From Erysipelotrichaceae bacterium (lineage in GTDB: Bacteria; Bacillota_I; Bacilli_A; Erysipelotrichales; Erysipelotrichaceae): DNA of 32,000 nucleotides. The stretch is from NCBI GenBank assembly GCA_030604855.1, contig JAUVVC010000002.1, positions 60,001 through 92,000 of the forward strand, given 5' to 3'. Both the position numbers and the translations under genes were made by a program. The first letter of the stretch is position 1, and every line of letters starts with the position of its first letter. The notes beneath the pieces were generated by a model. It was not told the origin of the DNA. It made no database searches and was given only the letters and a program-made list of their open reading frames with translations. Of this stretch, positions 1-32,000 are shown piece by piece.

Positions 1-6
1 ACGTTG

Positions 7-684
7 ATGATTGAAGTAAAACAATTAAGTTACGCATATTCGAAGGATCTGGTGCTTAAAGATGTCAGTTTCAACATTCAAGCCAATGAAATCGTTGGTA
101 TTCTTGGTTTGAGTGGAAGTGGTAAGACGACCTTACTCAAGATTCTAAGTGGTCTGCTCAAGCCCAAACAAGGAAGTTATCTTGTGGAAGGACAATCTGC
201 TTATCTCAAAGGTAAACGCAATCCTGTTTTAAGTCAGGAGTTAGGTGTCGTCTTTCAAGAGTATCAACTCTTCATGCATTTGAGTGTCATCGATAACTTG
301 GTTCTGCCGTATCGCCTGCGTTTCAGCGTGAGCAAAGAAGAGGCGAAAATCAAAGCCTTGGAATTACTCGAACAGTTCGGTTTACTTCAGCAAAAAGATC
401 AATTTCCGAATGAATGTTCAGGGGGTCAGCAACAACGCATTGCGATTGCACGTGCTTTGATTTTGAATCCACGTGTTCTGTTGATTGATGAACCCACCGC
501 TGCCTTGGATTCTGAAAACACACAGAATGTGGCCAATCTACTCAAGTCGCTCAATAAAAAAGGGCTGACCGTGATTGTGATAACCCACGATCTGCCCTTT
601 GCTCAATCGTTATGTCAACGTGTGATTGAACTCAATCAAGGTAAGATGATTAAAGATATGGACGCAAAGGATTACTTTGCTTGA
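7..684 (+). CDS. ABC transporter ATP-binding protein, polar-amino-acid (GlnQ-like) type
   Basis: Walker A GLSGSGKTT, signature CSGGQQQR, Walker B LLIDEPTAALD and H-loop ITHD are all present. The ATG at 7 directly follows the TTG at 4. Partner permease and binding-protein genes presumably lie upstream of the window. Confidence 0.85.
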   Translation: MIEVKQLSYAYSKDLVLKDVSFNIQANEIVGILGLSGSGKTTLLKILSGLLKPKQGSYLVEGQSAYLKGKRNPVLSQELGVVFQEYQLFMHLSVIDNLVLPYRLRFSVSKEEAKIKALELLEQFGLLQQKDQFPNECSGGQQQRIAIARALILNPRVLLIDEPTAALDSENTQNVANLLKSLNKKGLTVIVITHDLPFAQSLCQRVIELNQGKMIKDMDAKDYFA

Positions 685-2531
685 TACGCCTTTAAAGCAT
701 TGAATTGAGCAATCTGGATGCGCTTCTGCGCATCTATTTTTTTGCCTTCATCATCGATGAGAATGGTTGAACCTTCATGATAGCCCGACTTGAACTGCGT
801 CGCATGTGGAAACTGTTCCTGGTTGCCCCAAAGGTAAGGGGTTGGAAGGTAGCCAAAGGCAAATATGTCGTAGAGTCCTTGAGCGGTATAAGGCTCATGA
901 ACCGTTTGGTCGATCGAGTCCAAAATCAATTGCGCTTCCTGTACGAAGTGCTGAGTTTTGGCTTGAATATCGGGTTCATACTGATTTGGATCAATTTGTT
1001 GATTAGCCTTCATTTGACGATATTTTTGTATGGCTGAATGCGTGATTTGAATGCTTTCATGAATGACTTCCGGTGTTGCCAAATAAAGGGCTTCACTGTA
1101 GCTCACCACATGCACAAGCGGAGGACTGAAACTGTCATTTGGTTCAATGTCGTCCATAAGCATGCTTACAACAGCCAGTTGACGTTTCGCTAATTCAACA
1201 TCCGGTGCGAAATAATCCAAACCGGCACGCGGTTGAAGATACATCTTGAAGTCTTCATTAAGCAATGGTTTTATCAATTGAATGATGGCTCTTGCTTTCG
1301 CAAGATCTACAATGCCGGTTGTATAGCGTGGTGTATTCAACATGACCTGAAGGATGAAATCATGAATGCCATGTTTTTTTGCGCTTCGAGCCGCCAACAC
1401 CGCCGATACGATATACGTCACATCATCACTCCCTCTGAAAGCGAAATGATGCGGAATATTGGGTTCAAATGGTTTTTTTGTCTGTGCGATGTATTTCAAG
1501 GTTTCAATGTGTTCTTGAAGATTGGTGAGCAGATCATTGGGACCTCGACCGTCCAATTGGTTGAACCACCAAAAGGAAAGGGCATGCCAAGCGATGTTGA
1601 TGCTGCGCTCATGGATCTTCGCTAACTCAGGGACATTCTTTGTACCGGCGTAGGTTCTTAATAACAGAGGTCGCGATGCCTCATAAAGCTCACGGTATTC
1701 AAGTTCATTTTGAATCGGGACGCCTCCACCATTGCTTAGACCTGTCCAATCTTCATTGAAATTGGACTGTGTCAATTGGGATGAACCGATAGAGACAATA
1801 TCGAGATAGCCAGCGTTGGCTAATTGCTTGCACCAATCTTTGAACAATTCCACCGCTTCTTTACGATTATGTAAATAAGGACCGACATGGACCCGTGTCA
1901 ATGGGAGATTCTGTGTCTTTTGGTGATGTTGGAGTCGATCCACAAGTCGATCTTGGCGGGTTCCAAAACCGTCATAACCCGCTTTTGAAATGGGTCTGAT
2001 GCGAAGATGTTCACCACTTTCAATCAATGCATCTGCGTAACGTTTGAGATCTTCATCATACCGTGAGGATTCAATCAATTGCTTCGGAATCTCATCCTCT
2101 TCCACACCCATTTTAAGCAGACTGTCGCGCGGACTTTCCGAACCGATGAAGCACGTTACCAATGTCTTATGTTCTTCTTCGATCAAGCGACAACTTTCGG
2201 GCAGTCCAGCAAAAAAGAGGTGTTGCAGTGTTCCACCATCAAAACTGAAACAATGTTCGCTCTTCAAGGCATGAACCAGATGACCCATGATCCATTGTGC
2301 GTCTTTGGGATCCAAACGATAGGAGACCCCTAAATGCGTGATCTCATGTTGTTTGATCCAAGCGATGATACGATCTTTTTGAACACTGTGTTCAATCTCG
2401 CGTAGTGCGATGGAAATCGTTTCATCCCCTACTCGAACATCTTGTCCGCAAGCCTCGAGTTGACTTTTGATCGCATTGATGCCCAAGGTATGTGCATCCA
2501 AGGAACTTTTAAGCAAACCGTATCGTTTCAT
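672..2531 (-). CDS. Cobalamin (B12)-binding-domain protein with a large C-terminal catalytic-type domain; function unknown
   Basis: The 619-aa ORF has an N-terminal Rossmann-like B12-binding domain with a DxHxxG motif (SLDAHTLG, nt 2481-2498). This is followed by HLGVSYRL and LFFAGLP elements. The remaining ~470 aa resemble no family I can name with confidence. Its start overlaps the upstream gene's stop by 4 nt (ATGA). Confidence 0.6.
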   Translation of the reverse strand: MKRYGLLKSSLDAHTLGINAIKSQLEACGQDVRVGDETISIALREIEHSVQKDRIIAWIKQHEITHLGVSYRLDPKDAQWIMGHLVHALKSEHCFSFDGGTLQHLFFAGLPESCRLIEEEHKTLVTCFIGSESPRDSLLKMGVEEDEIPKQLIESSRYDEDLKRYADALIESGEHLRIRPISKAGYDGFGTRQDRLVDRLQHHQKTQNLPLTRVHVGPYLHNRKEAVELFKDWCKQLANAGYLDIVSIGSSQLTQSNFNEDWTGLSNGGGVPIQNELEYRELYEASRPLLLRTYAGTKNVPELAKIHERSINIAWHALSFWWFNQLDGRGPNDLLTNLQEHIETLKYIAQTKKPFEPNIPHHFAFRGSDDVTYIVSAVLAARSAKKHGIHDFILQVMLNTPRYTTGIVDLAKARAIIQLIKPLLNEDFKMYLQPRAGLDYFAPDVELAKRQLAVVSMLMDDIEPNDSFSPPLVHVVSYSEALYLATPEVIHESIQITHSAIQKYRQMKANQQIDPNQYEPDIQAKTQHFVQEAQLILDSIDQTVHEPYTAQGLYDIFAFGYLPTPYLWGNQEQFPHATQFKSGYHEGSTILIDDEGKKIDAQKRIQIAQFNALKAYQAK

Positions 2532-3592
2532 CGTGGCCGGTACTGGTCAAAGAATGCGGACACATCATTGCGACCAATCTCACTGAAATCAATGCCGTAC
2601 AGACTGTTGGCGATGTCCAACACCAACTGAAGATATTTGTGCGGTGTCCCCGCAAGTTTTGCCAATTCCAACATGGGCACGATGCCGGTTGGGATGTCTT
2701 CATAAATATAGCGTGTGGTGATGTCGCTGGGAGATCCGATCTCATCGTACTGACTTGTGTTCTGTAAAGCGGAATAGAGATGGATGCCTTCACTTCCATA
2801 GACATCTGTGAGCCAATCTTTGGCATTGGGCATTGGACAGTTGAAGTAGTTCGCTAAAGCGATGCGTTCCTTATCCAATTTCTCAAGGAATTTGGCAATC
2901 ATCGGGGTGATGCCATCTTTGTAGTGTCTGTAATTTTCTTCACACTCGATGCGTGCTAGGTTCATGAGTGCAGGGAAAGGGTGAAAAATCATTCCGATGT
3001 TGGATAAGGAGGTATATAGAATGGACTCTTCCATCTTAATCATGGAGAACGAGTGAATCAATTCATCATAAATAGTTTTGGAGTGCTTTGGATTCAACGC
3101 AGCCACATGCAGCTTCTTCTTACGTGAGAAGATCTGACTGATGCCTGGGCGGATCTTACGAGATGTCAAGACGAAGGTATCGGTCTCTCCAATGGGCAAG
3201 TCCAAATCGCAACCTGCATCCTTTAAATACTTGTCAAACATGAAGGCACCTAAGGTGCGCCCTGGGTTGATGATGATCTTGTGATGTGCTTTCAAGTATG
3301 GTGCCATTTGGTTGGCGATGTCTTGGTGGGCATGCGCAGGGATGCAGACCATGATGATTTCAGATCTATCCAAGGTCTCTTTTAAGTTTGAACTTGCTCT
3401 GATTCCTTCGACCATGGTGTTGATCATGCCTTGAAGCTCGATGCCTCCATACGCATTGATCTGATCGATGACCATCTTGGTTCGATTATAAAGAACGGTA
3501 GGATTACCCAGATACTGTAAATAGGCGGCTAAAGCTTGGCCACCATGTCCAGCTCCGATAACACAATAGTTTTTTGTGACACGTGTTGTCAT
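2528..3592 (-). CDS. NAD(P)-dependent opine dehydrogenase (octopine/nopaline dehydrogenase family)
   Basis: 354 aa with N-terminal dinucleotide fold VIGAGHGGQALAAYL. Family-typical blocks are IINPGRTLGAF, IGETDTF, YTSLSNIGMIFHPFPALMNLARIE, GITP and TRYIYEDIPTGIVP. Size and block order match what I recall of Arthrobacter-type opine dehydrogenases. RBS AAGGAG lies upstream. Confidence 0.8.
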   Translation of the reverse strand: MTTRVTKNYCVIGAGHGGQALAAYLQYLGNPTVLYNRTKMVIDQINAYGGIELQGMINTMVEGIRASSNLKETLDRSEIIMVCIPAHAHQDIANQMAPYLKAHHKIIINPGRTLGAFMFDKYLKDAGCDLDLPIGETDTFVLTSRKIRPGISQIFSRKKKLHVAALNPKHSKTIYDELIHSFSMIKMEESILYTSLSNIGMIFHPFPALMNLARIECEENYRHYKDGITPMIAKFLEKLDKERIALANYFNCPMPNAKDWLTDVYGSEGIHLYSALQNTSQYDEIGSPSDITTRYIYEDIPTGIVPMLELAKLAGTPHKYLQLVLDIANSLYGIDFSEIGRNDVSAFFDQYRPR

Positions 3593-3637
3593 AGTTTCTC
3601 CTTATTATTGTTTGAATAGACTTCTAAGCATGGCCTT

Positions 3638-3646
3638 ATTTTAACA
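3638..3646 (-). promoter_or_regulatory. Candidate extended -10 element for the opine dehydrogenase operon
   Basis: The minus strand reads TGTTAAAAT (TGnTAAAAT) about 45 nt upstream of the ATG at 3592. There is no good -35 hexamer. Confidence 0.3.
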
Positions 3647-3807
3647 TTGCAAGGGACTCATTCATGAGTTTTAGGCTAAGGTTTCGTCAAACATTCACGA
3701 AAAAAGGAAGTTTTCAACCCAAAATAACACTCTTAATGAATATTAATGTAAAATTATGAAAATATAATTATCTATTTTCATTTCTTTCGGAATCAAGTAC
3801 ACTATAG

Positions 3808-5168
<1,361 letters not shown>

Positions 5169-5169
<1 letters not shown>

Positions 5170-6239
5170 TGGCTCAAGTCTATAATTTTTCGGCCGGACC
5201 AGCGATGCTGGATCCTGGTGTCATGCGTCAGATCCAAGCCGAACTTTTAGATTATCAGAACACGGGCATGTCCATCATGGAGATGAGTCATCGCTCAGCT
5301 CTGTTTGAAGCACTGGTGCAAGATGCGAAAGCCAATCTACGGGTATTGATGAATATTCCTGAGCATTATGAAATTCTCTTTCTACAAGGCGGAGCCAGTC
5401 TTCAATTTTCAATGATTCCCATGAATCTGATGCTTGATCATCGACGTGCTGCCTATCTCAACAGCGGGGTATGGAGTCAAAAAGCGGTAGATGAGGCGAA
5501 ACGTCATGGGGAAGTGATCATCGTAGGGGACAGTGCGGATCAAAAGTATAAATGTTTACCGATTTGTGATGCGCTACCCAGTGCGATCGATTATGCGTAT
5601 TATGTCTCAAACAATACGATCTATGGAACGCAATTCAAAACGATCCCCATGGATCATCCTGTTTTGATTGCGGATATGAGTTCGGATATCTTATCCAAAC
5701 CCATCGATGTATCCAAGCATGCTTTGATTTTTGCAGGTGCACAGAAAAATCTGGGCATCGCAGGGGTGACTCTAGTGATCATCCGGAAAGATCTGATTCG
5801 TGAAGACTTGAGTGTGGATACGATGTTACGTTATGCGACGCACCAGAAAGCGGACTCCCTGTACAACACACCGGCTAGCTTCAGTCTGTATGTTTTGAAG
5901 AAAGTAACGGATTGGTTGCTTGAAGTTGGAATGGATGCGATGACGAAGCGTAATGAACTAAAAGCGAACATGCTTTACACGGCCATCGATCAAAGTGAGC
6001 TCTTTATGAATGAAATCAAGAAAGAAGATCGTTCTTGGATGAATGTGGTTTTCACCACAAAAGATCCTCAATTGGATGAGGCTTTCATAAGTTTTGCCAA
6101 AAGCTATGCTTGTGTGAACATCAAAGGGTATCGAAGTGTGGGGGGCATGCGTGCCAGTTTGTACAATGCCATGCCGATCGAAGGGGTACAACGGCTTATA
6201 GAGGCGATGGAAGCCTTTGAAAGACAGGTGAAGCCATGA
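5169..6239 (+). CDS. serC: Phosphoserine aminotransferase
   Basis: 356 aa with N-terminus YNFSAGPAML and class-V aminotransferase blocks including GAQKNLG. Its start overlaps the gdhA stop by 1 nt (TGATG). Confidence 0.93.
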
Positions 6240-7408
6240 GAATCAAGGTCATCAATTCAATCGCTGAAGAAGGTTTGAAACGTTTGGGTCCAAGTTATGC
6301 GATCGTGAATGAGTCAGCGGATGCCTGGATCGTTCGTTCGGCAAATCTATTGACGGTGGAATTTGATCCTCAGCTCAAAGCCATCGCACGCTCCGGTGTC
6401 GGGGTGAATACGATTCCATTGGAGCGCTGTGCGGAGCGGGGCATTGTTGTGTTCAATACGCCGGGTGCCAATGCCAATGCGGTCAAGGAATTAGTTGTGG
6501 CGGGTTTATATTTGGCGTCGCGTGACATCATCGGTGCGACTGCTTGGGTCAAGACATTACCAACGGATGAGACCATCGTAAAGACGGTTGAACAAGAAAA
6601 GGCACGCTTTCAAGGTCAGGAGATCAAAGGCAAGACCTTAGGCGTCGTTGGCTTGGGTGCGGTGGGTGTGCTTGTGGCCAATGTGGCGCTTCAGTTGGGA
6701 ATGCATGTTCTCGGTTACGATCCGTACATCTCTATCACCAATGCTTGGGGTTTGTCCTCTAAAGTCAAACGAGCCAACAGTTATGAAGAGGTGTATCGTC
6801 AGTCGGATTATCTAAGTCTCCATGTGCCGCTTGTGGATGCGACACATCATTTGATCAATAAAGATCGTATCAAACAAATGAAAAAAGGCATTCGGATTTT
6901 AAATTTCGCTCGTGCGGAGTTGGTGGATGATCATGCCATCTTGGAAGCTTTGAAGAGTCATAAAATCAATACATATGTCACAGACTTCCCCAATGTGATG
7001 ACGCATCAAATGCCGAATTGCATCGAAATACCCCATTTAGGCGCATCTACCGTGGAATCTGAAGTGAATTGTGCCATCCTGGCTGTGGACACCTTGAAAG
7101 AGTATTTCGAGACAGGTTCGATCAAGAACAGTGTCAACTATCCAGATATGGAATGTGGCCCCGTCTTGTATCCAGCCCGTGTTCTCTTACTTCATGCGAA
7201 CGTCGTGAACATGGTGGGTCAGATCACCAGCATCTTGGGACATTATGGCATCAACATCGAAGCGATGCAGAATCAATCTCGCAAAGCTTGGGCGTATACC
7301 TGTCTGGATGTGGATCGTAAATTGGAAGAAAATGTCATCAAAGCTTTATCAGAAATCGAACATGTCGTTCGTGTACGGGTGATCCATGGTCCGGATCAAG
7401 GCGTTTAA
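6236..7408 (+). CDS. serA: D-3-phosphoglycerate dehydrogenase (2-hydroxyacid dehydrogenase with C-terminal ACT-like domain)
   Basis: 390 aa with the D-isomer 2-hydroxyacid dehydrogenase NAD fold GVVGLGAVG, the HLGAST catalytic block and a C-terminal regulatory-type domain. An ATGA overlap links it to serC. Confidence 0.9.
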   Translation: MRIKVINSIAEEGLKRLGPSYAIVNESADAWIVRSANLLTVEFDPQLKAIARSGVGVNTIPLERCAERGIVVFNTPGANANAVKELVVAGLYLASRDIIGATAWVKTLPTDETIVKTVEQEKARFQGQEIKGKTLGVVGLGAVGVLVANVALQLGMHVLGYDPYISITNAWGLSSKVKRANSYEEVYRQSDYLSLHVPLVDATHHLINKDRIKQMKKGIRILNFARAELVDDHAILEALKSHKINTYVTDFPNVMTHQMPNCIEIPHLGASTVESEVNCAILAVDTLKEYFETGSIKNSVNYPDMECGPVLYPARVLLLHANVVNMVGQITSILGHYGINIEAMQNQSRKAWAYTCLDVDRKLEENVIKALSEIEHVVRVRVIHGPDQGV

Positions 7409-8597
7409 GCCCTACATTTTAAAAGAGAACCAAGCAGACATCGTAAGTCTACCCTACGATGTCTTTAGTCATGCGTCCGCAGTAAAAGAGATCGAAGGCA
7501 AGCCGAATCATTTTTTGCGTATTGATAAACCTGAAGTCAATGGGATGTCTTCCGTACAATCAAACATGAAACTTGTATTTCGACTTTTCAAGCGGAATCT
7601 CAAGTTGCATTATCACAAGGAGATCGTTCCAAGTTTATATCGATATGATCTGATATCCGAAACGCACCATCAAAAAGGCTTGGTGGCTTTGTGCTCATTG
7701 GATGATTTGCTTGAACGTCACATCCGTGATCATGAGGAGACGCGTAAAGACAAAGAGTTGGAACGGACGCGACATATCAAGATGCTTAATGCTCAGACGG
7801 GACCGATTTATCTTTTCCATTATGGACAAGCGGAGCTTCGCAATTTGATCGAATCATCAGACAATGCCTTGATTTTGGAGTTTAAGCAAAACGACATCAC
7901 TCATCGCATCTTTGCATTGCAAGATCCTGATCGTGTTGAAGCAATCCTTCATGCAATGGCAGAAGTGGATCATCTTTATGTGGCCGATGGTCATCATCGT
8001 ATGAATGCAGCCCGTAATGTCTATCTTGAACGTTTGAAAATGAAGCAGGACATTGGAAACAGAGATTATTTCTTATCCGTCATCTTCCCAGCTGAGGAGT
8101 TGCGAATTTTTGATTACAATCGTGTGGTTAAAGATCTGAATGGTTTGAGTGCCGAAGCGTTCATTCGTCAAATGGATCAAGTGTGCACGAAGCTTGAGAC
8201 TTCAGGCAGGATGCTTAAACCTGAAGCCAAACAAGAGTTCACTCTGTATCTCGATGGATCTTGGTATCGTTATCGATTCAATGTGAATCAATTGAAAAAC
8301 CTGAGACCAGATGAACATCTGGATGTGGCTTTACTTCAAAGTGTCATATTGAACCCTATTCTTGGCATCAAACAACCCCGTGTCGATGTTCGTATTGATT
8401 TCATAGGAGGTGTATTTGGACTGGAAGCCATTGTGGAGCGCTGTGAAAGTGACATGCGCGTGGGCTTCGCTTTGTATCCGACTTCCATCGAAGATTTGAT
8501 GCGTTTGTCGGACTTAGGCATGAAGATGCCTCCTAAATCGACGTGGTTTGAACCGAAGCTATTGTCGGGCATTTGGCTGTGTGATTTGGATGAGTGA
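7386..8597 (+). CDS. DUF1015 family protein (uncharacterised, ser-operon associated)
   Basis: 403 aa with N-terminal IKAFKPY and SLPYDV blocks and an ADGHHR motif, which I recognise as typical of DUF1015. It overlaps the serA 3' end by 23 nt. Confidence 0.75.
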   Translation: MVRIKAFKPYILKENQADIVSLPYDVFSHASAVKEIEGKPNHFLRIDKPEVNGMSSVQSNMKLVFRLFKRNLKLHYHKEIVPSLYRYDLISETHHQKGLVALCSLDDLLERHIRDHEETRKDKELERTRHIKMLNAQTGPIYLFHYGQAELRNLIESSDNALILEFKQNDITHRIFALQDPDRVEAILHAMAEVDHLYVADGHHRMNAARNVYLERLKMKQDIGNRDYFLSVIFPAEELRIFDYNRVVKDLNGLSAEAFIRQMDQVCTKLETSGRMLKPEAKQEFTLYLDGSWYRYRFNVNQLKNLRPDEHLDVALLQSVILNPILGIKQPRVDVRIDFIGGVFGLEAIVERCESDMRVGFALYPTSIEDLMRLSDLGMKMPPKSTWFEPKLLSGIWLCDLDE

Positions 8598-8603
8598 GGA
8601 AAT

Positions 8604-9686
8604 ATGAGTTTGACAACAAGAACATTACCGGGATATACGATTCAAAGCGAAGATCTTAATGTGTTTGATGCATGGTTCACTTCAGATGTGAAGGTTGCCG
8701 TTATCGGAGGGCATACAGCTTTAGCCTTGACTAAGGAATACCTATCAGAGCAATTAAGAGCACATGGTGTCTCTTTCTTTTGGACGGGAGGAGAATGCAA
8801 TCAAAGCAATCATGATCGTTTATTAAAAGAGAAAATGGTTCATGAATACGATTGGATCATTGGTGTTGGCGGTGGTCGTGCTTTGGATCTGGCAAAATGG
8901 GTTGCGGATACAGTTCAAAAACCGATTCTAACGATACCCACCATTGCGTCAACTTGCGCGGCCTGCTCAGCTGTTTCGGTTGTTTATGATGAAAACCATC
9001 AATTCTTACGAATCCAAGAACTTTATAAAGCTCCCGAGCATGTCATCTTGTTGCCGACTATTTTAGTGGAGGCACCTGCTTCCTTTTTGCATGCGGGGAT
9101 TGGGGACGCCATCAGCAAACCCATGGAGATCAATTTCTCAGGTAAGCATATGCCGTGGTCATTTCATAATCATTTGGGAAAATCGATTGCGGAGAGCGCA
9201 TTGAAGATATTGACTGAACAGGGAGAAATGGCATATCAAGCGAACTTGAGTCAAAGCATGAACACTTCGTTCATCAATGTGGTTTCAGCCATCATCATGG
9301 GTATTGGTTATGCCTCGATTCTTGTAGAGGAAGACTATAACAGCGCATTGGCACATGCGTTGTACAACGCATTCATGCGTATGGATGCAGTAAAGAAACA
9401 GCCTCACGGCCTTGTAGTTGCTTATGGTATCTTGGTTCAGTGTCTTGTGGATGAGGATCAAACTTCTTTTAGTGAATTGTATGCTTTTTATCAAAAACTT
9501 GGATTACCGAAATCGCTTAGAACCATTGGCACGCAACTTGACCATAAGGATTTACCAAGTGTGATTGATGCGGCGCTTAAAATGCCGGATTGTCGGTTTG
9601 TATCAAAACAACTGAATGTGACTAAGGTGTTTGAGGCAATGCATACCTTGGAGTTACTGGAATCATCATCAAAAGAAATTGATTAA
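8604..9686 (+). CDS. Iron-containing alcohol dehydrogenase family protein, glycerol-dehydrogenase-like
   Basis: 360 aa with GVGGGRALDLAKWVA, TIPTIASTCAACSA and putative metal ligands in GIGDAISKP, HALYN and HGLVVAYG. A GAGGAAA RBS lies 6 nt after the DUF1015 stop. Confidence 0.75.
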   Translation: MSLTTRTLPGYTIQSEDLNVFDAWFTSDVKVAVIGGHTALALTKEYLSEQLRAHGVSFFWTGGECNQSNHDRLLKEKMVHEYDWIIGVGGGRALDLAKWVADTVQKPILTIPTIASTCAACSAVSVVYDENHQFLRIQELYKAPEHVILLPTILVEAPASFLHAGIGDAISKPMEINFSGKHMPWSFHNHLGKSIAESALKILTEQGEMAYQANLSQSMNTSFINVVSAIIMGIGYASILVEEDYNSALAHALYNAFMRMDAVKKQPHGLVVAYGILVQCLVDEDQTSFSELYAFYQKLGLPKSLRTIGTQLDHKDLPSVIDAALKMPDCRFVSKQLNVTKVFEAMHTLELLESSSKEID

Positions 9687-9699
9687 GGACATTAAATGG

Positions 9700-9728
9700 T
9701 TGGAAATGGTAGCGTTTTCTTCTATAAT
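9700..9728 (+). promoter_or_regulatory. Candidate sigma-A promoter of the tandem NBD-FtsX operon
   Basis: TTGGAA (9700-9705), 17-nt spacer, TATAAT (9723-9728), about 38 nt upstream of the TTG start. Confidence 0.5.
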
Positions 9729-9766
9729 AAGAATGTCGAATTTTTGACTAGAACCGAGGGGACATT

Positions 9767-11092
9767 TTGATACAGTTAAAAAACATCAAAAAGAACTACA
9801 CCAGTCGTAAAGGTGTCGTGACACGTGCTTTGAATGATCTGAGCGTGTCCTTCCCAAGCTGTGGTTTAGTTTTTATTTTGGGTAAGAGTGGTAGTGGAAA
9901 ATCAACTTTGATGAACATTTTGGGTGGTTTGGATACAGCAGACAGTGGTGAATTCATCATTGAAGGGAAGAATATCGAAGGTTTGAGTCAGGTTGAATTG
10001 GACCATTATCGAAATGCGCATGTTGGTTTCGTTTTTCAGGACTTTAACATCATTGAGACTTTTTCGATTTATGAGAACATCGGTTTGGCGTTGCAACTGC
10101 AAGGTCAGAAGGCATCAAAGAAACGAATCGATGAGATCCTTGAATTCGTGGGTTTGAAAGATTACGGTAAGCGTAAAGGAAATGAGATCTCGGGTGGTCA
10201 GAAGCAGCGTATCGCGGTTGCACGTGCTTTGATTAAGAAACCCCGGATCATTTTAGCAGATGAACCGACGGGAAACTTGGATAGCAAAACAAGTGATCAA
10301 ATCATGCAGTTATTGAAGGAAGTGTCGAAGACGAATTTGGTCGTCATCGTATCACACGATCCGGAAGAAGCTGAACTTTACGCAGACCGCATCATCAGAA
10401 TCAAAGATGGTAAGTTGGCAGAAGACACAGGCAAGGATCCTGTTGATTTCGATCATCAGCCTTTCTCATTCGTGCATCAACATTTAGGGTTCTGGGCGAG
10501 TTTCAAATATGGCATTCACAGTATCTCACGCAAGAAAGGTCAACTCTTGATCACGACTTTCGTCATTGCGATCGCCATGTTGTTTGCGTACCTCTTAGGT
10601 GCTTACTTGGGATTTGTGGATCAACCGAATCCTGTTCTGTTGAACATGTTAAGTCGAGCGGAGCTGGCATTCTTGAGTCAGGACCTTCAAGGTTATCTTC
10701 CATCGGACTCTGCATTTCAGCTGAATATCGCCATGTACGTCATCTTTGTGGCGGTCACCTATGTCTTTCTTTCAATGAGTGTCACCCAACGTAAGAAGCA
10801 AATTGGGATTTTTAAGGCATTGGGTGGAAACACCCATGACATCTTAAGGATCTTCATCTGGGAAGGTGTCGTGATCGCATTCTTTTCTTGGATACTCGCA
10901 ACCTATTTAGGCTATGCGTATGTCCTTGATATCAATATCAAGTTCTTCAACGCTTTACCTGTTCTCGTCTTCAATTGGCTACAGGCTGGTTTGAATCTCA
11001 TACTTATTTTTGCCGTAAGCATCAGTTTCATCGTTCTTACAGTATTGGGAATCCTTAAAAACAACTCCGTGATTTCCATACTGAAGAAGTAG
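9767..11092 (+). CDS. Fused ABC ATPase plus FtsX-type permease (MacB-like, lacking the large extracytoplasmic domain)
   Basis: TTG start with a GAGGGG RBS. The NBD carries GKSGSGKST, SGGQKQR, ILADEPTGNLD and SHD motifs. Four predicted TM helices follow, with only a ~37-aa loop between TM1 and TM2, and an FtsX signature RKKQIGIFKALG. Confidence 0.85.
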   Translation: MIQLKNIKKNYTSRKGVVTRALNDLSVSFPSCGLVFILGKSGSGKSTLMNILGGLDTADSGEFIIEGKNIEGLSQVELDHYRNAHVGFVFQDFNIIETFSIYENIGLALQLQGQKASKKRIDEILEFVGLKDYGKRKGNEISGGQKQRIAVARALIKKPRIILADEPTGNLDSKTSDQIMQLLKEVSKTNLVVIVSHDPEEAELYADRIIRIKDGKLAEDTGKDPVDFDHQPFSFVHQHLGFWASFKYGIHSISRKKGQLLITTFVIAIAMLFAYLLGAYLGFVDQPNPVLLNMLSRAELAFLSQDLQGYLPSDSAFQLNIAMYVIFVAVTYVFLSMSVTQRKKQIGIFKALGGNTHDILRIFIWEGVVIAFFSWILATYLGYAYVLDINIKFFNALPVLVFNWLQAGLNLILIFAVSISFIVLTVLGILKNNSVISILKK

Positions 11093-11101
11093 GAGTCCAC
11101 C

Positions 11102-13132
11102 ATGATTGAAATCAGTAATATCAATAAAAAATATACCAGTAAAACGAAAGAGGATGTTTTGGCAATCCAAGATGTCAATCTCAAGTTCAACACAACAGGT
11201 TTGGTTTTCATTTTAGGGAAGAGTGGCAGTGGGAAATCAACGTTTTTAAATATCTTGGGAGGTTTGGATTCCGCGAACACCAGCCGTATCTTCATCAATG
11301 GTAAGAAGCTCAATCGTTTCAATGAGACAATCTTATCGGAGTATCGCAATACCTACATCGGCTTTGTGTTTCAGGAATACAACCTCTTGGATAATTTGAA
11401 CGTTTATGACAATGTCGCACTGGCGTTGGAGATGCAGAATAAGGTTGTGGATCCAGATACCGTCAAAGATATCTTGAAAAAAGTCGATCTGGAAGGTTTT
11501 GAAGAACGTGAGTTGGATGAACTTTCTGGTGGCCAGAAACAACGTGTCGCTGTGGCACGGGCCTTGGTCAAGAATCCTGAGGTCATTCTTGCGGATGAGC
11601 CAACTGGAAACTTGGACAGTGAGACCTCTGAGCAAATCTTTGAGTTATTCAAAGAAATCAGCAAGAAGAAGTTGGTCATCTGTGTATCCCATGATGCGGA
11701 GTATGCATATAAATATGCGGATCGCATCATCGAAATCAGTGATGGTCGTGTCATTCGGGATACCCAACCCGATGTGGTGGATGATGATTATCTGGCACCG
11801 GAGATGATCCGACCGGTCTTACCGAATAAATTCGTGTTGAACATGGGCTTGGGCAACATCTTGAATAATAAATTGAGGATGATCGTGACTTCGGTCATCG
11901 TAGCCTTCCTGATGGCGATTCTAACGGCTGTCTATGCGACCTTAAGTGTTTCACCGAGTGTGGACATGGAATTATTTAAAGCCAGTAAGATGAATCATCT
12001 GTGGATGACATCACGGAACAGTGAGACGATTTTGATTGAAGGGGACCGTTTGGTCAAGATTCAAACCGTCTTACCAGATTATGGTGCTCTGTTGTACAAA
12101 CGCCAAGCTATTGTTGAGAATGGGACTTTGCTTACGATCAATGCGTTGCCGTTGACTCTGGATGCGAACAGTCTACAGAATCCACTCACACGCACTTTAG
12201 ACGCCGGTAAAGTGGATGTCATCAAGGCTTTACCCTTGCATTTTGTCGAAGCAGGTGTGGGTAGTCATCTCTATGATGATTTGATTGGAAATGAACCAAG
12301 CAATAATCAAGAAGTCGTCATTTCAAGTTATCTAGCGGATCTCTTCATTCGCAGTGGTATGCTTGTCGAAGGCGAAATGCAGCGTTTCACCAGTTATCAA
12401 GATTTGATTTCGAAAGCCCCCGTCATACGTTTAGGGGAAAGTATGAATCTCAAAGTCGTGGGTATCATGGAACATGAGACACCGGTATTGAACAATGAGA
12501 CCATCGCCTTGGAAACGGTCTACTCAAATCTTTATGTACAACGCGGGTTCCTTGCAGCGTCAAGTAAGGAATATCAATTGATGAGTTATGGCATCTTTGT
12601 GACAAATGTCGCAAGTCTACCTGACTTGTTTAAGGGTGTCAAGAATGCAGGTTACATCAATCTCAGACCGATCTATTCGGATACACTTCAGAATTTCACC
12701 CGTTTCGAGTTGGCTTTGTTGATTTCGGTCATCGTACCCTTGATTGGTTATCTGGCTTTGGTCTTTTTGGCCAACTACATCTCCAGCAGTATCCTTTATC
12801 GTAAGAAACAGATCGGAATCTTGCGTGCTTTGGGAAGTTTCATCAGCAATGTCGAACATGTCTTCCGTTTGGAAGCCATCATCGTTGGATTCTTCATCAT
12901 GATCATGGCTTATTTTCTAACCCCGTATTTCGTGGATGTGATGAATTTCGCTTTCATGGTCTACTTTAAAGAAAGTTTCATCTCATTTTATCATTTCTCC
13001 GTCTTCTCGATGGGTTTTGGCAAGATTGTTGAGATTTTCTTACTGCTCAGTGTATTGATTACGATCTTGACGTTCACTTTGACCAACAATATCAATCTGA
13101 TTGATCCGGTCGATGTCATCAATGGACGTTAA
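11102..13132 (+). CDS. Fused ABC ATPase plus FtsX-type permease with large extracytoplasmic domain (MacB architecture)
   Basis: 676 aa with a complete NBD (GKSGSGKST, LSGGQKQR, ILADEPTGNLD). TM1 is followed by a ~260-aa extracytoplasmic region and then three TM helices with RKKQIGILRALG. An AGGAG RBS lies 9 nt after the upstream stop. Confidence 0.85.
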   Translation: MIEISNINKKYTSKTKEDVLAIQDVNLKFNTTGLVFILGKSGSGKSTFLNILGGLDSANTSRIFINGKKLNRFNETILSEYRNTYIGFVFQEYNLLDNLNVYDNVALALEMQNKVVDPDTVKDILKKVDLEGFEERELDELSGGQKQRVAVARALVKNPEVILADEPTGNLDSETSEQIFELFKEISKKKLVICVSHDAEYAYKYADRIIEISDGRVIRDTQPDVVDDDYLAPEMIRPVLPNKFVLNMGLGNILNNKLRMIVTSVIVAFLMAILTAVYATLSVSPSVDMELFKASKMNHLWMTSRNSETILIEGDRLVKIQTVLPDYGALLYKRQAIVENGTLLTINALPLTLDANSLQNPLTRTLDAGKVDVIKALPLHFVEAGVGSHLYDDLIGNEPSNNQEVVISSYLADLFIRSGMLVEGEMQRFTSYQDLISKAPVIRLGESMNLKVVGIMEHETPVLNNETIALETVYSNLYVQRGFLAASSKEYQLMSYGIFVTNVASLPDLFKGVKNAGYINLRPIYSDTLQNFTRFELALLISVIVPLIGYLALVFLANYISSSILYRKKQIGILRALGSFISNVEHVFRLEAIIVGFFIMIMAYFLTPYFVDVMNFAFMVYFKESFISFYHFSVFSMGFGKIVEIFLLLSVLITILTFTLTNNINLIDPVDVINGR

Positions 13133-13159
13133 AGCCACCTTGCGGTGGCTTATTTTTTT
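13132..13159 (+). terminator. Intrinsic terminator after the MacB-like gene, overlapping the mscS stop codon
   Basis: AAGCCACC-ttgc-GGTGGCTT stem-loop followed by a T7 run. On the minus strand only TTT follows the hairpin. Confidence 0.75.
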
Positions 13160-14025
13160 AGAATGATGTTTTGGTAAGGGTAAGGAATCTCGATGCCTTC
13201 TTTATTGAAACGCTTTAGGATGCTTTCACGAAGATCCGCCAGCAGAACGAAGGCATCTCCATTGTTCTTCGCCCATAAGGTGATTCTCAATTCCACCTCA
13301 CTGTTGCCAAGGCGAGATACAATGACTTTCAATTGTGGCACACCCTCTTTGATGTCTTTCTTGGATCGTGCATCAATCAAAAGGGGATGTTTCTTAGCTT
13401 CATCTAACAAGATGGCTCGGGCTTTGTCGATATCTGCGGTATAGGCCACATTGATGGTGAAGAAGCGGCAGGCTTGTTTATCTTTGATGTCACGATTCTC
13501 GATGATGGCTTTATTGATGACGCTGTTGGGAACGATGACGCGATTGTTTTCAAAGGTTTTGATGACCACATGTCGAAGGGTGATATCTTCTACGGTACCG
13601 ATGATGTTTTCATTGGGTAAATTGACCAAATCGCCAACGGAGAAGGGTCTGAAGAAAGAAATGAAGAAACCAGAGATGATGTTTGAGAAGGCTTCCTGAG
13701 CTGCAAAACCAATGATCAGAACCGCAACCCCTGAACTTGCCAAAAGTGATATGGCGACTTCACTAAGTGGAATGATTTGAACCGAGATTCCAAATACCAA
13801 AATCGTATAAACAATGGCTTTGATGATGCGATAAATGAAAATGAAGTTGGTTTCATCCAGTTTGTTTCGCTTTAGGAAACGATTCAAGATGATGTGCACG
13901 ACCTTGAGTAAGATCCATGAACTGACCAACATGAACAGGACAGAGAGTGAAAATTGGAGTAAACCACCTTTTAAAATGTTTTCAAGCACAACTTGTGTGC
14001 GGACTTCGTTGTATAATTGTTCCAT
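13150..14025 (-). CDS. mscS: Small-conductance mechanosensitive channel (MscS family)
   Basis: 291 aa with three N-terminal TM helices, a pore-helix-like GFAAQEAFSNIISGFFI block, and a beta-domain block FSVGDLV...GTVEDITLRHVVIKT. Confidence 0.88.
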   Translation of the reverse strand: MEQLYNEVRTQVVLENILKGGLLQFSLSVLFMLVSSWILLKVVHIILNRFLKRNKLDETNFIFIYRIIKAIVYTILVFGISVQIIPLSEVAISLLASSGVAVLIIGFAAQEAFSNIISGFFISFFRPFSVGDLVNLPNENIIGTVEDITLRHVVIKTFENNRVIVPNSVINKAIIENRDIKDKQACRFFTINVAYTADIDKARAILLDEAKKHPLLIDARSKKDIKEGVPQLKVIVSRLGNSEVELRITLWAKNNGDAFVLLADLRESILKRFNKEGIEIPYPYQNIILKK

Positions 14026-14073
14026 GCATAAAGTTTAACAATTTTGATGAATAATGCAAATGAAAGGTGTTCT

Positions 14074-15219
14074 ATGTTAGCAATCGGCTTGATGTCAGGC
14101 ACATCCTTGGATGGTGTGGATGCAGTATTGTGTGAGATTTCAGGACCCATGGATCAGCTGTCTTTGAAACAGTTGGATTTCATGACACTTCCTTTTGAAG
14201 AGGGTGTGAAAGATCGCATTCGAATGGTTATCAAGGGTGAGCACATTCACACACAACTGGTGTGTAGTTTGAACTTTGAACTGGGGCACCTCTTTAGTCA
14301 GGCAGTCAAAACAATGTTGGATAAACATGGTTTGAAGGGAAGCGATGTGCGCTTCGTAGCCAATCATGGTCAAACGCTTTATCATCTTCCAAAAGCAGAA
14401 CATCCTTATGTTCCTTCGACCCTTCAAATGGGCGAATCAGCCATCATCGCTTATGAGAATCAAGTGGATGTCATCGATGATTTCAGAGTTATGGATATGG
14501 CAGCTAAAGGGGAAGGGGCTCCTTTGGTTCCTTTCAGTGAGATGCTATTGTATCGCAAGCCGGGTGAAGTCATCGCTCTGCAAAACATCGGTGGCATCAG
14601 CAATGTGACAATTATTGGAGACGATTTTGTTCAAGCTTTTGATTGTGGTCCCGGAAACATGATGATCGATGAAGCCATGCGTCATTTCTATGGTTTACCC
14701 TACGATGCGAAGGGCACTTGTGCCGCATCTTCTCCCATCGATGAAACCTTATTCAATGAACTGGTCAAACACCCTTATTTAGATCGTATACCTCCCAAAA
14801 GCACAGGTCGTGAGGATTTTGGAGAGGCTTTTGTCATGGAAATCATCCGTCGTCATCCTACACTAAAAGCTGATCAAATCATTTCCACCTTCACACACTT
14901 CACAGCTTATTGCATCGCCGATAGCATCCAACGTTTCAGTCATCGTTTACCCACATCCTTGATCGTGGGAGGTGGCGGTGCCTATAACGATGAACTCATG
15001 CGTCGCATTCAAGCATTTTTACCCCATATCGATGTGAAGACACAGGAAGCGTATGGCTTTTCCAGTGAAGCAAAAGAGGCCATCGCCTTTGTCATATTAG
15101 GGTATGCTTTCTTGAATCGTGTCCCAGCCAATGTGCCTTCGGCAACCGGTGCGCAGAAGCGAGTCATTCTTGGCAAACTCACACCCAATCCATTTACGGA
15201 TTCGCTTTACTTATATTAG
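14074..15219 (+). CDS. anmK: Anhydro-N-acetylmuramic acid kinase
   Basis: The N-terminus GLMSGTSLDGVDA is the AnmK hallmark, with later IGGISN and GPGN blocks. I prefer the ATG at 14074 (RBS GAAAGG) to the TTG at 14044 in the ORF track. Confidence 0.88.
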   Translation: MLAIGLMSGTSLDGVDAVLCEISGPMDQLSLKQLDFMTLPFEEGVKDRIRMVIKGEHIHTQLVCSLNFELGHLFSQAVKTMLDKHGLKGSDVRFVANHGQTLYHLPKAEHPYVPSTLQMGESAIIAYENQVDVIDDFRVMDMAAKGEGAPLVPFSEMLLYRKPGEVIALQNIGGISNVTIIGDDFVQAFDCGPGNMMIDEAMRHFYGLPYDAKGTCAASSPIDETLFNELVKHPYLDRIPPKSTGREDFGEAFVMEIIRRHPTLKADQIISTFTHFTAYCIADSIQRFSHRLPTSLIVGGGGAYNDELMRRIQAFLPHIDVKTQEAYGFSSEAKEAIAFVILGYAFLNRVPANVPSATGAQKRVILGKLTPNPFTDSLYLY

Positions 15220-15261
15220 GAGAATGATAAAATGGATTCATGTTTTTAAGAGGAAACGCAT

Positions 15262-16284
15262 ATGACACATTTTGAGAATGGCTTGTATATACCAGAAAAC
15301 TACCACCATCCTTTGAACATCCGTGAAACCGAAATCGCAATCAAGAAAATCAAGGATTTCTTTGAACATGCACTTGCGGAACAATTGCTTCTGACCCGTG
15401 TGTCTGCTCCTTTATTCGTACGTAAGAACACCGGCTTGAATGATGACTTGAACGGCATTGAACGTCCTGTCGGCTTTGATATGAAGGGCAGTCCTGAGGA
15501 TTGGATTGAAATCGTTCATTCCCTTGCGAAATGGAAACGCAATGCGCTGAAGCGCTATGGCTTCAATACCGGTGAAGGCTTATATACCGATATGAATGCG
15601 ATTCGCAGAGATGAGGATTTGGATAATCTTCATTCCATCTATGTCGATCAATGGGATTGGGAGAAAAGTATCGAAGTCAAAGATCGTACGAAAGATTATT
15701 TAAAAACCACGGTTGAAATCATATTTCAAGTCATGAAGGATACGGAAGCGTATGTACATTCACTCTACCCGATGATCGAGCCCATCTTACCTCAAAACAT
15801 CCAATTCGTTTCAACGCAGGAACTTGAAGATCAATATCCCGATTTGACGCCAAAAGAGCGTGAAGATGCGATCTCGAAGTTGTGGGGTGCGGTCTTTATC
15901 TCTCAGATCGGTCACACCTTGAACTCGGGCATCCGGCATGATGGTCGTGCTCCGGATTATGATGATTGGAATTTGAATGGAGACATCTTGGTGTATCATC
16001 CTGTTTTAGAGAGAGCATTTGAACTGTCTTCCATGGGTATCCGTGTGGATGAGAACAGTCTGGCGGAACAGTGTAGCTTAGCGAATTGCGTCAGTCGTTT
16101 GGATTATCCTTTCCATCAAGCCATCCTGCGTAAACATCTACCATACTCCATCGGCGGTGGCATTGGACAATCCCGTTTGTGCATGTACTTCTTACGTAAG
16201 GCGCATATAGGTGAAGTCCAAGCATCGATTTGGCCCAGTGAGATGGAAGAGCGTTGTCTGTCTTATAATATTCGACTCTTGTAA
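15262..16284 (+). CDS. asnA: Aspartate-ammonia ligase (asparagine synthetase A)
   Basis: 340 aa with class-II synthetase-like AsnA blocks [15 protein letters not shown] and [16 protein letters not shown]. Confidence 0.92.
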
Positions 16285-16309
16285 GATACTGTTCATTCAG
16301 TATCTTTTT
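16285..16309 (+). terminator. Intrinsic terminator after asnA
   Basis: GATACTG-ttcatt-CAGTATC followed by TTTTT, starting immediately after the TAA stop. Confidence 0.7.
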
Positions 16310-16379
16310 CATTCTACTGATTTCCAGTAGAATCCCTTTCACAAAATGCGTTATAATTGATGCAACATAGGAGAGTGCA

Positions 16380-17195
16380 ATGTTAAGTAATCAAGAACTG
16401 GCAAAGATTGCCAAACGGATCCGTAGAAACATCATCAAAATGGTCACGAACGCAAAGTCCGGACACATCGGGGGTGCTTTTTCAGCCACGGAAATCGCCG
16501 TGTCTCTGTATTTCAATGAAATGAACATCACAGCTGAGAACGTCAAGGATAAAGCTCGCGATAAGTTCGTCTTATCCAAGGGTCATGCCTCGGCTTTATT
16601 GTTTGCGGTTTTGAGTGAGAAAGGCTTTTTACCTGAAGAGGAACTTCTGACCTTTAGAAAGATCAATTCAAACCTACAGGGACATCCCAACATGAACTAT
16701 GTGACAGGTGTGGACATGTCCACCGGGTCCTTAGGACAAGGATTGTCGACCGCTGTCGGCATGGCCTTATCGTATAAACTCCATCAGCAGGATTTCAGAG
16801 TGTATTCAATTGTCGGAGACGGTGAGAGTGAAGAGGGACAGATTTGGGAAGCAGCGATGGCTGCGGCGCATTATAAATTGGACAACCTCTGTGCCATCTT
16901 GGATATGAATGGATTACAGATCGATGGGGATGTGACGGAAGTCATGAATCCATTCCCTTTAGATAAGAAGTTTGAAGCCTTTGGCTGGCATGTCTTGCAT
17001 GTGGATGGACATGATTATGATCAACTCCATCATGCTTATGCGCAAGCACGTACCCTTAAGGGCAAACCGACGATGATCATTGCCAAGACGGTCAAAGGCA
17101 AGGGTGTCAGCTTCATGGAGAATGATTATATGTGGCATGGGGTCGCACCGAGTGCTGAACAAGCTGAAGCAGCCTTGAAAGAATTGGAGGACTAA
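16380..17195 (+). CDS. tkt: Transketolase, N-terminal (TPP-binding) subunit
   Basis: 271 aa with HIGGAFS, SKGHA and GDGESEEGQIWEA, typical of split transketolases. Confidence 0.92.
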   Translation: MLSNQELAKIAKRIRRNIIKMVTNAKSGHIGGAFSATEIAVSLYFNEMNITAENVKDKARDKFVLSKGHASALLFAVLSEKGFLPEEELLTFRKINSNLQGHPNMNYVTGVDMSTGSLGQGLSTAVGMALSYKLHQQDFRVYSIVGDGESEEGQIWEAAMAAAHYKLDNLCAILDMNGLQIDGDVTEVMNPFPLDKKFEAFGWHVLHVDGHDYDQLHHAYAQARTLKGKPTMIIAKTVKGKGVSFMENDYMWHGVAPSAEQAEAALKELED

Positions 17196-17198
17196 GTC

Positions 17199-18131
17199 AT
17201 GGCAAAAATGGCAACTCGTGAAGCCTACGGTAAAGCGTTGGCTGAACTCGTCTGTGAGAATCCTAAAGTCGTCGTATTGGATGCGGACTTGAGCAAGTCC
17301 ACCAAGACCGCCGATGCGAAAGCCGTCTGTCCGGAACGTCACTTTAATGTGGGCATCGCAGAAGGCAATATGATGGGGATCGCGGCGGGTTTAGCGACCT
17401 GTGGCAATATCGTCTACGCAAGCTCGTTTGCGATGTTTGCGGCAGGACGTGCGTATGAACAAGTGCGCAACTCTATTGGGTACACCCATCTGAATGTGAA
17501 GATCTGTGCGACACACGCAGGCATCACCTTGGGTGAGGATGGGGCCTCCCACCAATCCATTGAAGACATCGCCTTGATGCGCAGTATTCCTGGCATGACG
17601 GTCTTACAACCGAGCGATGACATCGAAACGAAACAGATGATCAAAGCGATCAGTGAAATGAATGGGCCGTGTTATGTGCGCTTAGGAAGAAGTGCTGTAG
17701 AAACCGTTAACGCAGAAGATTACAAATATGAATTGGGCAAGGGTGTCGTTCTTCGTGAAGGCAAAGACATCACGTTGATTGCCACGGGCATGATGGTTCA
17801 AGAAGCGATGAAAGCAGCTGCATTATTGGCTGAACAAGGTATCGAAGTTTCTGTCATCAACATCCATACGATCAAACCTTTGGATGAAGCACTTATCTTA
17901 AAATATGCTCAACGTTCCAAACTGGTCGTGACCTGTGAGGAACACTCGAAGTTTGGTGGTTTGGGTTCTGCAGTAGCGGAAACCTTGAGTAAGAATCATC
18001 CTACCAAGATGGCGATGGTGGCCATCAATGACACCTTTGGTGAGAGCGGGACACCCGCTGCACTGATCGAGAAATATGGCTTGACGGCGAAAGATGTCTT
18101 CAACACTGTAATGAATTCCATCCAACCTTAG
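17199..18131 (+). CDS. tkt: Transketolase, C-terminal (pyrimidine-binding) subunit
   Basis: 310 aa with FNVGIAEGNM and GEDGASHQSIEDIA blocks. It starts 3 nt after the N-terminal subunit's stop. Confidence 0.92.
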   Translation: MAKMATREAYGKALAELVCENPKVVVLDADLSKSTKTADAKAVCPERHFNVGIAEGNMMGIAAGLATCGNIVYASSFAMFAAGRAYEQVRNSIGYTHLNVKICATHAGITLGEDGASHQSIEDIALMRSIPGMTVLQPSDDIETKQMIKAISEMNGPCYVRLGRSAVETVNAEDYKYELGKGVVLREGKDITLIATGMMVQEAMKAAALLAEQGIEVSVINIHTIKPLDEALILKYAQRSKLVVTCEEHSKFGGLGSAVAETLSKNHPTKMAMVAINDTFGESGTPAALIEKYGLTAKDVFNTVMNSIQP

Positions 18132-18148
18132 CATTGCTAAGGTTTTTT
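18124..18148 (+). terminator. Intrinsic terminator after transketolase, overlapping its stop codon
   Basis: CCTTAGC-att-GCTAAGG followed by TTTTTT. Confidence 0.7.
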
Positions 18149-18160
18149 AATGCATAAAAT

Positions 18161-18189
18161 TTGAATATTCCAATTTTAAGTGATACAGT
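18161..18189 (+). promoter_or_regulatory. Candidate sigma-A promoter of the B12-domain/LolCDE-like operon
   Basis: TTGAAT (18161-18166), 17-nt spacer ending in TGa (extended -10), TACAGT (18184-18189). It lies just downstream of the tkt terminator. Confidence 0.45.
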
Positions 18190-18227
18190 TTAATGGTTAA
18201 TAAGCTTAACTAATAAAGGGGGTTCAC

Positions 18228-18860
18228 ATGCCACTATTTGAAGAGTTTAATCGTGCATTTCAAGCTTTGGATCAAGAACACTGCATCCAATTGACGTATG
18301 ATGCTTTATCCAATGAAATCATCAGCGTTGAAGACTTATATGAGAATGTATTACGTAAAGCGTTATCGGTACTGACGGATAAAGAGACGGATCCCACTCA
18401 CAAGATCTGGAGAGAGCATGTTCAATCGTCCATAGTTCGAACCATCATCGAAATGACCTATCCTTTTGTCATAAAACAACGCATTGAGATTTTAAATAAA
18501 AAAGCTGCTGTCGTATGTCCGGATGGTGAACAACATGAATTGGGTGCGCGCATGGTCAGTGACTATCTGAGGATGCTCGGGTATGAGACCTATTTTGTAG
18601 GACGAGATACACCCCGTTTGGAGTTTTTGGACATGATCAAGACCTTGAACTTGGATGTCGTGGCCATCAGTGTCACCAATTACTACAATCTATCCAAAGC
18701 GCTTCAAACCGTTGTGGATGTCAAAGAGCATTTTCCGGAAGTGACTTTGGTTGCGGGTGGACGCGGCTTGGATGCGAATGCGGAAGTCTTGGTTAAGCAC
18801 GATGTCTTGATCACCCATGATCTTAATGATTTGAAGCGTATTTTAGGAGGAAACGCATGA
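18228..18860 (+). CDS. Stand-alone cobalamin-binding-domain protein (helical cap plus Rossmann B12 domain, CarH-like, no DNA-binding domain)
   Basis: 210 aa with no signal peptide or TM helix. An N-terminal helical region contains an REH dyad. The ExHxxG variant of the lower-ligand motif (GEQHELG, nt 18528-18545) is followed by VVAISV and LVAGGRG blocks. Its stop overlaps the next gene's start (ATGA). Confidence 0.7.
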   Translation: MPLFEEFNRAFQALDQEHCIQLTYDALSNEIISVEDLYENVLRKALSVLTDKETDPTHKIWREHVQSSIVRTIIEMTYPFVIKQRIEILNKKAAVVCPDGEQHELGARMVSDYLRMLGYETYFVGRDTPRLEFLDMIKTLNLDVVAISVTNYYNLSKALQTVVDVKEHFPEVTLVAGGRGLDANAEVLVKHDVLITHDLNDLKRILGGNA

Positions 18861-19996
18861 AACTCGCTTATTCAATTGCCAAGCGTTTTCTTGGTTATAA
18901 CAAAGGTCAGACGATTCTGATTGCGGTGGGCATCGCAATCGGTGTTTCGGTACAGATCTTCATCGGTCTATTGATTACAGGTCTGCAGGACAGTTTGATT
19001 GATAAGACGGTCGGCAGCACACCCCACATCACGATCACGCAAGAAGATGAAACAAGTTTTGAAGAATTCATGATTGATGGCGGCTCATTTACTGCGGTCG
19101 CGTATCAAGCGGAAGGTCCGGCGTTTGCCTTAAGTGAGAATGACGATGCGTCTGTCTTGCTTAGAGGTTTGAGTGCCGATGGGGATAAATTATACAAATT
19201 AAGCGAGAAATTGATCGAAGGCAGGATGCCAAGCGCAATGAACGAAGTCATCTTGGGTTCAGGCCTGTCGGAAAAGTTGGATGTGAGCTTGAATGATGAG
19301 TTGACATTGCGGACCATAACGAATCAAAGTGTTGTAGTGAACATCGTAGGCATCGTCGATCTCAAAGTCGATGCCATCAACAATTCCTGGGTCTTAGCAA
19401 CCTTAGCAACGGCACAAAGTCTATTCGAACTCAAGGATGAGATCACATCCATCGCCATCCAAGTCGAAGATGTGTTTGAGGCCGATGTCTTGGCGGAAGG
19501 GATCATGACATTTGAGCGTGTGAATGAGCAGAATTTGAGCGTTGTGAACTGGAAGGATCAGAATGAAGATCTCTTAAGTGGTTTGAATGGACAAAGCATC
19601 TCAAGCCTCATGATCCAGGTGTTTGTCTTGGTCTCTGTGGTTTTGGGCATCGCCAGTGTTCTTGCGATCACCGTCTTACAAAAATCAAAGCAAATCGGTA
19701 TTTTGAAAGCTATGGGCATCACAGATAAGACAGCCAGTTGGATCTTTTTGTTTCAAGGTTTATTGCTGGGATTCTGGGGTGCGATCCTTGGGGTATTGTT
19801 TGGGGTGGGACTGCTCTTATCCTTTACAACTTTCGCACGAAATCCAGATGGTAGTGCATTGATTCCAATCGCTTTTGATCCTGTGTTCATCGCATTCTCA
19901 GGTTCCATCGCCATTTTTTCAGCATTGCTTGCGTCTTTCATACCTGCTCAACGTTCGAAGAAGTTGAGCCCAATCGAGGTCATTCGCAATGGATAA
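18857..19996 (+). CDS. LolC/E-like FtsX-family ABC permease with extracytoplasmic domain
   Basis: 379 aa. TM1 is followed by a ~210-aa extracytoplasmic domain and three C-terminal TM helices with KSKQIGILKAMG. Confidence 0.85.
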   Translation: MKLAYSIAKRFLGYNKGQTILIAVGIAIGVSVQIFIGLLITGLQDSLIDKTVGSTPHITITQEDETSFEEFMIDGGSFTAVAYQAEGPAFALSENDDASVLLRGLSADGDKLYKLSEKLIEGRMPSAMNEVILGSGLSEKLDVSLNDELTLRTITNQSVVVNIVGIVDLKVDAINNSWVLATLATAQSLFELKDEITSIAIQVEDVFEADVLAEGIMTFERVNEQNLSVVNWKDQNEDLLSGLNGQSISSLMIQVFVLVSVVLGIASVLAITVLQKSKQIGILKAMGITDKTASWIFLFQGLLLGFWGAILGVLFGVGLLLSFTTFARNPDGSALIPIAFDPVFIAFSGSIAIFSALLASFIPAQRSKKLSPIEVIRNG

Positions 19997-20678
19997 TATT
20001 CTAGAACTTAAAAACATTACAAAATTCTATGGAGACAAAATCAAGACGCAGGTTCTCTTTGGACTGGATTTAAGCTTTGAACGTGGTAGTTTCAACTCGA
20101 TCATTGGACAATCTGGGAGTGGCAAGAGTACCTTGTTGAATATTCTAGGAACCTTGGATCGTCCCACGGATGGAGATATCATCATCAATGGAAAGAACAC
20201 GAAAACATTGAATGCGAATGCATTGTCTCAATTACGCAATGAGAACCTTGGTTTCATCTTCCAATTCCACTATTTGTTGCCAGAGTTCACAGCGTTGGAA
20301 AACATCTTGATGCCGGTCCGTATCTTAGGCAAGAAAATCGATAAAGAAGTTATGGCTCGTGCAGAAGAGTTGATTGAACTGGTGGGTTTGAGCAAAGTCA
20401 AAAACAACTTGGCAACTCAGATGTCCGGTGGTCAGCAACAACGCACAGCCATTGCACGTGCTTTGATGAATCAAGCCAGCATCATTCTTGCGGATGAACC
20501 AACGGGCAATTTGGATTCCGATACGACCGAACAGATCTATGATTTGATGCGCATGATCAATAAGAAATATCAAACGACATTCATCATCATTACGCATGAT
20601 CAAAGTGTGGCCGAAAAGACAGATCGCATCATCGAGATCAAAGATGGTCGAATTTTGATGGATGTTCGGAAGAAATAA
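19989..20678 (+). CDS. LolD-like ABC transporter ATP-binding protein
   Basis: 229 aa with GQSGSGKST, the LolD-type block FIFQFHYLLPEFTALENI, MSGGQQQR and ILADEPTGNLD. It overlaps the permease by 8 nt. Confidence 0.88.
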   Translation: MDNILELKNITKFYGDKIKTQVLFGLDLSFERGSFNSIIGQSGSGKSTLLNILGTLDRPTDGDIIINGKNTKTLNANALSQLRNENLGFIFQFHYLLPEFTALENILMPVRILGKKIDKEVMARAEELIELVGLSKVKNNLATQMSGGQQQRTAIARALMNQASIILADEPTGNLDSDTTEQIYDLMRMINKKYQTTFIIITHDQSVAEKTDRIIEIKDGRILMDVRKK

Positions 20679-20719
20679 TCAAAATCAATCAAAAACAATC
20701 AAATAGTTAAAGAATATGC

Positions 20720-20747
20720 TTGACATATTCCTTTTTTTGCTTAAAAT
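20720..20747 (+). promoter_or_regulatory. Candidate sigma-A promoter of the fructose operon
   Basis: TTGACA (20720-20725), 16-nt spacer, TAAAAT (20742-20747). Confidence 0.55.
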
Positions 20748-20764
20748 AAAGCTATAAATCCTTA

Positions 20765-20784
20765 TAAACAATCATAAACAATCA
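20765..20784. repeat. Perfect tandem direct repeat TAAACAATCA x2; candidate FruR (DeoR) operator
   Basis: Two adjacent 10-bp copies lie between the -10 element and the EIIA RBS. A 12-nt AAACAATCAAAT copy recurs at 20693-20704, upstream of the -35 element. Confidence 0.4.
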
Positions 20785-20806
20785 AATACAGTCAAAGGAG
20801 AACAGA

Positions 20807-21253
20807 ATGTTAATCACAAAGGAAAGTATCTTACTCGATTGCGCTATCAAAGATAAAGAGCAGATCATTCGCAGAATGGCGAGTCATGCGTTGCAGATCA
20901 ATCGCATCACGGATGTTGAGCCCTTTGTTCAAGCAGTCTTGCATCGTGAGGGTGAGTTCAGCACGGGTGTAGGGTATGGCATCGCGATTCCACATGGAAA
21001 ATCAAATGTCGTACGAGAGGCATTTGTGTTATTCTGTCGGGTCGATCATGTGGATTGGTCGTCCTTGGATGGCACAGATGTCGATATGGTGTTTATGATT
21101 GGTGTCCCTGAGATGGATACGAGCAATGAACACTTGAAAATATTGGCCTTGTTGTCTCGCAAACTGATGAAGGATGAATTCCGTCAAGCTTTGCGCAACG
21201 CACTACATGAAGATGAGATCATGGAAATCCTTAAGAAATGGGAGATCATCTAA
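20807..21253 (+). CDS. PTS EIIA component, fructose/mannitol (EIIA-2) type
   Basis: 148 aa with the phosphorylatable-His block GYGIAIPHGK. An AAGGAG RBS precedes it. Confidence 0.85.
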   Translation: MLITKESILLDCAIKDKEQIIRRMASHALQINRITDVEPFVQAVLHREGEFSTGVGYGIAIPHGKSNVVREAFVLFCRVDHVDWSSLDGTDVDMVFMIGVPEMDTSNEHLKILALLSRKLMKDEFRQALRNALHEDEIMEILKKWEII

Positions 21254-21254
21254 G

Positions 21255-22019
21255 ATGTTGGTCGCAGAACGACGAAATCACATTCTAGAATTATTGAAAG
21301 CGAACAGAAGCATCACGGTTTCAGATCTGTGTACGGCTTGCGATGCATCGGAAGCAACGATTCGACGGGATCTTTCATGGTTGGAAGCGAATGGGAAACT
21401 AGAGCGGACACATGGGGGTGCCGTGGTGAACCCAAGTGAACGAATATTTGAAGAAGACATGCTTACTTTAAGAGAAGGCAAAGCCTTGCTTGAGAAGCAA
21501 ATCATTGCGAGAAAAGCGTTTGAACTTATCCATGATTATGACTCCATTGTTTTGGATGCCGGTACAACAACCTTTGAATTGGCGAGATTGATTGGACAAT
21601 CGGATCTCCATTTGACCATCATCACCAATTCAATGATCGTCTTCAAAGAGTTGGCCAACAATCCCAATGTGGAGTTGATCATCTTGGGTGGAAAGGTGCG
21701 TCGCAATACCTTGGCGTCCGTGGGAAGCGTCGCAGTCGAGCTGATGCAGCGACTCTATGTGGATAAAGCCTTTGTTGGAACCAATGGTGTGGGCTTGAAT
21801 GAAGGCTTCACCACATCGGATATGGATGAAGCAAGCATTAAACGTGCGATGTTGTTGACAGCGAAACATCGCATCATCCTCGCGGATCATACAAAATTCA
21901 ATAAAGTGTATATGAATCAATTCGCTTCATCTTCGATGATCGATACCTTGATAAGTGATGGCCAGGAGACCAACGTATTGGATGCGTTTGTTGAGCATTA
22001 CGACATCAAGATACTTTAG
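21255..22019 (+). CDS. fruR: DeoR-family transcriptional repressor of the fructose operon
   Basis: The N-terminus RRNHILELLK...ITVSDL...SEATIRRDL is a DeoR HTH, followed by a C-terminal sugar-phosphate sensor domain. The ATG at 21255 lies 1 nt after the EIIA stop. The track ORF start at 21174 is an in-frame overlap artefact. Confidence 0.88.
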   Translation: MLVAERRNHILELLKANRSITVSDLCTACDASEATIRRDLSWLEANGKLERTHGGAVVNPSERIFEEDMLTLREGKALLEKQIIARKAFELIHDYDSIVLDAGTTTFELARLIGQSDLHLTIITNSMIVFKELANNPNVELIILGGKVRRNTLASVGSVAVELMQRLYVDKAFVGTNGVGLNEGFTTSDMDEASIKRAMLLTAKHRIILADHTKFNKVYMNQFASSSMIDTLISDGQETNVLDAFVEHYDIKIL

Positions 22020-22027
22020 GAGGTCCT

Positions 22028-22957
22028 ATGATCACAACCGTTACTTTAAATCCTGCGATTGATAAGACAATCACGGTTGAGCAGTTTCGTTTGAATGCTG
22101 TCAACCGGGTCTTGCGTGTCTATGAAGATATTGGAGGTAAGGGCATCAATGTATCTAAAGTCTTGCATCATTTGAACAATCGAACGGTCGCATGTGGTTT
22201 TATTGGCGAAGCCAATTATGGATGGGTACAACCACATATCAAACGACTTGGTTTGAGTACGGATTTCGTATTTGTCGATGCACTGACACGGATCAACACT
22301 AAAATCATCGATCCGATCGCCAAAAGTACAACCGATATCAATGAAACAGGTTTTAGTGTTTCTCAAGTTCAAATCGAGCAATTGAAAATCATGTTGCAAG
22401 CGTATGCGAAACAGAGCAAGTTCATGGTTTTTAGTGGAAGCATTTGCAAAGGCATTGATTTAAAGGCTTACCAATCACTCATAGAAGCCGTTCATCCAAC
22501 CCCTTGGGTTTTGGATGCGGACCGAGACGTTTTGCGAGCAGGTTTGGCATTGCAGCCCTATCTGATCAAACCGAACATTCATGAATTGGAGGATCTCTTA
22601 CAGATTCGTTTGAAGAATCATGATGAAATCGTTCGTGAAGTGCGTCGTTTGATCCAAGGATACAAGATTCACTATTGTTTGGTATCCATGGGAGAACAGG
22701 GAAGTATCTTGATCACTCAGGATCTTGCGTATTATGCAAAGGCATTGGATATTGAACTGGTTACGACCGTTGGAGCGGGGGATGCCATGCTTGCAGGCTT
22801 CTTATCATGTATCACTAAAGGATGCTCAGATGAGGAAGCATTGCGGACAGCGACAGCTTGTGGTGCGATTGCGGTGAGTGGCATTTCGTTAAGTGCTTTC
22901 AATAATATGGATATCGAAGCTTTGATTCAACGTGTTGAGTTGACAAAATTAGACTAG
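22028..22957 (+). CDS. fruK: 1-phosphofructokinase (PfkB family)
   Basis: 309 aa with TVTLNPAIDKT at the N-terminus and the C-terminal PfkB signature GAGDAMLAGF. Confidence 0.9.
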   Translation: MITTVTLNPAIDKTITVEQFRLNAVNRVLRVYEDIGGKGINVSKVLHHLNNRTVACGFIGEANYGWVQPHIKRLGLSTDFVFVDALTRINTKIIDPIAKSTTDINETGFSVSQVQIEQLKIMLQAYAKQSKFMVFSGSICKGIDLKAYQSLIEAVHPTPWVLDADRDVLRAGLALQPYLIKPNIHELEDLLQIRLKNHDEIVREVRRLIQGYKIHYCLVSMGEQGSILITQDLAYYAKALDIELVTTVGAGDAMLAGFLSCITKGCSDEEALRTATACGAIAVSGISLSAFNNMDIEALIQRVELTKLD

Positions 22958-23002
22958 GACTGCATCCGTAAGGATCAAAATACATCCAAGGAGGAAAGAA
23001 AG

Positions 23003-24349
23003 ATGAAAGTTTTAGCAGTTACAGCTTGTCCAACTGGGATCGCACACACATACATGGCTGCGGAGGCCATAAGTGAAGCGGCTCAAAAAAAGGGTTATGA
23101 AGTCAAAGTTGAAACGCGGGGTTCAGTTGGCGTGGAAAACGAATTGAGTCATGAAGACATCAAGAATGCGGACTTCATTGTATTGGCGTGTGATACCGCT
23201 GTACCAACCGATCGTTTTGTTGGTAAAAAAGTTTTGAGTGTTTCTGTCAGTGAAGCGATCAAGGATGCGGAAGGATTATTGTTAAAAGCTCAAAATGCAC
23301 CTGTCATGAAAAGTCAGACGCAAAGCAGTGAGCCCGAGGAGAATAAGGGTCAGAACAGTTTCTATAAGCATCTCATGAGTGGGGTTTCCTTTATGATTCC
23401 ATTTGTTGTGGCAGGTGGGATCGCGATCGCAATCAGTTTTGCTTTCGGTTATGATGCGTTTCAGACACCAGGCACACTTCCGGCTTACTTAATGGCGATT
23501 GGTGGTTCCGGTGGATTTGGATTGATGGTACCGATTCTTGCAGGTTACATTGCTTACTCCATCGCGGATCGACCAGGTTTAGCGCCGGGTATGATTGGGG
23601 GTGTTGTAGCAGGTCAGATTGGTGCTGGTTTCTTAGGTGGTATGGTCGCTGGGTTCTTAGCGGGTTATGTTGTCAATGCGATTAAGAAGTACATCAAGCT
23701 TCCAAAATCACTTCAAGGCATCATGCCGGTTCTGATCATTCCTGTGTTTGGTTCATTGATCGTTGGTTTGTTGTTGTTTTATGTCTTGGGAAGCCCAATG
23801 GCGGCGATCAATAAAGCCGTTGCGGATTTCTTAATGGGATTAAGTGGGGGAAGTGCGATTGTACTTGGCTTGTTGTTAGGTTTGATGATGGCTTTCGATA
23901 TGGGTGGACCTATCAATAAAGCAGCTTATGCGTTTGGTACTGCAACTTTGGTTGCAGGTCAAGGCTCTGCTGTCATGGCAGCGGTCATGGCTGGGGGAAT
24001 GGTTCCACCATTGGGAATTGGTTTGGCTACCTTGGTTTTTAAAAAGAAGTTCATTGCTGCAGAACAAGAAGCAGGTAAGGCGAATCTTGTGTTAGGTGCT
24101 AGTTTCATTACGGAAGGTGCGATTCCATTTGCCGCTGCGGATCCATTGCATGTCATGCCTTCAATCATGGCTGGAGGTGCATTGGCGGGTGCCTTGTCCA
24201 TGGCATTTGGAGCGACCTTGGCTGTTCCACATGGTGGGATCTTCGTTCTGTTTGCTGTTGAGAATATCATTGGTTATGTGATAGCGATTGGTGCTGGTTC
24301 CCTAGTGACGGCAGTATTGCTCGGTGTGCTTAAAAAAGACGTTGCATAA
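23003..24349 (+). CDS. fruA: PTS fructose-specific EIIBC component
   Basis: 448 aa. The N-terminal EIIB has the active-site Cys block AVTACPTGIAHTYMAAE. A multi-TM EIIC domain follows with Gly-rich helices and a GITEGAIPF-like block (FITEGAIPF). Confidence 0.92.
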   Translation: MKVLAVTACPTGIAHTYMAAEAISEAAQKKGYEVKVETRGSVGVENELSHEDIKNADFIVLACDTAVPTDRFVGKKVLSVSVSEAIKDAEGLLLKAQNAPVMKSQTQSSEPEENKGQNSFYKHLMSGVSFMIPFVVAGGIAIAISFAFGYDAFQTPGTLPAYLMAIGGSGGFGLMVPILAGYIAYSIADRPGLAPGMIGGVVAGQIGAGFLGGMVAGFLAGYVVNAIKKYIKLPKSLQGIMPVLIIPVFGSLIVGLLLFYVLGSPMAAINKAVADFLMGLSGGSAIVLGLLLGLMMAFDMGGPINKAAYAFGTATLVAGQGSAVMAAVMAGGMVPPLGIGLATLVFKKKFIAAEQEAGKANLVLGASFITEGAIPFAAADPLHVMPSIMAGGALAGALSMAFGATLAVPHGGIFVLFAVENIIGYVIAIGAGSLVTAVLLGVLKKDVA

Positions 24350-24354
24350 CATCG

Positions 24355-24383
24355 AACACCTCATCTATTGAGGTGTTTTTTTT
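24355..24383 (+). terminator. Intrinsic terminator after fruA
   Basis: AACACCTCA-tctat-TGAGGTGTT followed by a T run (about 8 T including the stem end). Confidence 0.85.
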
Positions 24384-24452
24384 ATGGAACAGCTTAATCC
24401 ATTCTTAATCTTAGCTATGATAGAATAACAGTGAAGTAGAGGAGGACAGTCT

Positions 24453-25889
24453 ATGAACTTTATGAAACGAGCTTTTTTAAGCTTGATACGCCGCAAAGGA
24501 AAGTCATTGATTCTTTTGGTCATTATTTTCATCTTGAGCAACGTCATGGCGGGATCGATCGCAATCGGTCAAGCATCCCGTAATGTCGAAAAAACCATGA
24601 AACAACAACTGGGAGCGAATGCGACGGTTGAGATGGATTGGGAAAAGATGCAGAACTGGACAGAGGAACAGTGGCAGAATATCCAATATGTCACACCTTC
24701 GATGGCCGATCAGATCGGTGCTTTGCCGTATGTGAAGTACTACGATTACAATTCGGAAGCGTACATCAATTCAACGACATTGAAAATGTATGATCCAAAC
24801 ATGATGGACCAACAGTATAATTACTTTCCACTGAGAGGGGTTAATTATGCCCCGGTTTTGGATATTGCGAATGGAACGGCTGATCTGGTTGAGGGACGTG
24901 TTTTCAGCGATGAAGATATTGCCAAGGCCAATTATGTGGTTTTGATCTCGGATAAACTCGCAGAACAGAACAATCTTTTTGTCGGTGATATCGTTATGTT
25001 GAATAATGAGATTCGAATTTGGGATCAGGCTACGAACCAAGAATCTGTGTTTGCAACGCGTGATATCGCATTGGAAATCATTGGGATCTTTAGCCCGAAA
25101 GTCAATACCAATCAAGAAGAAAATGGAGGTTGGATCGATTATACACCTTTCAATCGGATGTATGTCCCAAATGGTGTGGTTCATGCGGAAAACCGTTGGA
25201 TGACGGAACAATACATGATTGCCTATCCAGATTCAGGCATCACACCGGACCAATTGGAACGTGTATACATCAATCCGGTCTTTGTGTTGAACAATCCTGA
25301 AGAAGTTGAAAGTTTTAGAACCGAAGCGATGACCTATCTACCGGATTACTATAAAGTCAATGTTTCCAGCGATGCCTATGATTCCGTTGCAGGTCCGATT
25401 AAATTCATCGGTTCCTTGTCCAACACCATTCTTTATGTGGCGATCGGGGCAACGATCTTGATACTAAGTTTGGTTGTCATTCTCTTCTTGAGAGATCGTA
25501 AACATGAGTTGGGAATCTACTTATCCTTGGGTGAAAGCAAATCCAAAGTCATGGCTCAAATTTTGATTGAAGTCGTGGCGATTGCGGTCTTGGGCATCAC
25601 CTTGTCCTTGTTCACCGGTAACAGCATTGCGGAGGCCACCTCGCAATCGATGATGGATCTCAGAGCAGGCATTGAAGGGGATGGACCAGATGGACCGATT
25701 TATCGTGATTCAATGATCTACAACCCAGGGGGCATCACGGAAGAAGATGTGATGGAAGCCTACAGTATTGAGTTCTCTTGGGATTATGTCTTGATTCTGT
25801 ATGGTGTTGGTGTGGGTACGGTCTTGTTGTCAAGCATCGCACCAATGATCTATATTCTTCGTTTGAAACCGAAGAAGATCATGATGTAG
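24453..25889 (+). CDS. FtsX/MacB-type ABC permease with large extracytoplasmic domain
   Basis: 478 aa. TM1 (LILLVIIFILSNVMAGSIAIG) is followed by a ~280-aa extracytoplasmic region and three C-terminal TM helices with DRKHELGIYLSLG. A GAGGAGG RBS precedes it. Confidence 0.85.
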   Translation: MNFMKRAFLSLIRRKGKSLILLVIIFILSNVMAGSIAIGQASRNVEKTMKQQLGANATVEMDWEKMQNWTEEQWQNIQYVTPSMADQIGALPYVKYYDYNSEAYINSTTLKMYDPNMMDQQYNYFPLRGVNYAPVLDIANGTADLVEGRVFSDEDIAKANYVVLISDKLAEQNNLFVGDIVMLNNEIRIWDQATNQESVFATRDIALEIIGIFSPKVNTNQEENGGWIDYTPFNRMYVPNGVVHAENRWMTEQYMIAYPDSGITPDQLERVYINPVFVLNNPEEVESFRTEAMTYLPDYYKVNVSSDAYDSVAGPIKFIGSLSNTILYVAIGATILILSLVVILFLRDRKHELGIYLSLGESKSKVMAQILIEVVAIAVLGITLSLFTGNSIAEATSQSMMDLRAGIEGDGPDGPIYRDSMIYNPGGITEEDVMEAYSIEFSWDYVLILYGVGVGTVLLSSIAPMIYILRLKPKKIMM

Positions 25890-25898
25890 GAGGGTGTT

Positions 25899-26573
25899 AT
25901 GGAAATCATCAGAGTTGAAAATCTAAATTATTACTATCAGGATGGTGAGACGATTCGTACCATTCTTAAGGATTTGACCGTATCGTTTGAAAAAGGTAAG
26001 TTCTACACGATCTTGGGACCTTCTGGCTGTGGTAAGACGACGTTTTTATCCTTGTTGGCCGCTTTGGATGAACCAAAGTCTGGAACCATTTATTACAACG
26101 ATAAAGACATCAAAGCGATTGGGTATGAGAAGTATCGTCGGAACATGATCAGCATCATCTTTCAAAGTTACAACTTGGTCCCTTACATGACGGCGGTTGA
26201 GAATGTCATGATTCCAATGGCCATCACCGAGAATGAGATACCCAAGAACAGCAAAGAAGTTGCTTACAACCTCTTGGACTATATCGGTTTAACCAAGTCT
26301 AAAGCCAATCGTGTCGTCAATAAGCTCTCCGGTGGTGAGCAACAACGTGTGGCAATCGCGCGTTCACTTGCAAGCAACGTCGATATCATCTTTGCGGATG
26401 AACCGACCGGAAACTTGGACCAAGAGCTTGAAAATGAAATCATTGGTGTTTTTAAAGATCTGGCGCATCATCACAATAAGTGTGTCATCATGGTCACGCA
26501 TTCCAAAGAGATTGCGGACATGTCTGATGTCTCTTATCAGTTGCGGAAGGGAGTGTTGAGTCATAATGAGTGA
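25899..26573 (+). CDS. ABC transporter ATP-binding protein (MacB/LolD-like NBD)
   Basis: 224 aa with GPSGCGKTT, LSGGEQQR, IIFADEPTGNLD and VTHS motifs. A GGAGGG RBS precedes it. Confidence 0.9.
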   Translation: MEIIRVENLNYYYQDGETIRTILKDLTVSFEKGKFYTILGPSGCGKTTFLSLLAALDEPKSGTIYYNDKDIKAIGYEKYRRNMISIIFQSYNLVPYMTAVENVMIPMAITENEIPKNSKEVAYNLLDYIGLTKSKANRVVNKLSGGEQQRVAIARSLASNVDIIFADEPTGNLDQELENEIIGVFKDLAHHHNKCVIMVTHSKEIADMSDVSYQLRKGVLSHNE

Positions 26574-27966
26574 TTTCTTAAGTAAGTTCACCAAGTCTGA
26601 GTACGATAAAACGGTGGAGGAAAAAGAAGTCATGACGCAAACAGAGCCACCGCGTAAGAAAGAAGACAAAGAAGATAAGAAGTCTAAAGAAGAAAAGAAA
26701 AAAGAGAAGAAGCTTGCGAAGCAAATGGAGATGGAAGCTGAACTGCTTGAGGAACCCAAACCTGTTGTCGTGAGTGCACGTAGAAGTTCCCACATCGAAG
26801 AAACGACTATCGATCCGAGTTATAAAGCCAATCAACGTAAGAAGTGGATTGGGGCGATCGTAGCTGTTGTCTTGTTCGTGGCTTTGGGAACAGCGTTCTA
26901 TTATTTCATCAATCAAGTCAAGATTCCAGATTATGTTGGAAAACCAGTATCCGAGTTGAAGGCTTGGGCAAATCGCAACGATGTGACTTTGGAAATCACT
27001 GAGGTTTTCTCACTCGAAGTCTCTAAAGATTACATCATTTCATTGGATCCTTTAGCCAACTCGAAGATTCAAAAAGGCTCGAACATGAGCGTTGAAATCA
27101 GTAAGGGTGCGGATCCGGATGAGCAGATTTTGGTTCCGGACTTCACGGGAAACACGTACTTTCAGATTCAAGAATGGCTGAGTTCAAATAAGATCAATAA
27201 TCTTCGCATCACCTATGAATACCATGATGAGATACCTGCGAATGAATTTGTACGCATCGTGTTCAATGATAAAAACATCAAACCTGAAACTTACACACGT
27301 AAAGATTATGGTTTGATCTACATATCGAATGGACCTGAAGTGTTCACACCGAACATTGAAGTACCAGACTGGACGACCGCACATCAGGATGTGAGCATCG
27401 TTCAAGCTTGGGCGAATCAGAATCAAATTGATTTGACGGTTGTCAAAGTAAGTTCGAATGTTGTGGTGGGTGGAGTTATTTCGCAAAGTGTCGCTCCAAA
27501 GACAATGGTTGCGAAAAAATCAAAGATGACCATTACCATTTCACAAGGTGAAGAAGTCATCGTCCCTGATTTCTCTAAAATCAAAAAGGATGATGCGGCT
27601 TCGATGAGCTCGAGTGGTTACACCTTGCGTTTCGTCGAAATGTATCAACCTAAAGGTGGCGCAACATTTGGTAGTCTGATTTGGCAAGATGTCAAAGCAG
27701 GTACGAAAATCAGCCCAACGAGTACAAAAACTGTTGTGGTCACAGTCTACTACTCCTTAGGTCAGCCGTATTTGACAAAGCTTGGAAGTGAAAGAGAAAT
27801 TCCTGAGTTCATCTACAACGAAAACTTGAAGTCCGCAAATTTCACGTATGAAGTTCAATACGTGAGTGATGTGGCGGATAAGGGCACAATCATTGAGATG
27901 TTGCCATCCAATCAGTTCGTTGATCCAGGTCAACACATCATTTTTAAAGTTTCAACGGGCAGTTAA
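26566..27966 (+). CDS. Single-pass membrane protein with 4-5 extracellular PASTA repeats and a K/E-rich cytoplasmic tail; no kinase or transpeptidase domain
   Basis: 466 aa with a cytoplasmic low-complexity K/E tract (aa ~27-63) and a TM helix WIGAIVAVVLFVALGTAFYYFI (nt ~26845-26910). Repeats start at VKIPDY, ILVPDF, IEVPDW and VIVPDF and end in S-x-G (nt 26917-27762). A degenerate fifth unit follows. The start overlaps the ATPase stop by 8 nt. Confidence 0.75.
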   Translation: MSDFLSKFTKSEYDKTVEEKEVMTQTEPPRKKEDKEDKKSKEEKKKEKKLAKQMEMEAELLEEPKPVVVSARRSSHIEETTIDPSYKANQRKKWIGAIVAVVLFVALGTAFYYFINQVKIPDYVGKPVSELKAWANRNDVTLEITEVFSLEVSKDYIISLDPLANSKIQKGSNMSVEISKGADPDEQILVPDFTGNTYFQIQEWLSSNKINNLRITYEYHDEIPANEFVRIVFNDKNIKPETYTRKDYGLIYISNGPEVFTPNIEVPDWTTAHQDVSIVQAWANQNQIDLTVVKVSSNVVVGGVISQSVAPKTMVAKKSKMTITISQGEEVIVPDFSKIKKDDAASMSSSGYTLRFVEMYQPKGGATFGSLIWQDVKAGTKISPTSTKTVVVTVYYSLGQPYLTKLGSEREIPEFIYNENLKSANFTYEVQYVSDVADKGTIIEMLPSNQFVDPGQHIIFKVSTGS

Positions 27967-27970
27967 AATC

Positions 27971-28001
27971 AGAGTGTAACCGAACGAGTTACACTCTTTT
28001 T
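27971..28001 (+). terminator. Intrinsic terminator after the PASTA-repeat gene
   Basis: Perfect 10-bp stem AGAGTGTAAC-cgaacga-GTTACACTCT followed by TTTT. Confidence 0.85.
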
Positions 28002-28031
28002 ATGGTATTCTATCTTCAGCGAGGTAGAAAA

Positions 28032-28664
28032 ATGAAAATAGCTGTCATTGGAGCCAATGGGAAAGCAGGACGACTTATCGTAGAAGAAGCACAAAACCGT
28101 TGTCATGAAGTGCTGGCGATCGTTCGTGATCGCAGTAAACTTGATGTAAACTTTAACGTGCTTGAGAAAGATGTGTTGTCACTGGAACGTGATGATTTAA
28201 TGAATTTGGATGTACTTATAAACGCATTGGGTGCAGGAACACAAGATCCCATCCTTTATCAAGATGCGACGAAACATCTGATCGAAGTATTGGAAAACCT
28301 TCCAAAGCTTCGCTATCTGGTTGTGGGTGGGGCTGGAAGTCTTTTTACAGATTCAAGCATGACAAAGGCTTTATACGAAACAGAAACGTTTCCTGAAGTG
28401 ATCTATCCTACAGCCATGAACATGGCTAAAGCCTTAGAATTGTTGCGCGATAGTTCGATACAATGGACCTTCTTTAGTCCAGCGATCCAATTTGATTTCA
28501 AGGGTAGGCGTACAGGGGAATACCAATTAGGCAGTGAATGGGTCATCCTGAACCAGGCGAAAGACAGCTATATCAGTTATGCGGATTATGTCATTGCATT
28601 GATGGATGAAGTTGAGAAGCCACAGTTCATCTGTAAACGATTCACTGCGGTAAGTGAACGATAA
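28032..28664 (+). CDS. NAD(P)H-binding atypical SDR / NmrA-like oxidoreductase
   Basis: The N-terminus MKIAVIGANGKAGRLIVEEA is a Rossmann fold, and the size is ~210 aa. I prefer the ATG at 28032 (RBS GAGGT) because the track start at 28002 lies inside the upstream terminator. Confidence 0.75.
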   Translation: MKIAVIGANGKAGRLIVEEAQNRCHEVLAIVRDRSKLDVNFNVLEKDVLSLERDDLMNLDVLINALGAGTQDPILYQDATKHLIEVLENLPKLRYLVVGGAGSLFTDSSMTKALYETETFPEVIYPTAMNMAKALELLRDSSIQWTFFSPAIQFDFKGRRTGEYQLGSEWVILNQAKDSYISYADYVIALMDEVEKPQFICKRFTAVSER

Positions 28665-28693
28665 AAAAACTCAAGCTTAATTGCTTGAGTTTT
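28663..28693. terminator. Bidirectional intrinsic terminator between convergent genes
   Basis: A7-CTCAAGC-ttaatt-GCTTGAG-TTTT. The A run upstream and T run downstream let it work on both strands. Confidence 0.8.
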
Positions 28694-28695
28694 GC

Positions 28696-29586
28696 TTATT
28701 TGACTAAGTTGTGTTCTTTTAAGAAGTCGTAAGCGACTTGGTATGGATCTTCATCCAAGACATCGACGCGATAGTTTAATGCGATGGTGTTTTCTTGATT
28801 GAATAAACCTGTGACTTTGTTCAAGGCTGCTTCCACACCAGGAAATCTTTCTTCAATATCAGCCAATACGATGAATGAACCATTGTATTCCGGGAAGAAT
28901 TTTTTGTCATCTTCAAGGAGAACCAAGTCTGACTTCAAGATCATTCCATCTGTCGAATAAGCCAATGTCACATCGAACTGCTCACTTTCCATTCCAACAT
29001 ATTTCAAGTCATTGGAAATGGGTGTTGCGGACTTGAAATCAAGTCCGTAGAATTCAGTGAATGGGATGAAACGGACAGTCCCATCTTCGTTAAAGAAGGT
29101 ATCCTCAGTCCCAAAGCGCAATTCTGAAGCGACTTTAGCTAAATCACTGATGGTTTTCAAATTGTATGCTTCTGCCGTTGTACGACGTACGGCGACGGCA
29201 TAGGTGTTCTCAAATCCCAGTTTATTAAGAAGTTTGACACCATAATCTTCTTGAGCTTTTTGATTGGCATAGTCGAATAGACTCATGCCTTCAGGAACTT
29301 CAGATACATCCCGATTCATGAAGGTGGCCATCATCGTTCCATCATAACTCAATGCCGCATGCATGCGACCTGCTTTGATTTCTGAGTGACCTAAAGAGGT
29401 AGACATATAGTCGGTAACCTCGACTTCATGATCTGTGTATTCGTTTATTAGGATTTCTGCCATGTGCGAGAAGATGTACATCTCTCCAAAGTCACCATTT
29501 GCGATAACGATCTTATTCTCATTCTTAGCGGTGCACCCACTAAAGATCAGTAAACTTAATAACAATGCTGCAAGTATTTTTTTCAT
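28696..29586 (-). CDS. opuCC: Osmoprotectant (glycine betaine/choline/carnitine) ABC substrate-binding lipoprotein
   Basis: 296 aa with a signal peptide and lipobox LIFSGC. OpuBC/OpuCC-type body. Confidence 0.8.
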   Translation of the reverse strand: MKKILAALLLSLLIFSGCTAKNENKIVIANGDFGEMYIFSHMAEILINEYTDHEVEVTDYMSTSLGHSEIKAGRMHAALSYDGTMMATFMNRDVSEVPEGMSLFDYANQKAQEDYGVKLLNKLGFENTYAVAVRRTTAEAYNLKTISDLAKVASELRFGTEDTFFNEDGTVRFIPFTEFYGLDFKSATPISNDLKYVGMESEQFDVTLAYSTDGMILKSDLVLLEDDKKFFPEYNGSFIVLADIEERFPGVEAALNKVTGLFNQENTIALNYRVDVLDEDPYQVAYDFLKEHNLVK

Positions 29587-29587
29587 A

Positions 29588-30190
29588 TTATACTCCTCTC
29601 TGATTTTTTGGTAATAGTCTATTCTCGTAATAACTCATGATGGCATCGACGACGATGGCCATGGCCATGAGTGTCAAGGTTCCTTGTAAGATAAATGTGA
29701 AGTTCATGGTACGGATACCACGGTATAGGACGTAACCTAAACCACCGCCACCAACAAAGAAACCCATGACTGCTGAACCAATCGAATTGACCAGCGAAAT
29801 GCGCATTCCCGCAAAAATCAGGGGAAAGGCAAGGGGAAGCTCCACTTTGAAGAGTTTGGTCATTTTTGGCATGCCCATCCCTTCTGCTGCTTCCTTGATG
29901 GCTGGAGCGACTTCCATCAAACCGACCATCGTGTTACGAACGACCGGTAATAAGTTGTACAAGGTGAGACCGACGATGACGGTTGTCGGGCTGGCTCCAA
30001 AGAAGACCATAAGCAAACCGAGGGTTGCCAAAGTTGGAATGGTTTGAAATAAATCAAACACAAAGATGACATACTTTCTAACCTTCGGGAATAGATAAGC
30101 GATGATTCCAAAGATCAAACCAAATACGATGGTGAATAAAGCTGCCATAAGCACTAAATAGATGTGCTGTGTCACATGTTCTAGTTTCAT
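29588..30190 (-). CDS. opuCD: Osmoprotectant ABC transporter permease
   Basis: 200 aa, multi-TM BPD-transporter-type permease. It starts 1 nt after the upstream permease's stop. Confidence 0.8.
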   Translation of the reverse strand: MKLEHVTQHIYLVLMAALFTIVFGLIFGIIAYLFPKVRKYVIFVFDLFQTIPTLATLGLLMVFFGASPTTVIVGLTLYNLLPVVRNTMVGLMEVAPAIKEAAEGMGMPKMTKLFKVELPLAFPLIFAGMRISLVNSIGSAVMGFFVGGGGLGYVLYRGIRTMNFTFILQGTLTLMAMAIVVDAIMSYYENRLLPKNQRGV

Positions 30191-30191
30191 A

Positions 30192-30839
30192 TTAATTCCT
30201 CCTCAAGCCACGCGGTGTGAGTTTGACTTGGACTTTGTCAATCAGAAAGCCAAGACCGATGGCCATCAAGGCCGCTGGAATCGATCCCATGACAATGAAC
30301 TGTTTCATATTACTGTTGATGCCGATATAGATGAATTCACCTAAACCGCCTTGACCGATCATTGCGGCAAGAACCGCCCAACTGACCGTGTAGATGGTGG
30401 ACATCCGGATCCCCGTGATGATGCTGTTGAGTGCCATTGGCAATTCAACACGCCATAAGAGAATCCAAGGATTCATACCGATGCCTCGACCCGCTTCAAT
30501 CAAAGCCGGGTCCACCGTTACGATGCCTGTATAGGCATTTTTTAAGACTGGTAGAATGGCATAAACCGACAAGGCGATGATGATCGTTTCAGGACGCATT
30601 CCGATGTAAATGAAGAGCACACCGATAAACACAATCCCTGGAATCGTCTGGAAAATGCCCAGTATCGGCATTAGATATTTCGCAGCTTTTTTAAAGCGCG
30701 ACAAGGCAATCGCAAGAATGACCGCGATGATCGATCCGATCGTCACGGATATGATCACAAAGTAGAAATGGGTTAGGATGGCGTTCATTAGGCGTGGTGC
30801 GTAACGAACCCACATGCCCCAATCAAACATTGTTCTCAC
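30192..30839 (-). CDS. opuCB: Osmoprotectant ABC transporter permease
   Basis: 215 aa, multi-TM BPD-type permease paralogous to the adjacent one. It overlaps the ATPase gene by 17 nt. Confidence 0.8.
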   Translation of the reverse strand: MRTMFDWGMWVRYAPRLMNAILTHFYFVIISVTIGSIIAVILAIALSRFKKAAKYLMPILGIFQTIPGIVFIGVLFIYIGMRPETIIIALSVYAILPVLKNAYTGIVTVDPALIEAGRGIGMNPWILLWRVELPMALNSIITGIRMSTIYTVSWAVLAAMIGQGGLGEFIYIGINSNMKQFIVMGSIPAALMAIGLGFLIDKVQVKLTPRGLRRN

Positions 30840-31947
30840 CCCACAAGGTGGTGCTTAGTGATCGAGCGATTGAGCCTTTGGTAATGATGCCGACGACTTT
30901 TTGTTTGTCATTCAAGACGACAACGAAGTCTGCACGTTGATTTTGAATCGCATCCATGGCTTCTTTGGCATGGGCCTCGGTGGATAAGGTGATGACATCG
31001 TTACGAATGATGTTTTCAATCGTTTGTCCAGGGACACCACGCTTTTGAAGATCATCGATATTGACGATGCCCAAATAGGTGTTCGTTTTATCGACAACCA
31101 CAACGGAGTCCGTGCCTTTACTGCGCATCAATTCCAAACTCTCAAGAACCTTACGTTTCGAATCCACCTTTAAGACATTGGTCTTCATGATCTCACCACA
31201 GGTCAACTCAATCGTATTGTTTTGTTTTGTATGCTTACCCATGAACTGACGGATGATATCCGCTTTCGGATTTCTTAACATTTCCTCAGGGCTGTCCATT
31301 TGGACGATGTCCCCTTTATCCATAAAGACGATTTTATCGCCTAGTTTAATGGCTTCTTCCATGTCATGGGTGACAAACACGGTTGTGATGTTCAACTTTT
31401 GTTGAAGATCCTTGAGTTCTTCCTGTAAAGTATCCCGTGTGATGGGATCCAGGGCCCCGAAGGGTTCATCCATCAAGAGGACAGGGGGGCGTGCGGCGAG
31501 AGCTCTGAGCACTCCGACACGTTGTTGTTGACCACCGGACATCTCATTGGGATATTTATGGGCGTATTCTTCATAGGGAAGATCGACCATCTCCAAGAGT
31601 TCACGAACACGTTTGTCCATGTCTTCTTTCTCCCATTTCAGGAGCCTTGGAACGACACTGATGTTCTGTGCAACGGTCATGTTGGGGAATAAGCCAATCT
31701 GTTGGATGACGTACCCAATGTGTGTTCTTAAATCGGTTAAATCTTTTTGTGTTATATCTTCATTGTCAATTAATATCTTTCCAGAATCCATGGGTATCAA
31801 TCGATTGATCATCTTTAAAGTGGTCGTTTTACCACAGCCGGATGGACCAATAAGTACAATAAATTCACCATCGTTGATGGTAAAACTTAAGTCATTAATG
31901 ATTGGTTTTCCATGATAAGATTTGGAAATATGCTGAAATTCAATCAT
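30823..31947 (-). CDS. opuCA: Osmoprotectant ABC transporter ATP-binding protein with tandem C-terminal CBS domains
   Basis: NBD motifs GPSGCGKTT, MSGGQQQR and LLMDEPFGALD, plus two C-terminal CBS-like repeats. I prefer the ATG at 31945-31947 (RBS AGGAGGAAAA) to the track start at 31989. Confidence 0.9.
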   Translation of the reverse strand: MIEFQHISKSYHGKPIINDLSFTINDGEFIVLIGPSGCGKTTTLKMINRLIPMDSGKILIDNEDITQKDLTDLRTHIGYVIQQIGLFPNMTVAQNISVVPRLLKWEKEDMDKRVRELLEMVDLPYEEYAHKYPNEMSGGQQQRVGVLRALAARPPVLLMDEPFGALDPITRDTLQEELKDLQQKLNITTVFVTHDMEEAIKLGDKIVFMDKGDIVQMDSPEEMLRNPKADIIRQFMGKHTKQNNTIELTCGEIMKTNVLKVDSKRKVLESLELMRSKGTDSVVVVDKTNTYLGIVNIDDLQKRGVPGQTIENIIRNDVITLSTEAHAKEAMDAIQNQRADFVVVLNDKQKVVGIITKGSIARSLSTTLWGENNV

Positions 31948-32000
31948 AGTTTTCCTCCTATTCACGCAAATATACCAACATTTTATCATATAAATGTCTC

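What the first reader, a model, noticed from the sequence alone, without database searches (positions are those of the whole stretch)
672..3592. Two-gene operon: opine dehydrogenase plus an uncharacterised 619-aa cobalamin-domain enzyme
Seen: a well-conserved opine (octopine/nopaline-type) dehydrogenase has its stop codon overlapping (ATGA) the start of a 619-aa ORF. That ORF has an N-terminal ~130 aa that reads as a B12-binding Rossmann domain, with a canonical DxHxxG motif (DAHTLG) and the expected downstream strand motifs. Its remaining ~470 aa have a repetitive strand/helix character but match no B12 enzyme I can name. It is not the layout I know for MetH, glutamate or methylmalonyl-CoA mutase, the aminomutases or the radical-SAM B12 families. 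Established: opine dehydrogenases reductively condense an amino acid with a 2-oxo acid, and they occur in opine catabolism and in staphylopine-type metallophore pathways. Inference: the pair may make or degrade an N-carboxyalkyl amino acid, with a cobalamin-dependent rearrangement or methyl-transfer step. The convergent neighbour is a polar-amino-acid ABC ATPase.
Basis: partly seen in the sequence, partly recalled or inferred. Interest (0 to 1): 0.6.

Follow-up and report, generated by a model that had tools for sequence, protein, structure and literature searches.

The report
Orphan B12 mutase with opine dehydrogenase
Two overlapping genes encode an opine dehydrogenase built for acidic amino acids and a one-piece relative of the vitamin-B12 radical enzyme glutamate mutase with a changed substrate pocket; the pair is widespread in anaerobic bacteria, was flagged in 2009, and its reaction has still not been determined.

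Summary
Observation confirmed. The 619-aa protein folds (pLDDT 91-94) as an N-terminal cobalamin Rossmann domain fused to a TIM barrel. Its best structural match is glutamate mutase E (VIA Z 26.9, 14% identity), with the aminomutases nearly tied. It keeps the DxHxxG histidine and the Glu that activates the Co-C bond (E480 = GlmE E330), but apparently not the glutamate arginine claw or the aminomutase PLP lysine. So it works like an adenosylcobalamin mutase with another substrate, not a methyltransferase. The dehydrogenase carries the published Arg/Gly signature for Asp/Glu and NADPH; so do all mutase-linked copies checked (84/84, 85/85) and none of 6 unlinked ones. An opine dehydrogenase lies next to or near the mutase in 76 of 85 informative loci, often with an amide ligase. 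This genome imports and adenosylates B12 and has a separate canonical glutamate mutase. Best reading: the pair makes a branched, polyacidic N-carboxyethyl amino acid by radical rearrangement; substrate and step order are inferred. Zhang et al. 2009 already predicted the family and its pairing, and this scan found it before on many other genomes. No biochemical study was found.

The parts
3598..3603 (-). Shine-Dalgarno (AAGGAG) of the opine dehydrogenase
   Evidence: sequence
2528..3592 (-). NAD(P)H opine dehydrogenase, 354 aa, acidic-amino-acid subtype; catalytic H204/D299; N36-R37 NADPH signature
   Evidence: PF02317 1.8e-38; 1BG6 4e-58; PMC10787698
3257..3259 (-). ODH Arg112 (= ArODH Ala111), Asp/Glu specificity position
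   Evidence: alignment; 84/84 linked ODHs
2993..2995 (-). ODH Gly200 (= ArODH Asn198), partner specificity position
   Evidence: alignment; 85/85 linked ODHs
2528..2531 (-). ATGA stop/start overlap (translational coupling inferred)
672..2531 (-). 619-aa single-chain putative adenosylcobalamin mutase (Rossmann domain + TIM barrel + helical tail)
   Evidence: AF2 models; fold searches; hhalign
2112..2531 (-). cobalamin-binding Rossmann domain, residues about 1-140
2481..2498 (-). DxHxxG loop (D12-H14-G17), predicted base-off/His-on cobalt ligand
   Evidence: invariant in 61/61
1002..1964 (-). GlmE-like (beta/alpha)8 barrel, residues about 190-510, with conserved R213, H215, Q255, R292, Y294, E356, R435, H474
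1092..1094 (-). Glu480, equivalent of GlmE Glu330 (adenosyl-ribose ligand)
   Evidence: same match in 8 of 10 runs, posterior 0.63-0.82; PMC3958899

Best explanation
A two-enzyme biosynthetic module. (1) The dehydrogenase condenses pyruvate with an acidic L-amino acid (Glu, Asp or a homologue) using NADPH, giving an N-(1-carboxyethyl) amino acid, a tricarboxylic opine. This is inferred from specificity residues tested by mutagenesis in related enzymes. (2) The 619-aa protein binds adenosylcobalamin base-off through His14, generates the adenosyl radical with help from Glu480, and rearranges the carbon skeleton of that opine by glutamate-mutase-type chemistry, for example N-carboxyethyl-glutamate to N-carboxyethyl-3-methylaspartate. 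Fold and cofactor residues are shown by computation; the substrate and the order of steps are inferred. (3) In many organisms an ATP-grasp ligase or a Cys1-less asparagine-synthetase homologue then activates one carboxylate, onto an amino sugar in capsule loci or onto another amine elsewhere. Here the pair stands alone; a candidate ligase lies on another contig. Odds that it is an AdoCbl radical isomerase working in series with the ODH on an acidic compound, in any order: about 0.75. Odds for this order: as scored.
For: Fold: Foldseek top hit GlmE 1CB7_B E 2.7e-11, then 5,6-LAM, 4,5-OAM and the acyl-CoA mutases; VIA Z 26.9, rmsd 3.4, 379 aligned, against about 14 for methionine synthase barrels. 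Profile match to GlmE prob 94%, E 8.5e-8. A 40%-identical-stretch relative passes the PF06368 cut-off, and three relatives are fused to the GlmL reactivator. A cobalamin adenosyltransferase directly follows the gene in L018. The genome has PduO behind a cobalamin riboswitch. Pocket: GlmE R66/R100/R149 map to H215/Q255/Y294, while invariant R213 and R292 lie two residues earlier on the same strands and R435 is added, which suggests an anionic substrate that sits deeper. ODH signature 84/84 and 85/85 against 0/6 controls. Pairing in 76/85 loci, 5/5 further genomes and in 30%-identity relatives. Among 48 genomes of the family, ODH and mutase occur in the same three. Ligases in 29 loci, DegT in 8. 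An opine on 4-amino-4,6-dideoxyglucose is known from Providencia O35 (PMC10609480).
Against: No binding or activity data exist. The claw mapping rests on profile alignment at 14% identity: recovered in only 5 of 10 runs in full, posterior 0.3-0.7; no residue-level superposition was available. GlmE itself uses three arginines for two carboxylates, so three arginines do not prove a tricarboxylate. 5,6-LAM scores within 1 Z unit of GlmE (25.9), so the fold does not separate carbon shift from amine shift. Related ODHs turn over Asp slowly (kcat 0.1-1.6 per s against 861 for ArODH on Phe), which fits the mutase acting first. Nine of 85 loci lack an ODH nearby.
Confidence: 0.4

Rival explanations
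1. Mutase first: the B12 enzyme rearranges a free acidic amino acid other than, or longer than, glutamate (for example 2-aminoadipate to 3-methylglutamate), and the ODH caps the branched product with pyruvate and pulls the equilibrium.
For: Same fold, cofactor and pairing evidence. Characterised acidic-type ODHs are poor on Asp and accept longer acids such as homocysteate and 2-aminopimelate. A deeper pocket also fits a longer chain.
Against: The residues that hold a free alpha-amino acid in GlmE (R66, R149, E171) do not map onto like residues. Some loci keep the mutase without an ODH, but most need both.
Confidence: 0.27
2. Catabolic route: the pair degrades an environmental opine, or uses opine formation as a pyruvate/NADPH sink, with the mutase feeding the methylaspartate pathway.
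For: The genome ferments glutamate via glmS-glmL-glmE-mal. gdhA is divergent and a polar-amino-acid ABC operon is convergent. Both reactions are reversible.
Against: NADPH signature; frequent ATP-consuming ligases and capsule loci; no conserved importer; complete genomes G088 and G138 have the pair without GlmE. The flanking genes are shared only by close relatives.
Confidence: 0.12
3. Nitrogen shift: a PLP-free aminomutase in which the pyruvate imine, or the opine nitrogen, migrates 1,2 (for example 1-carboxyethyl to 2-carboxyethyl), giving a beta-amino acid that Cys1-less asparagine-synthetase homologues could cyclise as beta-lactam synthetase does.
For: 5,6-LAM and 4,5-OAM are nearly tied with GlmE (Z 25.9, 23.5). 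The PLP lysine position (His+11) is Leu25 in 60/61. Seven of seven readable AsnB-like partners start with Ala or Ser in place of Cys1 and hit beta-lactam synthetase at 6e-20.
Against: No precedent that I know of. The AsnB-like proteins are closer to true AsnB (4e-39). Sequence links (PF06368, GlmL fusions) point to GlmE, not to the aminomutases.
Confidence: 0.1
4. A fused glutamate mutase isoenzyme (Glu to 3-methylaspartate).
For: Closest fold; S+E domain content; GlmL fusions in relatives.
Against: No PF06368 hit, 14% identity, claw apparently replaced, canonical GlmSE present in the same genome and in G472, G486, G526.
Confidence: 0.06
5. A methylcobalamin methyltransferase or corrinoid carrier.
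For: The Rossmann domain scores best against methyltransferase corrinoid proteins and MetH; pterin-binding barrels appear at Z about 14.
Against: Those Z values are about 12 below the mutases; E480 is kept; no cap, SAM, folate or radical-SAM domain; PduO and GlmL linkage in relatives.
Confidence: 0.04

Closest known systems
Predicted B12-dependent family of Zhang et al. 2009 (PMC2667541)
   Same: Distant N-terminal B12-binding domain, always adjacent to a pfam02317 dehydrogenase, D-Ala-D-Ala ligase and asparagine synthase nearby, in Firmicutes, Thermotogae and Chloroflexi; all matched here.
   Different: That paper gave no catalytic fold, reaction class or substrate. Their sequences are in a figure I could not read, so identity of the family rests on the description.
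Glutamate mutase GlmS/GlmE (EC 5.4.99.1; PDB 1CB7, 6H9E; PF02310 + PF06368)
   Same: Rossmann B12 domain with DxHxxG, TIM barrel (Z 26.9), Glu330 equivalent, GlmL linkage in relatives.
   Different: Single chain; 14% identity; R66/R100/R149 and K326 apparently replaced; paired with an opine dehydrogenase instead of methylaspartase.
Lysine 5,6-aminomutase and ornithine 4,5-aminomutase (PDB 1XRS, 8T0V, 3KOW)
   Same: Barrel fold (Z 25.9, 23.5), His-on cobalamin, conserved ribose-binding Glu.
   Different: No PLP lysine 11 residues after the cobalt histidine; B12 domain is N-terminal and in the same chain.
Acidic-amino-acid opine dehydrogenases (mODHs, PMC10787698) and Arthrobacter ArODH (1BG6)
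   Same: PF02317 fold, His/Asp dyad, Arg111/Gly198 and Arg35 signature; two mODH fragments are 64-77% identical to mutase-linked ODHs and 46-48% to the nearest relatives of this one.
   Different: The mODHs were studied without genome context; their natural substrate is unknown. ArODH prefers apolar amino acids and NADH.

Membership tests
AdoCbl-dependent class I mutase superfamily | Rossmann domain with DxHxxG base-off/His-on motif | tested here: met
AdoCbl-dependent class I mutase superfamily | TIM-barrel catalytic domain of the GlmE/MCM/aminomutase type | tested here: met
AdoCbl-dependent class I mutase superfamily | Conserved ribose-binding Glu on strand 8 (GlmE E330, OAM E338) | tested here: met
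   E480; 61/61 and 44/48; same match in 8 of 10 runs
AdoCbl-dependent class I mutase superfamily | AdoCbl binding and substrate-triggered Co-C homolysis | not testable with these tools
   needs purified protein
Glutamate mutase GlmE (PF06368) | Match to PF06368 or sequence similarity to GlmE | tested here: not met
   no hit at E<=1; none in PDB sequence search; 14% structural identity
Glutamate mutase GlmE (PF06368) | Arginine claw R66/R100/R149 with E171, Y177 | tested here: inconclusive
   maps to H215/Q255/Y294 in the best alignments, but posterior only 0.3-0.7; E171 and Y177 not placed reliably
Glutamate mutase GlmE (PF06368) | Operon with methylaspartate ammonia-lyase | tested here: not met
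   no such recurring neighbour among ORF clusters of 107 loci; the genome's mal gene lies with the canonical glmE
PLP/AdoCbl aminomutases | PLP lysine 11 residues after the cobalt histidine (K144/H133; K629/H618) | tested here: not met
   position 25 is Leu in 60/61
PLP/AdoCbl aminomutases | Barrel fold | tested here: met
   Z 25.9 and 23.5
B12 methyltransferases / B12 radical SAM | Cap, SAM or pterin domain, or CxxxCxxC cluster | tested here: not met
   no such Pfam or NCBIfam hit; no motif in the sequence; only C28 and C114 conserved
Opine dehydrogenase (PF02317) | Pfam gathering score, GxGxxG Rossmann motif, His/Asp dyad | tested here: met
   132 bits against cut-off 30; H204, D299
Acidic-amino-acid opine dehydrogenases (mODH type) | Arg at ArODH 111 and Gly at 198 | tested here: met
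   R112, G200
Acidic-amino-acid opine dehydrogenases (mODH type) | Measured activity on Asp/Glu with pyruvate | not testable with these tools
   needs assay
Zhang 2009 predicted B12 family | Distant N-terminal B12 domain and adjacency to pfam02317 | tested here: met
Zhang 2009 predicted B12 family | Sequence identity with the 11 published members | not tested
   alignment is a figure, not held

The most novel reading that the evidence does not exclude
A large, undescribed class of adenosylcobalamin isomerase whose substrate is an opine (or its pyruvate imine), using N-carboxyethylation as the handle for a carbon or nitrogen 1,2-shift without CoA or PLP, and giving an unknown branched polyacid used as glycan decoration, solute or chelator.
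Probability: 0.45. Interest if true: 0.78.

Novelty: new variant of a known kind. Interest (0 to 1): 0.57.

Why it matters
Only about a dozen AdoCbl-dependent reactions are known (own knowledge). This family has thousands of members (2807 clusters at 90% identity) across Bacillota, Bacteroidota, Thermotogota and others, and has been an orphan since 2009. Joining three facts (mutase fold with the Co-C-activating Glu, acidic-type ODH signature, amide-ligase partners) narrows it to a small panel of substrates that can be assayed. It would add a radical reaction, a natural role for the acidic-type opine dehydrogenases, and probably a new surface-glycan substituent in gut and rumen anaerobes.

Tried and rejected
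Single-sequence and close-profile searches of Pfam, NCBIfam and PDB gave nothing for the barrel; hhalign of the close alignment against GlmE failed (prob 0.4) and only the wide alignment worked. No Rfam match in the window at gathering score, none credible at E<=5 around the operon, so no cobalamin or c-di-AMP riboswitch here; promoter and terminator scans were at chance level. c-di-AMP control was seen in 1 of 19 loci scanned. No match in plasmids. Complex prediction of mutase with ODH returned no answer and is not used as evidence. The Ddl-like ligase was not found in five incomplete genomes of close relatives nor in complete G088/G138, so it is not a required part. The ABC transporter and the gdhA-serC-serA block were rejected as parts: shared only among close Erysipelotrichaceae. 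Paper searches found no biochemical study; the library lacks most subscription journals.
Full report
Observation. The two ORFs, the ATGA overlap and the DAHTLG motif are as described. The upstream gene is a clear opine dehydrogenase (PF02317 1.8e-38; 1BG6 4e-58 over its full length). The 619-aa protein has only a sub-threshold B12-binding hit and no other family or PDB sequence match. It has 2807 homologue clusters at 90% identity and 411 at 50%. D12, H14 and G17 are invariant in 61 homologues. The closest named loci are Erysipelotrichaceae MAGs at 89-90% identity; GC content of both genes is close to that of their neighbours.

What the large protein is. AlphaFold2 gives a confident model (pLDDT 90.9 and 94.4): a five-stranded Rossmann domain, an eight-stranded barrel at about 190-510 and a helical tail. 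Foldseek ranks glutamate mutase E first (2.7e-11), then lysine 5,6- and ornithine 4,5-aminomutase, then acyl-CoA mutases. The independent VIA search gives Z 26.9, 25.9 and 23.5 for the first three, 16-18 for acyl-CoA mutases and about 14 for methionine-synthase barrels. A wide family profile matches a GlmE profile at probability 94%. Among distant relatives, P0155 passes the PF06368 cut-off and P0186, P0196 and P0200 are fused to GlmL. The protein is therefore a single-chain S+E member of the AdoCbl mutase superfamily, nearest to GlmE by sequence links.

Active site. With GlmE numbering taken, E330 maps to E480 in 8 of 10 alignment runs; the literature ties this Glu to Co-C homolysis (PMC3958899). 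The glutamate claw R66, R100, R149 (PMC10947579) maps to H215, Q255, Y294, and conserved R213 and R292 lie two residues earlier on the same strands, with R435 on strand 7. This suggests an anionic substrate bound deeper than glutamate, but the mapping has posterior 0.3-0.7 and failed in half of the runs, so it is a lead. The aminomutase PLP lysine (His+11) is Leu25. The same pocket residues persist in relatives at 30% identity, so the family probably shares one chemistry.

The dehydrogenase. Telek et al. 2024 showed by mutagenesis that Arg at ArODH 111 with Gly at 198 switches preference to Asp/Glu, and that Arg35 marks NADPH use; pyruvate is the preferred keto acid (PMC10787698). The window enzyme has R112, G200 and R37. 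All mutase-linked ODHs that could be read have them (84/84, 85/85). None of six unlinked ODHs has the Arg, and the four that cover the second position have Asn (alignments at 20-25% identity). Fragments of the characterised enzymes are 64-77% identical to mutase-linked ODHs, so they probably belong to this clade. Their low turnover on Asp hints that the natural amine is something else.

Context. Of 107 loci, 85 have at least 1.2 kb upstream: 70 have the ODH directly upstream, 6 nearby, 9 none. These loci include many kin and are not independent, but they span Bacillota, Bacteroidales, Cloacimonadota, Aminicenantes and Thermotogota. Two of four distant relatives checked also sit beside an ODH. 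Distribution is patchy: 10 of 201 genomes of the family; in a 48-genome sample ODH and mutase fall in the same three. Partners vary: ATP-grasp ligases in 19 loci, AsnB-like proteins in 11, DegT in 8, PduO in one, a c-di-AMP riboswitch in one. In Bacteroidales and several Firmicutes the pair lies in polysaccharide loci. The recurring theme is ATP-dependent activation of a carboxylate of the product, which points to biosynthesis.

This genome. It is 96% complete, has glmS-glmL-glmE-mal on C10, and PduO with two probable ECF-type transporter genes behind a cobalamin riboswitch on C4. AdoCbl supply is thus plausible and ordinary glutamate mutase activity is already covered. Complete genomes G088 and G138 have the pair and PduO but neither GlmE nor GlmL. 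The window pair has no third gene and no riboswitch. A Ddl-like ligase on C1 is 57-62% identical to the ligase that precedes the ODH in five related loci, and follows an Orr-like racemase; in L010 racemase, ligase, ODH and mutase are contiguous. Only 2 of 201 family genomes have this ligase at E<1e-40, both mutase-positive (one is the query's own source). It is a candidate remote partner, not a required one.

Mechanism. Shown by computation: fold class, cofactor residues, ODH subtype, gene pairing. Inferred: AdoCbl use, radical isomerisation, substrate, order and direction. I put about 0.75 on an AdoCbl isomerase in series with the ODH on an acidic compound, split between opine-as-substrate (0.40), free acid first (0.27) and a nitrogen shift (0.10, partly overlapping); catabolism 0.12, plain glutamate mutase 0.06, methyltransferase 0.04.

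Prior knowledge and verdict. Zhang et al. 2009 predicted this family, its constant ODH neighbour and the ligase and asparagine-synthase partners, without a reaction (PMC2667541). I found no later characterisation in the held library. Earlier agents of this scan reached the same reading on other genomes; that is not independent evidence, and I took the 2009 paper, the acidic-ODH and the c-di-AMP leads from them and checked each. Against characterised systems this is a new variant of AdoCbl mutase; as a gene pair it is a known orphan. Interest 0.57: real, widespread, testable, but already flagged and with the substrate unproven.

Noticed in passing
G000:C1:163-2198 (L166), L010:4695-9833: Orr-like PLP racemase plus Ddl-like ATP-grasp ligase; in L010 the same two genes sit directly upstream of ODH and mutase, so a four-gene pathway may be split in this genome.
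   Followed up: partly
L095, L102, L105, L106, L110, L114, L125: Asparagine-synthetase-like neighbours begin with Ala or Ser where AsnB has catalytic Cys1, so they probably do not use glutamine, like beta-lactam synthetase.
   Followed up: partly
L106:1631-3283, L129:1922-3532 (probably L116, L118): ODH fused to an N-terminal PTS EIIA domain (PF00359), suggesting regulation by phosphorylation.
   Followed up: no
L095:4066-4197: c-di-AMP riboswitch upstream of ODH, AsnB-like gene and mutase.
   Followed up: partly
L161:1286-3154 (P0143): Full-length homologue that has lost H14, E480 and most pocket residues and lies beside a Ddl-like ligase; possibly a non-catalytic paralogue.
   Followed up: no
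L155:1174-4463; L156:3908-7588: Relatives fused to an ATP-grasp domain (with ODH and peptidase C26 neighbours) or to GlmL; 20 of 48 rows of the wide alignment have Cys in place of Asp in the cobalamin loop.
   Followed up: partly
window 18228-18860 +: Stand-alone 210-aa B12-binding protein (PF02310 7e-14, weak CarH match without the DNA-binding part); similar-sized hits lie about 5 kb from PduO in G088 and G138.
   Followed up: partly
G000:C4:12193-12377 and C4:177830-179510: Cobalamin riboswitches upstream of anaerobic ribonucleotide reductase nrdD and of two probable ECF transporter genes plus PduO.
   Followed up: partly
G000:C10:59300-63800: Canonical glmS-glmL-glmE-mal glutamate fermentation operon.
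   Followed up: yes
window 3826-9686 +: Divergent block read as gdhA, serC, serA, DUF1015 and a glycerol-dehydrogenase-like gene; syntenic only in the closest relatives.
   Followed up: partly
window 672-684: Mutase and convergent ABC ATPase overlap by 13 nt at their 3' ends, leaving no room for an intergenic terminator; the arrangement recurs in close relatives.
   Followed up: no

Follow-up and report, generated by a model that had tools for sequence, protein, structure and literature searches.

The window analysed here, a stretch of 32,000 nucleotides from an Erysipelotrichaceae bacterium, carries three consecutive genes on the forward strand that encode a stand-alone cobalamin-binding-domain (CBD) protein, a type VII ABC permease and a LolD/MacB-type ABC ATPase (Table 1). 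The stop codon of the CBD gene and the start codon of the permease gene share the four nucleotides ATGA (in the context gcATGAaa, 18857-18860), an AGGAGG Shine-Dalgarno sequence for the permease lies within the CBD gene at 18845-18850, and the permease and ATPase genes in turn share eight nucleotides, ATGGATAA, at 19989-19996. A first, sequence-only reading of this DNA had described the same three-gene unit with both overlaps, and direct reading found all three open reading frames and both junctions at the expected coordinates. The cassette has transketolase and fructose PTS genes as neighbours, as it also does in Erysipelotrichaceae relatives.

Table 1. Features of the cassette and of the region preceding it, in window coordinates.
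Feature	Coordinates	Strand	Details
Terminator-like hairpin and T-run at the end of the split transketolase genes (tkt)	18124..18152	+	Hairpin 18124-18144 with 9-bp stem, then TTTTTTAATG
Candidate cassette promoter	18161..18189	+	-35 TTGAAT 18161-18166, 17-nt spacer, TG 18181-18182, -10 TACAGT 18184-18189
Inverted repeat GTTAATAAGCTTAAC, candidate operator	18196..18210		Between -10 and Shine-Dalgarno; predicted from sequence
CBD protein, stand-alone	18228..18860	+	210 aa; ORF, Pfam, alignment, AF2 model
Type VII ABC permease, MacB_PCD extracytoplasmic domain and FtsX 4-TM module	18857..19996	+	379 aa; nearest LolF/LolE/LolC
LolD/MacB-type ABC ATPase	19989..20678	+	229 aa; 8-nt overlap with permease gene

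With regard to expression, the cassette had been given a promoter of its own behind the tkt terminator. The terminator part of this claim stands, as a terminator-like hairpin is present and, together with its T-run, is kept in an alignment of the related loci L001, L004-L007 and L009. The candidate promoter scores 8/12 and thus falls under the promoter-scan threshold of 9/12, yet its TTG.A in the -35 element and the position of its -10 element are conserved in six related loci in a seven-sequence Erysipelotrichaceae alignment. The predicted inverted repeat is the sole site of its kind within the window, and its GTTAA..TTAA is kept in 7/7 aligned loci. Control of the cassette by a B12 riboswitch was rejected, since no such element was found when the window and 22 loci were scanned with Rfam at gathering thresholds.

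The three genes are a conserved cassette with near-obligate synteny, and not a local accident. We compared 80 genome loci retrieved with the CBD protein and 80 metagenome loci retrieved with the permease, and the same gene order was found in approximately 90-99% of informative loci in both search directions. The permease and ATPase genes lie directly downstream of the CBD gene in 74 of the about 75 genome loci that were retrieved with the CBD and extend far enough downstream, and the CBD gene lies directly upstream of the permease gene in 68 of 77 permease-retrieved metagenome loci (9/77 are without it). The junction is equally constant, the CBD stop and the permease start overlapping or lying no more than 15 nt apart in 110 of 111 loci. 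Clustered at 50% identity, the family yields about 160 clusters, found in Bacilli, Clostridia and their relatives. More than 100 Gram-positive genomes carry the cassette, and its cultured carriers include Clostridium amylolyticum DSM 21864, Proteiniclasticum aestuarii, Fundicoccus ignavus DSM 109652, Alkaliphilus serpentinus and Pseudobacteroides cellulosolvens. Synteny beyond the genome of the window had been named beforehand as decisive, and it holds very strongly.

The CBD protein is built as had been read from the letters. Its AF2 model (pLDDT 88.8) places a helical cap (residues 1-83) over a Rossmann fold (residues 91-206), and PF02310 (B12-binding) matches residues 92-187 with 50.9 bits (cut-off 32.1, E 1.7e-13). 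The cap model PF02607 reaches 21 bits, just below its 23-bit cut-off, as compared to 44-55 bits in neighbouring proteins that carry a Wx9EH motif. Pfam revealed no helix-turn-helix (HTH) or further domain, and the protein starts with its cap. Both sequence landmarks described earlier are present, namely GEQHELG at residues 100-106 and the R-E-H of W61-R62-E63-H64 in the cap. Moreover, the classic B12 motif, D/ExHx2G/P-x41-SxT/V-x22-27-GG (PMC9304148), is complete, as E101-Q-H103-E-L-G106 is followed after 41 residues by S148-V-T150 and after another 26 by G177-G178. H103, G106, S148, G177, G178 and the pair E63-H64 are invariant in a 30-sequence alignment with relatives down to 34% identity, and W61-x-E63-H64 forms invariant columns in the family alignment. 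In a wider survey, in which 123 short CBDs were gathered from 160 loci by a relaxed B12 motif (and hence 123/123 show the relaxed pattern), the strict spacing was found in 87. We also considered Rosetta-stone fusions between the CBD and ABC components, but rejected them: none of the best 150 of 7473 matches joins the CBD to ABC or other domains, and longer matches proved to be mis-called starts, one frameshifted tail, or HTH or unknown-domain proteins with Wx9EH.

The nearest solved relatives of this protein are the CBDs of B12 photoreceptors. A family profile matched the CtMerR CBD (8JBS) at E 2.8e-15 in a comparison against the PDB, and CtMerR and the photocobilins aligned over both cap and Rossmann domain, whereas corrinoid proteins and MetH aligned over the Rossmann part only. 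Foldseek likewise ranked 8JBS, 8J2W/8J2Y and CarH as best matches of the model (TM 0.7-0.84), with about 210 columns aligned to CBDs, cap included. CarH/LitR, CtMerR (8JBS/8JBT) and the photocobilins (8J2W/8J2X/8J2Y) have the same two-part CBD and His-on motif, and a cap Glu-His pair that aligns with ours. In CarH, this pair touches the upper ligand. E63-H64 of the window protein align with E166-H167 of CtMerR, which belong to a published signature (PMC11796333).

That signature, defined with SignatureFinder for light-responsive CBDs, consists of GxxW, EH, GxxH and GxxxP (PMC11796333), and AdoCbl-specific binding and the photoreceptor function of CarH are reported to hinge on the Trp of Wx9EH/GxxW (PMC9304148; PMC11796333). 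In the window protein the signature is incomplete: EH is present, GxxH corresponds to G100..H103 (the Gly not being conserved across the family) and GxxxP to the invariant G125..P129, but GxxW is missing. The CarH Trp position falls on T50..E53, the Trp itself aligning to E53, and there is no Trp in this stretch, so that an earlier caveat about the Wx9EH spacing was correct. The Trp at position -10 is absent in 119/123 short CBDs as well. With this Trp lost, the CBD does not conform to the CarH signature, and in a neighbour-joining tree with CtMerR and photocobilin fragments the family stands apart as a separate monophyletic clade.

An assignment to the CarH/LitR type rather than to the methyltransferase type, as had been proposed, is thus upheld by the nearest solved structures and not by the CarH signature. 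The combination of ExHxxG and Glu-His is insufficient as such a signature, because the published one requires the Trp that is absent here. The contrast between GE-x-HE and GDVHDIG fails as a class marker, since CtMerR carries DLH and the choice of E or D before the His therefore separates no classes. NCBIfam models offered no better test: CarH gave 36.8 bits against a cut-off of 400, close to MtbC with 34, a ranking that is uninformative at such distance and that we rejected as a means of telling photoreceptors from corrinoid proteins, because a bona fide Wx9EH neighbour protein scores MtgC above CarH. The CBD protein has probably branched off the lineage of CarH-like photoreceptor CBDs and diverged. 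It differs from CarH-type receptors in having no DNA-binding (MerR) or other output domain, in carrying a Trp two residues ahead of EH instead of the Wx9EH/GxxW Trp, and in that the constant partner of the family is an ABC transporter and not DNA.

The transporter itself has the hallmarks of the MacB/type VII ABC superfamily, namely an FtsX 4-TM module, a MacB-like domain and a cognate ATPase. PF02687 (FtsX, 59 bits) and PF12704 (MacB_PCD, 44 bits) match the permease and PF00005 (ABC_tran, 113 bits) matches the ATPase, all above their cut-offs. Comparison with the PDB placed the permease nearest to LolF/LolE/LolC, then MacB, and the ATPase nearest to LolD; in a ranking for the ATPase, LolD (216 bits) came ahead of MacB (197). 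The four-TM FtsX module, the MacB-like domain and the separate LolD-like ATPase are shared with LolCDE/LolDF and with MacB superfamily members such as FtsEX, HrtBA and BceAB, and, as only one permease gene is present, a homodimer of the LolDF kind seems likely. The cassette differs from Lol systems in scoring under the equivalog cut-offs (LolD 267.2 bits against 307.75; lolCE 137 against 362.45), and in its hosts, the relatives being Erysipelotrichaceae and other Bacillota. These hosts are taken to be monoderm, with no LolA/LolB context. The view of the transporter as Lol-like agrees with our data. Our literature search found no cobalamin-binding accessory for LolCDE/MacB-type members, and no paper on a CBD paired with FtsX, MacB or Lol or on a stand-alone CBD with an ABC transporter.

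In connection with light, the cassette loci resemble CarH regulons in containing photolyase and carotenoid genes. We found a crtI-family desaturase and a phytoene/squalene synthase in 11 loci, class-2 photolyase, UvsE and glutathione peroxidase in 6 each and DUF2177 in 5. These loci come from several families, the genes usually lie on the cassette strand, and the counts are uncorrected for shared ancestry. The proposed light link is thus borne out by gene neighbourhoods in other lineages; neither the 32-kb window nor its Erysipelotrichaceae clade has such a context. Divergent XRE-HTH+CBD proteins with an intact Wx9EH are encoded at 11 loci as complete genes and at L088 as a partial one, and in some lineages the cassette stands head-to-head with this regulator across a shared candidate operator, the palindrome ATCACAT-N-ATGTGAT with a promoter-overlapping half-site. 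The palindrome is enriched in cassette upstream regions (10/116, against 30/5191 background windows). Neither it nor the head-to-head regulator occurs in the Erysipelotrichaceae clade of the window; in the window promoter only a GTGATA half-site-like sequence over the -10 element was seen, maybe by chance. A Fur/PerR-like box was also enriched (10/116, against 179/10382 windows), but most loci, the window among them, lack it. L088, L106 and L122 have no stand-alone CBD, and there the XRE-HTH+CBD gene stands face to face with the permease gene, which points to the transporter itself as the light-linked element. We found nothing relevant in the literature on XRE-type CarH homologues.

The reading we tentatively prefer is that the CBD protein depends on cobalamin and serves a type VII ABC transporter as accessory or sensor subunit, the transporter having a role in photo-oxidative stress. 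The three genes would form one translationally coupled cassette, made up of a mechanotransmission transporter of the Lol/MacB type and a dedicated cytoplasmic cobalamin-binding accessory. The accessory most likely would hold a corrinoid His-on via H103, under a cap with the Glu-His pair, and could dock on the ATPase or on the cytoplasmic face of the transporter. The state of the cobalamin, be it light-driven loss of the upper ligand or the form or availability of the cofactor, may then switch the ATPase cycle, in which case the transporter would run under light or photo-oxidative stress. A membrane-embedded photosensitiser or a damaged lipid would be a possible substrate. Cobalamin binding, light sensitivity, contact between CBD and transporter, the direction of control and the substrate are all points that we infer, and in the case of post-translational gating purely so. 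Several observations count against this reading: the Wx9EH Trp is lost, as in the B12-independent CarA, the cap stays under the PF02607 cut-off, light genes and the ATCACA palindrome are absent around the cassettes of the window and its Erysipelotrichaceae relatives, 9/77 permease loci do without the CBD, the search for CBD-ABC fusions came back empty, and co-transcription alone proves no complex. A bolder version, in which the CBD truly acts as a cobalamin photoreceptor, its upper-ligand pocket rebuilt (W-x-E-H for W-x9-E-H), and, bound to the LolD-like ATPase, directly gates the transporter, seems to us unlikely.

An alternative to which we would give only a small chance is that the corrinoid is cargo, the CBD capturing free or photolysed corrinoid or another tetrapyrrole in the cytoplasm and the transporter expelling or relocating it, as photosensitiser detoxification or corrinoid trafficking. 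The complete His-on B12 site and the light-stress genes in the same operons are consistent with this, and so is the precedent of MacB-type pumps that act on tetrapyrroles: HrtBA handles haem, and MacAB is reported to act on protoporphyrin IX. The phototoxicity of hydroxocobalamin fits as well. However, type VII ABC transporters work at the outer face or leaflet, and we know of no path in them for a hydrophilic cytoplasmic cargo of 1.3 kDa. The permease, moreover, is nearest LolF/E/C and not HrtB or MacB, the riboswitch scan was negative, and genes for B12 synthesis or salvage are absent among the recurrent neighbours.

The CBD could also be a co-regulator in the manner of AerR, acting on the XRE-HTH+CBD paralogue through hetero-oligomers or on the TetR of Carnobacteriaceae, with the transporter merely co-transcribed; we consider this decidedly unlikely. 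A TetR gene does lie immediately upstream in about 10 loci (Carnobacteriaceae), the XRE-HTH+CBD gene is adjacent where described above, and the XRE protein has a CBD paralogous to the stand-alone one (24% identity, E 1e-11). AerR/PpaA offers the precedent of a stand-alone CBD, AerR signalling through protein-protein contact (PMC9144470). Against this, most loci, the window included, have no adjacent DNA-binding partner, and the similarity to AerR (7TE2) is weak, with E 0.06 for the single sequence and 2e-4 for the profile. The partner of AerR in phototrophs is CrtJ/PpsR, and regulators of that type were found neither in the window nor in most loci; here the invariant partner is the permease, with its stop/start overlap.

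A further alternative, in our judgement quite improbable, is a cofactor-independent subunit that has lost its B12 dependence and gives the transporter nothing more than structural or scaffolding support. CarA of Myxococcus xanthus is a CarH paralogue that acts independently of B12. It keeps the classic B12 motif and EH and is missing the Trp of Wx9EH (PMC9304148), which is exactly the pattern of our family, and the divergence of the cap seen with PF02607 points the same way. CarA, however, is a repressor with a MerR DNA-binding domain, whereas the CBD protein is stand-alone and transporter-linked, and its B12-site residues are invariant over a wide phylogenetic range. The wider survey of 123 CBDs is in line with their invariance in the 30-sequence alignment, and such conservation would be difficult to account for without selection tied to a ligand.

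Lastly, an ordinary methyltransferase corrinoid protein (MtaC/MtbC-like) with partners elsewhere and the transporter as an unrelated neighbour is very improbable and already largely refuted by synteny: although several homologues carry the JGI name 'methanogenic corrinoid protein MtbC1', NCBIfam MtbC scores near CarH, and the archaeal-MAG homologue L066 lies beside a URO-D-family gene without a transporter, no MtaC/MtbC/MttC/MtgC model scores above 34 bits, where the cut-offs are 215-450, and these models cover just the Rossmann part, no methyltransferase gene recurs among the neighbours in 160 loci, and the gene is translationally coupled to ABC genes.

The established output of B12 photoreceptors is transcriptional control (CarH/LitR, AerR), and lately some have turned up in fusion with enzymatic or bilin-binding domains; to our knowledge, no ABC transporter has a cobalamin-binding accessory protein. 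The preferred reading, that of a cobalamin-dependent accessory, concerns a cassette whose degree of conservation implies a real, uncharacterised function, and its presence in several cultured hosts makes the question directly testable. If direct light gating were true, the cassette would encode the first ABC transporter gated by light in nature, and its CBD would be the first B12 photoreceptor to act on a membrane machine rather than on transcription. Should the CBD prove to be a sensor of light or of cofactor state, the cassette would offer a compact green-light switch for membrane transport, of use in optogenetics, would show how non-phototrophic anaerobes tie light stress to envelope physiology, and would reveal a role for Lol-like transporters in cells that have no outer membrane.

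The cassette of cobalamin-binding domain (CBD), permease and ATPase genes, which rests on our own ORF calls, reads as the sequence-only reading had described it: the stop codon of the CBD gene overlaps the permease start codon in an ATGA, an AGGAGG Shine-Dalgarno lies within the 3' end of the CBD gene, and the last 8 nt of the permease gene also belong to the ATPase gene. Pfam confirmed the B12-binding domain (PF02310 at residues 92-187, 50.9 bits against a cut-off of 32.1) and scored the PF02607 cap at 21 bits against a cut-off of 23; it assigned MacB_PCD and FtsX to the permease and ABC_tran to the ATPase. The proposed likeness to Lol transporters held in part. By sequence, the permease is closest among solved structures to LolF/LolE/LolC and the ATPase to LolD, and the nearest NCBIfam models are lolCE (137 bits, cut-off 362) and LolD (267 bits, cut-off 308), but no Lol model cut-off is reached.

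In the synteny survey that had been proposed, the association of the B12 gene with an FtsX/LolD-type pair extends beyond this genome. The best 80 genome loci retrieved with the CBD family span Erysipelotrichaceae, Carnobacteriaceae, many Clostridia, Izemoplasmatales and others. Wherever they include enough downstream DNA, the CBD gene is directly followed by homologues of first the permease and then the ATPase, except in locus L066 (L numbers denote retrieved homologous loci). Among the best 80 metagenome loci retrieved with the permease family, in which every permease match was at least 46% identical, 77 have room upstream, and in 68 of these the CBD gene lies directly upstream of the permease. 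In 110/111 loci the CBD stop is at most 15 nt from the permease start or overlaps it, most commonly by 4 nt; judged from sequence, such spacing is what marks a co-translated unit, and we have little doubt that the cassette is a functional unit. Nine permease loci lack a stand-alone CBD. In three of them the transporter alone adjoins a divergent HTH-CBD regulator, which takes the CBD's place; others have an HlyD-like adaptor, a MarR gene or a TetR gene (one each). L066 (5947-7775, a Bathyarchaeota MAG) carries a family member but no transporter; the gene converging on it belongs to the URO-D family (MtaA-like or UroD). L058, a Promethearchaeota MAG, has a complete bacterial-type cassette under its archaeal label, perhaps by horizontal transfer or through contamination during binning.

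A word-indexed search found 380 CBD relatives, nearly all of 205-220 aa. When 1.84 billion representatives were searched exhaustively by HMM, 159 clusters matched at E <= 1e-30; they are almost all stand-alone and of the same size, with no CBD-ABC domain fusion among them. Homologues carry generic or wrong names in the source annotations ('MtbC1', 'MerR family light-induced regulator'). Invariant columns of a 30-sequence alignment (including W61, E63, H64, E101, H103, G106, G125, T128, P129, S148, G177 and G178) reproduce the classic His-on motif, D/ExHx2G-x41-SxT-x22-27-GG (PMC9304148), which is good indirect evidence that the protein binds a corrinoid, as we consider likely. A confident AF2 model (pLDDT 88.8) gave CtMerR (8JBS), photocobilins (8J2W/8J2Y) and CarH CBDs as best Foldseek matches (TM 0.7-0.84). 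The family profile spans both cap and Rossmann parts only in alignments to CtMerR and photocobilins, and is confined to the Rossmann part in those to corrinoid proteins and MetH, in agreement with the earlier view of a photoreceptor-type rather than methyltransferase-type domain.

The further claim that the Glu-His pair and B12 motif mark a CarH-type protein did not survive. E63-H64 coincide in alignment with the Glu-His of the CtMerR signature, but the defining feature of the CarH type is an intact Wx9EH motif (PMC9304148; an alternative four-part signature is GxxW, EH, GxxH, GxxxP, PMC11796333), and its Trp position aligns to E53. Among 123 short CBDs collected from 160 loci and the window, 119 have no Trp at -10, counted from EH, and carry one at -2 instead, so that CarH/LitR membership fails on the defining feature tested. 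It also becomes less likely, though still conceivable, that the CBD works like a B12 sensor. In an NJ tree whose only comparators were 18 CBDs that are HTH-linked or have Wx9EH, CtMerR and photocobilin fragments among them, the 120 cassette CBDs form a single clade of their own. L075 (Senegalia MAG, 5992-6654, +) has the lone stand-alone cassette CBD with Trp at both -10 and -2, FWEDESYHVWKEH; it nests inside the cassette family, and its double Trp may either have been kept from an ancestor or have arisen by reversion.

Eleven loci contain a complete gene for an extra N-terminal domain followed by a CBD with intact Wx9EH. Nine of the products are XRE-type, their DNA-binding domain being HTH_3 instead of MerR and their GxxW-x9-EH intact, and L088 has an additional partial XRE-CBD gene. 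These are candidate CarH-like photoreceptors, and the literature searched held no description of XRE-type CarH homologues. Their genes lie head-to-head with the cassette, divergently transcribed, and the intergenic regions have in common, as candidate operator, a 7-1-7 palindrome, ATCACAT-N-ATGTGAT, plus a half-site, GTGAT/GTGGTA, that overlaps the -10 element in a strong TTGCAA-17-TATTAT promoter. The palindrome core occurs in 10/116 cassette upstream regions against 30/5191 background windows, also at cassettes without a regulator in view (L024, L075, L134, L160). Taken together, the Wx9EH neighbours and common palindrome make it very probable that the cassette is light-regulated in those lineages. 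The other two products (L096:896-1957 and L112:897-1952, both -) are ~350-aa proteins encoded near the cassette, whose 145-aa N-terminal domain carries no family assignment; P0242, P0250, P0258 and P0262 among the HMM matches resemble them. In L022, L021, L024, L074, L104, L106 and L122 a Fur/PerR-like 7-1-7 box, e.g. TAATAATGATTATCC, lies between promoter and start codon, at a distance of 25-230 nt before the first gene in the cassette. Found in 10/116 upstream regions against 179/10382 background windows, it is a hint of further control by peroxide or metals.

Neighbouring ORFs were clustered and scanned against family models, giving raw counts that ignore kinship. A crtI-family desaturase and a squalene/phytoene synthase adjoin the cassette in 11 loci, in the order crt-crt-tetR-CBD-permease-ATPase in Carnobacteriaceae and photolyase...crt-crt-x-DUF92-CBD-permease-ATPase in Oscillospiraceae and Eubacteriales. 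Six loci have a class-2 photolyase as neighbour; in Proteiniclasticum its gene shares the operon and comes directly after that of the ATPase. Also recurrent are UvsE (6 loci), DUF2177 (5), SRAP (5) and, directly upstream, glutathione peroxidase (6). In L056 (4434-5950), L062 and L068 a 216-aa membrane protein of no assigned family and a DUF92 membrane protein are encoded between the phytoene/squalene synthase and CBD genes; by analogy with plant DUF92 (VTE6), a phytyl-phosphate kinase, the latter could serve prenol salvage for carotenoid synthesis. In the window and L001-L009, where tkt lies upstream and the fru PTS operon downstream, neither light genes within 32 kb nor the palindrome were found. 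A light- or oxidative-stress-related role is slightly favoured across the family and less so for this genome.

The suggestion that the cassette has its own promoter after the tkt terminator is upheld insofar as the split transketolase genes end in a terminator-like hairpin and a candidate TTGAAT-17-TACAGT is conserved among seven Erysipelotrichaceae loci, yet this promoter falls under the scan threshold. An inverted repeat, the sole site of its kind in the window, is conserved among the same Erysipelotrichaceae loci. The window holds further FtsX/MacB-type ABC systems without CBD (9767-13132 and 24453-27966). Repeated AAACAATCA / AATCAA motifs, which may be regulator sites, flank the promoter-like site of the fructose operon; the listed start of the DeoR ORF (21174) gives an 80-nt overlap with the EIIA gene and is probably too early a call.

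Coordinates of features in the window and at homologous loci
Feature	Location	Details
CBD protein gene	window 18228-18860	210 aa
Permease gene	window 18857-19996	379 aa
ATPase gene	window 19989-20678	229 aa
Inverted repeat GTTAATAAGCTTAAC	window 18196-18210	candidate regulator site between candidate -10 and CBD-gene Shine-Dalgarno
ATPase-FtsX fusion	window 9767-11092	
ATPase-containing protein	window 11102-13132	676 aa
MacB_PCD+FtsX permease	window 24453-25889	with ATPase at 25899-26573
PASTA-domain protein	window 26566-27966	after ATPase 25899-26573
Strong promoter-like site TTGACA-16-TAAAAT	window 20720-20747 (region 20680-20800)	candidate for fructose PTS/DeoR/1-phosphofructokinase operon
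XRE-HTH+CBD genes	L022:4886-5764, L033:4451-5347, L038:4966-5859, L044:4901-5779, L097:1096-2139, L104:858-1748, L106:1581-2447, L113:2316-3197, L122:782-1669	all (-)
Intergenic regions with candidate operator	L022:5765-5982, L038:5860-5995, L044:5780-5990, L088:891-1050, L106:2448-2719, L113:3198-3355, L122:1670-1846	

On the best-supported reading, the genes encode a type VII ABC transporter that has its own cobalamin-binding accessory subunit; this subunit would report cofactor state, possibly light-driven, to the ATPase, and the transporter would function in light or photo-oxidative stress. That the CBD protein acts directly and post-translationally on the transporter is a tentative proposal, and light as the signal is doubtful. 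Corrinoid or tetrapyrrole handling by CBD and transporter is a rival reading, against which stands the lack of B12 riboswitches in the window and 22 loci. The CBD might instead be an AerR-like co-regulator, or a cofactor-independent subunit like Myxococcus CarA, which has the same Trp-less pattern and acts independently of B12 (PMC9304148). An ordinary methyltransferase corrinoid protein is disfavoured by the lack of methyltransferases among the recurrent neighbours. Our full-text literature search returned no paper linking a B12-binding domain with FtsX/MacB/Lol transporters, and what is new here appears, from sequence, to be a CBD of the CarH lineage whose partner is new and whose cap is re-modelled. 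The data can usefully be viewed as showing that lineages differ in whether they employ transcriptional control by an HTH-CBD photoreceptor, a stand-alone CBD, or both.

Follow-up and report, generated by a model that had tools for sequence, protein, structure and literature searches.

What does a string of PASTA units do when it is attached to neither a kinase nor a penicillin-binding protein, and when its gene overlaps that of an ABC transporter ATPase? The question is raised by three genes in a 32,000-nt stretch of DNA from an Erysipelotrichaceae bacterium (GCA_030604855.1, JAUVVC010000002.1:60001–92000), referred to here as the window. They encode, in this order, a permease, its ATPase (NBD) and a PASTA protein (Table 1). 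An initial annotation, made from the sequence alone, placed the three genes between two terminators, and a scan of the region found a hairpin with a T-run at each boundary, among 11 terminator-like sites against 4.4 expected. The genes on the 5′ side of the first terminator are a DeoR regulator and a PTS EIIBC. Upstream of the permease gene lies a direct repeat to which an OmpR-family response regulator may bind. It is nearly invariant, its first copy completely so, across eight loci of the Erysipelotrichaceae type that share about 75% permease identity, and all eight of its matches in 2 Mb of compared loci are upstream of such a triad. The 8-nt overlap between the NBD and PASTA genes, as first annotated, indicates translational coupling.

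Table 1. Features of the three-gene locus, numbered from the first nucleotide of the window.
Feature	Position	Strand	Basis or remark
Terminator-like hairpin with T-run	24354–24378	+	10-pair stem; 5′ boundary of the three-gene unit; ends upstream fructose PTS operon
Direct repeat CTTAATC-N4-CTTAATC, 11-bp period	24393–24410	+	Spans −35 position of permease-gene promoter
Extended −10 element TGATAGAAT	24418–24426	+	TGTGATA/TATGATA conserved across compared loci
Shine-Dalgarno GGAGG, permease gene	24441–24445	+	Read from sequence
Type VII ABC (MacB/FtsX-fold) permease, 478 aa	24453–25889	+	ORF, Pfam, hydrophobicity, AlphaFold model
ABC ATPase (NBD), 224 aa	25899–26573	+	Pfam, NCBIfam, motif inspection
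8-nt overlap ATGAGTGA, NBD stop/PASTA-protein start	26566–26573	+	ATG at 26566, TGA at 26571–26573
Kinase-less, PBP-less single-pass membrane PASTA protein, 466 aa	26566–27966	+	ORF, Pfam, NCBIfam, AlphaFold, Foldseek
N-terminal cytoplasmic motif MSDFLSKFTKSEYD, residues 1–14	26566–26607	+	Family consensus MSDFLSxFxKxxY
Hypervariable K/E-rich disordered linker, residues 15–78	26608–26799	+	pLDDT mostly below 50 (22–27, 29–82)
Juxtamembrane motif E-x-E-I-D-P-x-Y, residues 79–86	26800–26823	+	ETTIDPSY in window; basic stretch next
Single transmembrane helix, residues 92–118	26839–26919	+	Hydrophobicity, AlphaFold model
PASTA unit 1, residues 117–186	26914–27123	+	40.0 bits; pLDDT above 90
PASTA unit 2, residues 187–262	27124–27351	+	15.4 bits, below cut-off; most divergent unit
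PASTA unit 3, residues 263–330	27352–27555	+	30.5 bits
PASTA unit 4, residues 331–400	27556–27765	+	21.6 bits
PASTA unit 5, residues 401–466	27766–27963	+	21.2 bits; pLDDT about 95; PASTA-like
Terminator-like hairpin with T-run, operon end	27971–27997	+	Hairpin/T-run scan

The permease has four hydrophobic segments (TM1–TM4; residues 15–41, 318–349, 364–393 and 444–470), an ectodomain of 276 aa between TM1 and TM2 (residues 42–317, nt 24576–25403) and a variable outer loop between TM3 and TM4 (residues 394–443), which bears out the annotated 4-TM FtsX permease with an extracytoplasmic domain of about 280 aa. It scores 41.2 bits against the Pfam model MacB_PCD (cut-off 27) and 36.8 bits against FtsX (cut-off 25.5). 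Its AlphaFold model (pLDDT 79.6) has full-length Foldseek matches to MacB (5lil, 1.5e-12), LolCDE, Spr0694/5 (5xu1), YbbAP, HrtBA, YtrEF (9o9x) and BceAB, and the modelled ectodomain resembles the periplasmic domain of MacB (3ftj, TMt 0.62) and, with a TMt of 0.69, the YknZ ectodomain (5f9q). The NBD (113 bits against Pfam ABC_tran) carries every motif claimed for it: Walker A (GPSGCGKT), a Q-loop, the LSGGE signature, Walker B (IIFADE) and an H-loop (VTH). With four TM helices and an FtsX C-terminal domain, a MacB-type ectodomain and a cognate ATPase with intact motifs, the pair belongs to the Type VII ABC systems.

Several known systems share parts of this architecture. The highest TM-score of the permease model was obtained with B. 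subtilis YtrEF (9o9x, TMq 0.47), likewise a Gram-positive system with a 4-TM permease and a separate NBD; a sequence search of solved structures gave no significant match between the two permeases, and the ytr operon is not known to include a PASTA gene. The permease of BceAB-BceRS systems likewise has the FtsX fold and a large ectodomain (7tcg and 8s5g are the Foldseek matches), and in some clades the triad, too, is associated with OmpR-type two-component systems. It is nevertheless not a BceAB-type transporter: the permease has four TM helices, whereas the BceAB type has ten and carries its ectodomain between TM7 and TM8; instead of a dedicated BceRS-like partner, a neighbouring two-component system occurs at only a minority of loci; and Bce systems lack a PASTA subunit. 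The permease fold is shared with E. coli YbbAP (Foldseek match 9ge6). YbbAP-TesA is a recently reported case of a Type VII ABC machine whose extracytoplasmic partner is unconventional (PMC12646458). TesA, however, is a soluble enzyme that hydrolyses lipids, the permease YbbP is duplicated and has 10 TM helices, and no PASTA domain is involved.

The third protein has the predicted charged cytoplasmic tail (24 K/R and 22 D/E in its 94 N-terminal residues), followed by one TM helix and a PASTA string. A check against the Pfam PASTA model (PF03793), set beforehand, gave 95.2 bits for the whole protein over five stretches. The four clear repeats of the annotation start with VKIPDY (residue 118), ILVPDF (188), IEVPDW (264) and VIVPDF (331). 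When the units were also scanned one by one, units 1 and 3 passed the cut-off of 23.2 bits and units 2, 4 and 5 fell below it. The fifth unit, described earlier as degenerate, is present and PASTA-like; the most divergent is unit 2, the model of which has the helix-plus-strands pattern of the others. The modelled ectodomain (pLDDT above 90) is matched best by the PASTA strings of S. aureus PrkC (3py9, E 3e-13) and PknB (2kui, E 8e-11), with the PBP2x PASTA region also among the Foldseek matches. Just about 90 residues lie outside the PASTA units and the TM helix, and the protein gave no match to a Pkinase domain in Pfam and NCBIfam searches, or to a transpeptidase or PBP dimerisation domain in Pfam. 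The absence of attached enzymatic domains, also claimed at the outset, means that it is neither a PASTA Ser/Thr kinase (Stk1/PknB family), having no Hanks-type kinase domain, nor a class B PBP with PASTA units (PBP2x type), having no transpeptidase domain.

Conservation within the cytoplasmic part is sharply divided. In the N-terminal motif, which is partly helical in the AlphaFold model (residues 5–7 and 10–18), F4, L5 and F8 are present at all 78 loci compared and Y13 at 77; in the juxtamembrane motif, D83 is found at 78/78 loci and Y86 at 77/78. The mean pairwise identity of the N-terminal motif (0.71) is close to that of the NBD (0.74, the highest of the three proteins), while that of the linker is 0.23. 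Two near-invariant motifs separated by a hypervariable linker point to a cytoplasmic binding partner.

The permease-NBD-PASTA order on one strand is found at 78/78 assessable loci from named genomes and at 3/3 long outlier homologues, so that co-inheritance is strict at 81/81 loci. These belong to Erysipelotrichaceae, Bacillaceae, Enterococcaceae, Carnobacteriaceae, Streptococcus, Tissierellia and one Coriobacteriales genome, spanning at least five orders and two phyla. The −8 junction recurs at 57 or more of the 78 loci, and no further neighbour gene is conserved beyond the triad across the 81 loci. Evolutionary distances also correlate (Spearman 0.6–0.8), a value expected from shared ancestry alone. 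Because of this synteny and overlap, the comparative genomics strongly supports the proposal that the PASTA protein is the partner of the transporter. No published description of a MacB/FtsX-type pair with a PASTA protein was found in full-text literature searches, NCBIfam, PADLOC or Rfam, and NCBIfam holds no curated model for the third protein, in keeping with the novelty first suspected. The triad is a real, widespread and uncharacterised Type VII ABC variant with a new class of partner.

The regulatory context varies between clades. Genes for an OmpR-type response regulator and a histidine kinase are directly upstream of the triad at seven Enterococcus loci, six of which, like the locus L033, also carry an additional FtsX permease that has an NBD of its own. 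At two Vagococcus loci a response regulator gene begins 31–68 nt downstream of the triad; at three Oceanobacillus loci the distance is about 0.7 kb. ECF-like promoters (GAAAC or GGAAC, 15–18 nt, CGTCTA) precede the triad at 10 Bacillaceae loci, against 0.33 expected, and an ECF sigma/anti-sigma pair is directly upstream at one locus (L071). In the window's own clade, the conserved direct repeat at the −35 position adds a candidate element to this wiring. These motifs were defined post hoc, after inspection of the data, and cover about 30 of the 81 loci, many of them phylogenetically related; such OmpR-type two-component or ECF-sigma-like wiring suggests a role in envelope stress.

On balance, we favour a reading in which the three genes form one functional system, with a permease-dimer/NBD-dimer machine and a PASTA rod engaged in envelope-stress-induced mechanotransmission to the wall. 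The machine is most likely a permease dimer with MacB-like ectodomains joined to an NBD dimer. The PASTA protein is its predicted obligate third subunit, with five PASTA units projecting into the wall and the cytoplasmic motifs on a floppy tether. Either the NBD or the permease, on its cytoplasmic face, may serve as the docking site for the N-terminal or juxtamembrane motif, and the TM helix of the PASTA protein may lie next to the permease. The permease ectodomain would then relay the effect of ATP binding and hydrolysis to the PASTA rod, and the cycle would drive no substrate across the membrane. The rod may bind lipid II or nascent, uncrosslinked peptidoglycan, and a module induced by envelope stress could protect or remodel sites of cell-wall synthesis. 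Lipid-II-cycle intermediates might, for example, be freed from wall-active antimicrobials by analogy with BceAB, for which target protection acting on lipid-II-cycle targets is proposed, as outlined in PMC7038271. In these terms the triad probably couples the hydrolysis of ATP to the cell wall.

Several points count against this reading. The PASTA-protein TM helix is only moderately conserved (top-residue frequency 0.42), and none of 10 long homologues proved to be a natural fusion that joins PASTA units to an NBD, a permease or an enzyme. One locus (L074) has a paralogous permease/NBD pair without a PASTA gene, so such pumps can work lacking a PASTA partner. The PASTA domains of PonA2 and S. 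aureus PBP1 reportedly bind neither muropeptides nor beta-lactams, which weighs against the wall-ligand part of the proposal.

Signalling might instead run inward, with the PASTA string sensing lipid II, muropeptides or the state of the wall and gating the ABC ATPase, so that ATPase and permease replace the Ser/Thr kinase output. PASTA Ser/Thr kinases (PknB, PrkC/Stk1, StkP, IreK) share the topology of the third protein (a cytoplasmic N-terminus, one TM helix and PASTA units outside) and are the closest matches to its ectodomain in both sequence and structure, closer than PBP-type strings. The NCBIfam model PknB_PASTA_kin (NF033483) matches it at 107.6 bits (cut-off 450) over model positions 265–511 only, the post-kinase part, and conserved motifs on a flexible tether would suit a regulatory, NBD-binding peptide. 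However, the kinase domain is replaced by a cytoplasmic part of about 90 aa that has two short motifs and a disordered linker but lacks a folded output domain; the gene is the obligate companion of an ABC pair, where PASTA-kinase genes accompany a PP2C phosphatase; and a MacB-like ectodomain of this size hints at work performed on the outer side of the membrane. We regard inward signalling as rather unlikely.

A still less probable view is that the PASTA protein is a passive adaptor, an MFP-like stalk or anchor through the thick wall that binds no specific wall ligand and serves a pump clearing the membrane of an antimicrobial peptide or toxin. MacAB-type pumps (YknXYZ, S. pneumoniae Spr0693-0694-0695) do combine a 4-TM FtsX-type permease, a large MacB-like TM1–TM2 ectodomain and an NBD of the same subfamily with an operon-encoded third single-pass membrane protein (YknX, Spr0693), in which, as in the PASTA protein, an N-terminal TM helix precedes an elongated ectodomain. 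Their structures 5lil, 5gko, 5nik, 5xu1 and 5f9q are matched by the triad permease in Foldseek, those of the MacB and YknZ ectodomains included. The top NCBIfam matches of the NBD are bacteriocin-export, LolD and DevA types, every one below its cut-off, and stress-type regulation would fit a resistance pump. In contrast to these pumps, the triad has its NBD on a separate polypeptide and the gene order permease-NBD-partner, its permease is marginally similar in sequence to solved MacB proteins (E about 0.01–0.7), and its third protein is a PASTA string where MacAB-type pumps have an HlyD/MFP adaptor (MacA, YknX, Spr0693). Pfam searches found no HlyD-family adaptor in the triad or in the conserved flanks of the 81 loci, and the triad is thus not a MacAB-type pump with a membrane-fusion protein. 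The five PASTA units are, moreover, evenly conserved (0.51–0.56), including the family-specific positions W134, N138, W204 and W282, which suggests more than a spacer.

In FtsEX, another Type VII ABC machine, ATP-driven motion is described as being passed to an extracytoplasmic, wall-directed partner (EnvC, PcsB, CwlO, RipC) with no substrate transport, as outlined in PMC7668044, PMC6705773 and PMC10694151. The triad could similarly regulate a peptidoglycan hydrolase whose gene lies elsewhere, with the PASTA protein positioning or activating it in the manner of EnvC, SweCD, PcsB or CwlO. PASTA domains are wall-associated and FtsE (TIGR02673) is among the best NCBIfam matches of the NBD, but at 168.6 bits it is below the equivalog cut-off of 264.85, and the MacB-like ectodomain is far larger than the small ectodomain of FtsX. 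FtsEX partners are coiled-coil or hydrolase proteins; the PASTA protein is membrane-anchored with conserved cytoplasmic motifs, has no hydrolase domain and shows no coiled coil in its AlphaFold model. The flanks of the compared loci have no conserved gene for a hydrolase, a coiled-coil protein or a LytM protein. The triad is accordingly not a member of FtsEX, and an FtsEX-like role is very improbable. That the third gene is functionally separate and merely co-transcribed with an ordinary ABC exporter, a view with which the lack of PASTA fusion proteins would agree, is scarcely credible given the syntenic loci across orders and phyla, the conserved overlapping stop and start, and the finding of no PASTA-family member without the permease/NBD pair among those examined.

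A further possibility, though a doubtful one, is a kinase-free PASTA device for signalling or actuation, in which the PASTA string would recognise, or hold on to, lipid II or nascent peptidoglycan and would be wired to the ABC motor through the TM helix and the two cytoplasmic motifs. If so, the state of the wall would control ATP hydrolysis, or hydrolysis would mechanically move a wall-bound rod. Such a device would give PASTA sensors a new output logic, with an ABC motor replacing the Ser/Thr kinase, and would add a new class of partner to the Type VII ABC mechanotransducers.

The triad consists of a permease gene, an ABC ATPase (NBD) gene and a gene for a PASTA protein, bounded at either end by a terminator-like hairpin with a T-run. 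The permease has four hydrophobic segments, the first two (TM1 and TM2) being separated by a loop of 276 aa, and passes both Pfam MacB_PCD (41.2 bits) and FtsX (36.8 bits). The NBD is an ABC ATPase (113 bits) in which Walker A, the Q-loop, the LSGGE signature, Walker B and the H-loop are all found. Its stop overlaps the start of the PASTA gene by 8 nt, with the ATG lying in ATGAGTGA. The third protein comprises a charged tail of approximately 90 aa, a single TM helix (residues 92–118) and repeats that start at residues 118, 188, 264 and 331. Pfam PASTA matches the whole protein at 95.2 bits in five stretches, which score 40.0, 15.4, 30.5, 21.6 and 21.2 bits when units 1–5 are scanned singly. 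Domain searches of this protein found neither a kinase nor a transpeptidase, and the NCBIfam PASTA-kinase model aligns with its post-kinase half only (107.6 bits, where the cut-off is 450). The initial annotation had described three co-directional genes between two terminators, a four-TM FtsX permease with an extracytoplasmic domain of about 280 aa, an NBD with complete motifs, the 8-nt overlap, and PASTA repeats on a kinase-less, PBP-less protein with a charged tail and one TM helix. All of these features were recovered, the repeats also by the HMM.

Coordinates of the triad, its surroundings and features of related loci (L labels denote genomic loci with relatives of the PASTA gene)
Sequence	Feature	Coordinates	Strand	Product
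Window	FtsX-domain gene of tandem pair	9767-11092
Window	ABC_tran gene of tandem pair	11102-13132
Window	B12-binding cluster, whole	18228-20678
Window	B12-binding-domain protein gene	18228-18860
Window	MacB_PCD/FtsX permease gene of that cluster	18857-19996
Window	NBD gene of that cluster	19989-20678
Window	Fructose-type PTS operon	21174-24349
Window	Upstream terminator-like hairpin + T-run	24354-24378
Window	Direct repeat CTTAATC-N4-CTTAATC	24393-24410
Window	Extended -10, TGATAGAAT	24418-24426
Window	Triad permease ORF	24453-25889	+	478 aa
Window	Triad NBD ORF	25899-26573	+	224 aa
Window	Triad PASTA protein ORF	26566-27966	+	466 aa
Window	Downstream terminator-like hairpin + T-run	27971-27997
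Window	Perfect 11-pair hairpin	28666-28693
Window	Converging ABC operon	28696-31989	-
L017	BlaI/BlaR1-like pair	8846-10830
L074	Paralogous permease/NBD pair	8392-10576
L079	Additional permease paralogue	1541-3052
L081	Decayed megaplasmid locus	6450-7980
L083	BlaI/BlaR1-like pair	10191-12733

The gene order is strictly conserved. When one genome for each of 185,579 species was scanned, 224 relatives of the PASTA protein were returned, of which 80 loci were kept; the family is carried by at least 224 species genomes. Permease, NBD and PASTA genes follow one another on a single strand in 78/78 loci with enough flanking DNA, and three further loci end at contig edges with gene content consistent with this order. 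The -8 stop/start overlap is explicit in 57 of the 78, the other 21 junctions differing solely through a longest-ORF rule that chose an upstream start. Atypically long homologues from other sources (700, 614 and 543 aa) belong to the same triad in all three cases, and the synteny with FtsX and NBD genes that the initial annotation had proposed to check is thus confirmed. When all flanking ORFs were clustered, no other conserved neighbour was found. The triad occurs in Erysipelotrichaceae, many Bacillaceae (Oceanobacillus, Gracilibacillus, Sutcliffiella, Halalkalibacter and others), Enterococcus, Vagococcus, Granulicatella, Streptococcus, Tissierellia and one Coriobacteriales genome with GC-rich sequence. 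Haloalkaliphiles are common among these hosts. Mean pairwise identity is highest for the NBD (0.74), and is 0.49 for both the permease and the PASTA ectodomain. A correlation between the trees of the three proteins (Spearman 0.59–0.78) was set aside, since shared phylogeny accounts for it.

Several loci carry additional copies. The metagenome-assembled genome of Erysipelotrichaceae bacterium UBA4808 has two PASTA genes (L002 and L003), 91% and 76% identical to that of the window; the L003 permease and NBD reach 93% and 98% identity, which indicates a much faster divergence of the PASTA protein than of its partners. Locus L074 holds permease and NBD paralogues (24% and 50% identity) without a PASTA gene, the only PASTA-less sister pair seen; the reverse check of this permease subfamily covered its 120 best matches. 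A permease paralogue (34% identity) immediately upstream of the triad at L079 hints at a heterodimeric permease there.

The family itself consists of PASTA-only proteins, mostly of 440–520 aa. Searched exhaustively with a profile, 1.84 billion representatives yielded 906 proteins at E ≤1e-30; among the best 150 of these, roughly a hundred are full-length, single-stretch members and the remainder are longer PASTA-only proteins. Full-length members fall into roughly a hundred clusters at 50% identity, and the PASTA protein has no curated NCBIfam model. The ten long homologues considered as possible Rosetta-stone fusions (562–889 aa) hold only PASTA units or longer linkers and lend support neither way. 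The search also returned giant PASTA-repeat proteins (P0267, P0292, P0274 and P0308) of 2,100–3,350 aa with 15–29 PASTA-like stretches, and a distinct class of about 720–805 aa with 4–7 stretches and without the N-terminal motif. The candidate orthologue in Erysipelothrix rhusiopathiae, ‘PASTA domain protein’ ERH_1362, shows reduced protein and RNA in an avirulent derivative (PMC4968806).

The cytoplasmic tail of the PASTA protein is more than charged filler, and holds motifs that the initial annotation had missed. Residues 1–14 (MSDFLSxFxKxxY) are near-invariant, with F4, L5 and F8 present in 78/78 loci and Y13 in 77/78. A juxtamembrane motif, E-x-E-I-D-P-x-Y (D83 in 78/78, Y86 in 77/78), is followed by a basic stretch and the TM helix. 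Joining the two is a linker of 64 residues, predicted disordered, with a pairwise identity of only 0.23. That two short linear motifs on a flexible tether equal the ATPase in conservation points to a conserved binding site in the cytoplasm, most simply on the co-translated NBD or on the cytoplasmic side of the permease.

Predicted structures place both membrane proteins among known folds. In the AlphaFold2 model of the PASTA protein, built on an alignment of 96 homologues, the ectodomain has pLDDT >90 throughout, with five helix-plus-strand units above a long TM helix (84–115); on the cytoplasmic side, residues 22–82 are disordered and short N-terminal helices span residues 5–7 and 10–18. Its nearest Foldseek matches are kinase-type PASTA strings, namely S. 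aureus PrkC 3py9 (E 3e-13), 3m9g and M. tuberculosis PknB 2kui (E 8e-11), followed by the PASTA pairs of PBP2x and PBP1 at approximately 1e-4; sequence comparison with the PDB agrees with this placement beside kinase-type strings. The permease model (pLDDT 79.6) has full-length matches to MacB (5lil/5gko/5nik), LolC/E, Spr0694-0695 (5xu1), YbbP, HrtB, YtrF (9o9x) and BceB, the best TMq being 0.47 for YtrF 9o9x. Its modelled ectodomain matches those of MacB and YknZ. By sequence the permease is distant from all of these, with E ≥0.01 and matches in the TM region only.

The regulatory patterns were spotted by eye and counted afterwards, and are hence suggestive rather than proven. In the 74-nt triad leader, the direct repeat has an 11-bp period and lies across the -35 position. 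Among eight loci of the window’s clade, whose permeases are only about 75% identical, copy 1 is invariant, and copy 2 and the -10 are largely conserved; across 2 Mb of loci the pattern occurs eight times, always at this leader position. Direct repeats spaced one helical turn at -35 are typical of OmpR/PhoB-family activators. No two-component system able to bind the repeat is encoded in the 32-kb window. Seven Enterococcus loci have an OmpR-type regulator and a two-TM histidine kinase immediately 5′ of the triad, and a further FtsX permease, paired with an NBD of its own, occurs in six of the seven and in L033. In two Vagococcus loci a regulator gene begins 31–68 nt past the PASTA gene, and three Oceanobacillus loci have one about 0.7 kb downstream. 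Ten Bacillaceae loci (Gracilibacillus, Sutcliffiella and others; 0.33 expected) carry GAAAC/GGAAC-N15-18-CGTCTA upstream of the permease gene, which is the AAC...CGT signature of ECF sigma promoters; at L071 such a site lies between the triad and an ECF sigma/anti-sigma pair directly upstream. Bacillota as a rule run their envelope-stress responses through two-component systems and ECF sigmas, and about 30 of 81 loci bear a two-component, ECF or direct-repeat mark. Oceanobacillus-type loci (e.g., L013, L018, L035 and L036) have a palindrome, TCCAAG-N7-CTTGGAT(A), some 90–130 nt 5′ of the permease gene; this possible operator overlaps a -35-like TTGGAT and is present in 7 loci, where 0.77 were expected. 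An Rfam scan of 24200–28200 (E up to 1) found no RNA leader or riboswitch. A BlaI/BlaR1-like pair (Penicillinase_R and Peptidase_M56) lies 1–3 kb 3′ of the triad at L017 and L083; with two unrelated loci among 81, this linkage was dropped as a clue.

By fold and domain tests, the triad belongs to the Type VII ABC (MacB/FtsX-fold) superfamily, and it combines a MacB-fold permease, an intact ATPase and a PASTA string with conserved cytoplasmic motifs under obligate co-inheritance and translational coupling. That the PASTA protein is the transporter’s partner, as the initial annotation proposed, is supported as far as computation can test it, by the order (81/81) and the overlap. The three proteins very probably form one functional system, and a role in envelope stress or wall protection stands at about even chances, both by our own judgement rather than calculation. 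The three proteins would assemble as one complex, in which ATP-driven motion of the MacB-like ectodomain would act on, or together with, the PASTA rod. The rod may bind lipid II or nascent peptidoglycan, and envelope stress would induce the module, protecting or remodelling wall synthesis. Any such specific molecular action is a tentative proposal and, by the same judgement, rather unlikely to be correct in its particulars. It would be analogous to the target-protection model of BceAB (PMC7038271), and to the partner-directed mechanotransmission of FtsEX-EnvC (PMC7668044) and YbbAP-TesA (PMC12646458). The triad permease has 4 TM helices, whereas that of BceAB has 10.

Among the alternatives, inward signalling, with the PASTA protein gating the ATPase, would share the cytoplasmic motifs with the preferred partner reading. 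The PASTA protein could also be a passive, MFP-like stalk of an efflux pump; in contrast to MacAB, the triad lacks an HlyD adaptor. An FtsEX-like regulator of a hydrolase would fit the superfamily, but the NBD falls under the FtsE cut-off, the ectodomain is of another type and a coiled-coil/hydrolase partner is absent. Mere co-transcription of the PASTA gene with the transporter genes would account for a shared operon, and stands against the invariant order and the coupled start. An anti-phage defence system was rejected, PADLOC giving only generic ABC-ATPase matches and the PASTA part of PD-T4-6 models. So was a mobile or bacteriocin-linked element: clustered flanking ORFs include no conserved bacteriocin genes, and among 72,556 plasmids the only matches are two E. 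raffinosus megaplasmids, one with an IS110-decayed locus. That locus (L081, on pCX012922) retains a response-regulator fragment and two PASTA fragments between IS110 transposases, with permease and NBD missing.

Directly 5′ of the triad is a PTS operon (DeoR regulator, 1-phosphofructokinase-like kinase and EIIB-EIIC), which is syntenic in the closest relative, L001, indicating that the triad was inserted between housekeeping operons and not in an island. Further downstream, a hairpin that is terminator-like on both strands separates an NAD(P)H-binding protein gene from the converging ABC operon. Also in the window is a tandem gene pair that looks like a MacB-like fused pair, both products having an ABC ATPase domain at the N terminus and a membrane part at the C terminus; the first product passes Pfam FtsX, and the second passes ABC_tran only and has a long hydrophobic C-terminal half. 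Elsewhere, a cobalamin-binding-domain protein gene precedes an FtsX-type ABC pair with overlapping starts, an unusual combination.

Full-text literature searches (PASTA with FtsX, MacB, ABC permease or YtrEF), in a collection that lacks most subscription journals, found no description of the triad, in keeping with the novelty initially proposed; candidate papers dealt with IreK or were proteomic lists. The module has probably gone unstudied because none of the 80 retrieved genome loci comes from a standard Gram-positive model strain. To our knowledge, each Type VII ABC machine (MacB, LolCDE, FtsEX, BceAB and YbbAP) is defined by the extracytoplasmic partner that it drives, every new partner to date has led to a new envelope process, and PASTA domains have been studied almost solely as appendages of kinases and PBPs. 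The triad adds a new class of partner to the Type VII ABC machines, and its PASTA protein, which differs from PASTA kinases and PBPs in having no catalytic domain, represents a third setting for PASTA domains, both widespread and strictly conserved. Should the complex prove real, it would offer a tractable system for what PASTA strings bind and do mechanically, MSDFLSxFxKxxY would be a defined short peptide and candidate NBD-docking element, and the module may be a new determinant of envelope stress or antimicrobial tolerance in enterococci, streptococci, alkaliphilic bacilli and gut Erysipelotrichaceae.
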